Below, one piece after another: positions 1 to 64,000 of a DNA stretch of 64,000 nucleotides. Below the pieces are notes generated by a model. The model was not told the DNA's origin, did not search any database, and saw only the letters and a list, made by a program, of their open reading frames with translations. Location of the stretch: NCBI GenBank assembly GCA_000934665.2, contig JYFJ02001156.1, positions 1-64,000 of the forward strand, read 5' to 3'. The first letter of the stretch is position 1. The number at the start of each line of letters is the position of its first letter. This DNA comes from Catajapyx aquilonaris (lineage: Eukaryota). The position numbers and the translations under genes were made by a program.

Positions 1-1
1 T

Positions 2-1529
2 GAGGATAAGCGAGTCCAGGAGGTGAGGAGGTGGGTGAGGGACCTGGGCTTGCAAGAGCACAAGTCCAAGCCTTGCGGGACCTACTCCGGTGGGAACAAG
101 AGGAAGCTGAGCACCGCCATTGCCCTCATTGGTGACCCCAAAGTGGTCTTCCTGGACGAGCCCACCAGCGGAGTTGACCCCGCAGCCAGGAGGAACCTCT
201 GGAAGGTCCTGGCTCAGATCAAGTCCACCGGACAGGCGGTCATACTCACCTCGCACAGGTACTGTGAGATCACTTATACGAGGAGAGGAGACATCCTGCT
301 GTACTATTACATGTACCAAACTCATCTCATACCACGCGTGTTCTAGCATGGACGAATGCGAAGCTCTGTGTTCTCAACTGGCCATAATGGTCAACGGCCA
401 GTTCCAGTGCTTGGGAGGACCTCAGCACATCAAGTCCAAGTTTGGAAAAGGCTTCAGCGTGGTGTTGAAGCTGAAGCAAGGCAGTGACGTTGCCAATCAG
501 GAAGAAGAAGTGTCGGCTCTGAAAAGTCGAGTCGAGTCTACGCTTGCGCCTTGTGTCCTGAAGGACGAACATCAGGTAACATAAGCACGATGATAATAAT
601 ATCACTGTGTAGGGATTTCTGGTAAACAGAGAGTGCTAAATTAGGAAATAGTCGTTAAGAGCAGAGTTTGCAAAATTAACCATCGAGTTTGATTTGTTTA
701 CTCTTGTTCAAGTCTGCCTCAAAGACATTGAGATAATCATGTATATCGATTAACCCCATGCTTCAAGTCCATCAACCTGAAGTCGAGGTTGCCATCTCGG
801 TCGTTGCCAGTTCTGGGAAAGACAGCGTAGATCACACCACGGTCCAAATGGTGTTTGTTTGGGTGCTGGTTGCTTGTACTTGGCAGAATTGAGGGCTTTT
901 GGTCGTTAATTTGGTAATTATTTAAAGAAGCTAAGTTCTAAATCGAAATCGTATAGTACCGTTACCCGCCTGTACCTTGACCTTGGCAGATAGAGTGAAC
1001 CCGGAAAACCGGAACTGGCAGGCGACCGGAAGTTGATAATGAAACCTATACAGTATTTTGACACGCTGTAGCCGAAAAGCCGTATGTTGAATAATTGCTG
1101 AATATAACCGCCCGAGGAACTTGCTGTCCCAGCAAAGCCCCATTGCCAAAGCCTCATTTTAAACTTTTTGCCACATTTCCCACAATTATTTCCCGGAATT
1201 GTCATGGCCGCAGGATGACTTTCATTCGATTCAAGATGTCCGCCGGTTGAGCATTTGTCGCAGTGTTTTTGGTATGTTTGCTACCGTCATCTACAATCTG
1301 ATCTGATCTTGCTGATAACATTGCCTTGTTTTCGGTTGCATTGTATGCATTCTTTTTTCTTTCTTTCTAGGGGCTACTGCAATATCATGTCACTAATACA
1401 ACGTTGTCTTGGACTTTCCTCTTCCGAACCATGGAAAACTTGAAAAAAGAGGTCGATCTGGTGGAAGACTACTCAATCAGCGAGACTACTTTGGAGCAAG
1501 TATTTCTCTCCTTCTCCAAACAGTTGTAG
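2..1529 (+). CDS. ABC transporter subfamily A (ABCA3/ABCA1-like), 3' end: NBD2 and C-terminal regulatory region; 5' part lies outside the window
   Basis: Exons <2-258, 347-575, 1371-1529 with GT-AG introns in phase. Translation shows the ABCA NBD2 signature [15 protein letters not shown], Walker [15 protein letters not shown]-loop [13 protein letters not shown] and the ABCA C-terminal motif [16 protein letters not shown], ending in TAG at 1527-1529. Confidence 0.95.
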
Positions 1530-1864
1530 AAAACAAGAGTGAAGTTGTTTTTTTCCACGTCCGTGAAGAGAAAAGTTAACAAAATTGGACCAAAACTGAT
1601 GGGAAAGAGACCAAGAGCTTCTGACAGCTGCATATACCATCTTTCGGATTTAAAATCATGTTTGGGTGTGTCATATCGGGCACAGGGTAGACTACTTGAT
1701 CTGGGAGCCACAGTAGCCTACTGTAAATAAACTCTGATAATTTATGACCGATTTTAACTAAAATTATGAAAAGTTTAATGGGCCATTCAATTAATATCGT
1801 GTAAGTATTTAACAGAATAACAATTCTCCAACATGTGTTGTGCTTTTTATACGATTGGTATGTG

Positions 1865-1867
<3 letters not shown>

Positions 1868-1935
<68 letters not shown>

Positions 1936-1972
1936 CAACAATAATAAGAACAATAATAAGAACAATAATAAT
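1868..1972. repeat. (AAT)n microsatellite, interrupted by AAC/AAG; it is the SINE tail
   Basis: Directly visible run of aat triplets. Confidence 0.95.
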
Positions 1973-2298
1973 CCGGGTAGTGCCTGACCCTCTTGGGGTA
2001 TGGACCTTTATTGTATCTTTATTGTACATACACTGGAACCTGATTTTTGAAGCGCCCGGGCCCACGGTCAGGATGACAGGAGGGGATGTGCAAGGTGCAG
2101 TGCAATGTCTTAATGTGGCCATTTTTAGTGAACTCCCCCGGGTGGTTTAGTCTGTGGAAATACCACGCACCCGAGACGAAGCCAGAGACGACCCCAGAAC
2201 TCTGCACGAGATGAAGGGGGTGTCCCCGGGTTGGGATCGAACCCGGGACCTTAACATCCGTGGGCGCATACGTTACCGCAGCACCACTCCGCCTCCCC
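1869..2298 (-). mobile_element. tRNA-derived SINE with (TTA)n tail
   Basis: The minus-strand 5' end has an A-box-like TGGTGCTGCGG (2286-2276) and B-box GGTTCGATCCC (2243-2233). The 3' end has AATAAA (2012-2007) followed by a (TTA)n tail (~1972-1869). A perfect 12-bp target-site duplication GGTATGTGTATA lies at 1857-1868 and 2299-2310. Confidence 0.88.
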
Positions 2299-2505
2299 GG
2301 TATGTGTATATTTATTGCATAGTGTGTTGTTGGGCTCAAGAATCTCGATTTTATGAATATTTGAGCCTGTGAACGAGCGCTGTTCGTCGTGCTGAACAAT
2401 GATTCCACCGCTACACTCTAGGCGTCACATAATAATAATTTAGTATGAGTCCACTATAAAAGTCAGGCCACGATAACTTTCAATTGACGCCATCAGGTGC
2501 TGAAC

Positions 2506-2792
2506 CAAAGAGTTCTGCTATATAATATAATACCTAGAGGAGGTACTCCCTATCCTTTTCCATTGGACAGGCTGAGGCAGCCGCCATCTTGTTGGAGGTC
2601 ATATTGTTGTTCTAACAGTTGTCTAGCAACTGGGACAACAACCAATAATGACAACTGGGCGACAATTAGTTCAATAATGTCAGGCGTCCGCCATCTTGTT
2701 GGAGGTCATATTGTTGCCTGCATTGTTGCCTGCCTCACATTTCAGGCCGAGTACCTCCTCTAGGTGTATATATAATATAGCAGAACTCTTTG
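2506..2792. mobile_element. Non-autonomous DNA transposon (MITE) with 8-bp TSD, P- or hAT-like
   Basis: Imperfect terminal inverted repeats of ~43 bp (CAAAGAGTTCTGCTATA...CCTAGAGGAGGTACTC and GAGTACCTCCTCTAGG...TATAGCAGAACTCTTTG). TSD TGCTGAAC at 2498-2505 and 2793-2800. Internal direct repeat CCGCCATCTTGTTGGAGGTCATATTGTTG at ~2581 and ~2688. Confidence 0.88.
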
Positions 2793-5364
2793 TGCTGAAC
2801 ACACCCCTGGAACCTCCCATTTTCCAAGTTTCCATGGAGATGACCTCACAATGAGTTTTCCAGGCATGTAAAAGTTTTCCCGATCCTCATGAGTAGGCCT
2901 ATTAATTATTGTGCGGCAACGAACAGAGGAGGAAATAATTCAAAATAGAAAAAAAACAATCAGTGTATTTCAACAAGAACATATTGATGTCCCTGCAAGG
3001 GTGGTGAAAGTCTCCAATTGCTACGTGTTCTGTATACAATCATGTATTGTACAAATACTACTCTGCGTAATAATGAGAGGAATCATTATTTCCAATGCCA
3101 ATGTAGCAATTTACATTTTTCCTGGTGTGTTTTGTGCTGCATGACAAAATCCCTGTAACACTGGATATCCATAATATAGGACAAGAACCAGGTTTCTTTT
3201 AGCTTCATCTGGTGCATTGTATTATGTGGCAAGGATTCCGTATGAACAATTTGGATTCGAGTAATAATTGACTGAATCTGGGCATGAGAGACATAAGAAG
3301 ATTTTAAAAGTCAACTAAATGACACAAACACTTTCATCCAATCAGACACGTTTTGTATAAGTGACACAAAACTGCACGATACCGTATATGACACACTGGA
3401 TATCCTCAATTGTGGCAAAATACAGGCCAAAGCATGACTATGTGGAATAATAACAATCTAAGTGACAAATATGTGTGTGTGTAACTACAGCATACGTTTA
3501 GTGTTTTCTGCGGCATAATATTGTGTCCTTCTACTTTTATTTTCTTGTCTTACTGTGACGAACACGTTTAACAAAGACCTGGCCGACACCATGTTACACA
3601 GTTTTGTTGTGTAAGACTCTCTTTGTGCATATAGCCTACTGTAAGCAACGGTAGGGTACTTATGACGTTTTCACATTTTTTGACTTATTATTTCAGGGGC
3701 ATGTGTAACTGACAGCATAATAAGTAAGGAACCATAACATACCTGTGTGCAAATTAATAAGCACACTTTATTTGTATTTTGCTATTGTATTATGTGAATT
3801 CACGATACTTGTCCCACATTGCCAGGATTGTATTGCACATATCTGTACAGGACGGTGACCAAGACACATGACCTAATACCGTAATTATCTTACGCGGAGG
3901 AAAGCTAATTCTTATTGTACAAGTAAATCAGCATAAGCAACTTTGGTATGTTTTTTGAAGTACTGTATGCATATGTGCAGAATTTCATGTGTTTCAACCC
4001 TACAACCAGCTTTTAGTGCCAAATGATCAGTTACAGCTGCTTGTTCTGTCAAATGCAAATCTTACAGAATGTTCCATATACACTTCACTTGAAAAGGCTA
4101 TTACTTCGGTTACTCGGTTTCGGAAATCCCATGACTTTCTGAATAGAGAAATCCTCTCTTCTGCAGAACATCACTCCGGAAGTTTGTCAGTTTCCAAATG
4201 GTAAAATCCTGTACTTTTTTCCCATTATTTCAGTGTTCATTGCTGAAGGTTCGAAATAAAAATTCCCTCCAAGCGGACCGTGATTGTACGAAACGTTTGC
4301 AAGAAGTACTGCAGAGGGAAAACAGCCCAACGTGTATTTCGTAACCTGTAAATCGACGTTCATGCAGGAACCATGTGAGCAATCTAGTCATTAGAAGAGA
4401 AAAAGGTCCATTGCTTTCTTGAGAGCTATTGCATGATGTATGAGTTAACAACTCTAATGAGAACCACCAGTTGCATACTGTTTAAATCAATTGGTAAAGG
4501 TCTTTTACGTACACGCCTGCCTTGTTTCACTACTTTCAGTGTTTAGTCCCCAACTACGGTAGTAGACTTTTAGAGGAGCTCGTCAAATCCTCGGCAAAGT
4601 GAGGGTCATACCATCCAATTCTAAAGGACCAAAGAGAATATTAAGCCCGACATAAAACCTCCCCAGGAAGAAGTTGGCAGTATAAGCCTTTGGCAGGTTT
4701 CTTCAAAATGAACTTTGCATGGTTGCGTGACATTCGATTGAAAGAACAGAGCCAAGTCGGCTGCTTAACATTGGCGAATCAATGTAATTTTCACAAAACG
4801 TAATCAATTGCGGCTCATTTTAGTCCTTGGCAGCATGGAATGCACTCTTGTTGCTCAAGAGATGCGATCATTTCCTGGGAATGAGTTATTTGAATACTTG
4901 TGCAAGAGAAAGGAATGAAGCGCAATAATTTTTCCGTAATATAAAAGGTAATATTGCGGAACATCATTGCACAATAAAGATCATGGCGGCAATCAATTCT
5001 CTTTCACAATTCCTTCAATCACGCCTGCACATACTCCTATTTCAATAAGAAAGCAGATTTCTTTTTGTGCTCATTACATTTTGCGATTGCGTCAGTTCAC
5101 TCAGATGTGACTGCGTGGTTAAGCTATAGTTGATGGGTATTGATATGATTTGCGATTAATAATGAAGATTTACTGAGACTTTTAGGAATTTTTTCAGTTG
5201 TTGGCAGGAATTAATCACCTATGTGCTGCGTAACGCTGACTATCACTTGCATGCTGGTAATAACGTAATGGTAATATCGTAAAAGAATGGGATATGACAT
5301 AAAAATTACCGAATTTATTAAGTTCCTGGTTTGAGAGTAGGTGTTAGTGACGATTCCTTAGAAT

Positions 5365-5659
5365 TTAATACAGGTCCTGCAATTCACTTTTAAACTGGCG
5401 TTCTTTCGCTTCCAGGTAATTGTTGAAAAGCTTCAGCACAAACGGCATTCGCAGCAGATATTGAAATATGTACCGGACGACCAAATGTTGCAACCAGCTG
5501 TACCAAGTGACCATGCCCCGAAAAGCATTGGTGTCGATGTCGTTGATGCACCAGCCCATGTATACAGAGACGTCGTCGCATCCGACGAGATGTAGGAAGT
5601 GGGCATTGTGCTGTCCAGGAAGCTCTGAACCACAACCCTCATGATGTACTCTGTCTCTT
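5365..5659 (-). pseudogene. Truncated, frameshifted paralog of the MpaB/Lcp-like oxygenase (3' end only)
   Basis: Colinear with 6319-~6608 of the intact gene (…WCINDIDTNAFRGMVTWYSWL…FNNYLEAKERQFK…). It carries a net +5-nt insertion (CATGTATACAGAGACGTCGTCGCATCC vs CATGTACAGAGACATCGCATCC), and homology stops abruptly at ~5659. Confidence 0.88.
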
Positions 5660-5993
5660 GACAATAGGCAACCCTTTCATGCATCTGGAGAGGCTTACTA
5701 TCACGGATGAAGGTGACTCTTTGGGTCCACACCATCTGGCTTACCTGCTGCTGTCTCACTCCTGTGGTCTGGAGGTTCTGAGTATTTTCCAGAGCTGCGG
5801 CCTGGATGACTCCACTGTCCACGACCTTCTTCAGCGCAACCCAATGATCAAACTGAAAGAATTATGTTTGCACAGCCACCGCCTGACCCCATCTGTCACA
5901 TCAGTGATCTTCGACTTCTTTGGAAAAGACCTGGAGTACGCACATTTTGGCGGTGAGCAGATGGAGGCGGGACTTACCGAACAGTTTCATTAA
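5660..5993 (+). pseudogene. Orphan 3' coding fragment, leucine-rich-repeat (F-box/LRR, RNI-like) type; possibly a terminal exon
   Basis: Open frame with coding-like GC content and LRR-like periodicity (HLERLTI, GLEVLSIFQSCGLDD, KLKELCLHSHRLT). No upstream exons were recognisable in the window. Confidence 0.5.
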
Positions 5994-6318
5994 TTCGATG
6001 CAGGAGAAGTTGATTGAGCCCATACTTCTTCGAGATGGAGATCGGGTATGACGTGGTATTCACATGCCTGGCGGACAGATGCACCGTATCGAGTGTACGT
6101 GATGACGAGTCTTTTGAATATGCGAAAAGGCAATGTATTTTCGACGACGTATGTATGGTGCAACTATACAGTATATGCATATATCAATCGCATGCTAAAT
6201 AGGAGCATCGTAACGTAATACTTGGCATAGATAATAGTGATAACAATAACTGGCTTTATTATATTGAGATAATAGTTTGGCAGTATATAGGTAGGTGTTG
6301 GTATTCTTTCTTCCCAAC

Positions 6319-7475
6319 TTAATACAAGTGGTGCAACTCTCGTTTAAACTGGCGTTCTTTCGCTTCCAGGTAATTGTTGAAGAGTTTCAGCACAAACGGT
6401 ATGCGTAACAGGTATTGAAATATGTACCGGAGGATCCAGTAGTGTAACCAGCTGTACCAAGTGACCATGCCACGAAAAGCATTGGTGTCGATGTCGTTGA
6501 CGCACCAGCACATGTACAGAGACATCGCATCCGACGAGATGTAGGAAGTGGGCATTGTGCTGTCCAGGAAGCTCTGAACCAAAACCCTCATGATGTACTC
6601 TGTCTCTTTGGTCATGTTCTGGAAGGCAGGGTACACCACAGAGTCGAGCAGCTCCTGGCACCTGGCCTGGACCAGGAAGAGGTTCCCCGAGCAAGGGTTG
6701 AACTGGTCCTGTATCCCCAGGTGGTAGGTCAGCACCCTCCAGAGGTGCGCGTACCCTTCCAGGTCCTGCTTCGTCGCACCGTGTATCCCTAGCTTCTCTG
6801 GAGACAGAAGAGCCGGTGTGATTATACCCAGGACAGTGATGGCGTGGTCTACTTGACTCATGTAACAGGGCTGATCTGGTGCATGCAGCTGCTGTACCGG
6901 CGGGTTGTAGCGACTCATGTTCCGACGCATCTCAGGCCAAGTGGTGCATAGGGCCTCGATGACCGGTTCTTGAGATGTGTCGGCCTGGCATGTTTCCACC
7001 TAGGAAAACAGATAACCTATGTAATTATTCACTGACAAACAAAGATATAGCTCCTTACCTTGTTCCTGTCCCTGGCTGCTGCGATGCCTGACTTTCTGTG
7101 CATTTCCTGCACTTTCCGCATGTTGTGGTAAGCTTCGTCCGATGGGTCGTAAATATCACCCAGGTACCAAGACTTGAGGTAGGCCATGGTCAGGAAGGTT
7201 CGTCTGAACGCCTTGGGCATCGTTTCCATATTTCGAGTGTAGAGAATAACCTTGAAGATCGGTGGCCATACGAAGATGCACATCAAGGAGAAGAAGTTGC
7301 CCAACAGGACAGGAACCAGGTACTTCCTGCAGAATTGCTGTCCCCTCTTGTACTTTTCCATGTCCAGCCAGTCAGGAGGGTGGTCCAGAGAGTGAGGTTC
7401 ATGTCCCGAGACTGACAGTCCGTGCAACATTCCGTGAAGGAGAGGCGGTGGATCCTTAGTGGACGTTGGCGACAT
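6319..7475 (-). CDS. ER-bound oxygenase MpaB/MpaB'/latex-clearing-protein (DUF2236) family protein, ~365 aa
   Basis: Exons 7475-7059 and 6999-6319 with a 59-nt phase-0 GT-AG intron. Family-typical motifs PDWLDMEKYKRGQQF, RRTFLT, KVQEMH, SQVDHAIT and DLEGYAHLWRVLTYHLGIQDQFNPC. Confidence 0.85.
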
Positions 7476-8346
7476 GTCCTTTTTCTGAAGACTATTGGAG
7501 ATTTGCTGGTTCCAGCAAGAAATACACTCAGGTTAATTATGTATCATAACGCTTTGTGGAGTCCTATAATAATGAGAGCAGTTTAATTAATCAAATTAAA
7601 ATGCCCTTTATACTCACACAAGCCAGAAAGTGTAGCTTACCACTCTACGTATATGGAAATATCCACAGGGGCCTCACTGGTATTAGCTGCTGATGCGGAG
7701 TTGTAAGGCAAATCGGAGTCGTGGTTCAACTGAACTGATAAATCCAGTTGTAATCCGTTTTTAGGCTGGTGCAAACTGCGAAGGTGTACTTGTTATGTCA
7801 CTCCTCCGCATAAACTAAGTTGATTACGTTGTCCATTCAGACAATAAGCGTCCCCGACTACTTTCCATCAAGTTCGAGCAGACCAATAAGAGAGTGAATT
7901 CATTGATTCCGATACGTCGTAAAATCATCGCTTAGAAGAATATGAGTTCAGGAAAATTTAGATTTGTTGTGGGACAATGCAAATTATTTATTACTTGGGA
8001 ATTGGCAATACGCCTTACCCACTTTTCTTCACACGCTCCGTATAAATAGGTTGACAATGGACTCGGGATTTTTTTTCTAACATACCCGATCGACAAGTGA
8101 CCATTGAAAGGAAGAGAGAGTGAATAAATTAATTAAGTGAATAAAATCATGCAGGCAAGAAAGACTATGAAATAAGAAATAACACATTCGTTTTCTAATA
8201 TTATAAGCAGAATTTAATACTTTTTGGAGCAAATCCTTTGGGGTGTTTGAACCATTGGGTGAAGCTCACTTTATTTCGTAACTTATGGAAACATTTTCCA
8301 ATGCATATATATTTTTTTCAAGATACACTTGTACCTTTGAGTTCAG

Positions 8347-8449
8347 ACTTCCTGCAGAATTGCTGTCCCCTCTTGTACTTTTCCTTGTCCAGCCATTCAA
8401 GAGGGTGGTCCTAAGGGTGACATTCGTGACCCGAGATGGACAGGCCATG
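8347..8449 (-). pseudogene. Short 5'-end relic of a further MpaB/Lcp-like paralog
   Basis: Translates as HGLSISGHECHP*DHPLEWLDKEKYKRGQQFCRK, matching 7424-7322 of the intact gene but with an in-frame TAG. GGTTCAACTGAACTGA at ~8511 also matches the upstream region at ~7723. Confidence 0.8.
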
Positions 8450-10832
8450 GTCCTCCTGTTTATTAAAAATGTCATTTAGGCAATAATACGGTATGGGTTA
8501 TTCAACCAAGGGTTCAACTGAACTGACTAATTGAGCATCTCTTGCTAATCTCTTGCTAACATGTCTAATAACTCGGCAAAATTAAATGATTACCGCAAAA
8601 TATTATTATGGTGGCTCGGCTCACATGAAAAGTCTTGCAGAATTTCTCGGAATTATATCATCAGAAGAGTAATAATAAGTTACATAATAACAATATTGTG
8701 ATGCCGCAATATTAGCGCAAAAATTGCGACATAAAGTTGGGAGCCTTTAATTATGCCACAAAAAAATTGTCATGTCCATTTTCTTGTTTCCTTCACGTAA
8801 TCCGCAAGAACAGGGTATTCATGAAAAACAACCTGACCTTGTTACGCAATCATATGACATAATTATTATGCTCGGATATGTGATAAAATCTAGATTTTGT
8901 CGGCATTGTTTTAAGAAAGTCAAGCAGTTTTCCCATCACCCACTTATTGTGATGCACTTGATTGATTGTCTGTCTTTTATCGGTCAGGGTGCAGTTGCTC
9001 TGCATATCTGTTGCATTATGCACATTATGCAAACAACACTTACAGGTTTAAACCTCCAGAGGGAAAAGGCGTCCAACTCGTGCTGCAACTGACGCAACAT
9101 CTAAAAATGATAAGGTGGACACACAAAAACCACAATGCTATTGTTATCGAATATTTATCCACACCTCATGAAACAATGACTGTACACTGCAACAACTGCA
9201 CTAAAATGCGCTATACATGAGCAGCCCTCGGGTATTTAAAAATGACAAGATAGTATAAAGGTAACAAAAAGAATTGTGCCAACACCTGTCACACATCTAT
9301 GTACACAGTTTGCTACTTTTTTTTTAAATTTCTTGTGGCTGAGGGAGCTGACCCTCAAACGGCCTTGGATTAAAAAAGCGCCGCACTCTCACAAGGCGAG
9401 GGAGGAAAAAAAATATCAATTTTGGCACAATGTCAGGCAATGTCCGAATTCTAGTGACAGGAGGGCCCACAGATTCCCGCGATCACAACCAGAACAATTT
9501 TTTCTAATAACTTTTTTCCAAACAAGTCAACAGGACATTGTGCAACTCTCATCACATCATCCGACACCTTTTTATGTTTGGTGCTATCGGACAAACTACA
9601 GGCATGGTTTACTGAACTATTCAAACTTGTGCTATCATCTTTTCCAAGAACTATCACAAAAAGTGGGACAGGACTCGGGACATGTAGTAAAACATTTTAC
9701 AGCGTGTGGTACGACTTCAATCCTCGAAAAACTGTTGCATTATGGAAACATGACTACACCTATGTGGACGTGTCACCTAATCACTCACTTTCTGTGCATC
9801 ACACATGAGCTGATGTGATTCCAATCCTGTGAATATTCGACTCGATCTACAAAAGTACCTAAATTCGCTGTTCAAAGTCAAATGCAGTGTCTATCAAGGC
9901 ATGTAAAAGCAGTGGGCATAAGTTCGTGCAACAAGAAATCAATCAATCAGTAACATTCAACCTAATTATCCTGATGCTTCGGTGGTGCCAGTGTTGTTCG
10001 TAGTTGCATCCAAAACAAATTGTTCAAATGTTAGAAACCTGTGATTCAACTGCAGAAAGATTATTCAATGCAACGAACTTCCAAACAGTGTTTCAAACGT
10101 TACCATGTTAACTCCTGTCTCATGTCATTTCTTGATTGATAATTTGCTGCACAAAATGCCCGTACACCAACTACTAGTGACATTTCACTTACATCGACTG
10201 ATCTACTGTTGGACATGTTCAAATGCATTGCTGGTTGTGACAGCTTACAAAGAGTGACAACTGTGTTAAGTGACCTGAAATCAGCACCACCTCTGCTTCT
10301 GAGTCATTAAGAAAATCACTATGAAAAAACACAGAGTGAAAATTCAAAGGCAAATACCTGGTAGAAAGACCTCTAAACTGCACGGTGTGTGATATGACAT
10401 ATCTCGTGGAATGAGTCTGCTAGTGAACTGCCCGTAATTTTAAAAAAACAAAACAAAACGAAACACAAAAGAACAAGGTGAGAATCACCTCGTGTGGAAG
10501 CTCAATAAATTAAAATTCAACTGCCCATACGAGGGAAAAAAGTAATGCTATATCAACAGGCACATTTACTGTCTAAGGAATGTTTTGTTTGTGTGTGTGT
10601 GTGTACTTACATAGCTCACATCGATGCTCTAATATTAACTCAAAGCGCTACTGTCATAAATAGTACTTGGCCTAATTCACTAGAATACTGTAACATAGCA
10701 CAAATAATGCCGGACAAATTATACAGAACAATTAACTACAGAAAAGAAAGTCATTTTCTTGCATCTCGTGTGTGTGCGTGTGAACAACTTCACTTAATAC
10801 GTGGTTCCGAACTTGAATTGGTGTGAAACTTC

Positions 10833-13800
10833 TTAATCCATACTATGATATGTTGCAGACACCGCCTGTAAAGAGTGAGAGGAATAATGAGCTAGTCATT
10901 TTCGGCAATGAAATGAACATAATTACCTGTATTCCACCTGGTCTCATCAAGGGACTCATTTGATCCAGACGGATTACATGACAGGCTCTGCACAGGAGAT
11001 GGCCTTCCAGAGGGTAACAACGCTTATCTGGTTCATCTGTCAGCTGCATTCCACAATCCTGCAATGACAATAGGTCGTAGATCCACTGGCCTTGTTCCAC
11101 TGGCATAACTGCATACATACCTCACACACATAACAATCTACATGAAAATCCTTATCCATAGATACTACTCGAACTGTTTCTTCTGTGCCCTGTAATAAGA
11201 AACTTCGAGTTAGAGAAGCAATTACATAATGTTTAAGAAATGAGCGAGTCTCGCAACTGTGCTAGCAAATATTTTATCCCATACCGGTACCTCACACCCA
11301 TTCCCTGCTCCACAAACAGGTCCTTTGTGAATACTTGCAACTTTTATGGCATCAATGAATTCCTTGTAACCTTGTAACTATAATTAGGGCTTCAATTCAT
11401 GCACAATTATCACGTAACCCGTCCATTTGGTGGTCCCTAACATGCTCGGGCAGGACCAGCGCGCCAGAAAGCAGGGAATAGGTGTGAATTAGTTGCTCTC
11501 TCCGCCCACGTAACTGTCTCACATTTTCAGTGTGTGCATATTTTATAATTTCTTGTTGACCTTGTGCGACTTAGCATAAATAGCGGAAAGGGAGGGAGGG
11601 AAAAATAAGCCTGACCACATGGACATTAACTTTTCGACAACCGAGTCCAGAGTTGGTATCCAGGTTATTAAAGCACAGATATTTCCCACTCCCCCTTTAA
11701 CGCCACATCTCTTTGGCAATATGACAAGGGTATCAGTAATGCCCACTCAATATTAAATGTCGGCCATGGTATTACTACATGGACCAAGAAAAGAAATTGA
11801 ATACTACAGATTTTCAATCATTTCCCATAAACTACTGGAGATAAAAAGTCATGCAGGAAAGAGCGTACAAATCACCATGGACATGGGGCAAGTAATAGAG
11901 AAAAAGGACTGTACGTGTTTTTGGAAACACACTGTACCCACCACAGAAGTGTATCAAACCAACTCAGCATAACTTTTCAAGGCATGCGCAAGTATTTGCA
12001 GTTGTACATGCAACAATAAAGTTAGTATGAAACACATAATATTCTAAAGCATTTTACTTGACAATCTGATTCGGTTATCCCACATGAAATTCATTGCCTT
12101 TAAATTTGTCTTAACACTGAAACTGACTGCAATTGCTTCCACATGCCGGTCACTCTATGAATTGTATTGCATATTTTTGTTCTTAAATTTCCCCAAATTC
12201 TCAGTGACCTCAGGCACATTGGAAGAAAATTAAAACTAATTTTCTCTGGCAAAATATAAAGCCATATTTACAACGCTTAACTTGCAAGTTCAGAAATTTT
12301 ATATACTTTATGCTGTATTATTAAAGCTCAGTTCCCAAGCTTTTTATTCTCATTGACCTCGGCAGAAACCAAAAAGTCATGCATAAGTTATTATGGTGTC
12401 TCCACATTTGCAGGGCATAAACCTGAATATTTCATTTGCAAGTGACCACAACCTTGAAGCACACTCGACAAAAATAAATTGTGCACATTTTGTGCAAGGA
12501 CCAAAATGTACCTCAACCGGAGTGATTCCTTTACCACATGCTGCACACTTCGGCGCGAACATTCTGTAACGGAAAACAGCTCAATCAGTTGGCACAATGG
12601 AAACCTATCGCCTGGTTCCTCGCCCTCACGGCATTTTGTTTGGATTCCTCCTATAGAACTGGTTTAGATTTCTCGAATATCATCACATTCAGAGGAGGTT
12701 ATCAGAAATAAATATGATGTACAAATTACACGTGCAAGCTTCAGTATTATCAGAATTGTTATTCACAAATAGTGGGGTTAGAATGTATCCAATACAGAAA
12801 AATGAACCCAGCCACCTTTCAACATGATAGAACAAATTTATCACACAAAATGAGTGGGTTACCTGTGGTAATCATTGACACAGTATATCTTGTTATCCAC
12901 ATCCACAGTGAAAGGAACGCCATCTAAGCATTCGTTGCAAACACAGCAGCGGAAGCATCCCGGGTGATAGGACTTTCCCATTGCTTGAAGGATCTGAAAG
13001 CGAAATGTGGAGAACAACATGATGTCACACAAATTAAGAAACAAATATGTCATCACTTGAGCGATTAAACCACGTGACAGCTCCTGCATTGCATGCACGA
13101 GTTGTTGCACTTTAAGAGGTGACATGAAGGTCAAGTGACCACGAACGCTCAATTGCCTATGAGTTGTAGCCTCCTGAGCTTAATTGGCAATTGAATAGAC
13201 AACCACTAGCCTCACTTTATCTATCTGAAGGTTTTGGTCTTAGCCCACACTACGTCAAACCGAGAGACTTGTAAAATGACTGTTACGACTGCAATGTTAT
13301 GTACTTAATGGCTGGCAGCTCGTGGGGTTAATACGGTCACGTCAACATGCTTTTTTTTCCTTTTCATTTTTTGCTATTGTTAGTACAAAGAGAGGGCTCA
13401 TATGAAGTAGTTTTAATGCCTTAAAGCCTGGGAGGTAAACAAGGGGAGTCAAGCTGGCCATAACATCTCTTCAGCTCTGTTTCTCCACAAAGCCCATTCT
13501 TAAAAAGGCATAATATTCTAATTCCACTGCGTGGCTAAAATTCATAAAGCCCCATGATATGAGATGTGAGCAAAAGGAATCCACACTAGCCTACTTCCTT
13601 GAACCATTTATTAAAAGCAAATATTGCGGTACTGGCAGCGAGAACTTTATCAGACATTTTGGCCAAAAAATAGTGTGCGAGATATTACTGTTTGTTCCAT
13701 ATCTAACTGCATGGAAATAAAGGCAAGGGTGCAATTCGGCAATGTAATTTGTTTTCAACTACTCTAACTTGAAAATCTTCTATAACTCATTGCTAGTTCC

Positions 13801-16800
13801 TGGGAAAATCTAATAATAGAAGTTCCATCACATCTAAGCTCATGGTTTAATTTGCCAATCTGTCTTGCTAGAAATGATTCCAAGTTAGCACTGCGCATTA
13901 TTGAGTCCCTAAATATTTATGAGGCACTGCTTGGTTCAATGATGAATGCAACTTACCATTTCCATAATCAAATGTCCACATATGGCACACTTCTCAGCCG
14001 TCTGTTGGAAACCAGAGTACTGTAAGAAAAACACCAAGTGTCAGATCCAACCGCAAAGGAACTCCCAAGTGAATGAAGGGGACAGGGGAAAAAAAAACAT
14101 GCTTAACTGACCAAGTAGTCCTCTTCACAGTACACTTTCCCATGCACATTGTAGAAGGCCTTTCCTCTGAGTGCCCGTCCACATGAGCAGCAGATGAAGC
14201 AATTGGTGTGATACAAATTTCCCATTGCCTGGCAGGCCTGTCCTGCACCTGTCACCTTCTCACCGCAAGTGTGGCAAATACCTGTAAAAGAAGGTAACAT
14301 TCAGTGGTGTGCCAAAATAACGCTGAAATAGTGCAAGCGAATAACACGTTCCGTTTCTGCACGCATCGCTTTTTATCTAAATGCTAAAATGCACATTCTG
14401 CATTAAATTTGTGCACTGCAAATCCTGGCAAAGTTCCATCACCTTTAACCACATCTGTGTAAACTCACCCAGTCAGCTGTACCCAACTGGTCCCATACAT
14501 TGCGCCTCACGCCCGATGGCAATTAAGCTCCGAATCAATCAGTTACACTCCCTTTTTTTCCTCACCCACACTGCTTTTTGTGCAACATACTCATCTGTTA
14601 AATCGGCCTGAATAAAGTGGTCAGTGTTGCATTAAGTTGTATTCATTACCATACTACAGCAAGGATGACAATGGCGAACGGTCAGGTGAATGACGGCCAT
14701 TTATATGGTTCCAACGAGATCAATTGGCATGCAATATTGTTGACATTTACAGCCTCCCTATATCTGTGTAGCCCACTCCTGGAAGTCACACACACACAAA
14801 AAAAAGGAAGAGAAGGAAATGCGGGTCCCAGAAGTCCCTGAGCCAAAATTGAATTCCTTCCCAACCTTCCCTGAATGCGGAAGCTAAATGAATCCCCCAT
14901 GCTCCTCCGTATTTTAAGAGAGAAGAAAATCCTGCCGCTCTCTTTCATGAAAGTGTGTGCCGCCACTCCCTTGATTTCTTTTACTTCTTTCATACAGGGA
15001 GCCGAATATTTTTTTTAAAAGGAGCATCCACATGGCCCAGATGACAAGTCCTAACCCTTTGACTGAAAGGGTTCTCCTGTTTCAAGTGAATATTTTATAT
15101 CATCCCATCACCAGCTAGCTCCAGCCTTACGTGTCACATCCACTAGGAGATGTCCCACATTACTGAAATTGATGCCTAGCTGGTCGACAGTGACAAAACC
15201 TCATATTTCCATGCAAAAATTCTCTACGCTGAACTTTGATGGTAACAAACCTAATTACGTTTCATCTCAAGTATGTTCAGACATTACTGTAATTATTTGT
15301 ATAAGCACTGAGGCCATTTTTTGCACTTAGTTGCATATTAAACTGGTTGCTTGAGTGAACAATCCGCAATTATTTCCTTGGCACCATCATGTACCAATTT
15401 AATCCTACTTAAGCCCGCCTAAGGCACGTACATTAAATCCGCGACAAGGTCTCCGGACACTTCCAAGGATTACTCGCTCATTAAACCATCTTATATCATA
15501 TCCTGTGTTTATAAGTCACTTTTTCCTTCCTCCTCCAAACGCCAAACACATTTGGGAGCAGACGGTGCTGATCGATTATCTCAAAAAGTGCGTGCCAATC
15601 GGTGCGTTTTTCAAACCCTTTTCTCACGAGTTATTCCCTCGAGGCTTACACCGAACCAATCGTATTTTCCTTCCGCGAAAATTACGGTATTTTACAATCG
15701 CAACAAAAAAAAAGCGCGGTTATTTTTACGGCCTCGAAGCCGCCTCATTTTTTTTAGTCGTCTGTACTGCAGCCTGTTCAAAAAAATGAATGAAGTCGCA
15801 CGTTGCCACACTTCAAACTCACACTTGTCCACAGGGATCAAGGACGCAGCAGCGGACATGTCCCTCGAATCATGACCTTTGACCCCCACTTTTTCAGGGC
15901 ACAGTCTCACACACTTAATGCGTATCCAAACCCGCGCACAAGACACAAACGCCGACCGACTCTTCCCCGTTTTTCAGGGGGTCTGTGAAACCCTCGTCCT
16001 CAATTTTCTGCCGACCCCCAGGACTCGACGCTTGGAAATAGAACCTCAGCTGAGACATGGCAAGAATTCTCTGCTGGCTTGGCTGGGGTGGTCGGTTGGC
16101 AAGCTGGGGGCATGGGGAGGGTCACATACACACTACTAGTTACACATGCCCACCAGATCGTCCCACGTGGTCAGAACAGGACAACAAGGTCGTGAGAAGC
16201 ATTTAGGTGTGGCTGGCACTGTCAAGGCGCCCAGATTGTCCAATATCATTGTGTCATTAAACCCCGGGGTGCGACATTGGGGGAGGGGGAGGGCAGGATA
16301 TATCGAGCGACGACGACGGTGACATTTTCCGACGGTCATTTTCCCCCGCCAGACCATTGGCATTTCAACAGACAATTGGGATGATCCCATTTTGGGCCAT
16401 GCCAACTGCCAACGATGGCCAAATTTCATCATCTTCCACACAACAAGAGTCCCAACATTTTTCAGTCGTGTCATGATCAAAGCAATATACTTGAAACAGA
16501 TCAAGGTCTTTTGATATTCCAGTGCTTCCGACGAATGCTGGGCGTGTGCGTAGGTCGAGGTAGGCCCGTGACCAATTGCTAAGATATGGAAAGGAGAGAG
16601 AGAGAGGGGGGGGGCNGGGGGGGGCTCTTGTGATACTCCTCCTGGTGTGCACCGCCTTTAATTTATCCGGTTTCAAGATCTCAAGGCGAACGGGGCATGG
16701 TCCCACACACACACACCACGTATATCTCATTACATCTCCCACCTTCTCTTATCCTGTGCACAAAGTACTCTACAAAAACAAAAACAACACGTGAAGTTAC

Positions 16801-19800
16801 CCCCATGCCACAGTTCAACACACTATAACAATACGGTCAGATACGATACTACCCACTTATCGCTTACTATTTTTAGCCAATAGAAATAAGATAATAATCC
16901 ATATAACTGAACACCCTACATTGTACAATTATTACACGAGCACGGACTGAAACCGTGCCAAATATTGGGTGGGGAAGAAGAAAAAAACAAACAACAAGCG
17001 GCCTTGTTTGTTTGGAGATTTACAGGAATCAACCGTGATTAGGAATTTAAAGTGGAAATTCTGTCAAGGATTTTTCTAAATATGCTGCCCACTCTATGAA
17101 CCTCATGTAAACAAGAATGGACACACACTGTACATATAATAACGGAATCGTAATTAGCGCAATGACGGATTAGTGAGTTTTACCGATGGTTAGTTCAATT
17201 TTTGGGACTACATTAATGCCCTTGTGATTAGTTATTACTTATTACGTACGTCCTTTACTTGCTGGTAACGAGGGTTTAATAAGCTTTGAACCCCGTTCGT
17301 CCTCAGTGGGAATGTCCTTTGCAGGTGCTGCTAATGGATTGAGGGGAGGGCCTTTGCCCCAAATTTGGGCGGGAGGGGTTCCAATTCGCCACAAAGATCG
17401 ATTCACACTCAACACTCTCTCTTTTTTACACCTGCATCACATTAGCTGGAAATGACCCATGTTGCCAAAACGCAGCAGCCACGAATCAAAAAAAAAGAAA
17501 AAAGGCTGACCTATCCTAAAGTCATCCCGGGTCATTTAAATTGCGTATTAATCAAATCTGACAAATACAGAGCCTCCGAGGCCATAAGGGTATCTTATCA
17601 TCATCATTACTACATACTACAGCAAATTATCGCTTACAAGAATCGTAAAATCGCCTACTGAAATGTACAACGTGTACTTAGTACTTTCATGTTATAATAA
17701 CACGATGAAATCCATACATAACAGCTTTCCGTTACATCCAGGGCTCGTTGTAGTCAGGTTCTATTTCACTAGTGAACGCGTTGCCAAAATTTGGCAAAAC
17801 GTGTAATCAGTATGGGAACTTTAATAAGATGTCCCGCCGATTTACCACGTAATGCTATTCTTTGCCCATAGATGGCGCGTCTTCCCTCTACACACTCATG
17901 CCACCCTCAGGTCGCGCGAGAGATGGCGATACTATCAGGTCGGACAAACATCCGACGGAGAGAATAAGTCTTTTAGTTAATTAACAGTCAATGGACTTTC
18001 ATATCGTGCCTTGTCCTATTGGTCGCCTATCTTTTCCTGTGGCTGGGCCATGCCCAATTCGTGCCAGGCCTGATCAATCCAAACAAGAGTGGGCCAGAGC
18101 CAGCAATATGTTTGCAGGCCCTCAAAAGACTCATCCTCTCCTTTTAAATTGGCCAGACTCTTCCTCTCCCCCTCGAGCTCTCCTGATGAACAATTTCCGC
18201 TTCTCATCGCATCCCTGCTGCATGTTGAGTGTCCACACACACACATTGTATATCGTGCTCGGTATTATAACGGGGGATGATGCTCAGCAATGGTTTACCC
18301 CCTCGAGTCGTCTTCAATTATGAAAAATCCGACAGCCCGCAAGAAATCGAGTTGGACCAGCAGCCTCCCAACTGGTCCTTCCACTTCTGGTGTGTGGGGG
18401 CTCCTTCTTCGTGGTTCTTCCGCCCACATTAACACGGGGGACTCCCAATATTCCAGGCCCGGTCAGACTAGTCACAACACGGGGTCGTTGATCGTGTCTT
18501 GTCCGCCCCTCCAGGGAGGGGACACCCTGAGGGAAGCCTGCATCCTCACTTTCAATTGGCCAACACATTTATGGAGACGTCCAGATATTATAAGCATGTT
18601 GGTCTTCTTTGGAAAAAAATAAAAATACAGGCGTGGAATGCCTGAGAATTCAAGGCTGATATCGTAAGGTTATTGCGAGTGGAAAAACACCTGTTTTTTT
18701 ATGTGCACAATATTGCAACACAATTTTACACGTGTTGAAGAAGGAACAGGTGCAATGTGTCGGACATGTGTGTTGATCGAGTGATATGCAGTCCAAAATG
18801 ATTAACCTCGTTTTTAGTGCTGGTAACAATACTCGAAAAACTGAATAGTGACAAAGATCGACCACTTGTTTTGAATCGGCTATTGATCACGCAACCCCAA
18901 CCAATAGTGATCTAACGCAATTTCTGCTATTGGCACACCTGTTTGTCACGCGATCCTTATCAGCCTTTCGTAATAGCTGCTGTCATGAACAATTCTGGAC
19001 AGCTGGTTTACTAATGGTCGTGCGACCATTGATGACAATGGCAGTGAACATTTCTGTTGTGGTCTGCAGGGCGGACAAGTTGACTCTCAAGTAACAGGGT
19101 CTTCAACTATATACATGATGGCGTCCTATTATGCGCCCAAATTTTTCTCGTGATGATACAACAGGAGTGAATATCTCCTAATCTCCTGGTAAAATCATCA
19201 CGTCCTATGTTTTCATCCTCCTCCTGTTAGCACCGGTTGCGCAACAAATGCAAACGAGCTCAGAGGGAAAGTCATTTTCCGTGCATTTATTCTCCTAACG
19301 ACAATTCAGTGTATGCAAACACCAGTTTGCGAAGTTTCGCGGAAAACCCGATGCAAACTGAAGCTACGGGAAAAACTCCTGCAGTGTTTTGTTGGTGAAT
19401 TAAATGAACGATTTTGAAGCGCTTTGGCTTGGCCGTCCCCGAAGGCATGCCCGCGCAACCAAATTCCCTTTTTCCTTCCCACAATCCAAACCTCACAGTT
19501 GAATGGAATTTCTCACGCTACCCAAAAACCGCAACCCACTGAACTATGCTCAGCCCCAACAAGTTCAGGTTCAAGCTACATACACACACAAACCGGGCAA
19601 AATAACTGCCAACAGCTTTTTGGCCTTATTTGCTAATTCAAGCCGCAGCCTCACAATGCAAGGAATTCCTGTCAAAGGTGGGCCGGAGCATTCCAGATAT
19701 AACCGCATGCCGTGGATGGTCCAGTGCCAAGAGGCTGGGTCATGGGGTCACCGGATCATTACTTTATTCAGCCTCCTTTGCCAATCAGACCAGTCCGCAG

Positions 19801-22800
19801 TATGTACTACAGCCGCAATCAAGTTCAAGGCTGCGTCTCAACAATGGCTTACATAAGTGCTCTCTATCATTGCTAGTCTGATGCACAATAGCTGCAGTGC
19901 GGCATAAAATCCCTTTCGCTTCTCCTCAACTTTCTAAGAACACTGAAAGTGACATGTAACCGGAGATCTGTGTTGCAATGCGGGTCATGCGAATTTCACT
20001 CTTTATCAGGACTTCCTCCACGATAGGGGGATATAATCGGTATACTCAGAACCGTCTGAGTGAGCGGTCGCAATTTTTGGCCATGACTTGCTCCTGAATG
20101 TCGGATGATTCATTCGACCCACCTTCCCTGCCCTCTCCACTCACTCTGCATGCAAGTTTATGGTAATGCATTTTCATGTGTTTATACTCACCGAAATATT
20201 CCCCCTCATCCTCCTGCTTCTCCATTTCTTCCTCCAGTTGCCTGGTCAGTTCCTCAATCTTCTTTTCCGCTTCGGTTGGGCCCTGGGAATAAAATGGCAT
20301 TCCATTCAAAAAATGCTGGGAAAGCTCATCTTATTTACATAATATTGTGTAATTTGGCAGCACAAAACCTCTTCTTTTTTTTGCAACATATTTTTAGGAC
20401 AGAAGCTGCTCCTCATAATCATACAAATGTAATATACAAAAGTACGGTCTATTTAAGCAGAGTTACGACTGTAATCTACATTGCGTTTAAAAATTATGAA
20501 TGTTTATTACGGCCAGTGCATTTTTAACAAAGCACATTTATCCATGATCTTGATTGCTATTTAATTGTCGCCAAATATTTTTTCCGAGGAAGAAAATGCT
20601 GTTTATGGTCAATTAAGTCCATTCAGTAATTGTGATAAAAGTTGACAGAACTCACCGCTGGTCTAGGTGGTGTGACGCTGTACGGCAGCAATGCTTTCCC
20701 AGTGCTTGGCGAAAACATTGGCGATTTGGCCATGTCGGGTGAGGTTGCTGTCTGACCCAATCCATCCACTGCCACTGCTGGAACCGCAGGCACTGTTTCG
20801 TAAGGTTGAGCTGGTAACTTGGCCACTGTTGCCATCTGCCTTGCTCCCATCATCCGGGTCGATGTTGAAGTCATGCCAGGACTGTACGGACCCAAATTGT
20901 TGACAAACCTTGACGCCGACACTGGGACTGGGTGCGGTTCACACCTTTGCGGTTGAGGCTGGGTTGTGTAAGGTAGTTCAATCCTCTGCGGTTGTTGCTG
21001 TCCAGTATAAGCTATCTCAATCCTCTGTGGCTGCTGCTGGCCCGTGTACGCTAGCTCAATCCTCTGGGGATGTTGCTGGCCGGGATAAGGTGGCGGCGGT
21101 GGTAAATAACCAGGTGGCGACCTGTAGTCGTACTTCATATCATGCAGATTCTCATATATGGGTGGTGCCTCGTACGGTGGGTTCTTAACTTGTCGGCGAT
21201 AATCTTGGACAGAAGGCGCAACATATATGGCCTCCTGTATGTAGCTGGATCGTGGGCTTGAATGCTTCGAATCGGCTGAACTAATGCTGGATCTGGGGCT
21301 TGATCTTCCTTCATGGGTGGGGTATGGAGGTGGTGGCGGAACTGCACGCAGGTAGTATTCTATGTTTTCATAGATAGGCGAGTCTGGGGGCGGCCCCTGA
21401 GCGTAAGTCACGCTTCCTCTGGGACTATTTGACCCTTTGCTAGACCCACTGAGGCTTGAAGCGGGGCTGCTCAGCCCATTCTTCCCATTATGAAGCGAGG
21501 ATAACAGCTCTGGAGGCTTTGGAGTTGCAAATCGAGATGCAGCTACAATGTGGTCTCGGTCGTACACTTTGTAGTCTGGCGAGGCCGTGACAACATTGGG
21601 GTTGTCCACAAGGAAGCTCTCGATTGCGCCCATTGGACGGGATTTGTCAGGGCGACGGACGGGTGAACTGGTAGCACTAGCTGGTAAGGAACGGCTGGTT
21701 TCAAATTTCACGCCAGGCAGCGGTGCATCCGAGGTCAGCAGCCCACTGTAGATAACAAATGCAAAAACAGTTTGGATCAGTCAATAACATCTTAAAACTG
21801 ATAAAAATGGTGAGCTCTCAAGTTACAATCTTTCTTCAAAATAACCGTTCTAAGAATCTAGTTTCATTTCCAAAATGAGTCTGGGAAAGGCCTGCAATAA
21901 ATTTGCTATCTTTTTTTTTTGTTAATTCTGATCAAGTCAAATCCTTGCATGAAGGTATGCCATGTAGGTTTCTAAGGAACAAGGTGAGATAGCTCACTTT
22001 GTATGTTTGTGTTCAGCTACCAGATGGGAAGCTCGATAAAAAAAATTAGGCATCCAAGACCTGACCCTGAATGAATAGCACCTCAGGCAAGGGCGGTACG
22101 AGTTCCTATCTGATTTGTATTATTGTGAGGTGAGATATGTCCGTGTTTTTAAAAGCAACTGATGGTGTTTACATCAGCAATACCTGACCAATTATTTTGC
22201 ACGTGGCCGCATTCACTTGGTGGTATTAATGATGATCACTCGTTTGGTTCAATTCGGTAAATTGATAAATCGCTGTACAGCATAATCCATATGAGCAAAT
22301 CGTGGTCACGGCATAACCTTGAGGCAAAAGCATTATCACACCGACAGCCTGGACCAATGTCGCAAGACTACAAATTTTTCTATACAAACACTGACATTGC
22401 TTCCTCACAGACAATGCAGACCTTGACACCCATTCTTGCATACTACCACATCGAACAAAATTATCTCAAGATACGTACTTGTGTAATGTTCTGTACGACT
22501 CTGAAACCACACTTCGCACGGTTTTAGCCAACCCGGGGGCACTGGGCAGCAAATATTTAAAATTTTAATGACTGTTGGCATCACTGTGGTTATCCAGTGT
22601 TGCCAACCAAATTCGTTCCATGTTGGCACCGCTGCGTTTATCCAGTGGTGCCAACCAAATTCATTCCATGTTGGCACCCCTGAACCTTTAATAGAACAAG
22701 TGGACCTGGTCCAGTTCCCGTGTGAATGCCAGCGGTCCCAATTCTGGCTAAAATGTTTTGTCCTCCCTGGCTACTTTACCTGGACATGGTCCTGGCCTCG

Positions 22801-23033
22801 ACTGGCTTGGGCATGATCTTCCCGTATCCTCCCGAGTCCGCAGCGACCAGAGTCTTGAGGGCCACCTTGTTGACCCCTCCTACGCCCAGTCCACCGCCGC
22901 CGCCACCCACCAGCCCTCCTCCTCCTCCCTGCTGCTCCTTTGAGATGCGGAGTATCGCCAGGTGGTCCTGCAGCTGCTGAACCGATTCCTTCCCTCCTCC
23001 GACTATGCCTCCTACCTGGTCCACCTGCGCCAT
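10833..23033 (-). CDS. jub: Ajuba/LIMD1/WTIP-family LIM protein (Drosophila Jub-like), ~694 aa, 10 coding exons
   Basis: Exons 23033-22780, 21745-20656, 20282-20192, 14281-14112, 14019-13957, 12993-12863, 12563-12512, 11189-11121, 11058-10927, 10865-10833, all GT-AG and phase-consistent (2085 nt). Gly/Pro/Ser-rich pre-LIM region, [17 protein letters not shown] segment, and three LIM domains (CHTCGEKV…[13 protein letters not shown]…[43 protein letters not shown]…[14 protein letters not shown]). Confidence 0.93.
20945..21082 (-). repeat. Coding tandem repeat, 39 nt / 13 aa, about 3.5 copies, in the Ajuba pre-LIM exon
   Basis: [48 protein letters not shown]. Confidence 0.85.
22573..22678. repeat. 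48-bp tandem repeat (about 2.2 copies) in Ajuba intron 1
   Basis: TGTTGGCA(T/C)C…TTATCCAGTG(T/G)TGCCAACCAAATTC(G/A)TTCCA repeated; each unit contains an internal inverted repeat GTTGGCA/TGCCAAC. Confidence 0.85.
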
Positions 23034-24546
23034 TGCTCCTTGATCAGGTCATCCTTCCCATCCGCCCAGGCAAAGTGGGAGAGGGCCGCACAAAACTCCG
23101 GCCGAACACGACGCGTTCTATCGCTGCTGTGCTGCTGACTCCGCCGCCTTCCGCGTGACGTCACCACTGGATTATTGTGCCAGCAGTTCACAAGTGCTGC
23201 CGCCAGGTGGAAGCATCGTTCTGCTCACCCGGTGGCATCTGGCGGACGAACCGCGCACTTCGAACGGAACCCGTTCCAGAACCGGCCCACTTTATTTGCC
23301 TACTAATTGTCTTTTGATTTGTGTAATTACGCCTCCGTAGAGGCGCTCAAAAATTGCCGTTGTCCCGCTATGTTTCAAGCGGGACAAGGCGGGGTATTGG
23401 GAAAAGTTTTCAACTAGCAATAATCGCCCCTCGGTTGGACCTCATTGGGTACGATATCGCCACTGCGCAAAGCTGATGTTTCCAGCCGCTCAAAGAGGGT
23501 CTAGGGCCACCCGATGGACCGGGTCAGGGTTCGGAACGGTGGGGATGACAGGTCATCACGATTCACACGTCGCGTTTACACGTAATCCATTGAGACGACG
23601 GGATGGACTGGTCCATTCGGCACAATTTGCATGTGCCAAATTACTGATCGTACTGTAAGTTGAACGTAAATAATTCCTCAATAATTACACTGATTGCTGG
23701 ACACGCTGTGGAGCCATCTAGCGGTGGCTCTATTAGCAGCTATTGACAACCGCGATCGTTGCTATTGAATATTAGTTTTTCATATTAGTCTCTGATTTGT
23801 CGAGTGGGGAGCAATCATGTCTAATGGCATTTATTATTTTTAGATCTTCAGCAACACCCAAGACACGCCCAAGGTTTACTGGTGCAAGATGCATCCTTTG
23901 GATGGTTTATCGTCTATCTACTCTATCATGATAGTCTATCAAAATGGTAAACGCCAATAATAAGTTACTACTCTCATGCGTCATGCCCGATTGCAGCAAC
24001 GAAATTACCGATTCGATAGCTCCTAACAGATCGTTAACACACGGGCTCCTAATGATCCAATAGGAGCTATCGGATTTATGTTGACAGCGAATTCGAAGAT
24101 GGCATATAGTTGCTTAATAACAATTAGTGTTGTTGCAACGACATATATTACGTTATTTATGGATCAGAAAATATCCGGTTAATCAGAGTGCTACAGGACA
24201 GTATTTTGCGGTATTTTGGCCATCCGAGCAGGCACCACAATAAAAATTCGCAAACTTGCTCTTGTCACCTAAGCATTTTGTGGTCTTCTAAAAATTTAAT
24301 GCGGGTTTTTTGTTGTTTAATTCGCTAATTGACATATGCATTTTTATTAATTACGTGGTTATAGTTCCACAATAATTATGTTTCCTTATGATAATTGGCA
24401 TGTTATTTGAAAATGCAGTTTTGGTCTTAGTATTATCCATGTATGAACTAAAAATACACTGCGATCTTGCGCGACAGAAACCGCCGGAATAAGAACAACA
24501 AATAACACGTAACTGTATTTACGGACCCAATTAAATACATTAAACC

Positions 24547-27500
24547 TTAGTGAATAGAACCAGTCGTCGAGACCCAAACGTTATCTCTGGACCATTTGAT
24601 CATCGTCTCCGGAGATCTATATAAAAAGAGAAGCTGAGCGAACAAGTCCTCCTCCAGGAAGAAGTCGCGGCTTTCTCTCACCAAGTATATGTCCAGACAC
24701 AACTGAAATCACACACACAATATTTTTAAAGAGTCAGTAAATTTTTATACATTATATAAAAACAGATTTTTTTTTTACCTGTAATATTCTGTCAACGTTC
24801 GGCATGTCTCGGTACATAATTATGGGCGAGATGTTGAAGAACATTCTTCTCACCACATTGCCAATGACGAGCACGAAGGTGGTGTACAATCCAATAATTC
24901 TGAGGGGGGAAATGTGCAAGGTGTTTTAACACAACATGCACTATGCTTGCAGTGGCATATCGAGAAGAGCCGACATGACTTGTTGTCAGCGACATTTCAG
25001 CCTTTTTTCTCACCCTTGTCGCGATATGATGTCGAGGGAGCTCCAGATCATCTTCTCGCTGAAGACGAACAAGTCCAGCCCCTCGTCGCAGTCGGCCTTC
25101 CATGAGGTGCAATCGCTCTTGATGTGCCACCATCTGACGTGTTGCTTCATGTGCATCTCGATTCTGATCGGGGCGAAGGCTCCATCCTGCTCCTTATCCC
25201 TCAGGGACTTGGCCGGGTTCACGTCCCCGTACTGGGTCACCTGGATCGCCCTCGGGAACAGGGTGTCGAATTTCAAGGACAGTCTGATGGCCCCGTTCCC
25301 CGTTGTGTCCAGGATCCTGGCCAGGGCCACCCTGTCCGGGTTGCGGGTCACCCCGTCGCCAGAGTAGGCCGGAACGACGGTCACCCTCTGGTCGAAGAAC
25401 TCCTCCGTCACGTTCTCGCTGTCGCTCTTCTTCGCCTTCCGACGGGCGACCCTGAACGTCAGCTCCAGTCGCACATCGTCGTCTGCAATGGTCAAATTAA
25501 GGGAGCACTTTGCTGACACTTCATAGCTTGCTAAAAATTGCAGAGAAAGTTGCAAAACTAGATTGCGATGACCGGTTGTAAGTCAGTGCTGTAATGTCGC
25601 AAAGTCATAACCTGTTAACGCAATAATAGGATAATACTATCAGCACAGTTTACTGGATTGTACAGCGTGTATCCTAACTAATCAGAGCCACCCATGCGAC
25701 TCGGCTGTTCAACGGGTTGTCTCACTTACAGGCTGAAGTGTCGACTCGCTCTGCAGGCAAATCAAAGCCTGGGAGTCCTTGCTTCATGTAAACGTCTGTA
25801 TAACTGACTGTTAGAACATGCTTAGGTATAAAAACCCCTCTTTACATAACGCAAACCATTCAGTGTGTGCCTGTCAGGATCCATCAGGATTGGGCTGATT
25901 TGCGCAGAAAGAATAGGGCCACCCAACCACTGAAAAACTCACCGGAAGCGATCCACTCCTTCAGATTGTCCATGGAAGGAGGCGATATGTTCCAGGTGGA
26001 CATGGAGCTTCCGTTCATCTTGACCATCACCACGTTGTGGTTGTCGAACCTGGACAGGAAAGTGCGCATGATCTCGTAGTACGACCTGTCTCTCTGCCTC
26101 TCCCACTGCTCCGGGACCAATCTGGAAAGCACAGAGCGAACAATATGGTATACGAATTGGTTGGTGCATGAACTTACTCTTTGATGTCTTCTTGATGCGC
26201 GGCTAAGTGGAAGAAGGGCGCGAAGCCTTCGAAGGCCAGCTCAGTTTTGACAGCCACTGGCGGGTTGGCCACGCTGACTGTGGCGCCTATGGTGTAGAAG
26301 CCCAAGGGAAACCAGACGATCCCAAGCAGGAGAAACAAGAGGCCGCATCCAACGAAGACCTTGTTCTTCTTCTTCTTCTTCTGGCCCACAAATTGCGGGA
26401 AGTTGTGCTCGTAGATGCGAAAGCACTGTCACACGAAAAGTTTATTTTACTTGACGACACGTAAAAAAAAATGCAATCGTTAACAAGCAGCACTGATTGC
26501 AGCAAGTGCGTTTACCTTGAGCTCAAAAGTCCTTGCGAAAATGTCCTCAACTTTGAGCCAGTCGAATATGCTCATGGAGGTGTCGGTCATGATCCAGTCC
26601 ATAAGTGCTCGCAGCTCATACAGAAGAGGGATCAGCATGAAACTGCGGATGTGGAAGTTTTTGAATGACTCTGCACAAGTCTGCCCACACTTTTTTTTTC
26701 TCTCTTACCATTTGAAGAGTATCATGTGCAGTATGGTGTAATGCTTGCAGATGAAGTTGCCCAGAATCCGAGTCGGGTATCCGGCCCGGATCTGAATCGC
26801 CGAGAGCAGGAAGTAGATGCACTTGATGAAATACCACACCCGAGGTGCAAACTGCGACCTGAACGACCTGTCCAAAAAAAAAATTGGGGCAAAAATTGCA
26901 AAAAAAAAACAAGCAAACAATGAGAGCAGAAAGAGTGCGTACTTTCCTGTGAGGTATGGCATGGCCACGAAGATGTAACCGTGGACCACGGTGATGCTGA
27001 GGAGCTGAAACACCAGCTTGCCCCTGATGAACTTTCTCAGGTAAATGGCTCTGTCCACCATGATCAGGAAGAACTGAACCAGGAGGAACACTAGGAAGTT
27101 CAGGGGCACTCGGTTCTCCTTTATGTACGACTGCACTTCCCCTTGGCCCTTTAACGAAAAAGGTGCATTATTGTAACACACCAATTGCTCAGGCCCGCAA
27201 TGGAACTCACCCCGAAGGAAGAGAACCAGAAGAGGATGATGAGGAAGTTGATGAAGTCGCAGAAGAACATTGGCGAGTACACGTCCGCGCCGCTCTTCAG
27301 CTCCGGATGCAGCAGATTCCTGAAGAAGTTCTTCATCTCCTTCACACCTCGAACTGACCTGCGCATTAATCATGGAGAGGGTCATTTGTCCGCCTCGAAA
27401 GTGTTTTCGGTACACACCCACCTTGTCCCTATCTGCGATCCGACCTCGATGACTTGAGCTGCGAACCTCCTGATGATCAGGAAGACGGATGCTGCTGGGC

Positions 27501-30500
27501 CTCGGTGCATGGTCGTGGTTGCAGGGTTGCTGACAGGGTAACCCTTGTGCTCTGGCCTGCGTCGAATCCCGGTCATGCTGCTGTCCTCTGTGTCGGGCGG
27601 AGACGGTTCTCCAGCAGGAGGGGTTGGAAGCATTGTGGTGGTGCTTCCAGCAGCCGTTATCCATGAATCTGAGGATTCGTGCGGTGATGCCCTGTTGATC
27701 GGAGACAGAATGGTGAAGGATGACCTGCTTTGGGTGACTGGAGTGTCTTGCTTGGATCTCTCTGGAGTTGTTTTAGCCGAGGGTGCAGACATGGCCCTCT
27801 GGGGAACCACGGCTTTGCTCCCTGGCGACGGGGTCCTCTTGGGCGAAGGTGTCCTGCTGGCTGAGGACTTGCGGGAGCCAGGACGGCGGAGGTAGCCCAG
27901 AAAGGGAGAGATCCGACGTCGCTTATTGCTCGTACGCTTCGGCTGCTCCTGCAGGGCGTCCACGAACTTCATGTCGTGCTTTACCTCCCACTGGCCCAGG
28001 GATCGAAGGATGTGCCTGTATGCAGAAGCCATAGCTCAGCGTAGCTCATGGACAGGTGCACGCCCTCGCGATTTGAGCCTCGGTCGCACGACCAGACGGT
28101 TTGCGACAGACAAAAACTGTACTGTAAGTCCGGTCGGAAAGCGTCATGGTCGTGCGACCGAGGCTCAAATCGCGAGAGCGTAAACAGGCCTTTAAGGCCG
28201 CTTCACAAACTCGGCGTTGCGAAAGCGTGGCGTGTGGGTCTTACGCTCATCGCACGCAGAAAGTCCACCCGATTGGACGCCAGCGCAACGCCCGCGCTCG
28301 GTCATCGCACGCAGCATTCGTGAATAGCCCTTCGCAAATTTTCCGCTCTCCGTACGCCCCGCTCGCGCAAATCCGGGTTTGTAAAACGGGCATTTCGCCC
28401 CGCTTTCGCAACGCCGAGTTTGTGAAGCGGCCTTTACGTCTACTAACCGGTGTGCGAAGACTGCAATGAGAAGCACCAGGTCGTAGACTGAGCTGCTGAG
28501 TTCGGTGTCTTTCTCGTCCGTGGCGTAGAACCTGAGAGCCAGCATGTCCTTCACCTCATCGGGCACGAACTGGAGCTTGAGAAGGCACTTGATCAGCACG
28601 ATGAAGTCCGTGTAGGTGATGACCGTGACCCAGAAGGTCCTTCCTGGTCTGGGCACGGCCAGGGAGCCCCAGAAGAAGACCAGCAATGGGAGTGGGAGGG
28701 AGAGGAGGTTGGCAGATATGATGTGGTTCAGGAAGATCATCAGGTAGCAGAGGAGCTCGGTGTGGGACATCACCAGGCACCACAAGCCTTTGCCCAGGGA
28801 CACCAGCAGGTGCTTCTCGTCCATGGTTGAATACTCTTCTTTGCTGCAAAAAAATAGTTAGGCTATAACGTTGAAATGGGGCCTATATAAGAGACAGGTG
28901 AAGTTTCAGATACCTCTTGGTCATCGCTGCTCTTCGCCAACGAGTCGCTGCGGCACAGGTTCCCTTCTTCGGAAATTCGGTCACAGAACATGAGTCCAGT
29001 TGCGTCGGAGAGCTGCTTTCCACTGCCAACCGCACTACCCGTCTGACTCTGAAAAACTGGGCGTCAGCATCATCTCTGTCGTCCTTAACAACAGCAACAA
29101 AAAAAGAAGAAGCTGCGACTATGTGACTGATAAGATTTGGAGTTGCGGCTTTTTTCTCCCCTCATATAGAGACCTGACTTTTCTAGAAGCGCTTACGGTC
29201 TGTCTAAGGCGTCGATTTTGGACAGGGACGTGCTGACGGCTTCCTCGAGGTCCTTCTCAAGGGTGTTCCTCCTCATCCTGTTCTCCTTCCACTTGCGCAT
29301 CTCCTCGGCCAGAAACTTGGACACGTACCTGTAGCTGGCGGACAGGTGGTACAGCCAGTTGGTCAGTCCTATCCCGACGCTGATCACCATCTCGAGCACG
29401 AACACCGCAAGTTGTTTCAACGATTCCTTCCGTTGAGCTGCGGGTTCATCCATGTCATATCAATAAGCCAAAATGATGCAAGGCAAATGAGAGCGGTCTT
29501 ACCCCAAGTTTTTTTCCCTGACGGTGGCTTGGGGCCTCGAGGGATATTCAGCGCCGTAATGTCCAGGTCCTCCTGGGTCATGGCCGTCTCGTACCTGGAG
29601 ACGGGGATCAGCATCTGCAGGCTCCACTTGCACCACATGCTGCGGGTGTTGGATCGTCGTCTCCTCAGTACGCCACCGACGCCTCTGGCTTGTCTTGCCA
29701 GCATGTTCGCCGTTTTGATGTTCGTCTTCGCAGCAGCACGTATCAACTGGGAGGTTTACAAAAAAAACGGTGGCAAGTGCATGTTCACATATTAATTGAC
29801 AGCGTGGTTCTCACCTCTCCCAGCTGGTATCCTGCAATGGGCACCACTTCCGTGAACCCTTCCTCGTCAAACATGTCGTTGATCGTGGAGGCCGGGTCGT
29901 CTTCGAACATGTGGTAGTCTCCGGAGCGAGTGACTGCAAAGCAGGAAGAATATTCAGATGCGGAAAATAAACTGAATAAAAAGGCGCCGTCTAACCGTCT
30001 TCGTGGATTTCCGTCCGCTGAGCCACGAATGTCCTCCGGTTCTTCTGCTTCAGTTGCGTCATCTTCTCCTTCAGCTTCAGAAGAATCTTCCGCTCCAGCT
30101 CCTGCTCCTCCTGAATCGAAGCCTGAACCAGCTCGTCGTACAGGATGGCTCCGCTGAAAAGTGCAAAGTTGGACAACTTCTCTCATTATAGTCTCCCAGG
30201 GACGAATCAAAGTCCGGAAGAGAGACCTGTTGGCAAAGACGGCCTCGGCTTTGGCGTTTTCGACCACGTGGTAGATGTAGTAGCTGCTGAGGATGCGCCG
30301 GCAGAAGATGAGGAACCAGAAGGACAGGGCGTCCCAGAACATGGCGCTCACGTCCTCCGGGGTCATGCACGATTTGCTCCTAGCTGCGGAGGGCAACAAA
30401 TCAACGGGAGCACAGTGCTCAGCTGAATCAAGATTAAGCCGCCTCACCATCGGGCGTCTCGTGGCGAAACTGCAAGGTGCTTATGTCCAATAGACAAGTG

Positions 30501-33500
30501 ATCCCGATGGTCTGGAATGCCCAGCAGATCCGGCTATGGTTGATGTACAGGCATCCGATCAGGTGCAGGCAGGTCTTGCAGCCGATGACCACCACGTTGT
30601 AGGTCAGCAGTCCGTTCCACCACCGGATCATTTGGGACCTGGTCATCAGGTAGAAGTCCGTTCCGCGCCAGAGGAACATGAAGCTGCAGAAGAGGTAGCC
30701 CAGGGCGAAGACGTTGACGCTGAAGGTGCCGGCCATGTACACGATGGCCAGGGTCACCCAGTAGAAGGAGATGAACACGACTCGCTTGAGGCTGTCCAGC
30801 CAGGACTTCTGGTAGGTCATGAAGTCGCTGACAGGGGTGTCCCAGGGGTCGCACACGTCCGCGGCGATTGGCACGTTGTCGCCTCCAGGGTAGCCGTTGG
30901 GCACCGGCTGTCGGCGGAACACATCCTGCTGGTGACAGGCCAGGGCCAGGAGGAATACGTCGAACATCATCAGCCATGGGTCCAGGGATTCCGGATTGCA
31001 GTCCGGGAGGACCAACCAACGCTGCAGAACAGGGTCCAGCGACCACGGGTACACTGCAGCCGCACAGTAAATCCAGTTCAGCACAAACGACACTTGATGT
31101 CAAAAAGGATTAAACTCACGTTTGCAATGGGTGAGAGGAAGCCCCATGCACATGATGTACTGCATGAGCGTGATTACTGCTACGCATAGCATGAAGAAGG
31201 GCCATACTGTGGACAGGGTGTGTCTCTGCAGAAGGAACATGCCTACCAGCCAGCCAGAGTAGATCACCGCCACGATGTCCATCCGATTGGCGATAACCAC
31301 CACCAACCATCCCAGAGTCACCTAGTCACCAGTTTCAGTTTAACGATAGTGATCACATGTGGTGCTCAGCAGTTTACACACCTCGACTCCGAACCGGTAG
31401 AAGATGTAGTTGGCAAAATACTTGATGGCCCCGACGAGTCCGGTGTCCAGATCCTCGTAGGTGACCCCATGGAAGTAGGTGCCGGTCGGGAGCACTGGTG
31501 CGTTCGGGTACTTGATCCTGGTGAAGTACTGGTGCAGGCTGACCACCACGTGGATGGTGGTGACCACCACCACGGCAATGTTCCACTGCACGTACGAGGT
31601 CAGCTTTTCCTCCTTGCTCAGACCGATCCACTCCAACACAGTCGGCCTGCCCTTACGCAAATTCTGCGACGAGAAATAATTGTTACGAAACTCTTGCAAA
31701 AGGCAATAAATATATGAAATCGCACGTTTTGTGGCAGAAAGATCCTGTCCGCCACTGGACGTGACGACACTGACATGTTGGCGTCATCCGACAAGTACCG
31801 GTCAAAATAATTGTCCTGGAACGAAAACCAGACAATAATAAGTCTGTGCCATGCAGTGTAAGCCAGTCTGCACACTTACAAGCAAGTCCGGAGTGATGAA
31901 CTGGATCTGGAAGATCATCTTGGAGAGAAGCACGACGGAGGTGATCACGGACATGAAGAAGACGATGACCTCTTTGACGGCGGTGTTCGAGGGCAGACCC
32001 ATCACCACCATGACCATGAAGACCATGTTGATGGCGCAGACTTCCTTCAGGGAGGTCACAGCCGCGATCAGGAAGACAATGTCCAGGCTGTGGATCTCCA
32101 GGAACCTCCATATCAGGGCCTGGACCAGCTCCACAGCATCTTGCAGCTGCTTCCACTCGGACGTCCTCTCGGAAATGTCCGAAAGGCCGGCACCACCAGC
32201 AATGGGCTTGTCCGCCTCCCTGCCTCGGGACAACGGCTCGTGAACCACGACCTCGGTCACCTTGTCCGTTTCATCCTCCTCGGACGTCGCCTTCAGAAGC
32301 GCAATGTCCATCTTGCAGCTGAAACATGTCGGATCATCTAACAGACCACAGGCAACACAGGGCTCGAGACGGACTTACTTCTGCAGGATGTCGTATGTGT
32401 TCAAGAAGTCCTGGTGGAAGTACTGCAGCTGTATGACCGCGAATATCAGGAAGAGCGTAGGAGGCAGCAGGCGCACCAGCAATGTACCAGCTTCGCCGTA
32501 CACCTCCAGACCTATGTCGTTTTGTCTGCCAATAAAATCTGCAGGATAAGCCCCCCAAAAAAACAACACATACAGCACAAAAAGGCAAGAACCGGGCTCA
32601 CAGTTCGGCAGGGATGCCCATGTCGACCCAGTACCCTGGAAAGTTGTCGAACTGGTAGGTGTAAATGGCCACCAGGACGAACATGGAGTAGAAGATGACC
32701 ACTATCCAGAAGGAGTACATGATGCTGGTCCACAATCGGTACGACACCTGACGCAAAAGACACGCGAATCAGTCTCTCCAGAGAAAGCTTCCAAATTAAA
32801 ACAAACCTGGAAGGTGAGTATGAAGAGGAGGAAGAGCGCCGTGTACACGATCCTGTAGATGGCCACCTTCTCTCCGGTCAGACCCACAGCGAAGAGAGTG
32901 ACGGACACCACCCAGATCCAGGACTTGCGGAGGAAGTCCCTGAAGCTCAGCTCCACGTTGATGTTCCATCGCTGCATGGTCAGTCTGAACTCTCTCGACA
33001 GGTTGCTGTACATGCTCTTGGACCTAACTGAGCTGACGTTTTCGTCGCGATTCTTCTCCAGCTCCTCGATCTCCTTGTATCTCTGTCGCAGGGTCAGCCA
33101 AAAGATGCTGCTGAACAAACTCTGGAAAGGTAATTAATGGTATGGGCATCGCTAGTCAAACGGGGTGAGGGATGGTCAAGGTTGGCAATTACGAGTAAAA
33201 TTCGCTGCAGGACGCACTCTTGTCCCCCCCAAAAAAGGCGGTGGCACAATCTCACCCCACCTGGCACAATCTCACCCCAATTGACGGGTATATTAAACCA
33301 AGAGACCTGGACGGCTAGAGGCGCTCCGGGATGAACCTCGTATCTGACAAGTCCGAACTGCTTCATGTTCCAGCCCTTCATCCGGACTGGAAGCTCGTCG
33401 TCGTTCAGGTCCAGGTTGAATACGTACTGGGCGATGAGAAGAAGGGTGCTGTACACCACCAGAAGAGGGGACATCTTGAGCAGGATGCCCCTCCTGTCCG

Positions 33501-36143
33501 GAAGCATGAAGAGCACGCAGGCTCCAACTAGGAAGATGAAGGTCAGCCAGCTGTGGTACGTGATGCTCCAGAGCATCATGCCTATGTTGGTGGCCAGGTA
33601 CGATATGTTGGCGATCATGTGCCAGGTCGCGCTCAGGATCGGGAGGATCACTGTGTGCCACCTGGATTCAGACGTGGTCTCTTCCAGGGAGTCTTTCTCG
33701 TGGATGACGTCCAGACTCTGCTGGATTATGGTGACCGAGACTTTCGGGTACCCGTCGTCGTCGTCGTCGTCGGGGATCTCGTCGTCGTGGGCGAACTCGG
33801 CCGACGACACCATGGACACGTACAGACAGAGGAGGGAGAAGGGCAGGGACAGGAAGCCCCATTCGATGCCCTCTGATATGGTCAGGTCAGAAGGGTCCAT
33901 GCAGCTAGCACCAAAGACCAGCCGAAGACCCAGCAACCTGAGATCAGACGGATGTTAATTTCGGGGGACGAACTGGCCCGATCCGGGCACGTTCTTTTCC
34001 CCTCATGTACCTGGCTCCCAAGGATTCAACCGGCATGGTATTGGCGATGCTGGGCTGCTGGTACAGGAAGATGACCAGGACGTGCATCGCAGGGTACAAG
34101 AAGGCGGAGCGACACAACAACGTGAACCCTCTGCCTATGCTCTTGTTGCAGGCCAGCCACAGGCAGGTGGACAGGAACATGATGAAGTACGGTGTGGCCA
34201 GCAGGGACGGAACCACGTACCCGGACAAGCCCAGAAGCAGGATGGTGCAGAACTTTCCTGATTTATATTTTTAAAAAGTTAGCATCCTTCGTACTGGACT
34301 GTTTCACGACACTTTTTACAATCTTGTCATGGACGTACCTGCGGCAGCCGGAGATAACTTGGTCTTCTCCTCCAGGTACTCGAAGACGTCGCTCCTTCTG
34401 GACGACGTGTCACAGCTGGCCTCGCTGGCGTCCGTGGATGGCTGTGTTTGGGCAGCGTTTTCGGCCATGATCCGGATGGTGTTGGCGTAGACCAGTACGG
34501 CCATGTCCGGTACCACCCACTTCAGGGCTTGGTAGCTCAGCTTCTGCATTCGCACGAAACCCAGGTGCCAGTATATCATCTCCTTCTCTTCGCCTAGATT
34601 AAATCGCACACCGTAGTACAACTGACCTCAGTATTGTCCATTAAAATAATGTACATTGAACTTACAGGTCTCGTACAAGTTGGAAGATGGCTCCAGCAAG
34701 AATGTGACCACCTGGAAGCTTCCTTGGCACATTATGTTCACCATGCTCACTACGATGCTCCAGTTCAGGTACCTTGCGGTTTTTCCTGAATAATTGTGAA
34801 TTACGTCAAAAAAATGTTTCATTTCTGCCCTAGAGATGCACATTTTATTGGTATAATACCTTCCATGTTCATTTTGTCAACTATTTTTGACAATTACGTC
34901 TAGTTGTGAGTCACTTGGTTCAGAAATATTACCCCAACCTTTACAACACAAAGTGAGTAATATCGTACACAAATATAACTGACGAACGTTAAGCATATAG
35001 CCTACAGTATGTGCTGCAAAATCAATATTTTTGATAACTACCCAGACATTGACATAGTGATTTTGACCGGATAGGCCTAATAACCATAAAACATTTCCTG
35101 TTGAAGAGAGCTTGCTTACCTTTCATGGTGTCTTTGTCCACGGCAGGCACAAACGGTGACATGAATACAAGCAGCAAATATGGAATTGTCAGGGCATTTT
35201 GTCGAATGGAAGCGCCTGGAAGAAAAATGTAAACAAAATACCATTTGCAGTGTCCGGCAACTAATGGTATAATAAATGGCCACATCATATTCTCCCAAGG
35301 TAATAATACCGTGGACATTAGCTCATTGGCAAGTCAGGATGTTACACCAGAAGGGGGCTATTGAGTTGCAAATATCAATTATGATGTTCTAGTACAGTTC
35401 CATGCATTACAACAAGCTAAATCATTTGTCGATGTCATTGTGGACACCAACATTCAATTGATCTCTCATTATGAGTGCAACATGTATAACAATATTGGCA
35501 ACATATTCATTGGTCATTGAATATAATTTCGCAGTGTCAATCAGTCTGCATGAAAAAACATGGCATAATTACTACAGTTTGCTAAGTACTAATATTTCAA
35601 GCGAGTTCATATTCATCTCAAAAGCAACATTCGCAAACTTGTAGAACTACAAACACACGTACACTAGAGGTATATGTTGCACAGTGAAACTTGTCTATGA
35701 CAGACCTGGATTTAGTGGAAACTTGTCCATTGATTTAACTTTTCTTTGCTCGTATGTAGCAGAGAATATTTAAAGTACTTTGTCATACAAATCTGTTCAC
35801 TTCAGAACAGAACGGATTTGCTGTAACAGTTAGTCTTCAACTTTTATGCTATTGAAGGAACTCATTTTTCTCTACAAATCATTGCAAAACTCCTACAAAT
35901 AACAAATAACATACCGTTACGTTACCTTGCCTGATCCAGTATGAATCAACTCAAAATATCTTTGGAGAATACTCTGGACAAGCCCAATGGAGAAACTCCA
36001 GGGTTCCAAGGAACACAGGCTGAAGACTAATGCACACTAGACAGGTTTCAATGTAACAACAACTATTCATTTAGCTACTCACATGCTGTCAAGAGGATAG
36101 GGAGTCCAAACGAGATTAAGACACTATACACAGTGTGAGACAT
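24547..36143 (-). CDS. Piezo: Piezo-type mechanosensitive ion channel (divergent), ~2,500 aa, 31 coding exons
   Basis: Exons 36143-36083, 35215-35120, 34785-34666, 34593-34339, 34257-34011, 33937-33307, 33121-32807, 32747-32602, 32525-32379, 32318-31880, 31815-31726, 31663-31382, 31321-31120, 31053-30448, 30383-30227, 30153-29996, 29933-29815, 29746-29503, 29437-29197, ~29048-28914 (acceptor uncertain), 28843-28448, 28015-27422, 27358-27211, 27148-26943, 26867-26709, 26642-26516, 26425-26178, 26121-25943, 25482-25014, 24899-24779, 24702-24547; the frame stays open throughout. Hallmarks: [100 protein letters not shown]…[14 protein letters not shown]. Confidence 0.95.
28060..28191. mobile_element. 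Left-truncated fold-back MITE in a Piezo intron
   Basis: Inverted arms CTCGCGATTTGAGCCTCGGTCGCACGACCA (~28065-28094) and TGGTCGTGCGACCGAGGCTCAAATCGCGAG (~28147-28176). The right end reads …TAAACAGGCCT, then TTA. Confidence 0.65.
28195..28433. mobile_element. PIF/Harbinger (Tourist-like) MITE in a Piezo intron
   Basis: Perfect ~33-bp TIRs AGGCCGCTTCACAAACTCGGCGTTGCGAAAGCG and CGCTTTCGCAACGCCGAGTTTGTGAAGCGGCCT, with a 3-bp TTA TSD at 28192-28194 and 28434-28436. Confidence 0.88.
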
Positions 36144-37870
36144 ATCCTTATGCTCTCTACGACCTGGCAAAAACCAACATTAAAACATAAAACTCATCAA
36201 AACAACATAAACACCTATTGATTCTGAACAACAACATGGAACAACCACTTTTCTAGAACAATATCAACAATGCAACAATGACTCCTAGGTTTCCAGCAGA
36301 GAAACAATCTGTAATCAGAATTCCGGTTAGAATGAAAACTGTAAACATTATTTTGTTGCAAACTTCTTTTTTTATTTATTTTCTTGGAAGTATAGGCTTG
36401 CTGTAGTTTAGTTTCCACAACCTGCAACGATCCAGCAACGTGTATTTTGTCTGTTTTTTTGCCTTTTGTCGTTTTATTGATTCGGTGGTGAACAGTCAAC
36501 GCTGCTTCTGCCCAAGCTACGCTAATAAATCTTCACCCAGGCGGAAAAAAAAAAATTGTAAGCATTTGCAGCCAGCAAAAGATCCAGAAGTTCCAACAAG
36601 TTCAACTGCTGCTCAGTCTAGTAGCAATTTCTGAAGCTGGTCGAAAACGCAATGTTGTGATTCACTCTTTGGACCAAGGTTTTTTTTTAAATTTAGAACA
36701 CATGCTGTCGTTAATTTTTTTAACCATTGTAAAGCCACTGATGAGAAATGAATCACAACGTAACGACTAGCTTCATGTAACGTACAGCATCAAGTTTGGT
36801 TTACTGCTGAATGAAATGCTTGCAAGAGAGACGTGCTGGACTATTAAAAAATACAAATCCATGCAGGCTTGGTCTCCCGGACAGTCACCTGTGTGACTTG
36901 GCTCAATACCCGGCAATACAAAAAGGGACTGAAACGAGGCAATGGTCCATGATGGCAGAAGTACAAAGGGCGTATGAGGAAGAGAGGGGGATGAAAATGG
37001 TGTATATTAGAAGCAACCACAAAGAATACAGAGAAACATTTGTTACGTCATTACATTGCAGGCAAATATTATTGTACACCCGATAATAAGACTCTCTAAT
37101 TTCAATAATTTATATATCAAATTGACTCTCCACCTTCTTCGTATGCAAATGCATGATCCCACACTTTGAAATAGTCAGGCTCTATAGCTCAAAAAATGAA
37201 TAGAAATAAAATACAATAAAATAAGGGAAAAGTGGCTACCAGCCTAGGTCTATAGAATCACAATACACAGAAGTCTGCACCGCATTTCTCTGCTTCGTCT
37301 TGTCTCCTTCCAAGTCTCGATTATTACCTTTTTACAACGCTCTCTGTACAAAACACAGAGGCAGGACTTGATTCAGCCTTCGTGTTATTCCACTTGTGGG
37401 TGGAAGTTTCATATTTATTTTCTGTTCATTCTCTTTCGGTCCGCTCCAGCTGTACGCAAGGGCAGCAATCCTCTCTAGTTGGGGGTATGCCGCACCTCAT
37501 TTTCTCCCTCCTCAGCAATATAAAGCCAGCTGGTGGTCAGTTTGGCAGGTCACTGGACCCACGACACCGAAAGCATTTGACGTTTAAACTCTCTTTTTTT
37601 TTTTGGTTACCATTTGACTGGTGGTGTGTTTGTGTGTAGTGTGTTTTTTAAAATCTCTGTTGCAACATTTCTTATGTATAGGTACAGTATGTATAGATAT
37701 AGACCCCTGCACTAAGCAACGTTGGGTTCGCCTCACAGCGACTTTGCTCGGTCCCAGTGTTTTCCGACTGACTCGGGCAAAATTTGCACCACACTCAATT
37801 TATATATATATATTTATATTTATATATTTTTGGTCACCTCAGAGTTTTGGCAATCCTCTTTTTTTAAACT

Positions 37871-40800
37871 CTATTGGATCACACAGCACTTGCACTTGGG
37901 CTTCTTTTTCAGGACCACATGCTCCACTTGCGTGCCATCGCCAACGGGGGCTACCATGCCGTGCTGGACCTCGACTGCTCCTGGTGTTGCTGTACCGTTG
38001 GCGCCTCCGCCTTTTGGTGGTGCTGCGTCATTCTGGTAGGCCTGTCAAATTAGAGTCCAAATTAGCATCATGGGACAGGAGCCAACACACATGAGTTAAG
38101 TAATGCTACAGGAGTTATTAATTTCCATGACACAGTGGCGCACACCACACCGACAGCTACTCAGCTTATAGTTAGATGGTCATTTGTGCAACTGTTTTAT
38201 AAAAATGATGAAATGCAAAATGTGGGTGTGCCACCGGCCTGATGTAAGTAAAACAAGACATGGTACAACTCACCAAGTCACAACTGAAACCACTTCGACA
38301 AGGATGGCTATAGGATACAAGGTGACGGGGGCAGCCAAAAAACAAGCAGCTGGATTACACCGTGTATTATCACGTAAATTACATGTCACAGAAAAGGAAA
38401 TATACGCAGGCAAAACTCTCTCTCTCTAACAATTGCAACAATACTGTGTGGCACTGGAACGGATCATGCAAATGAGGCTTCTTGGTGTATGTACATCAGC
38501 TGCCGCAACCAGAACACAATTGTAGCTGGACATCACACATCCCCAGATTGGGATTGCAGTTACAAGCAGGTTACCTTGGTGGATGTGATCTTGGAGTTTT
38601 GTGCTGGTGATCCGGCTGGTGAGGACCTGGCATCGGTGGCGTCGAACCCAGGTGGTGGGGAGGATCCAGTGGGGCTCTTGAGGACCTCTGCGATTGGTTT
38701 TCCCTCCTTGATGGCCTCTACTATCTCGTCCGCTTCTTTGCTCAGGTCCCCATCAGGCCGGAATGGATTGTCCCAACCGCTCTCCACACTAAAGTAGGAA
38801 AATGCAATTAGACACACTGAACCGCAACAATGAGGAAAATGCAAATGGCATCATCCATACTTGGGAGAAAAGCCTTGAAGAGTTCAAGCACATTTAATAC
38901 ACTCCGGCAATAACCTTTTAAAAAATCCTGCGCAATGAAAAGGCCATGCAGAACCAACTTTTTGATGAAAATGGGAAATTACTGCTCATTTTATGGAAGA
39001 ACTCGCTTGGAAATTCCACTACCTGACATTTAATGAGCTATAAATGGTATGTGTGCACCAATTATCACATGCAAGGAAGAAGATAAAAAAAATATTGATT
39101 AAAGGTCACGGCTATTGCTGCAGTATTTTTTTATGTACTGTAGAAGGCCACCGTAAGACATTTTTAGCCTGTTGTGTTGGGGTACGAAAAAAGGAGGGCA
39201 TAACAACAGCATGAGTCATGATTGGACCATTAAGGTCATTGGACCTAACTTTTTTTTTGGGGAGCACAAACCAGGTAGTATGGAAGCGGAAGAGACGTGT
39301 AAACAGTTAAAAATGCGGAGGGGTTCCATCAAACGGAAATTCTGGTCATCCCAGTGGAAACAGGCTGTGCTATCCAGGTCAAAAAGTGTCACCACAAACA
39401 AGGTGAGGGTGACCACTTTTGTCCACAATTTTTGTGTATTTTTTTACATGTATTGTCCACTGCACTGCCAAGGGGGAAAAGCTGTGAATACCAAAGTGGA
39501 CCAGACAGGACCCCCCCCCCCCCCCTTCATACCAGTAGACCAACAAAAAAAAATTCGGATAAACCCGCCTTCACGGTGTTGCCAAACAGTGCTGTAATGG
39601 CGTTCACCCAAAAAGATTGTCGCAATTAAATTCCATACACACGACGGCCCGGAAACCGTTTTAAAAGGCGCCACAATTGCGGAAACTATTGGCTCCAATT
39701 TCGAATAATTTTTTAGGCCAGTCGACGTGAAATTAATTTTCAAGCGATGTCACACCCCAAGAGTCAATGAATCTTGATTGCAAAACTACAGACTGGATAG
39801 GCTGTACCAGTTGGCAACGTCCCGAAGGTCAAACTTGGTACGTAACCAATTGGCCGCCAATATTTCGGCGCATCTCTTATTCAAGACGGGGTTTTTTAAT
39901 GCCCCCACAACCCTCCTCGACCATACCCCTGGTCCTAAAATAGGCCCTATACCTATACCAGGATGGATGGCCACTTGGCACATGTGAAGTGGATTTTCTC
40001 TAAGTGCGTGTTCCTGTTTGTTCAGACTTTGGTAAACCTTTCAAGTGCGAGAGGCATGATGTTACAGGTCATACCCATATCTTCATTTAAAAATAGGTAA
40101 ATATGTCACCCTGAGGTCGCAACCCTTGACTTGCTGAGTGGAAATGCAAATTTTTTGCCATGACACCAATGGTCCTAGAGGGGACACTTTTGACGTCACT
40201 TAATCGCCGGAGAACATTTATATTCGCGACAGGTCAACGCGACCCTGCAGACTGAATATTAAGCTATTTTTTTCGCTTCCTTTTGAAACGTTCCAGGTGT
40301 GTGCCAGTTTTAGAGGGGTCATGATTTATGACCTACCCGAAAAATGTCGGGATTTCGACATGCAACAATGCCTGTCGTTAAGGTTGGCTCAAAAGAGAAC
40401 CCCTCCCAAGGTTCTCCTTTTTTGTTGAAACTGCAAAACTTTTGTCCAGATGTCTGAGAGAAGTCCCATGCCTGGCAAAATAGGTAATTCCAGCAGCTCA
40501 ACCGCTGTGATCTGGAGTTTGAAGCAGTTTGAAACCAGCTGCAATCTCGAACGAGGCCCCATGAATAAAGTTTTACTCTCAGCCATCGTTGCAAAACTTT
40601 AGCAAAAACTTCTGCGAAACATCTACGCAAAGCCGCCAACTCCCATTGCTGATTATTGCGCGCAAAATTCCTGAAATTTCCGTCCTTCTACCAAATCAGT
40701 AGTACTAACTAAGCATTACTTGGTAGTAACTCCTTCTAACTAGCACACTGAAATGGAAGCCTGGTAGCTGCTACTATCTTCAGTTTCAGGATAGATATTT

Positions 40801-43800
40801 AGCGGTAGATAATACTAACTTGTAAGTGGAATACACCAGTAGCTGCTGCTAATTTAGTAGAACCCTTAGTCGTTACTAACTTTAGTGGCACAATTAGATG
40901 CTGCTAACTTTAGTGGTACACTTAGCCGCTACTAACTTTAGTTGCACAATTACCTGCTACTAACTTGCTGCTAACTTTGGTGGTACACTTAGCCACTACT
41001 AACTTTAGTGGCACACTTGGCTGCTACTAACTTTAGTTGCACAATTAGATGCTACTAACTTGCTGCTAAATTTGGTGGTACACTTAGCCGCTACTAACTT
41101 TAGTGGCAGGATGTAAAATAACTAGATTTAGTGACAGGTCATAAACTGTCCTTAACTGCTACTAAATTTAGGGAAGAACCCTTCGATGCTGCTAAATTGC
41201 GAAAACACGTCGTATCGTCTAATACCTGTTGTACTATTAGCGTCAGTAACTCGGAAGGAAGACACTTTTTAAGACGCACTTTACTGCCTCTCTACTAATA
41301 GAAGGACGGGGAAAACCCGGTTGCGAGTAGTGCCAAATTATGCCACACGTCCGTTTCCCATGTTTGCCAATCTAAGGTGCAGCCACCTCTCTATCGACTT
41401 CATTCGCAAATATTATCACTTGCCAGCCCTGTATACATAGACAGCGGTGTTCATTCGCGTAATTCGAGACCAAACATTCCGTGCGCCGGACGCAACACTT
41501 GGGTGTTGTATTCCGCCCTCTTACTTCAGAACCAAAGTCTAAATTGTTACTGGCAAGGGTGCCAATTTCTCACATAAGCATTGTCACGTTATTACGTCAC
41601 ATAAGTTTGTAAGCATGGTTATTTCGACTGGAATTGACGTAACGATCACTTCCCGCTCGGGTCCACTTTATCGCGAACACGTCTTAACCGCGTCTCAACC
41701 GCGTCTCGACCGCGTCTAGCCCACGGATGCCAACTGTAAATCACGCGACCAGTACAACGATGCCAACCTGGTAATGTCAATCCTGGGTCCCGTAACCACA
41801 TAATAGAGCACACCTCCGTGGCTGGTTGATGACATGTCCGCGCCACTAAAACGCGTCTTCGTCGCACGTCATGACAAACGTGGGTACACTGTACGGCCGC
41901 ACTGCACCGCTCTCTGGCTGCTGGACCACGACTGGCATCAACTCTGACGGGAGTCTGATTTAAAATTAGACGCGACGGGAAGTCGGGGGCCTGCTCCTGC
42001 TGCCATGGCACACACACACACACAGTACAGGGTGTTTAGTTCGTGGTTCAAATGGGGAGGAAAGATTCGCAATCAATGGCCGACTGGGACTGACTGCCAG
42101 CGAAAATGGCGTCGCACTTTTTGGATGGCTGGTGGGGGTTGCATCTCACTCGGAGCCTGCGCAAACTTGGGGCCATATCGACTCAAACCACCAACTGAGA
42201 GTAGGTGGCTTCACTTATTCACACAAAAAATATATACACCTGTACACGCGATTTTTCTGGTACATTTCAAGGGCGTGGTTTGCCAAAAAAATTCCGACTC
42301 TATGACATCATGTGGCCCCATTCCTTCTGTTGCTAGGTGGCACGTGCTTATTTTTTTTTTGCAGTTTTCGCTTTGATCTACAGTTTCTTCAAACAAGATT
42401 TGGGCAGTCATGTCATGTGACCAGCAGGAGGTGCTATGGACAGTTGAGGCAACACCTTTTTTGGGGGGGCCAAATTCGAAATTCATGGCCATTACGAGGC
42501 GTTAGAGATTGCATGATGGGGGATGAAATATGTATTGGTAAAGGGCTCTCCCTGGCAGGAATCCATCTTGCGGTTGCATATGATGAAGCAGAGCATTAAT
42601 AACAGGCTTCCCACCCTCCCGCGGATGATTGAATTAAAGGCCTGCCAAGCGCATTCTCTTCAGGTTGGAAGTCTGACGTCAACTGCTTCGTTACCAGGTA
42701 ACCAGTGAAACACGTCCCTCCACACATTGAATGTGTCTGACTATTTTTTTGGAAGAAAAAAAAAATCAGACACATTCAAAGTGTGGAGGGGTGTTTCACT
42801 GGTTTTGCCCGGATTCCATTAGTTGCGTCCGCTCGGATTGAAGTGCTGGGACATTGTGTCCCGAAGCACTTGTTCATTACCCTTCGGGGGTTGCAATGCA
42901 GGTTAATGCACCTCTCGGGGGGAAGTGTGCGGGATATTCAGTCTCGTATTCCAGGATTACAGACTCTTGGAAGGTCAGCATAAGGAAGTGGGAGGTCATT
43001 TCCCTCGAGGTGATGCAGCCAGAAAAAGGTGGGAGTTGACGAATTCTTTCTACCAGACAATGACATTCCCGACAGCATTGTGTCGAGGGTCGCAAAAAAG
43101 TCTAAATAAGCCCCACTTCTGACAATAGTTGATTGTTCCGGCTTGTTGTGCATTAACCTGCAATTAACCGACTTGCAGTGTTTAAAAGACGTCGCATCTG
43201 TTGCACATAAACTGAGAAATAGGTAGCTGCAGTGCTACACCGGATTTCCTAAGAAATTACCTCGTTGGTACCTCAAGTAGGGGGCCACCTCTTTCAACCA
43301 AGTCAATTACGATGCAACGCATCACTTCGGAACAATTGACCCAATCAATTTTCTCCAGCGCTTAATAAGCTTGTAGGCGTGTATGGGAAGCCTCTATATG
43401 TGACGTCATCCGCATGTGTAATGAGCTCCAATTTGCATCGCCAATTTATATCGCCGCGTTTATTTTTAACCCTAACCGGTTATTAACCACCTCCTTTGCC
43501 CTGACCCAGAACTTCAGGATTGCTGGATCGCTGAACATCAATGGACAAATGTCACATAAAAAGTAGTGCGACAACACTTATTACTGTCGTATTTTAATTG
43601 TGAAATCTGCTAGGCGATTTTTTACTAATAGCAATCACTGCTACTTGTAGTAGCAGTGATTGCTCCTAGTCAAAAATCGCCTAGCAGATTGCACAATTAC
43701 GACAGTTTTTGTCGTATTTCTGGACACTAGCCACAAACTGTCGTAAATTACGAGCATTTCGTCTTGAATCCAACCCAATTTTTCAGATCTCAAGATGGCA

Positions 43801-46800
43801 ATTTTATTTTGGGACAGCTCTCGAGAGACGGCCAGATGATGAAGTACGATCAATTTGGATTAGGAATGAAGCGAAGAGGTAAAGTGGAAATGACACCCAT
43901 TTCCCCTTCCAAGGGATGGTGTGGAGTAGGAGGGGGATAGAAAGGGAGGCACCATTTCCTCGCTCTAATTCTCTCTAATTACATCTTACAAGAGGCGACT
44001 CCCAACTCTCGCCTTGAACTTCGCTCTTCTCCAGCAGGGTGGGATTCTGCCTGGAATGTGACGAGCCAACACCACCTCCATTTAAAACCCAGTGGTCGGA
44101 TCTAAATCCGCAAAAGCGCTCAAGGGGTTTAGAGGTCATTGGCTCCCATGTTTACATTATTATTCCCAGCCACTTGAAAAAGTACGCAGGGTTGCGACAC
44201 ATTTGGATCAAAAAAATGGCGGAACCCATGTCACACATTTCCATTGATATCATTTTTCGAACGGAAATTGCGATGCCCATGTTGCAGTTACCAGAATGTA
44301 CCATATCCCACCAGTGAGGATCTGGAAACACTGTAACTGGCCGGTTCCGGAACGGGCCCAGTTTCCTGCATATGTGTGAATGACCCCAATTTTTTTTTCT
44401 CGAACTTTTTCTCTGCAGGGGGATTCTTCCCTAAATCAAAAAAGAGGGCTGGAACATCGTATGAACTAAGACCACACCCCATCTGAAGGGGCCGGCGTCC
44501 TGTGGAGAAGTTGGGCAAGAGCCAGGAAAACACCGTCGAGTCGTCATTTCCACAGAGGCAAATGAATTCCAGGTCCGCCCCTCAAAGGTCGCCACCGGGG
44601 ACGCGTTTACTCCTGGAGTTATTGACCTCTTGGACATCTATTTTATGGATGGGGAAAATGTCTCCTTACTGGCCCATAAGAAAAACTAGAGACAGGAATT
44701 GTACTCAGAAATCTGTGGGGCGCCTAGAATTATTGACAGGCCAGAAGGGCGTCTCCGAAATGGAATTCCAGGCTGCCTGTTAGCCCAATGGGGGTTTGGC
44801 TCTTTGGGAGGCTATTTTGGGATAAAAGCAAGACTGCAAAATATCGCGGGGTAGTTAGCCCACTAGCTAAAAAGGGCGCCGAAATTCCTGCCGTCGCTCA
44901 CTCCTAATTCATGCACTCAACATAGCAAAAAAACGAACAGAAAAAAACTTGTGTGTTTAAATATGTCCATCACGTATCGAACTATCTTGCCTACATTTTA
45001 CAATATCGTACAGGTTTTAATTTTACATTCCGAAATCTGGAAATCAGTCTCGTCATGTGTTGCTATGCTCGAGGGCTAGCATGTCACGATTGGAAATAGA
45101 CTCTAGCATGTGGTGCAACAGCTGTTTGGCCTTGAGAATACCAGTAACTGTCAGAAATGCAGAAGCGGAAGCTGTACGTCAGTTAGGTAACTCTCTTTCT
45201 TCTTTTTCTGCTGCCTTGTAACTGTGTCAGCAGCATCTCCCCTTTTTCAGTTGGGAAGGTACTGACCTGACTTGTCGAGCGTAGGGTGACCCGGAGGGGT
45301 CCAGGTGGGTGGGACTGGGTGAGGTCATGGCCACATCCAGGTCTTCGGCCAGGTCAGATGGCTCCGGAGAGCTGACCACAAGGGGCTTCTCACACTCGAA
45401 GAAGGTCACCCGAACTCTGGACGCAGACTTTCCGCCTGCTGACAACGGGGCTCCAGTGCTGCTCTGGACTCTATTGAGAGAGAGAAAAAAAACATGAGGT
45501 TAATTCCAATGAAGCAACGTGCTCATGACAATATGACATGAGAAAACCCTGATACAAATCCTCTTAAATGCCGATTAAATCATACGTGCCTGTGGGTGCG
45601 TATATAAACACACCAGCAGATAACAGGCAAAGGATTATCTGACCGGAAAAAAATGGCTGGTGACATTTACAATCCATAAATTTCATGTGCATGTGCATGT
45701 GAGCTGACACGGAAACAGTTTCTTTTCCCCCTCTATATACCCCCCACCTGAAAATAGTCGTATCACGTGACCCCCGGGCCAAACTGCACACCTGTATATC
45801 GATTTGCAATTGCACAAAAAGGACATGCAATGGAAGCAGTAGGGTGCACTTAAGCTGGCTCATTACTCCTTCATTACGCCAAGGACGGATCCCAGTCGAG
45901 GTTAATTATTTCGCAAAATGTGTGTGTTCTTTGCGAGTCTCCTGGGCAGAATTCGCATGGAATGCACCTGCTGACAATTACTTTCCTCTCGGTGCATGCT
46001 GGGAGTGAATGAGTCATGGGGAGGATGCAGTACTTGCATTAGGCGCTATTCATACTGTGTACGCCATGCTGAGTGCAGCTTCATTACCATCATTAGGCGC
46101 AAAGGCGTAATTTTTTGGGCACTATCTGAACGACTGATTGCTGTACATAATGAGCCCGCAATTGTGCAGTAATACCTGCATTTAATGAAAAATTAACGAG
46201 CGACTTGGGCATTACACTATAGCCTGTACAGAGGTGTTCCAATATTAAACAGTGATTAGCCGCCATAACTGTGTGTAATTAATATGCAGTTTATGGGCTA
46301 GCACATATCTACTGTTAACATTCAGGTCAATTAAATTGCGACCATTATGTTCGACCCTTGACCTCGGTACCAGCCAGTGCACATGAAGTGATATTATTTC
46401 ATAAACAGTGTTTGTTTTTTTTACAAAGCAGCTCAGAGCCATTTGCAGTAACTATTTTAGTTCAATTGAACACACTCCCATTGCAGCTTCCAGTTGCATT
46501 AGTATAATGATCGTTTGGTTTTAATTGCCGGCAATCGAATCGAGACAGGTGCAACGACCTGCAATAAGTCCGAGCAATATCTCCGATGGCCTGGACAGCC
46601 CACTGCCCACACGGGGGCTGTGGCACAGTCATTGCGACAAATGCAAACAAAACTGGTCGATATACCCACACTTTGTGCAAACCGGTCTGCCGGGCCCATA
46701 ACTTACGGACCCTGCATGTTCAAACAGGGACAGTTTTTTCTAGTTGTTCTGGCAGTAAAATTGTCGTTAAGTCTGTTCGGTCATCGTGACATTTTTCCTT

Positions 46801-49800
46801 GTCTTATGCAAGTCCATGTGTAAGAGGACAGGACAGCATTAATTTTGTCGTAATGTCAGTTAGGATTAAACCATGTACCGAACTACAGCTGTCCATGTGA
46901 ATTTCAGCTTTGGAGACTTATAGATGAAGGCCTTGTTACTTGAGAGGTGACATTGGCATTCATGGTCTTGCACCATAAATCAACCGATGACGAGTACACT
47001 AGCACACTGCATCATAATTATGCAAGTACCCATTTTGAATTGCTCTGACCACTCTACTTGTACTTGTTAAGTTTTATTTCCGCAATTTAAATCCTGCCGT
47101 TTTAGTTACGAGCTCGCCGGCAAAATTTGCACACAGTACGAGGAAACGGAGAGAAGAAAAAAAACGTCGGAAATTTCGGAAAAGGAAACCTACCTGCAGC
47201 GCAAATTCTAACTGTAACGTCGCAACATGCGATGCAAAAGTAGATAAACACGCTTCTATGCACACGCATCCAGTTCCCTTCTTTATTAAATATTCGCAAC
47301 TCAATTTTCACACTCGAATTTTCGCAAATTCATCGATCGGTGAAAAATTGCGTTTCATCTTATTTTTCCAGTGCTATTTTGGTGCACAGATTGTTGCTTC
47401 TTTTCGAAGTGGTTGCTGGAGTGAACTGTTCAATTGGAGTTGAACTGCGCGTGTAACCTCTCACAATTCCGCTTAAAAGCCAAGGTTAGGACCTGCCCTT
47501 CCCAATTTCCCAGGGCTGCTTTTTTTGGGCAAATTGCGAAACCCTTCCGGGAGGTGTCAGAAACGCAGGTGCGGTTTGGCAATCGATTTGTTCATTTATT
47601 TTTTCTAGTTCCTCCCACCTCATTCCTATGCACTGTATACGCGACAAAAGAGTTGCGTAACTATACATTTTTTTTCCAGGGGAAGTTCCCATGCGCGAGA
47701 GTGCGAGGCAGAGTCGCCAATTCTCCCACCTGTCTCGAAATAACCCGGCGCCGAGAAATTGGCAGATACATCTGCTGCATCGCTGCCACAAGTGACGTCA
47801 ATTGCCAACAGAAAACATCCCGGAAGTTGTCGTCCCAGATAGTACCAGGGAATATAATATTGATCACACTTTTTTTCTTCTTCTTCTATAGTCTAGTCCA
47901 TCAAGGATATTCGCGAAATTGTTGTTGGGTTTCTGCGGCTAGTTTCTACCTGGAAAAAGGTGGGGGGTGTCCACTTCCTGCAGACTAATGGGGGAGTGGA
48001 CACTTCCGGTTTAGTGCTGTCACCGTCCAGTTTGGTCCGGTTGACAATGCAAGCTATTTTTGCGACCAATCATCCAACCACGCAATTCGCAAATTATGCG
48101 GGGGAAAAACTGGTTCAAAACTGACAGCGACTTCTATAATATGTTCAATTTTGCAATTTTCTCGCATATTGTCAGAAATTTTTGGCGCCATATTTCAAAC
48201 ATTCTGCGCACCACATGTGTTCAAGACGTGTTGATGCGTTTAGAGCGCGTCTCTTTCTGGGAATTTCAGAGCAAAAAAATAAATACCCGCAACGTTTCAT
48301 AAAACAGTTGTTGTCCTTGACAGTTGACGCTCACCGAATGCACTTGGCACAAATACGCAAAAAACCGTCGCATTCAGGTCAGAACCGTTTGGTAAAAGCA
48401 AGGCACAAACCAACCTGGGACTAGCATCGTGTTTTCCTAACGCGGGCATCGTGTGTCGCACTTATTATCACTTTGCACACCGATCCGTCAGCACAGGAGT
48501 CAGCCTCCGTACTGGCGGTACCGACTGGCGTTGCAACATTTGAGAAACAGTGCACACGACCTTCCTCAGGGCCACCACCAACACATCACATCTGCACAGC
48601 TACACAGCACGCGTACACTCTGGCGCATCTCCATTAGGAGACTGGCAGCTGGCCTCATGCCACTTGGAAACTAACCTTCGTTGCTGTGTGCTGTGTGCAT
48701 CAAACCTTGGTATATATACGTGGCGCCACCGTACCACTGCGGTGTGCGTTGGGAGATCAATCACAAAGTCGCCCAACTGACCCCAAATGGGCTGATTATA
48801 CACCTCCGAGGTACCCCCGCGAGGTCAGCTCGGGGGGCGTGAGGACATCACGGAACTAGTCCATCAACTTTAGCCCAGATTTCTAATATAACCCGGGACC
48901 GTATAATTGAAGAGACTGGTACTGTACCAGGCCCAAAAATTGATCTGATAACGTGACGATTTCTGACACTTTTTAAATCAATCAGTCTGGTTTTACTGCA
49001 GACTTTGCATGCTTCCTGTATACAATAATATTGGAATTATATATCTCTATAGACGATTCGTCGCAGGAAAATTATAATAATTTTTCTGCGACGAATCGTC
49101 TGGTGCTGTTCATTTGAATTTTTCTGGTTATGAACATTCCACAACTTCTTGCCACATTCAATGACTTCTTAGCCGATTCCTCCGAGTCCCAGTGACCGAT
49201 TTCCTGTCCGATTCCAAGGCCTAATGTCCCTTCCTTCTTCGTAATTTACGGTTCCCCAGCCTGTCCCTCTTTCTATCCCCCCCCCCCTCTCTCTCTATCG
49301 GAATGGGCCTGCTCTCCTGCTGAGAGTTCCATTGAGCAAACTCCTCCAGTCATAAATTACCAGATAGGAGAATCCATCCCGCCTACGACGTCTAATGCAA
49401 TGATAATGGCCTCCAGGGCAATTCCTCCACTAGACAAACCGAGGGGGACACCCACTTAAGTCCATCTCAACCCATCATCCAACATAGTCCAGGTCATCTC
49501 CCAGAATTGCATTGTTGTCCTCGTGTTGGCCAAATACAGGAAGATTTTTTTTCTTCTCTTGATCCGAAATCCTGGCTTCCATTTTTTCCTGAGCTGGTAG
49601 TGCAATAATTCAGGTTTATTATCGCCGGTTTATGGCCAAGGTGTAGCGATATGGAGGACCGTTATCGCAGTTTTTTCCGCCCCCCTGATTGCTTTGCCCG
49701 TGTTTACGCCGAAATATTGTAACCGCTCGTAAATACAAGTCTCAGAGTGCAAAGGCCTCTGGCCATAGTAGCCATTTTTTTGGCAAAAAAACATATTGAA

Positions 49801-52800
49801 AATTTTCCCCTGAGAGTGTGCGTTTGTTTCCTCTTCAACTGGTAAACAGAAAGATGAATGTGCCAACTGTTTGGTTGAAAAAAAATCTTGGGGCTTCTCT
49901 GGGTAGCAAGGCAAGAAATCAATCCTGGTCCCCCGAATGAAGCCCTCAAAAGTCTTGTTCCACCGAATTAGGACTCCATTCATTTACTGGAGTCTGCAAC
50001 GGTCGGTTTGATGGCCTCGAGAAGGGGGGGGACTCTAAACTCTAAACAGGAAAATCTTGTTCTTTGCCTCCTACGAGCCTGGGGTCCATGGGATGCTGCA
50101 ATATTGGCCACCTCAACGTGTTTGCCGGTTCTTCTCTATAGCTACGATGGATGACATCATCCTCAGTTTTTTACTTTCATTTTTTAACAGCTTTACCGGG
50201 CGGAATGAGGCTCCATAGCGGCCAGACACAGCGCTTTTGGATTATTTAGCGGCTTCAATAATGCACAAGAATGCAGGCGACCTAGTTCCGTGGTGTGTCA
50301 GACGGATGAACAGTCGACGTGAGCAAACCGGAAAGGCTCGTAGGGACAGAGTCAATTCACAAAACCTTTGCCAAGAATTTGGTCAAATCGGTTGGCACTC
50401 ATGGGGTGAAGGATTTTCCCAGCTGGCGTATACAGCACCTAACAGGTGCCTCTGAAGCAGATAAAACGAGTTTGTTTACTCGTGACACACGCTTTCGTTA
50501 TTCCCGGGCCGGCTTCTCTCCCTCGGTACATTCAATAACTCGCTTGTTACCGTATGCAAATCCGCTACCTTGCACACTAACCAAGGACACTGCAGCTCGC
50601 AAAACCGCTTTTAATGGCGACCCCACGAAAAGTTTTCCTTATAACTGCAGGCGTTGCCCTCTCAGTCCAGCAGACACAGGATGCATTGTGCGCCATTGGA
50701 GACGCATACCAGCAACGGTCGCATTGTAGCAGGTTCGGAATTCCTGAGATAACAAGCTGCTAAATGAGCTTATGATAGTGTAGAGGGGGTTATAGTTGGC
50801 TCTCTCATTGAAGTGGGGGAGGGTACAAAAACATCCCAACCCACCGCCCATCCTTTAAGATAAGACCAGGGGCGCCACCTTCACAATATCCTGGATCAAT
50901 ACACACTGGCTGAGGTGGGACACTCGGCCATTTTTTTCACAGAGTCAATTTCTGGGTACACTTACAGACAAGTCAATGAAGCAACTACGTACTGGTCCAT
51001 ATTTTCTAAAATGGCAAATTGAGTGTGGTAACGAGCCATAATTAATTTCTTGTATTTTCTTGACATCACATGTCACCAGACACTTTCCAAGAGAATTTTT
51101 CAGTCACACTATTAATAGAGAATGCCATGCTCAACTTGACCCTTGCGATTAGTTGTTTCAGACACGCATTCAGTTATGTTGCTGCCTCAGCAAATTTTGA
51201 TCAAATATAGGCCTGAATCTGCATTCATTTCCTTTTGGCAGTTTCAGAGGATTAGCTTATCGAGCATTTCCTTCAGGAAGAATCCAAATCGGTTATTGCG
51301 CGATCGGCTTTTTCTATTTGCTTCAAAACCGGAAGAGGAATTAGATCGCGTAAATGACACAACTTCCGTCTTATTCATAGCTCTGAATGGCCTGAATCCA
51401 TGCGTGTCAACATGTTGTTTCCTCGATGAGTTTATGGAACAAATAACTCCAAAGGCGGAGGTGTGAATATGCGCGGAATTTTCATAATCGCCTATAGGAC
51501 GTGTCGACAAATAAACCAATGGCATGTATAACAGTTAAGCCAATGCTTACATTTGCAAACTGTTCGAGCTTCTAATTATTATTTCAGTACAACATTGTAA
51601 TCACCAGATTTAATAATCCGGTTTCAAATTCCAGTCTAAAGCAGTTGGTAACCATTTTTCAGAGGTCACGGTGCATACATACCCGATAGGCTTATCTTCA
51701 CATGACAAAGATCATCTTTAACTTCTGCTATAGCCGGATTTTGAACCTATTCGCTAAAAACACGTGAGCTGGCCTCACAGGGCGTGGCACCCGTTGCCAA
51801 CATGACATTTCGCCAAATTACGTCACTTCCACAAAAGGCCCATCATTCTCACCCACGCTAACCATACACCCCAGGCTGTCTTGTCTCCTTTTGTGCGACG
51901 TGATGATGACAAAAACTGCCTCTAATGAACCAGGGCCATTGCATAATATAATGAGTGCATGTGCACATATGTAGAATATATATGCACCGGTGCTTTAGTT
52001 TTGCTTAGCGTTGCACAACATGTATGCTGCAATGGGGCTGAGGTCAGACCTTATTTTAATAGAGTATGTGTGCGTCGCAGAACCTCTCTGAGTCTATGAT
52101 AATCCCGATCCAATTGCGTGCATCAATAAACCCCAGGCACAAGGACTCCTGGTTAAAAAGCAAGTCCAGATAAACAGCCAGAAATAGAAAATCAAAATCG
52201 GGGCCAGCTCAACCAAGAGAAGAAAAAAAATGATCAACGAGTGGTCCTACGTTGGCTTCATTTCAACAAAAAAGGGTGTTTATTCAGTCGAAATTTTTTG
52301 GGGCTTACATGTACAGTATACGATTGCACAGCGGGCAGAAAATTTTTGCTGCTTGCTGGAGCGAACAATCTGTCACTTATCCTATAATTATGTCGAATGA
52401 AATGTGTGTTAATGATGATAAGGCGGATTGGACCTGCCCTCTAATCTGATGCATAATGGAATCACTGAGTTGAAATATAGAAGCTTTAAGCGAGGAAGAT
52501 GCGGGTTGCAAACGGATTTGCCAATAGTCTTTTAAATTGCTATAGCACGCGATTGCCAAATAATGATGACCTTGGAGCTGACGGGAGTTAATCCGGCAAT
52601 AATTAGACATTATCGCACTGCTCTTCAGGGGGAGATCAGACCTGTCATTTTCAGAGATAAAAAAATGTTTCCTGGTTTTTGTTCGCCTGTTTGTTCAATC
52701 TGTACAAACGTACAGTACTATAGACATAATTTTTAATGACATTATCCGATTTGGATCATGCCATCTTATTATTTTTTTTACAACACTCCTTTTCAAAAAT

Positions 52801-55800
52801 GAGGACTATGGCATTACATGAATGAAAACTCAACAATGCTATCTCTCCCCCTCTCTTGAATTCACTGCAAAGTAGTCGTTACATTCCAGCCCAGTGGAAC
52901 CTGCCAAAATTTCATAAGCGAAAATCAATGGCGAAATTCGACTCCTGCTGATGCTGAAATCGACACCATTGTCAGACAGAGGTTAACGAACATCACTGAA
53001 TGCCCTGTAAACTTATAGCTTCGAAAAGCAGGCAATTTTGGCCAATGGGAAAAGCGATAAGGACACTTTCTATCTACACCGGATAACCGCGAAGGGTACG
53101 GTGCTGTATACACACAGAGCCAAAAGACATTACTGTAATAACGACCATCTGGAATTATTCATTACTTCGATTTCCTCTTCCTAATGGCCCGTTTAATTCC
53201 GACTTAATTGACACACCAAGTCCGAGATAACATGTGGCCATCCGCGATTAATATTAAACGCGCAGGCAATTCCGCACTAAAACGTCCTAAATCGCCACTG
53301 ACGCAGTGTGCACTTACATAACCCAACGCCACGTATATTTCCTTTCGCAAAAAAAAATAATTCGGATCAATACGCTTCACTAATAACAACGTTTCTTAAT
53401 TCCTGTATGTATATAGTGAAACGCATGCACAGTTTCTACAAAATAATTAAGAATAATTCCCACATTTTTGGCACGGTGCATATTGAATCATTCTGTTAAA
53501 TGTAACCCACTTTTTAAGTGATTTATTTTCATGCTGAATAGGTCCGTAGAGTGCCCTACTTTGCAAGTAAAATTCAATATTTTCGTCCTATGGCACCCGC
53601 AACCACTTCGCTGCTTTTTGAAAAGTAATGAGCCATGTTGCGTATAGAATGCAAATAAATGGCACACACTAGAGTGACTTAGCTTTGAACAACTAACATA
53701 AGAATTTATGAAAACCATACAAATTCTTACGTTAGGACGAAACATGTTTTTGCCATCCCAAAAACACAGTATGGAAAAGTCCAGAAGTGTTTGCTAATGT
53801 TAATGCAGTTTGCACATGACTATGCAATATGCATCTAGCCAATATCTCTGATCAATGCTAAAATATGCAAATGTGCTTCCTCATGTGGGGATAATTGATA
53901 TTATTCAGGGTCTGTTGCATGAACGCAAATTAAGATGGATATCTCCAATATAATCTGATATATTAAATATAATTTGTTTTCATACAACTAGCGCTCATGT
54001 ACGCACATTTTGATGGTATGGAACGTATTTCCGTGCAAGTATTGAGCAATGGTTACACCATTCTAGTTGTGCAACATTTCACATTTTTGGCATACCGGTA
54101 CCCTAAATAAACCCGACTCGATACATTTTTCAAAACCTGTACACTGCATAATTCACCCACCACGTAATTCAACCAACCGCAGTTACGCAACCCCCGCATA
54201 TTCCTCTCCTTACGTCACTTTTTTTAAGCACTTTACCAATAATTTCGACGCCACGTCACCCCCCCCCCCAAAAAAAAAACCCATACGGACCACATTTAAA
54301 AAAAAAATCTAAGTACAGCAAACCCCACCCACGCAATACCTTCAATTTGGGCGCCGATCCTCCGCAATTAAAAATTTTGGAAAATAAAAGGGCGGGTTTT
54401 TTTTAAACTGCCGGTTAATTGGTGAATATAAACCACGCACTGTGCACCAAAACCCACCGGCTTCACATCACTATCCGTGCTAGGCTGTCGGCCTTTGGAG
54501 TTTGCGTCGCCAAGCCAGGCTCTCCCACGGCTCAGTCCATTCTCGGTCCGTATAGGGGTGGAAGGTAGTGTTTGAAGTAGGGGGTGAACAGAGGGGGCGA
54601 AGTTGAACGGGGGGGGAGACTTGCAGAGAGGGGGGGGATAAAAACCAGCGCCCTCTTTTTATACCAAGCTGCCACTTTGTGACTTGTTGCTTCGAGTTGT
54701 GGGCACAATTTTTTTAGGGTGGGGTCCACTATACCCCCTCAAAAAATAAAAAATTTTGGCGACCTGAGTGGGTGGGACCCACCAGATGTTTCGACTGACA
54801 TCTGGTAAGGACGGAATGAAATTTTGGGGAATTTTTGTATTTCCAAGCGATATGATCGAGGGGAGGGGCTTATTGCGAGGATGATTCATGGATTGGGGGA
54901 AGTACTTGGAGGGCTTAATTGAAGAGGGAAGTGAGGTAAATTGCGCGCAAAAAGTGGACGTGAGGGTACGTTGCGTTTGTATTTGACGCAATGATAAAAT
55001 TGATTGGTCCGGATGACTCGCAGGATTCCGCAGCTTCGAAATAATTAATTAATTAAATTTTTGCTTTGGATGAACTACAGTTCCCATTGTAACCAATTAC
55101 TGCGAACTGTAACGAGTTTGCAAAAAATAATAGCAGGAATGACATAGGAATTAAAACTGTGCCACTCACATTGTCAAATAGATTAGCATGTGGGACACAT
55201 GAATTGCTAGAAGAAATTACTGAATTTGAATATCGTTTGAATATTGCCCTATAAGAATGTCAAATGTAAAAACTGTAAGCAATTTGCATAAAAATAATTC
55301 GCTATTTTATATTCTTAATAACACTGTAACTTAGGCATGCATATGTCACTTATTTTAAAATTAAGCAAAAATCATATAAAAATTTATGTCGTTACAAAAT
55401 GCAAATTGATTCAATAAATCATTGCAAACTGATTCAACAAATCGTGGCAAATTAATTCAGCAAGAAGTATTTTCGTGGGCATGTAAAAATACTATAGTAC
55501 CAGCCTGTATATCTACTTTGTAAAAAAAATGATGGCTTGTTAAAACTAAGGTCGTTGCAAAAAAATACGTGCCACATATTTGTAACAAATAATTACGAAT
55601 AAGGTCGCCCAAAATTGCGTCACTGATTATACTATTGCAAATTACAGGTTCATGCTGTGATTCATATTCCGAGTGACTAGCAGGTGTGTTTATCATGGAC
55701 AGCACTGATTTAAAAATATATATATCAGGGCAATTGTGAGGTGAGTCATCTGATGTAATCAAAAATGATGTCTCCCAACACCCAGTATTTTTTGAACTAA

Positions 55801-58800
55801 TTTTTTTTTACTGTTTCCAACCGGTTACAACGGGCAATAATTTGCACATACCGTACAACCATGTGCTACGTATACCTAATTAAGCTAATTGCACGGACAG
55901 GCCTCTTCCTTCTGATTACCTCCGGGGCCGACTTTTTTTTTGCTTTTTTCTCTCGAAAGGAGATCAAAGATCAAGCTTATCCGAGCCCAGGTGCTAAACA
56001 ACACGGTTCAAAGAGCGCGAAAGTGAGCTCTCAGGCTTTTTGTCAAAACCACACTCGAGCGAGTGCACTTTAAAAGCTTATCACAGGGTGAGTCAGAAGT
56101 CCGGCCAGTTTGGGTAGCTAAAATTTGCACAACAAAAACCGAACTGGAACACACTGTGCATCCGGCCTTAAAATTTGTTCAAAATCATTCCGCATATTAA
56201 AACAGAGGTTCAGTCAACTACTATTCCGCATGGCCAACCTGACCGTCATCGTGGGGCCAAACCTCTTGTTATTTTTGGTCGCAAAACCTGCGGGTAATTT
56301 CACCCCCAGTTGGCCAAGCCCAGATACTGTAAGCGCCCGATTCGCCAAAAAACCGCCATGGAAATTTCAGCCAGTTTTTTCGCGATTTTTATCATTCACT
56401 CCAGTAACCTTCCTGAATTCCCCTCCATTCTCTTCAGGGGACTGCAACCTTTTTTGGAGGCAATGTATGCTGTTGCCGTGATTCTGTGAACTTCACGCTT
56501 CAAGTAACACACCGTCATAGTTGCACACTGCGCCAAAAACATTGTGTGCGAAAATGTACAGGGTGGTTCATACTTCAATTATTTATTTTTGCTTCTCTGA
56601 ACTGGTTGCTGGAGTGAACAGTCTGATATACTAACCCAGGATGACGAGGTCCGTTGGACAGTCGTCCGTTGGTGTATCCAAGTCCTCCGTTCCTCAGGTT
56701 CTGCGAGTGTGGTAACAGAGGCGGAACAGGGGACATGAACACATGGCAGTCCTCGCTGTCCTCTTCAGGGACGGGGCTCTCGTAGATCAGGGTCTCCACC
56801 ATGGAACCCTTCGAGCTTCCAAACGACACCCTGAGGAAAGACAAGATTAGTCAGTAAAGCAATATTTAGTCCGGGTTAACTATTTACTCCGAGGTTAACA
56901 GTTTGCTCCGGAGCAACTACCTGATGAATCGACCAGTTCTGGCGGAAATGCGCCTCAGATACACACAGCACAAGACACCGAACCCTCTCCTTGATTTTGC
57001 AGAGACGGACGGAAGCCCCGTTTTCCCCCCATCCAGATCTAATTACCCACCGAATCTAGTTAGGTCTGACACACGGGGAGGAAGACGGAATGACTTTGCA
57101 AATCGGATACATCCGCAGCACGACTCGGAGGGGTAAACACTTGTCTTTGAAGTGTATGCTTACCTTACATCTCTCAGAAACTGCATGTCGTATATATGAG
57201 TCCTATTGAGCCGCACGTTTTTATACGAGTGTGACGGGTGATGTCCCTGGATTTGAATATACCGCTGGGGTCTAGGGTTAGCTCAGAGTGTCTAAATAGA
57301 GAGGCTCACGTAAGAGTCGGGGTCGAAATGCGTATCTTCCTCATTAGCCTTGGCCTTGCACTCTGTCAGGGTTAGACATATGTGTGTGTGTGGGATGAGG
57401 GTGTGGAGGGGGAAGAGGACGTAACCCAACCAGTGATTATTAACCTCTATCCGTCTATCGTGTCCAACTACTGCGCCAATGCCTGGAAAAACGTGTGTAA
57501 TGCGACAAGTGATAATTATTGTAGTGGGTGGTGGAGGGGGTGGAGTTGGAACAAGTGGTCGTGCGCATATTAATGGAGTTAAATGTGAGGACACCTTGAG
57601 GTTAGGTCGAGCGAGGATATGCGCGATATGGAACCACATACAGGGTGGTGCACTGACTCTGGTAGAAGATTACACTCAACAGAGATACCATCACATCGCC
57701 TAATCACTCAGTTGTAGATCATTCTGCATTTAGGTATTCAAAAATGTAAATCGGCAATTAATAAACCTGTATTTCAGTCATATTCATACTTGCGTCATCG
57801 TTCTTTATTTACACACTGAAAACGCTGAATTTTATTGATGCTATAACAGGACATTAATTGCGTTTCAGCACGCGCTTGAGTCACCCATTTGTAAGCTCAA
57901 ATTGGGTTACCTTACCATGAGATGCTATGCCTCCCCCATCCCTCCACCTGCGCAAGGTCTCCCCCTCCTTTGAAAATGAAGGTCTCTCTCCCCTTCTGGC
58001 TCTCCCAATGGAGCAATACGACACCCGAAAGTCTAGACTGCGCCAACATTAACGGTCAAGGTTGGAAACCTGACATTTCCTGACATTTTCCTTCGGGGGG
58101 GCCTCGAAATCGAGATATCAGGATCACACGTTATACACCTGATGCTCTATTCTAAGTCATGGGCGGTCCCTGAAATCAATTCCCTGACTTAAACCCTTAT
58201 AGAGATTTCTCGTGGGATTGTAATCAATCATGTCTGCTACTGCACCGACCTTGACATTATTTATTTAACGTGTGTGCTACCCCCTAAATCCACCCAGTCC
58301 GAAATGGACATATTGGGAGTATTTTCCTCCCTCCCATTCTTCTTCCCATTCCTGTAATAAATCGCCAGCCCAAAGTGGCAAAACATGCCACAGAGACAGC
58401 GACACCCTCAAATGTCTCAGAATAGCTTGAGGTCAATATTTCTTTCTGAATTATACGTTGTACAGTTCAGAGATTGGAAGTGTTGCCAATGTTGTAAGAA
58501 AAAAGGCAGCCCTTTAATGAGAAAATATTCCCCATGTCATACTGTGTGCTTAGTAAAGTTCATTCAAAAGGGAGCAATGGCAACAATGGAACCTAGGCCT
58601 AGTCCAATTTGTTTCGGTGTTGTGTAAATGTATGTGTTTATGGCTCCTGCGTTCCTAGGCTAGTTAGCCATGCTGCACTTTGACAGAAGAGCTAGACGGG
58701 GGTTTGGATTCTGGAGCCAGATGTCTGTCAACCCTTGACGGCACGTTTCAGCAGTTCCTAGCTTTCTGAATGGCTCGTTAGGTGGCAGTGGCGTGCAGTT

Positions 58801-61800
58801 AGCTCCGCCATGTTTCGGACCAAAATCAGACAATGGCCACCCTTAATATCGAGCGTGGTTTCCTTCCTTTGGATGATCATAATAATGGCGAATAATTGCG
58901 ATCCGGAGGGGGCAAACTTGCTAATAAATCAGGGCGTGAGACTTTGAGCCCATGATTGCATACATGAGGCGCTCGTTACAAATGGACCACCCCGGATGCT
59001 GCTTCTGGATATGTGTGTGGGATGGAAAAGACTATTGGCACAAGCAGCACAGTCTCATTCCACAAAAGACAAGGGCCTTTTTAGAGGTCGCCTCCCCCTG
59101 ATAAGAACCCTGAGACTTATGTCTTCCTGAACTCGTTTTCGCGTCACCTGACGCAAACGGGGCCTCTCTTGAGACAATCCGAGTCAAACCCACGCGGCTG
59201 CTACCGTTATACCAATCTGTTGACTTGTTTCTTTGGGGAAATGGGGATTGGTCAGGGGCCTAGGTCACTGGGCTGCAGGTTCTTGGAGGCCTTTCTTTTA
59301 CGACCATTTGCTCGGAAATGGGAAGGTTTGCAAGGAGAAAGCTAATTTGAGTTCATAGGTTTCGCAAGGCTTTTGCTGCAAAGTAATTGCGTTCAGCTTG
59401 ACGGGTTGGTTAGGAAATTTTCTTCAATGTCAAATTTTTCCGCAGTTGTCATTTAAATTTTTTATAAGTAAAGGAAGGCAGCGAGACTATATAGCGGGTT
59501 CGTTGCCCCCGTTCAATGAATTAAAAACTATTCACCTCCAATCGCTCCAACCCGCAAAGAATGAGCTTTTATATAGTTAAAATCAATCGCTCAGAAACTT
59601 TTAAACCCCTCTGCAAAATCTATACACTTTCTATGGCACTGCTTACTTACAGTAGGCCTACACGAGTTCTCCTAATTGTTATTAACAGAAGCAATCTGGC
59701 ATACAGTAATAGGCCTATTGTATGCCAGATTGCTTCTGTTAATAACAATTAGGAGAACTCGTGTACTGTACAGACTTTGCAACTTAAATAGGTTTTACTA
59801 ATATTATTAGTAAAACCTATTTAAGTTGCAAAGTCTGAAGGAATTCATTGAGGAACTTTGTGTATAGCTCAGAATATTGCAGGCTAAAAATTTAATGCTT
59901 TAAGGAGTTTAAGCTATCCCGATAACCAAGGCCGCCGTTCATATTGGATGCAATTTTGCACGAACCACATAACTCTGAAGTTCAAAGTCACGCAATGGGT
60001 ATTAAGCATTGCGTAACTTCCAAACTATACACATATAGGTAGGTCAGTAGGCCTCGGAAAGGGAATAATCCATACACCAGAAATGAAACAGCCCTTATTA
60101 TATCCGAAAATATACTTCCTGATAGTAAACTGCGTGGACATTGCAGTGTACTTGAATAATGGTTGTGCAATGTAAAGAGGGCCAAAACCATTTTTAACTT
60201 CCGGTTACTGCAGACTCACAGTCGAATGGGTAATAATATTAATTTTCGATAATATTATTCCAGTCATACTGTTGCTGGTTAATAATAATTCATAAGGCTA
60301 TCCTGGTGTAATGAAACTCGTTAATCACAAACAACAGTTCAGGGTAGTTGCACGAAATATTCACATTATTTTATCAAACTTTGCTGTGTAGAGTGCATTA
60401 CAAGTAACAGCTGAGTGGTGGCTTTGCAAGAAAATCGATATCAATTAATTTCTTTCCTCTTGGAGGTTTATCAGTTGTGCAAACTTTAGTCCCCGTGGCT
60501 AAGAATCGTATAGACCGTAATTGCTTTCGAAGATTATGAAGCCACTCAACTAGGTTTACCATTAATTTAAATCAGCAATCCATAATAACCGATGAAGGAT
60601 GATGGCATCAACCTGTGTGCTACATAGACACACGACGCTTCCGCAATGATTTCTGCAGAACAGGTCACAATCTGACAGGTTTTACGACCAGGAGTGCAAC
60701 TGGACGGAAAACCCAGTTTTTTGCTGAGGAAACACATAAAAAGGCGTGAAATACCCAGTGCTGAGCAATCGAAACTTCAATTTGTTTCATAAAAAATTAT
60801 AAAAAATAAGAGCGTGATTTTATCATGTACATTTATTAATAAGACAAACGTTTATCATCTGCAGTCAAAAAAAGTCGTGTTTCGCAATATAAGGGAAGGA
60901 CAATAAATTGCATGTACGCAGCAACGAGGTGTCAATATGCAAAGTGTATAACCTTACATGGCACATCCAACATGGGTGCAAATTGCGGATTAATCAAGCA
61001 TGTTTTTACACAGTGTACGACCTGTTTTTTTAAAAAAAACCTGCTTTACATAAATTGTTTCGTGCTACCAAGTTACATTCTTGAAATCTGTTCATGCGTT
61101 ACGAGTAAGGGCATTTCGAATTTTGTTTACTTCCTCATCACATAAGCACTGCAGGCGCTCTTTACCGCTAATATTAGCCACTGGTTTGCGAAAGCTGAGG
61201 ATTTTTATCAGTTGAAGCGACAACCCAGCACGTAAATGTACATAACCTAAGTCTTACCTCACGCGGGTTATGTAATTAACCTCTTTGTTTCTTACGTCAC
61301 TTTGACTGACACCTGACAATATCAGGTCAAGGTTGAATTTTTTTTTCGCGTGGTTCACTTCCCACGGGATCGTCACAGATTATTTCATTACAATATTACG
61401 CGTATACGTAAAAAAATGCTCTCAAGAGGAATTCCGCGGCTCTGGAACAATCTGACGTGAATCATGTCATTATTATACGCGGCTCATACATACGCCACGA
61501 CTCAATCGCAAAATAATGCAAACATGAGTCTGCCACTCTTTGCAAAATAAAAAATTAGGTGCGTTTCGCCTCTGAGGTTATATCTCAGGTCAAGGAACTC
61601 GCAAAATTCAAATTATTTTGTATGATCCCAAATAATTGGACTTTTCACCTTTTGAGGCCCGTGTGCTTCCCGATGTGTCCATTGGGTTTGGTCTTGATCA
61701 GTTTGGTGGTGGGCGGTGGCAGTTCATCCTCCAGACTGGGGGTCATTATGGTGACATCACTGTCGGTGGCTCTCGAGTCCGTGGCACTGAGGAAGGACGA

Positions 61801-61926
61801 CTTGTCCTCACTGGCTGGTGACCTGTCCCCATCGCCGTTGACCCCACCTCCAGCCTCCAGGTCAAGATGCAATGACGACGGAGGAGGCTTCCCGTTCTCC
61901 TCCACCGGTAACATGTACGACAACAT
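37871..61926 (-). CDS. Uncharacterised low-complexity protein, ~353 aa, with two RVxF motifs, a WDNPFRP motif and a paralemmin-like C-terminal palmitoylation/CaaX signal
   Basis: Exons 61926-61649, 56830-56636, 45470-45267, 38788-38575, 38041-37871; GT-AG junctions give one open frame (1062 nt). Junction peptides read GLKR|VSFGSSKGSMVETLIYESP, RQVS|VESGWDNPFRPDGDLSKEADEIVE, and the end is VEHVVLKKKPKCKCCVIQ*. Small extra exons could have been missed. Confidence 0.78.
40845..41135. repeat. 28-bp minisatellite (consensus ~GCTACTAACTTTAGTGGCACACTTAGCC) with degenerate flanks at ~40690-41200
   Basis: Head-to-tail units with no spacers; a truncated 11-nt unit (GCTACTAACTT) recurs after groups of three full units. 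Confidence 0.9.
42716..42790. repeat. Inverted repeat (hairpin)
   Basis: CCCTCCACACATTGAATGTGTCTGA…T-run/A-run…TCAGACACATTCAAAGTGTGGAGGG. Confidence 0.8.
43583..43706. repeat. Imperfect ~124-bp palindrome
   Basis: …AATCTGCTAGGCGATTTT…AGCAATCACTGCTACT-tgt-AGTAGCAGTGATTGCT…AAAATCGCCTAGCAGATT…. Confidence 0.85.
49051..49101. repeat. Near-perfect 51-bp palindrome
   Basis: AGACGATTCGTCGCAGGAAAATTAT-a-ATAATTTTTCTGCGACGAATCGTCT; 25-bp arms with one mismatch. Confidence 0.9.
59659..59837. repeat. Two adjacent perfect inverted repeats
   Basis: Hairpin 1 has 47-bp arms (59659-59705 and 59719-59765) with a 13-nt loop. Hairpin 2 has 33-bp arms (59771-59803 and 59805-59837) with a 1-nt spacer. Confidence 0.92.
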
Positions 61927-64000
61927 GTCCGCCACTTTGAACTTTAACCTTGTTTTTTTTAAGCGGAAAAAAGTTGAAGACTGTCTGTGGTTTTCACCCG
62001 CGCACCAACAACACCTGATCAAGACTCGTTAACACATCACCGCCTGATGATGGTGACGTCGTGCGTCGATCGCTGCCTCTCGTCACCCGCATCCCTTGCG
62101 TCCATCAAGCCCTGCAAACGGAAACAGGAACCAGTCACAACCATTGTTACCAACTTCACGCTTCATTACAAAACACTCTGGGAGCGAGCGAGACTGGGAG
62201 AGGTTTTTGGGGGTAAAAAATGCGCAGAACGTGGAGGAATCGTGTGACACTTTGGTGTCGTCGACCGTGGTTTTCTTATATATGGCTGCTATCGTCAGCA
62301 AGATGGCCTACAAATGAGACACAAACCGATGTATACAGGGTGCGAATTTTTTAAGACAAAATTATAATCATGCAGGTACCAATTTGCTGCCTGTGCGGAC
62401 CATTTTTCGTTTGAGGTTATACCTCTCTGCAGGGTATAGATGTAATTGAAAATAAAATTAGCAACCCCTCCGGAGACATTGGGGTCCTCACCCCGCGGGA
62501 ATTTTAATGAGAAGCAAAAGGATCCATTTGCACTCCATTTTCAACCAGCTCTCCGAGAGCTGACTTATTTTAATTGGCCAACAAATTAGCAGCGAATCAA
62601 CAATGGCTCTGTGTGTATGCTCATCATCAAGAGCAATATATTGCACTCTAATTCATTTTGTTGCTGCGTACAATGCTCGAGTCCACAACTATTTATTCAA
62701 TACGGAAAAAGAAGCAATGTGAGTAAAATATGAAAATTCAAGCAGAAATTTAAACTCAGCTAATATTGTTAGAAAATGCGCGGAATTCTTCACATTCACA
62801 TAATTTTCAGCTAATTTGACTCTGTATCTAGCGAAAATAACTCCGCATAAAATGAAAAATCTGATTTCAACAGTGAAGTGAAATATTACTCTGAACAGGC
62901 AACTAATAATGGTTACTTCTAAGCTGTTGCTGTGCTTTCAACTGGTTTCTGGAGTAAACAAACTTGGACTGACTACCTGGGGGAATGCATCACTTTGCGA
63001 AGAGTCAGCAATGTGGAACTTTCATAACATTTTCTGACATAATAAGTATCCGGCAGTAATAACAATTGCATGTTCCAGAATAAATTGGCCTACTGCACGT
63101 AAATCCTTTCCCCGGGGTGACCTGCTTGCCGAAATTGCAAAGAGGGCCGGCAACAATCATGATTCATGGCCTGTTGGTGCTTCCTGGACAAATATTGGCG
63201 GAAGCGGCTTATTTTAGACCAGCTCTACCAAAAAAAAAACCAACCTTGTACTTTTTTTTTGCTGCAAATGGGTCATGAACTCATTGCTTGTTTCGGCTTC
63301 AAGAATAAGGAATTGAGGGTCAGCTTTAGGAAAGGGCGTTCATTTTCTCCTCGCTGAAAAGATCCTTTCTTAACGGCGTGCTAGCATTTTATTGATTATC
63401 GATTTTAAACGCTTGCACTACCGGCCTTAAAAATCGGGCTTTTACGCGCACTATTGTTGCCAAGGCTTCAGGCTAGTGAAAGTGTATAACGGCCATCCTT
63501 AACTGTCACAATGTCCGATAAAAATGGCTGGCCATGCTGCAATTTCTCACTCTAATACCTTCCCAAAATATTAATCAGTGTCTGCAACAATATATTGACA
63601 GCTCTATTAGGATCGTCCTTTCCGTACTTGATCGGTCCGATCCCACTCTTCTGAAGTCTCAAGTGGCAATCAGGAAGCGAAAGAAAGGTCGAGACAAACC
63701 TAACCTGGGTCCACACAAAAGGGGTTAGCTGGCAGCACACAGCCGCGCACCAAAACGCACTGCAGTTGCGTCAAAACTACAGGAAAGATCGATCCAAAAG
63801 GTCTCTAGCAAGGGTAGGCAATACACCAACGATGCAATGGTGGTCAGTGTATAAGTTGGACAGGAAAGATAAGAGTCTTTCAAGGGCAGGTGCCAACGCC
63901 CCTTTTGACTGCAGATGTGTCGCTGCAGATAAGAGGAGAGGGTACTGCCCTGTCGAGCCAGTGGTGCCAACACGTCCGGACTATAATTCCGGAGGTCGCT

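Follow-up and report, generated by a model that had tools for sequence, protein, structure and literature searches.

The locus 24547-24899 on the minus strand comprises the two final exons of a Piezo gene, which occupies approximately 35318-24547 of the window, that is, the whole 64,000-nt stretch of Catajapyx aquilonaris DNA that was analysed. We read this locus, with a probability of about two in three, as the pore-lining end of an intact, transcribed and fast-evolving Piezo of the arthropod type, a putative cation channel in which the unusual residues Asn, Tyr-Arg-Asp and Gln are lineage drift and the charge of the fenestration is kept. As suggested by its sequence, the putative function of the protein is most likely that of a mechanically gated cation channel, which would be homotrimeric as in the Piezo family. 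The features on which the analysis relies are as follows.

24547..35318, minus strand: Piezo gene, provisional 29-exon model of 2,537 aa; ATG at 35318-35316, TAA at 24549-24547
24547..24702, minus strand: exon 29, 51 residues of the C-terminal domain (CTD), including segments of 10 and 17 residues, and the TAA; supported by PDB, Pfam and run X5
24634..24636, minus strand: CAG, Gln at mouse Piezo1 K2528, in an alignment counted from 2505
24703..24778, minus strand: 76-nt GT-AG intron (GTAAAA...TTTCAG) between the inner-helix/CTD exons, skipped exactly in X5 record 17
24779..24899, minus strand: exon 28, encoding the inner pore helix and the first part of the CTD, a split-codon G followed by 40 residues, ungapped to mouse Piezo1 2465-2506
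24806..24814, minus strand: TAC CGA GAC, Tyr (24814-24812), Arg (24811-24809) and Asp (24808-24806) at F2494-E2495-E2496
24857..24859, minus strand: AAT, Asn at mouse Piezo1 K2479, in an alignment counted from 2465
25014..25530, minus strand: exon 27, a highly divergent stretch encoding most of the extracellular cap (CED)
26516..26642, minus strand: exon 24, anchor segment with a 12-residue core, ungapped to mouse Piezo1 2125-2166
26868..26942, minus strand: 75-nt intron (GTACGC...GGACAG), in frame and free of stops, whose read-through adds 25 false residues

A sequence-only reading of this DNA had described an intact Piezo with no stops or frameshifts across 31 exons. Intactness was borne out by the Pfam domain set, colinear tblastn matches and a stop-free model; no stops were found and all splice sites were GT-AG, but the figure of 31 exons was not confirmed and stands at 29 in our model. 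This provisional model comprises 7,614 nt and 2,537 aa with no internal stops, and all of its introns (28/28) are GT-AG, with sizes from 49 to 432 nt. Dynamic programming gave 28 exons, to which homology added one 75-nt intron (26868..26942) with GT-AG ends plus a pyrimidine tract; its 25 read-through residues form an insertion between adjoining residues of PDB Piezo chains and are missing in 17 homologues. Additional in-frame, stop-free introns may still be concealed in the model, the least certain portion of which is the 5′ exons (35318-34666). At 31691-31647 a further candidate, an in-frame intron of 45 nt, was discarded as too short.

The Piezo set of Pfam domains (PF24871, PF15917, PF23188, PF24874, PF12166) was found in canonical order, colinear on the minus strand and above the Pfam cut-offs. 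Exon ORFs matched Piezo_TM1-24 (E 6.7e-44), Piezo_TM25-28 (E 1.2e-24 and 3.2e-11), THU_Piezo1 (E 5.8e-34), Piezo_THU9_anchor (E 2.7e-36) and Piezo_cap, the last in exon 27 (E 1.1e-10), exon 28 (E 6.5e-15) and exon 29 (E 3.3e-19). PDB Piezo chains matched exon 29 with E values of 1.3e-16 to 2e-13. Similarity at these levels is well beyond what chance would give. High-scoring pairs (HSPs) of tblastn from 21 full-length Piezos were colinear across 35228-24586, and the 2,537-aa model aligned to residues 25-2561 of a 2,601-aa Piezo (P0043), with similar results for P0178 and P0235. Its length lies within the Piezo range of approximately 2,100-2,900 aa, and it can be aligned end to end with known Piezos; its 5′ end is provisional. 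In the ESM Atlas the TM25-28 exon fell into generic Piezo-fragment clusters with scores of at most 0.92; the recognition value lay under the guide stated for it, and the clusters gave no pointer to taxon.

The unusual codons could in principle be a product of sequencing or assembly error, and for this nothing in favour was found. DNA contigs of runs X1 and X2, which are possibly the assembly's own source and hence not independent, showed 0 other letters over 24300-28089, while X5, which comes from a different sample and study and is independent of the assembly, agreed over both exons; no differing letters were present in 24547-24899 across the contigs of all three runs. We consider error next to impossible. 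The spliced X5 contig (record 17) spans 24526-24702 and 24779-24899 with 0 mismatches. Because this contig is spliced, X5 behaves as RNA-derived, and no listed run is recorded as RNA. The two terminal Piezo exons are thereby shown to be transcribed and spliced; coverage by X5 extends to 8 of 30 bins, and the uncovered exons carry no information. A second X5 contig of low depth (record 18) spans 25144-25435 of exon 27 and carries a 572-nt skip (26007-25436) that lacks GT-AG ends, has a GGAAG repeat at its flanks and breaks the reading frame. We treated this skip as an artefact or an aberrant molecule.

The inner-helix/CTD translation quoted in the sequence-only reading matched the minus strand exactly, with the codons checked; the codon for the first G of exon 28 is split by an intron, with GG at 25015-25014 and A at 24899. 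The inner helix and CTD aligned to mouse Piezo1 without gaps, and the placement of N at K2479, R at E2495 (within Y-R-D at F2494-E2495-E2496) and Q at K2528 was upheld by this alignment. The family signature G(I/L)Y...R...P.VD...D(I)(Y/F)LVRE...LEE.L...F(L)(Y/F)RSPE was present, gap-free. Several pore determinants were retained, namely L/V at L2475/V2476, R at R2482, M at M2493, P at P2498 and P/E at P2536/E2537. The E2496 position holds D and is thus acidic, so that just one of the portal acid pair was lost. In the anchor, the PF(L)xELR motif was found in a 12-residue segment ungapped to mouse 2129-2140, and its glutamate (26617-26615) aligned with mouse E2133, the conductance/selectivity glutamate. 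The vertebrate-type pore (GKFVR...IMFEELP...AKLIFLYRS, with K2479, E-E at 2495-2496 and K2528) was absent, with N, R-D and Q in its place.

The residue roles cited in the earlier reading are in print. Those of E2495/E2496 (conductance, Ca2+ permeability and ruthenium-red block) are stated in a review; for K2479, PMC5938756 reports that K2479Q/E abolished the voltage dependence of inactivation. In mouse Piezo1, according to PMC13157073, even K2528R lowered the open probability.

To what extent these residues are unusual was determined in a survey of 160 unique inner-helix/CTD segments, this Piezo included (159 others). At E2495 the column contained D (76), E (48), T (10), R (6), N (5), S (5), Q (4), V (2) and one each of M, K, L and A; it was non-acidic in 36/160, with R in 6/160 counting this gene, and among the others non-acidic in 35/159, including R in five, K in one and T in ten. 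The K2479 column held R (83), K (40), Q (16), S (6), N (3) and other residues (12), being non-basic in 37 of 160 with this gene and 36 of 159 without it. Judged by these frequencies, the vertebrate-type pore signature is not family-defining. R at E2495 was seen in Patella vulgata (P0272, IMFRELP) and Mya arenaria (P0001/P0265, ISFRELP), K in Solemya velum (P0151); at K2479, N occurred in the cockroach Blattella germanica (P0194) and in P0016, Q in the bees Xylocopa and Halictus, and S in the bugs Cimex and Clastoptera. K2528 was kept as K in 153/160, which makes the Q observed here the rarest change, and E2496 was acidic in 155/160 and R2482 was R in 148/160.

The variants on which the earlier reading had built were therefore common among invertebrates in part: the E2495 and K2479 columns vary widely, while the YRD string is unique among the sequences examined and K2528Q is rare. 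The exact string YRD was not found in any other sequence examined, and the three-way combination of N, YRD and Q occurred in 0/159 other unique segments. In a library of 1.84 billion representatives, no orthologue sharing the motif and no protein with CTD identity above 85% was found among the 150 matches listed of 330. A search with the cap exon gave 0 matches among proteins of 334-2,000 aa, a range outside which full-length Piezos lie. Residues called critical in vertebrates, K2479 and E2495, are accordingly not conserved across the invertebrate Piezos surveyed, whereas E2496, R2482 and K2528 nearly are, and the survey helps to sort out which Piezo residues are structurally essential.

The claim of a charge-altered pore was supported in part. 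R at E2495 is rare (5/159 others), and the net charge from R2482 to P2498 is +2, the survey maximum, common to only 5/160. On the other hand, E2496 is replaced by D, and over the nine fenestration positions, as named in preprint 10.1101/2024.08.23.609388, the residues here are FDKEFEIRD with a net charge of -2, which is the family mode (95/134 sequences) in a count that uses a mouse-derived position list, with 2164-2172 placed by MAFFT alignment only. The mouse-like Piezo1 string at these positions is SNCISESEE, net -3. We propose that N at K2479, Y-R-D at F2494-E2496 and Q at K2528 would represent ordinary lineage-specific drift at sites that are variable among invertebrate Piezos, and that the fenestration charge would be retained overall through changes elsewhere; E at 2164 may offset R at 2495.

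The metazoan alignment and phylogeny proposed in the earlier reading were run. Both trees placed the gene inside the arthropod Piezos (SH-aLRT 100 for this clade in one tree) as sister to Pancrustacea (support 90-94). Its branch is very long, 1.75-1.84 vs. a median of 0.39-0.5, and is the longest end branch in both trees. Given this grouping with arthropods and not vertebrates, an assignment to vertebrate Piezo3, as described in PMC13228305, was discarded. Mouse Piezo1 (PDB 5z10, 6b3r and others) and Piezo2 (6kg7) share the domain order of TM1-24, anchor, cap, inner helix and CTD; overall identity to them is far below 40%. Relative to mouse Piezo1 the gene carries the changes K2479N, G2483R, E2487N, F2494Y, E2495R, E2496D and K2528Q, and its cap is hardly alignable (PDB matches with E 0.14-0.19); in this weak alignment the nearest counterpart of the mouse DEEED cap patch would be DKEQD. 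The arthropod Piezos compared include PDB 9w7x, Drosophila Piezo. The best identities, 31-39%, were with arthropod Piezos (Cherax, Penaeus, Folsomia and Allacma; crustacean, springtail, insect), which have in common with this gene the anchor FDWLK and, in the CTD, a 12-residue stretch and EEDLFA. These orthologues nearly always have D or E at E2495 followed by D at E2496, and K is frequent among them at S2491, in contrast to the R-D, the I at 2491 and the E at 2164 found here, and to a branch approximately 3-4 times the median length.

R at E2495 arose at least three separate times on the tree, in a mollusc clade, in P0076 beside the Ornithodoros paralog and in this gene. The molluscan Piezos named above likewise have R/K at E2495 followed by an acid (IMFRELP, ISFRELP, ISFKELP), but they form a separate clade near the vertebrate Piezos, and in them the K2479 position is R and the K2528 position K or S. 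The basic residue in molluscs and here is of independent origin. Long-branch second Piezos are known in arthropods, namely the Ornithodoros turicata "component-like" P0047 with its sister P0076, which carries IMFREMP and hence R at E2495, and the divergent Piezo-like gene Pzl (CG45783) of Drosophila (PMC4352887). P0047 gave the top summed tblastn score among the 21 full-length representatives; P0047 and P0076 nest within ticks, apart from the gene described here.

These relatives raise the question of whether the gene is itself a specialised paralog, with residues selected for different selectivity, rectification or inactivation and a canonical Piezo elsewhere in the genome. The very long branch inside the arthropod clade is as expected after duplication, ticks have such a pair in O. 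turicata P0160 and the divergent P0047, with R at E2495 in the sister P0076, and Drosophila Pzl offers a precedent. The inner-helix/CTD segment is also the most positive in the sample, and in mouse Piezo1 channel function is sensitive to changes at K2528 and K2479, according to the papers cited above. Yet no second Piezo was detected by tblastn (380 Piezo queries, E ≤ 0.05) within the 64-kb window, the sole span searched; of 3,456 HSPs, 15 lay outside 24500-35400, all weak (E ≥ 0.004), and none of these was a credible inner-helix/CTD copy. None of the 380 gathered Piezo proteins is named Pzl. Nor was a motif-sharing orthologue present among the 150 listed matches, the net fenestration charge equals the family mode, and each substitution is present in Piezos listed by NCBI as their species' ordinary Piezo. 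We regard selection in a paralog as unlikely, though with a real chance of being correct. Somewhat more doubtful is a broader proposal in which an arthropod Piezo lineage, possibly an old fast-evolving paralog, combines a neutral K2479 position, an R portal and K2528Q; its currents would be voltage-independent in inactivation and altered in Ca2+/monovalent permeability, rectification or block, and, with the independent R/K cases of molluscs and of a tick-related paralog, it would define a recurrent "basic-portal" class of Piezo pores.

A long branch might instead reflect relaxed constraint on a gene heading to loss of function, the pore residues being neutral or mildly damaging drift. The end branch is the longest in both trees, the cap hardly matches known caps, one low-depth X5 contig shows the frameshifting non-canonical skip, and, of the 108 columns with conservation of 90% or more across the final 560 aa, 15 are changed, including one P and one D invariant in the other 135 sequences, plus K2528. 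Decay of this kind is nevertheless very improbable in a gene whose 29 exons hold 7.6 kb of coding sequence with 0 stops or frameshifts, and which has canonical splice sites throughout and a correctly spliced transcript contig, the more so as the 93/108 conserved columns retained are not below the 88-92 of nematode-type Piezos.

Under the preferred reading, drift in an otherwise ordinary Piezo, the pore residues are real but each is, by our alignments, seen in other invertebrate Piezos, and they would constitute a modest curiosity and no new kind of channel. The altered selectivity or gating proposed earlier was retained only in part: K2528Q is rare and a gating shift of some kind is plausible by analogy with mouse Piezo1, but the changes at E2495 and K2479 recur and the fenestration charge is modal. 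Because the K2479 position is neutral, we infer from the mouse Piezo1 mutants that voltage dependence of inactivation would be weak or absent. The loss of one of two portal acids would, by the same analogy, somewhat reduce Ca2+ preference, conductance or pore-blocker sensitivity, and the change at K2528 might lower the open probability. The ion class is expected to be unchanged. Should the substitutions alter gating or permeation, the gene would be a natural mutant for probing the part played by K2479 in the voltage dependence of inactivation, by E2495/E2496 in portal selectivity and block, and by K2528 in open probability; the roles of K2479, E2495/E2496 and K2528 rest so far on mouse Piezo1 mutagenesis. 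On present evidence it is an ordinary, if divergent, Piezo locus.

Two introns of the gene contain highly repeated elements, both recognised by X1 depth.

28078..28434, strand not given: highly repeated element in the 432-nt intron
33166..33290, strand not given: second highly repeated element, in the intron after exon 5

Summed contig depth in X1 was approximately 7,600 over the former vs. about 35 in its flanks, with many joints and loose ends, and approximately 2,600 vs. about 35 over the latter, with loose ends at 33166-33291.

As shown by Pfam, a complete series of Piezo domains lies in canonical order in minus-strand ORFs from ~33.9 kb to 24.5 kb of the window (E 1e-10 to 7e-44), and 21 full-length Piezos gave colinear tblastn matches over 35228 to 24586. 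Gene models were built with a dynamic-programming script that scored GT-AG sites along with homology and codon usage. In its final form, the model contains 29 exons (7,614 nt, 2,537 aa) and 0 internal stops, which bears out the open Piezo gene described in the sequence-only reading; all 28 introns (49–432 nt) are GT-AG, and the protein aligns with residues 25–2561 of a 2,601-aa Piezo. The 31 exons of that reading are a plausible count; our model is at its least certain in the 5′ exons. One intron of 75 nt is a multiple of three and carries no stop, so naive ORF reading adds 25 false residues, which would fall in the last transmembrane unit ahead of the anchor. Further read-through introns could be hidden in the gene. 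Two stretches, 28078–28434 and 33166–33290, were ruled out as coding on read data: they are high-copy repeats inside introns, given their summed contig depth (~7,600 and ~2,600 vs. ~35 in the flanks), numerous alternative joints and loose ends. Copies were also present in contigs of sequencing run X5, and both repeats have an open frame long enough to mislead ORF-based exon calling.

Two exons and one intron make up 24547–24899 (minus strand), and the earlier translation of this interval was exact, the key codons agreeing with the DNA. The G preceding the inner-helix exon residues comes from a codon split over a 114-nt intron upstream.

Features of the Piezo gene
26942–26868, minus strand: in-frame stop-free intron, 75 nt, found by homology
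24899–24779, minus strand: inner-helix exon, encoding 40 residues (letters not shown)
24859–24857, minus strand: Asn codon AAT, read off the DNA letters
24814–24806, minus strand: Tyr-Arg-Asp codons TAC-CGA-GAC, read off the DNA letters
24778–24703, minus strand: intron, 76 nt, GTAAAA...TTTCAG
24702–24547, minus strand: CTD exon, encoding 51 residues (letters not shown), then TAA
24636–24634, minus strand: Gln codon CAG, read off the DNA letters

To these codons we could add read data. In runs X1 and X2, DNA contigs showed 0 differences from the window over the region, yet the assembly may itself derive from these runs, in which case they are not independent. Run X5 comes from another sample and study. 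A 322-nt X5 contig spans 24526–24702 and then 24779–24899 with 0 mismatches and omits exactly the 76-nt intron, which shows that the N, YRD and Q codons are borne by a spliced transcript; X5 reaches few exons only, and none of the listed runs is on record as RNA. A second X5 contig of low depth joins 25144–25435 to 26008–26121 over a 572-nt skip (25436–26007). This skip lacks GT-AG ends, is flanked by a direct repeat (GGAAG) and causes a frameshift; it is probably an artefact, a template switch or an aberrant transcript or molecule.

Positional homology was determined by phmmer against PDB chains, with mouse Piezo1 5z10_A (2,547 aa) as reference; the identical sequence is filed as 6b3r, which is used with mouse numbering in the accessible text of PMC13157073. 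The inner-helix exon aligned gap-free with 2465–2506 and the CTD exon with 2505–2545. The anchor exon aligned gap-free with mouse Piezo1 2125–2166, with E at E2133, while the cap gave a weak PDB alignment (E 0.14–0.19) in which the DEEED patch is DKEQD at best. Counts along these alignments confirm the residues assigned earlier, namely R at E2495, N at K2479 and Q at K2528.

To place these residues among other Piezos, we took the best 150 of 330 matches (E<=0.001) from a CTD-exon HMMER scan of 1.84 billion representatives and the best 120 of 1,184 from a region search with P0047, the divergent tick paralog of Ornithodoros turicata. An 80-residue inner-helix/CTD segment was obtained from 219 of 264 proteins, plus the window. 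Six out-of-register sequences (the mis-joined fragments P0024, P0027, P0038, P0040 and P0060, and also P0071) were removed, leaving 214 segments, 160 of them unique.

Residues at mouse Piezo1 positions, counted along the PDB alignment, and column contents (n=160 unique; too many arthropods, lists ordered by similarity to the queries)
V2476: V in window
K2479: N in window; column R83, K40, Q16, S6, N3 (window, P0016, Blattella P0194), 12 others
R2482: R in window
G2483: R in window
E2487: N in window
M2493: M in window
F2494: Y in window; column F128, Y16, I11, V3, W1, L1
E2495: R in window; column D76, E48, T10, R6 (window + 5), N5, S5, Q4, V2, M1, K1, L1, A1
E2496: D in window; column D99, E56, Q2, H2, R1
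P2498: P in window
K2528: Q in window; column K153, Q3 (window, P0115, P0141), R2, S1, A1
P2536/E2537: P/E in window

Each single substitution thus occurs in other natural Piezos, while neither the exact YRD string nor the N + YRD + Q triple recurred among the 160 unique segments. The claim of a charge-altered pore is partly supported: the substitutions align as stated, but the same columns are variable across invertebrate Piezos. Among the names added by a third search, Patella vulgata and Mya arenaria carry R at the E2495 column, and Solemya velum carries K. The R/K-bearing sequences occupy three separate tree places (the mollusc clade, P0076 beside P0047, and the window), so that a basic residue at this site is recurrent. 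Bivalve predictions P0151 (Solemya velum) and P0001/P0265 (Mya arenaria) each contain two tandem C-terminal inner-helix/CTD modules, the first with K or R in the E2495 column (ISFKELP, ISFRELP) and the second canonical (VMFEELP, IMFDELP); the two modules could stem from 3′ exon sets used in a mutually exclusive way, or gene prediction may have fused tandem paralogs.

In the available portion of preprint 10.1101/2024.08.23.609388, the anion-selective "9K" mutant has nine fenestration residues changed to lysine (S2150, N2151, C2154, I2164, S2168, E2172, S2491, E2495 and E2496). The window has FDKEFEIRD at these sites, giving a net charge of −2, a value found in 95 of 134 scored sequences (range −6 to −1), whereas the mouse-type Piezo1 string SNCISESEE is net −3. 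Set against the usual insect xDKxxEKDD, the window has an added E (2164), no K at 2491, and R at 2495 where insects typically have D. Positive charge is thus shifted around and none is added, which speaks against a change of ion class, as judged from a mouse-derived position list and a MAFFT alignment. The net charge from R2482 to P2498 is +2, the highest observed and common to 5/160.

For phylogenetic position, the C-terminal 1,250 residues were analysed by maximum likelihood (quick IQ-TREE, LG+G4) in two trees, one with 57 rows and one with 41. In both, the window fell within the arthropod Piezo clade (SH-aLRT 100 in one) with Pancrustacea as its sister (support 90–94); its end branch is 1.75–1.84 vs. 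medians of 0.39–0.5, and placement of so long a row is unsure, as the tree tool warned. The highest identity to any fetched Piezo was 31–39%, and no close orthologue was found in the libraries searched (CTD-exon scan, among the matches listed, best 150 of 330). The gene is classed as a divergent member of the Piezo family, not previously known. Among columns at least 90% conserved in the last 560 residues, the altered ones include K2528 and one P and one D invariant in the 135 other sequences, yet the window retains 93 of 108, vs. a median of 107 elsewhere, 88–92 in nematode-type Piezos and 77 in Rotaria. Taken together with the spliced transcript and an open frame of 7.6 kb, this fits a functional, fast-evolving gene better than a pseudogene. 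The invariant P is W in the cap-to-inner-helix linker (IWSSLDII in the window vs. the common FPxxL), and the D is N (last 560 aa, exons 22–29).

The substitutions could shift gating. Voltage dependence of inactivation was lost in K2479Q and K2479E (available text of PMC5938756), and open probability was reduced by K2528R (accessible text of PMC13157073). By analogy, little voltage dependence of inactivation would be the best-founded prediction. The suggestion of a special paralog with a charge-altered pore is too strong, since the positions vary in invertebrates, the fenestration charge is typical, and every other pore determinant tested is retained along with one portal acid. Experiments would be most worthwhile on K2528Q and on the basic residue that recurs at E2495.

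Elsewhere in the window, an ABC-transporter nucleotide-binding domain extends in across the left edge (2–346, plus strand; Pfam ABC_tran, E 2.8e-8), its terminal part bearing the signature and the Walker B region. LIM-domain exons at 12859–13179 (Pfam LIM, E 2e-10) lie within 10843–21780 (minus strand), and upstream of them is a 385-aa proline-rich open frame (20623–21780, minus strand); together they probably form one gene adjoining the Piezo gene, presumably zyxin- or LPP-like, a name that is our guess. The window has one N (16616), which two overlapping frames of the minus strand translate as X.
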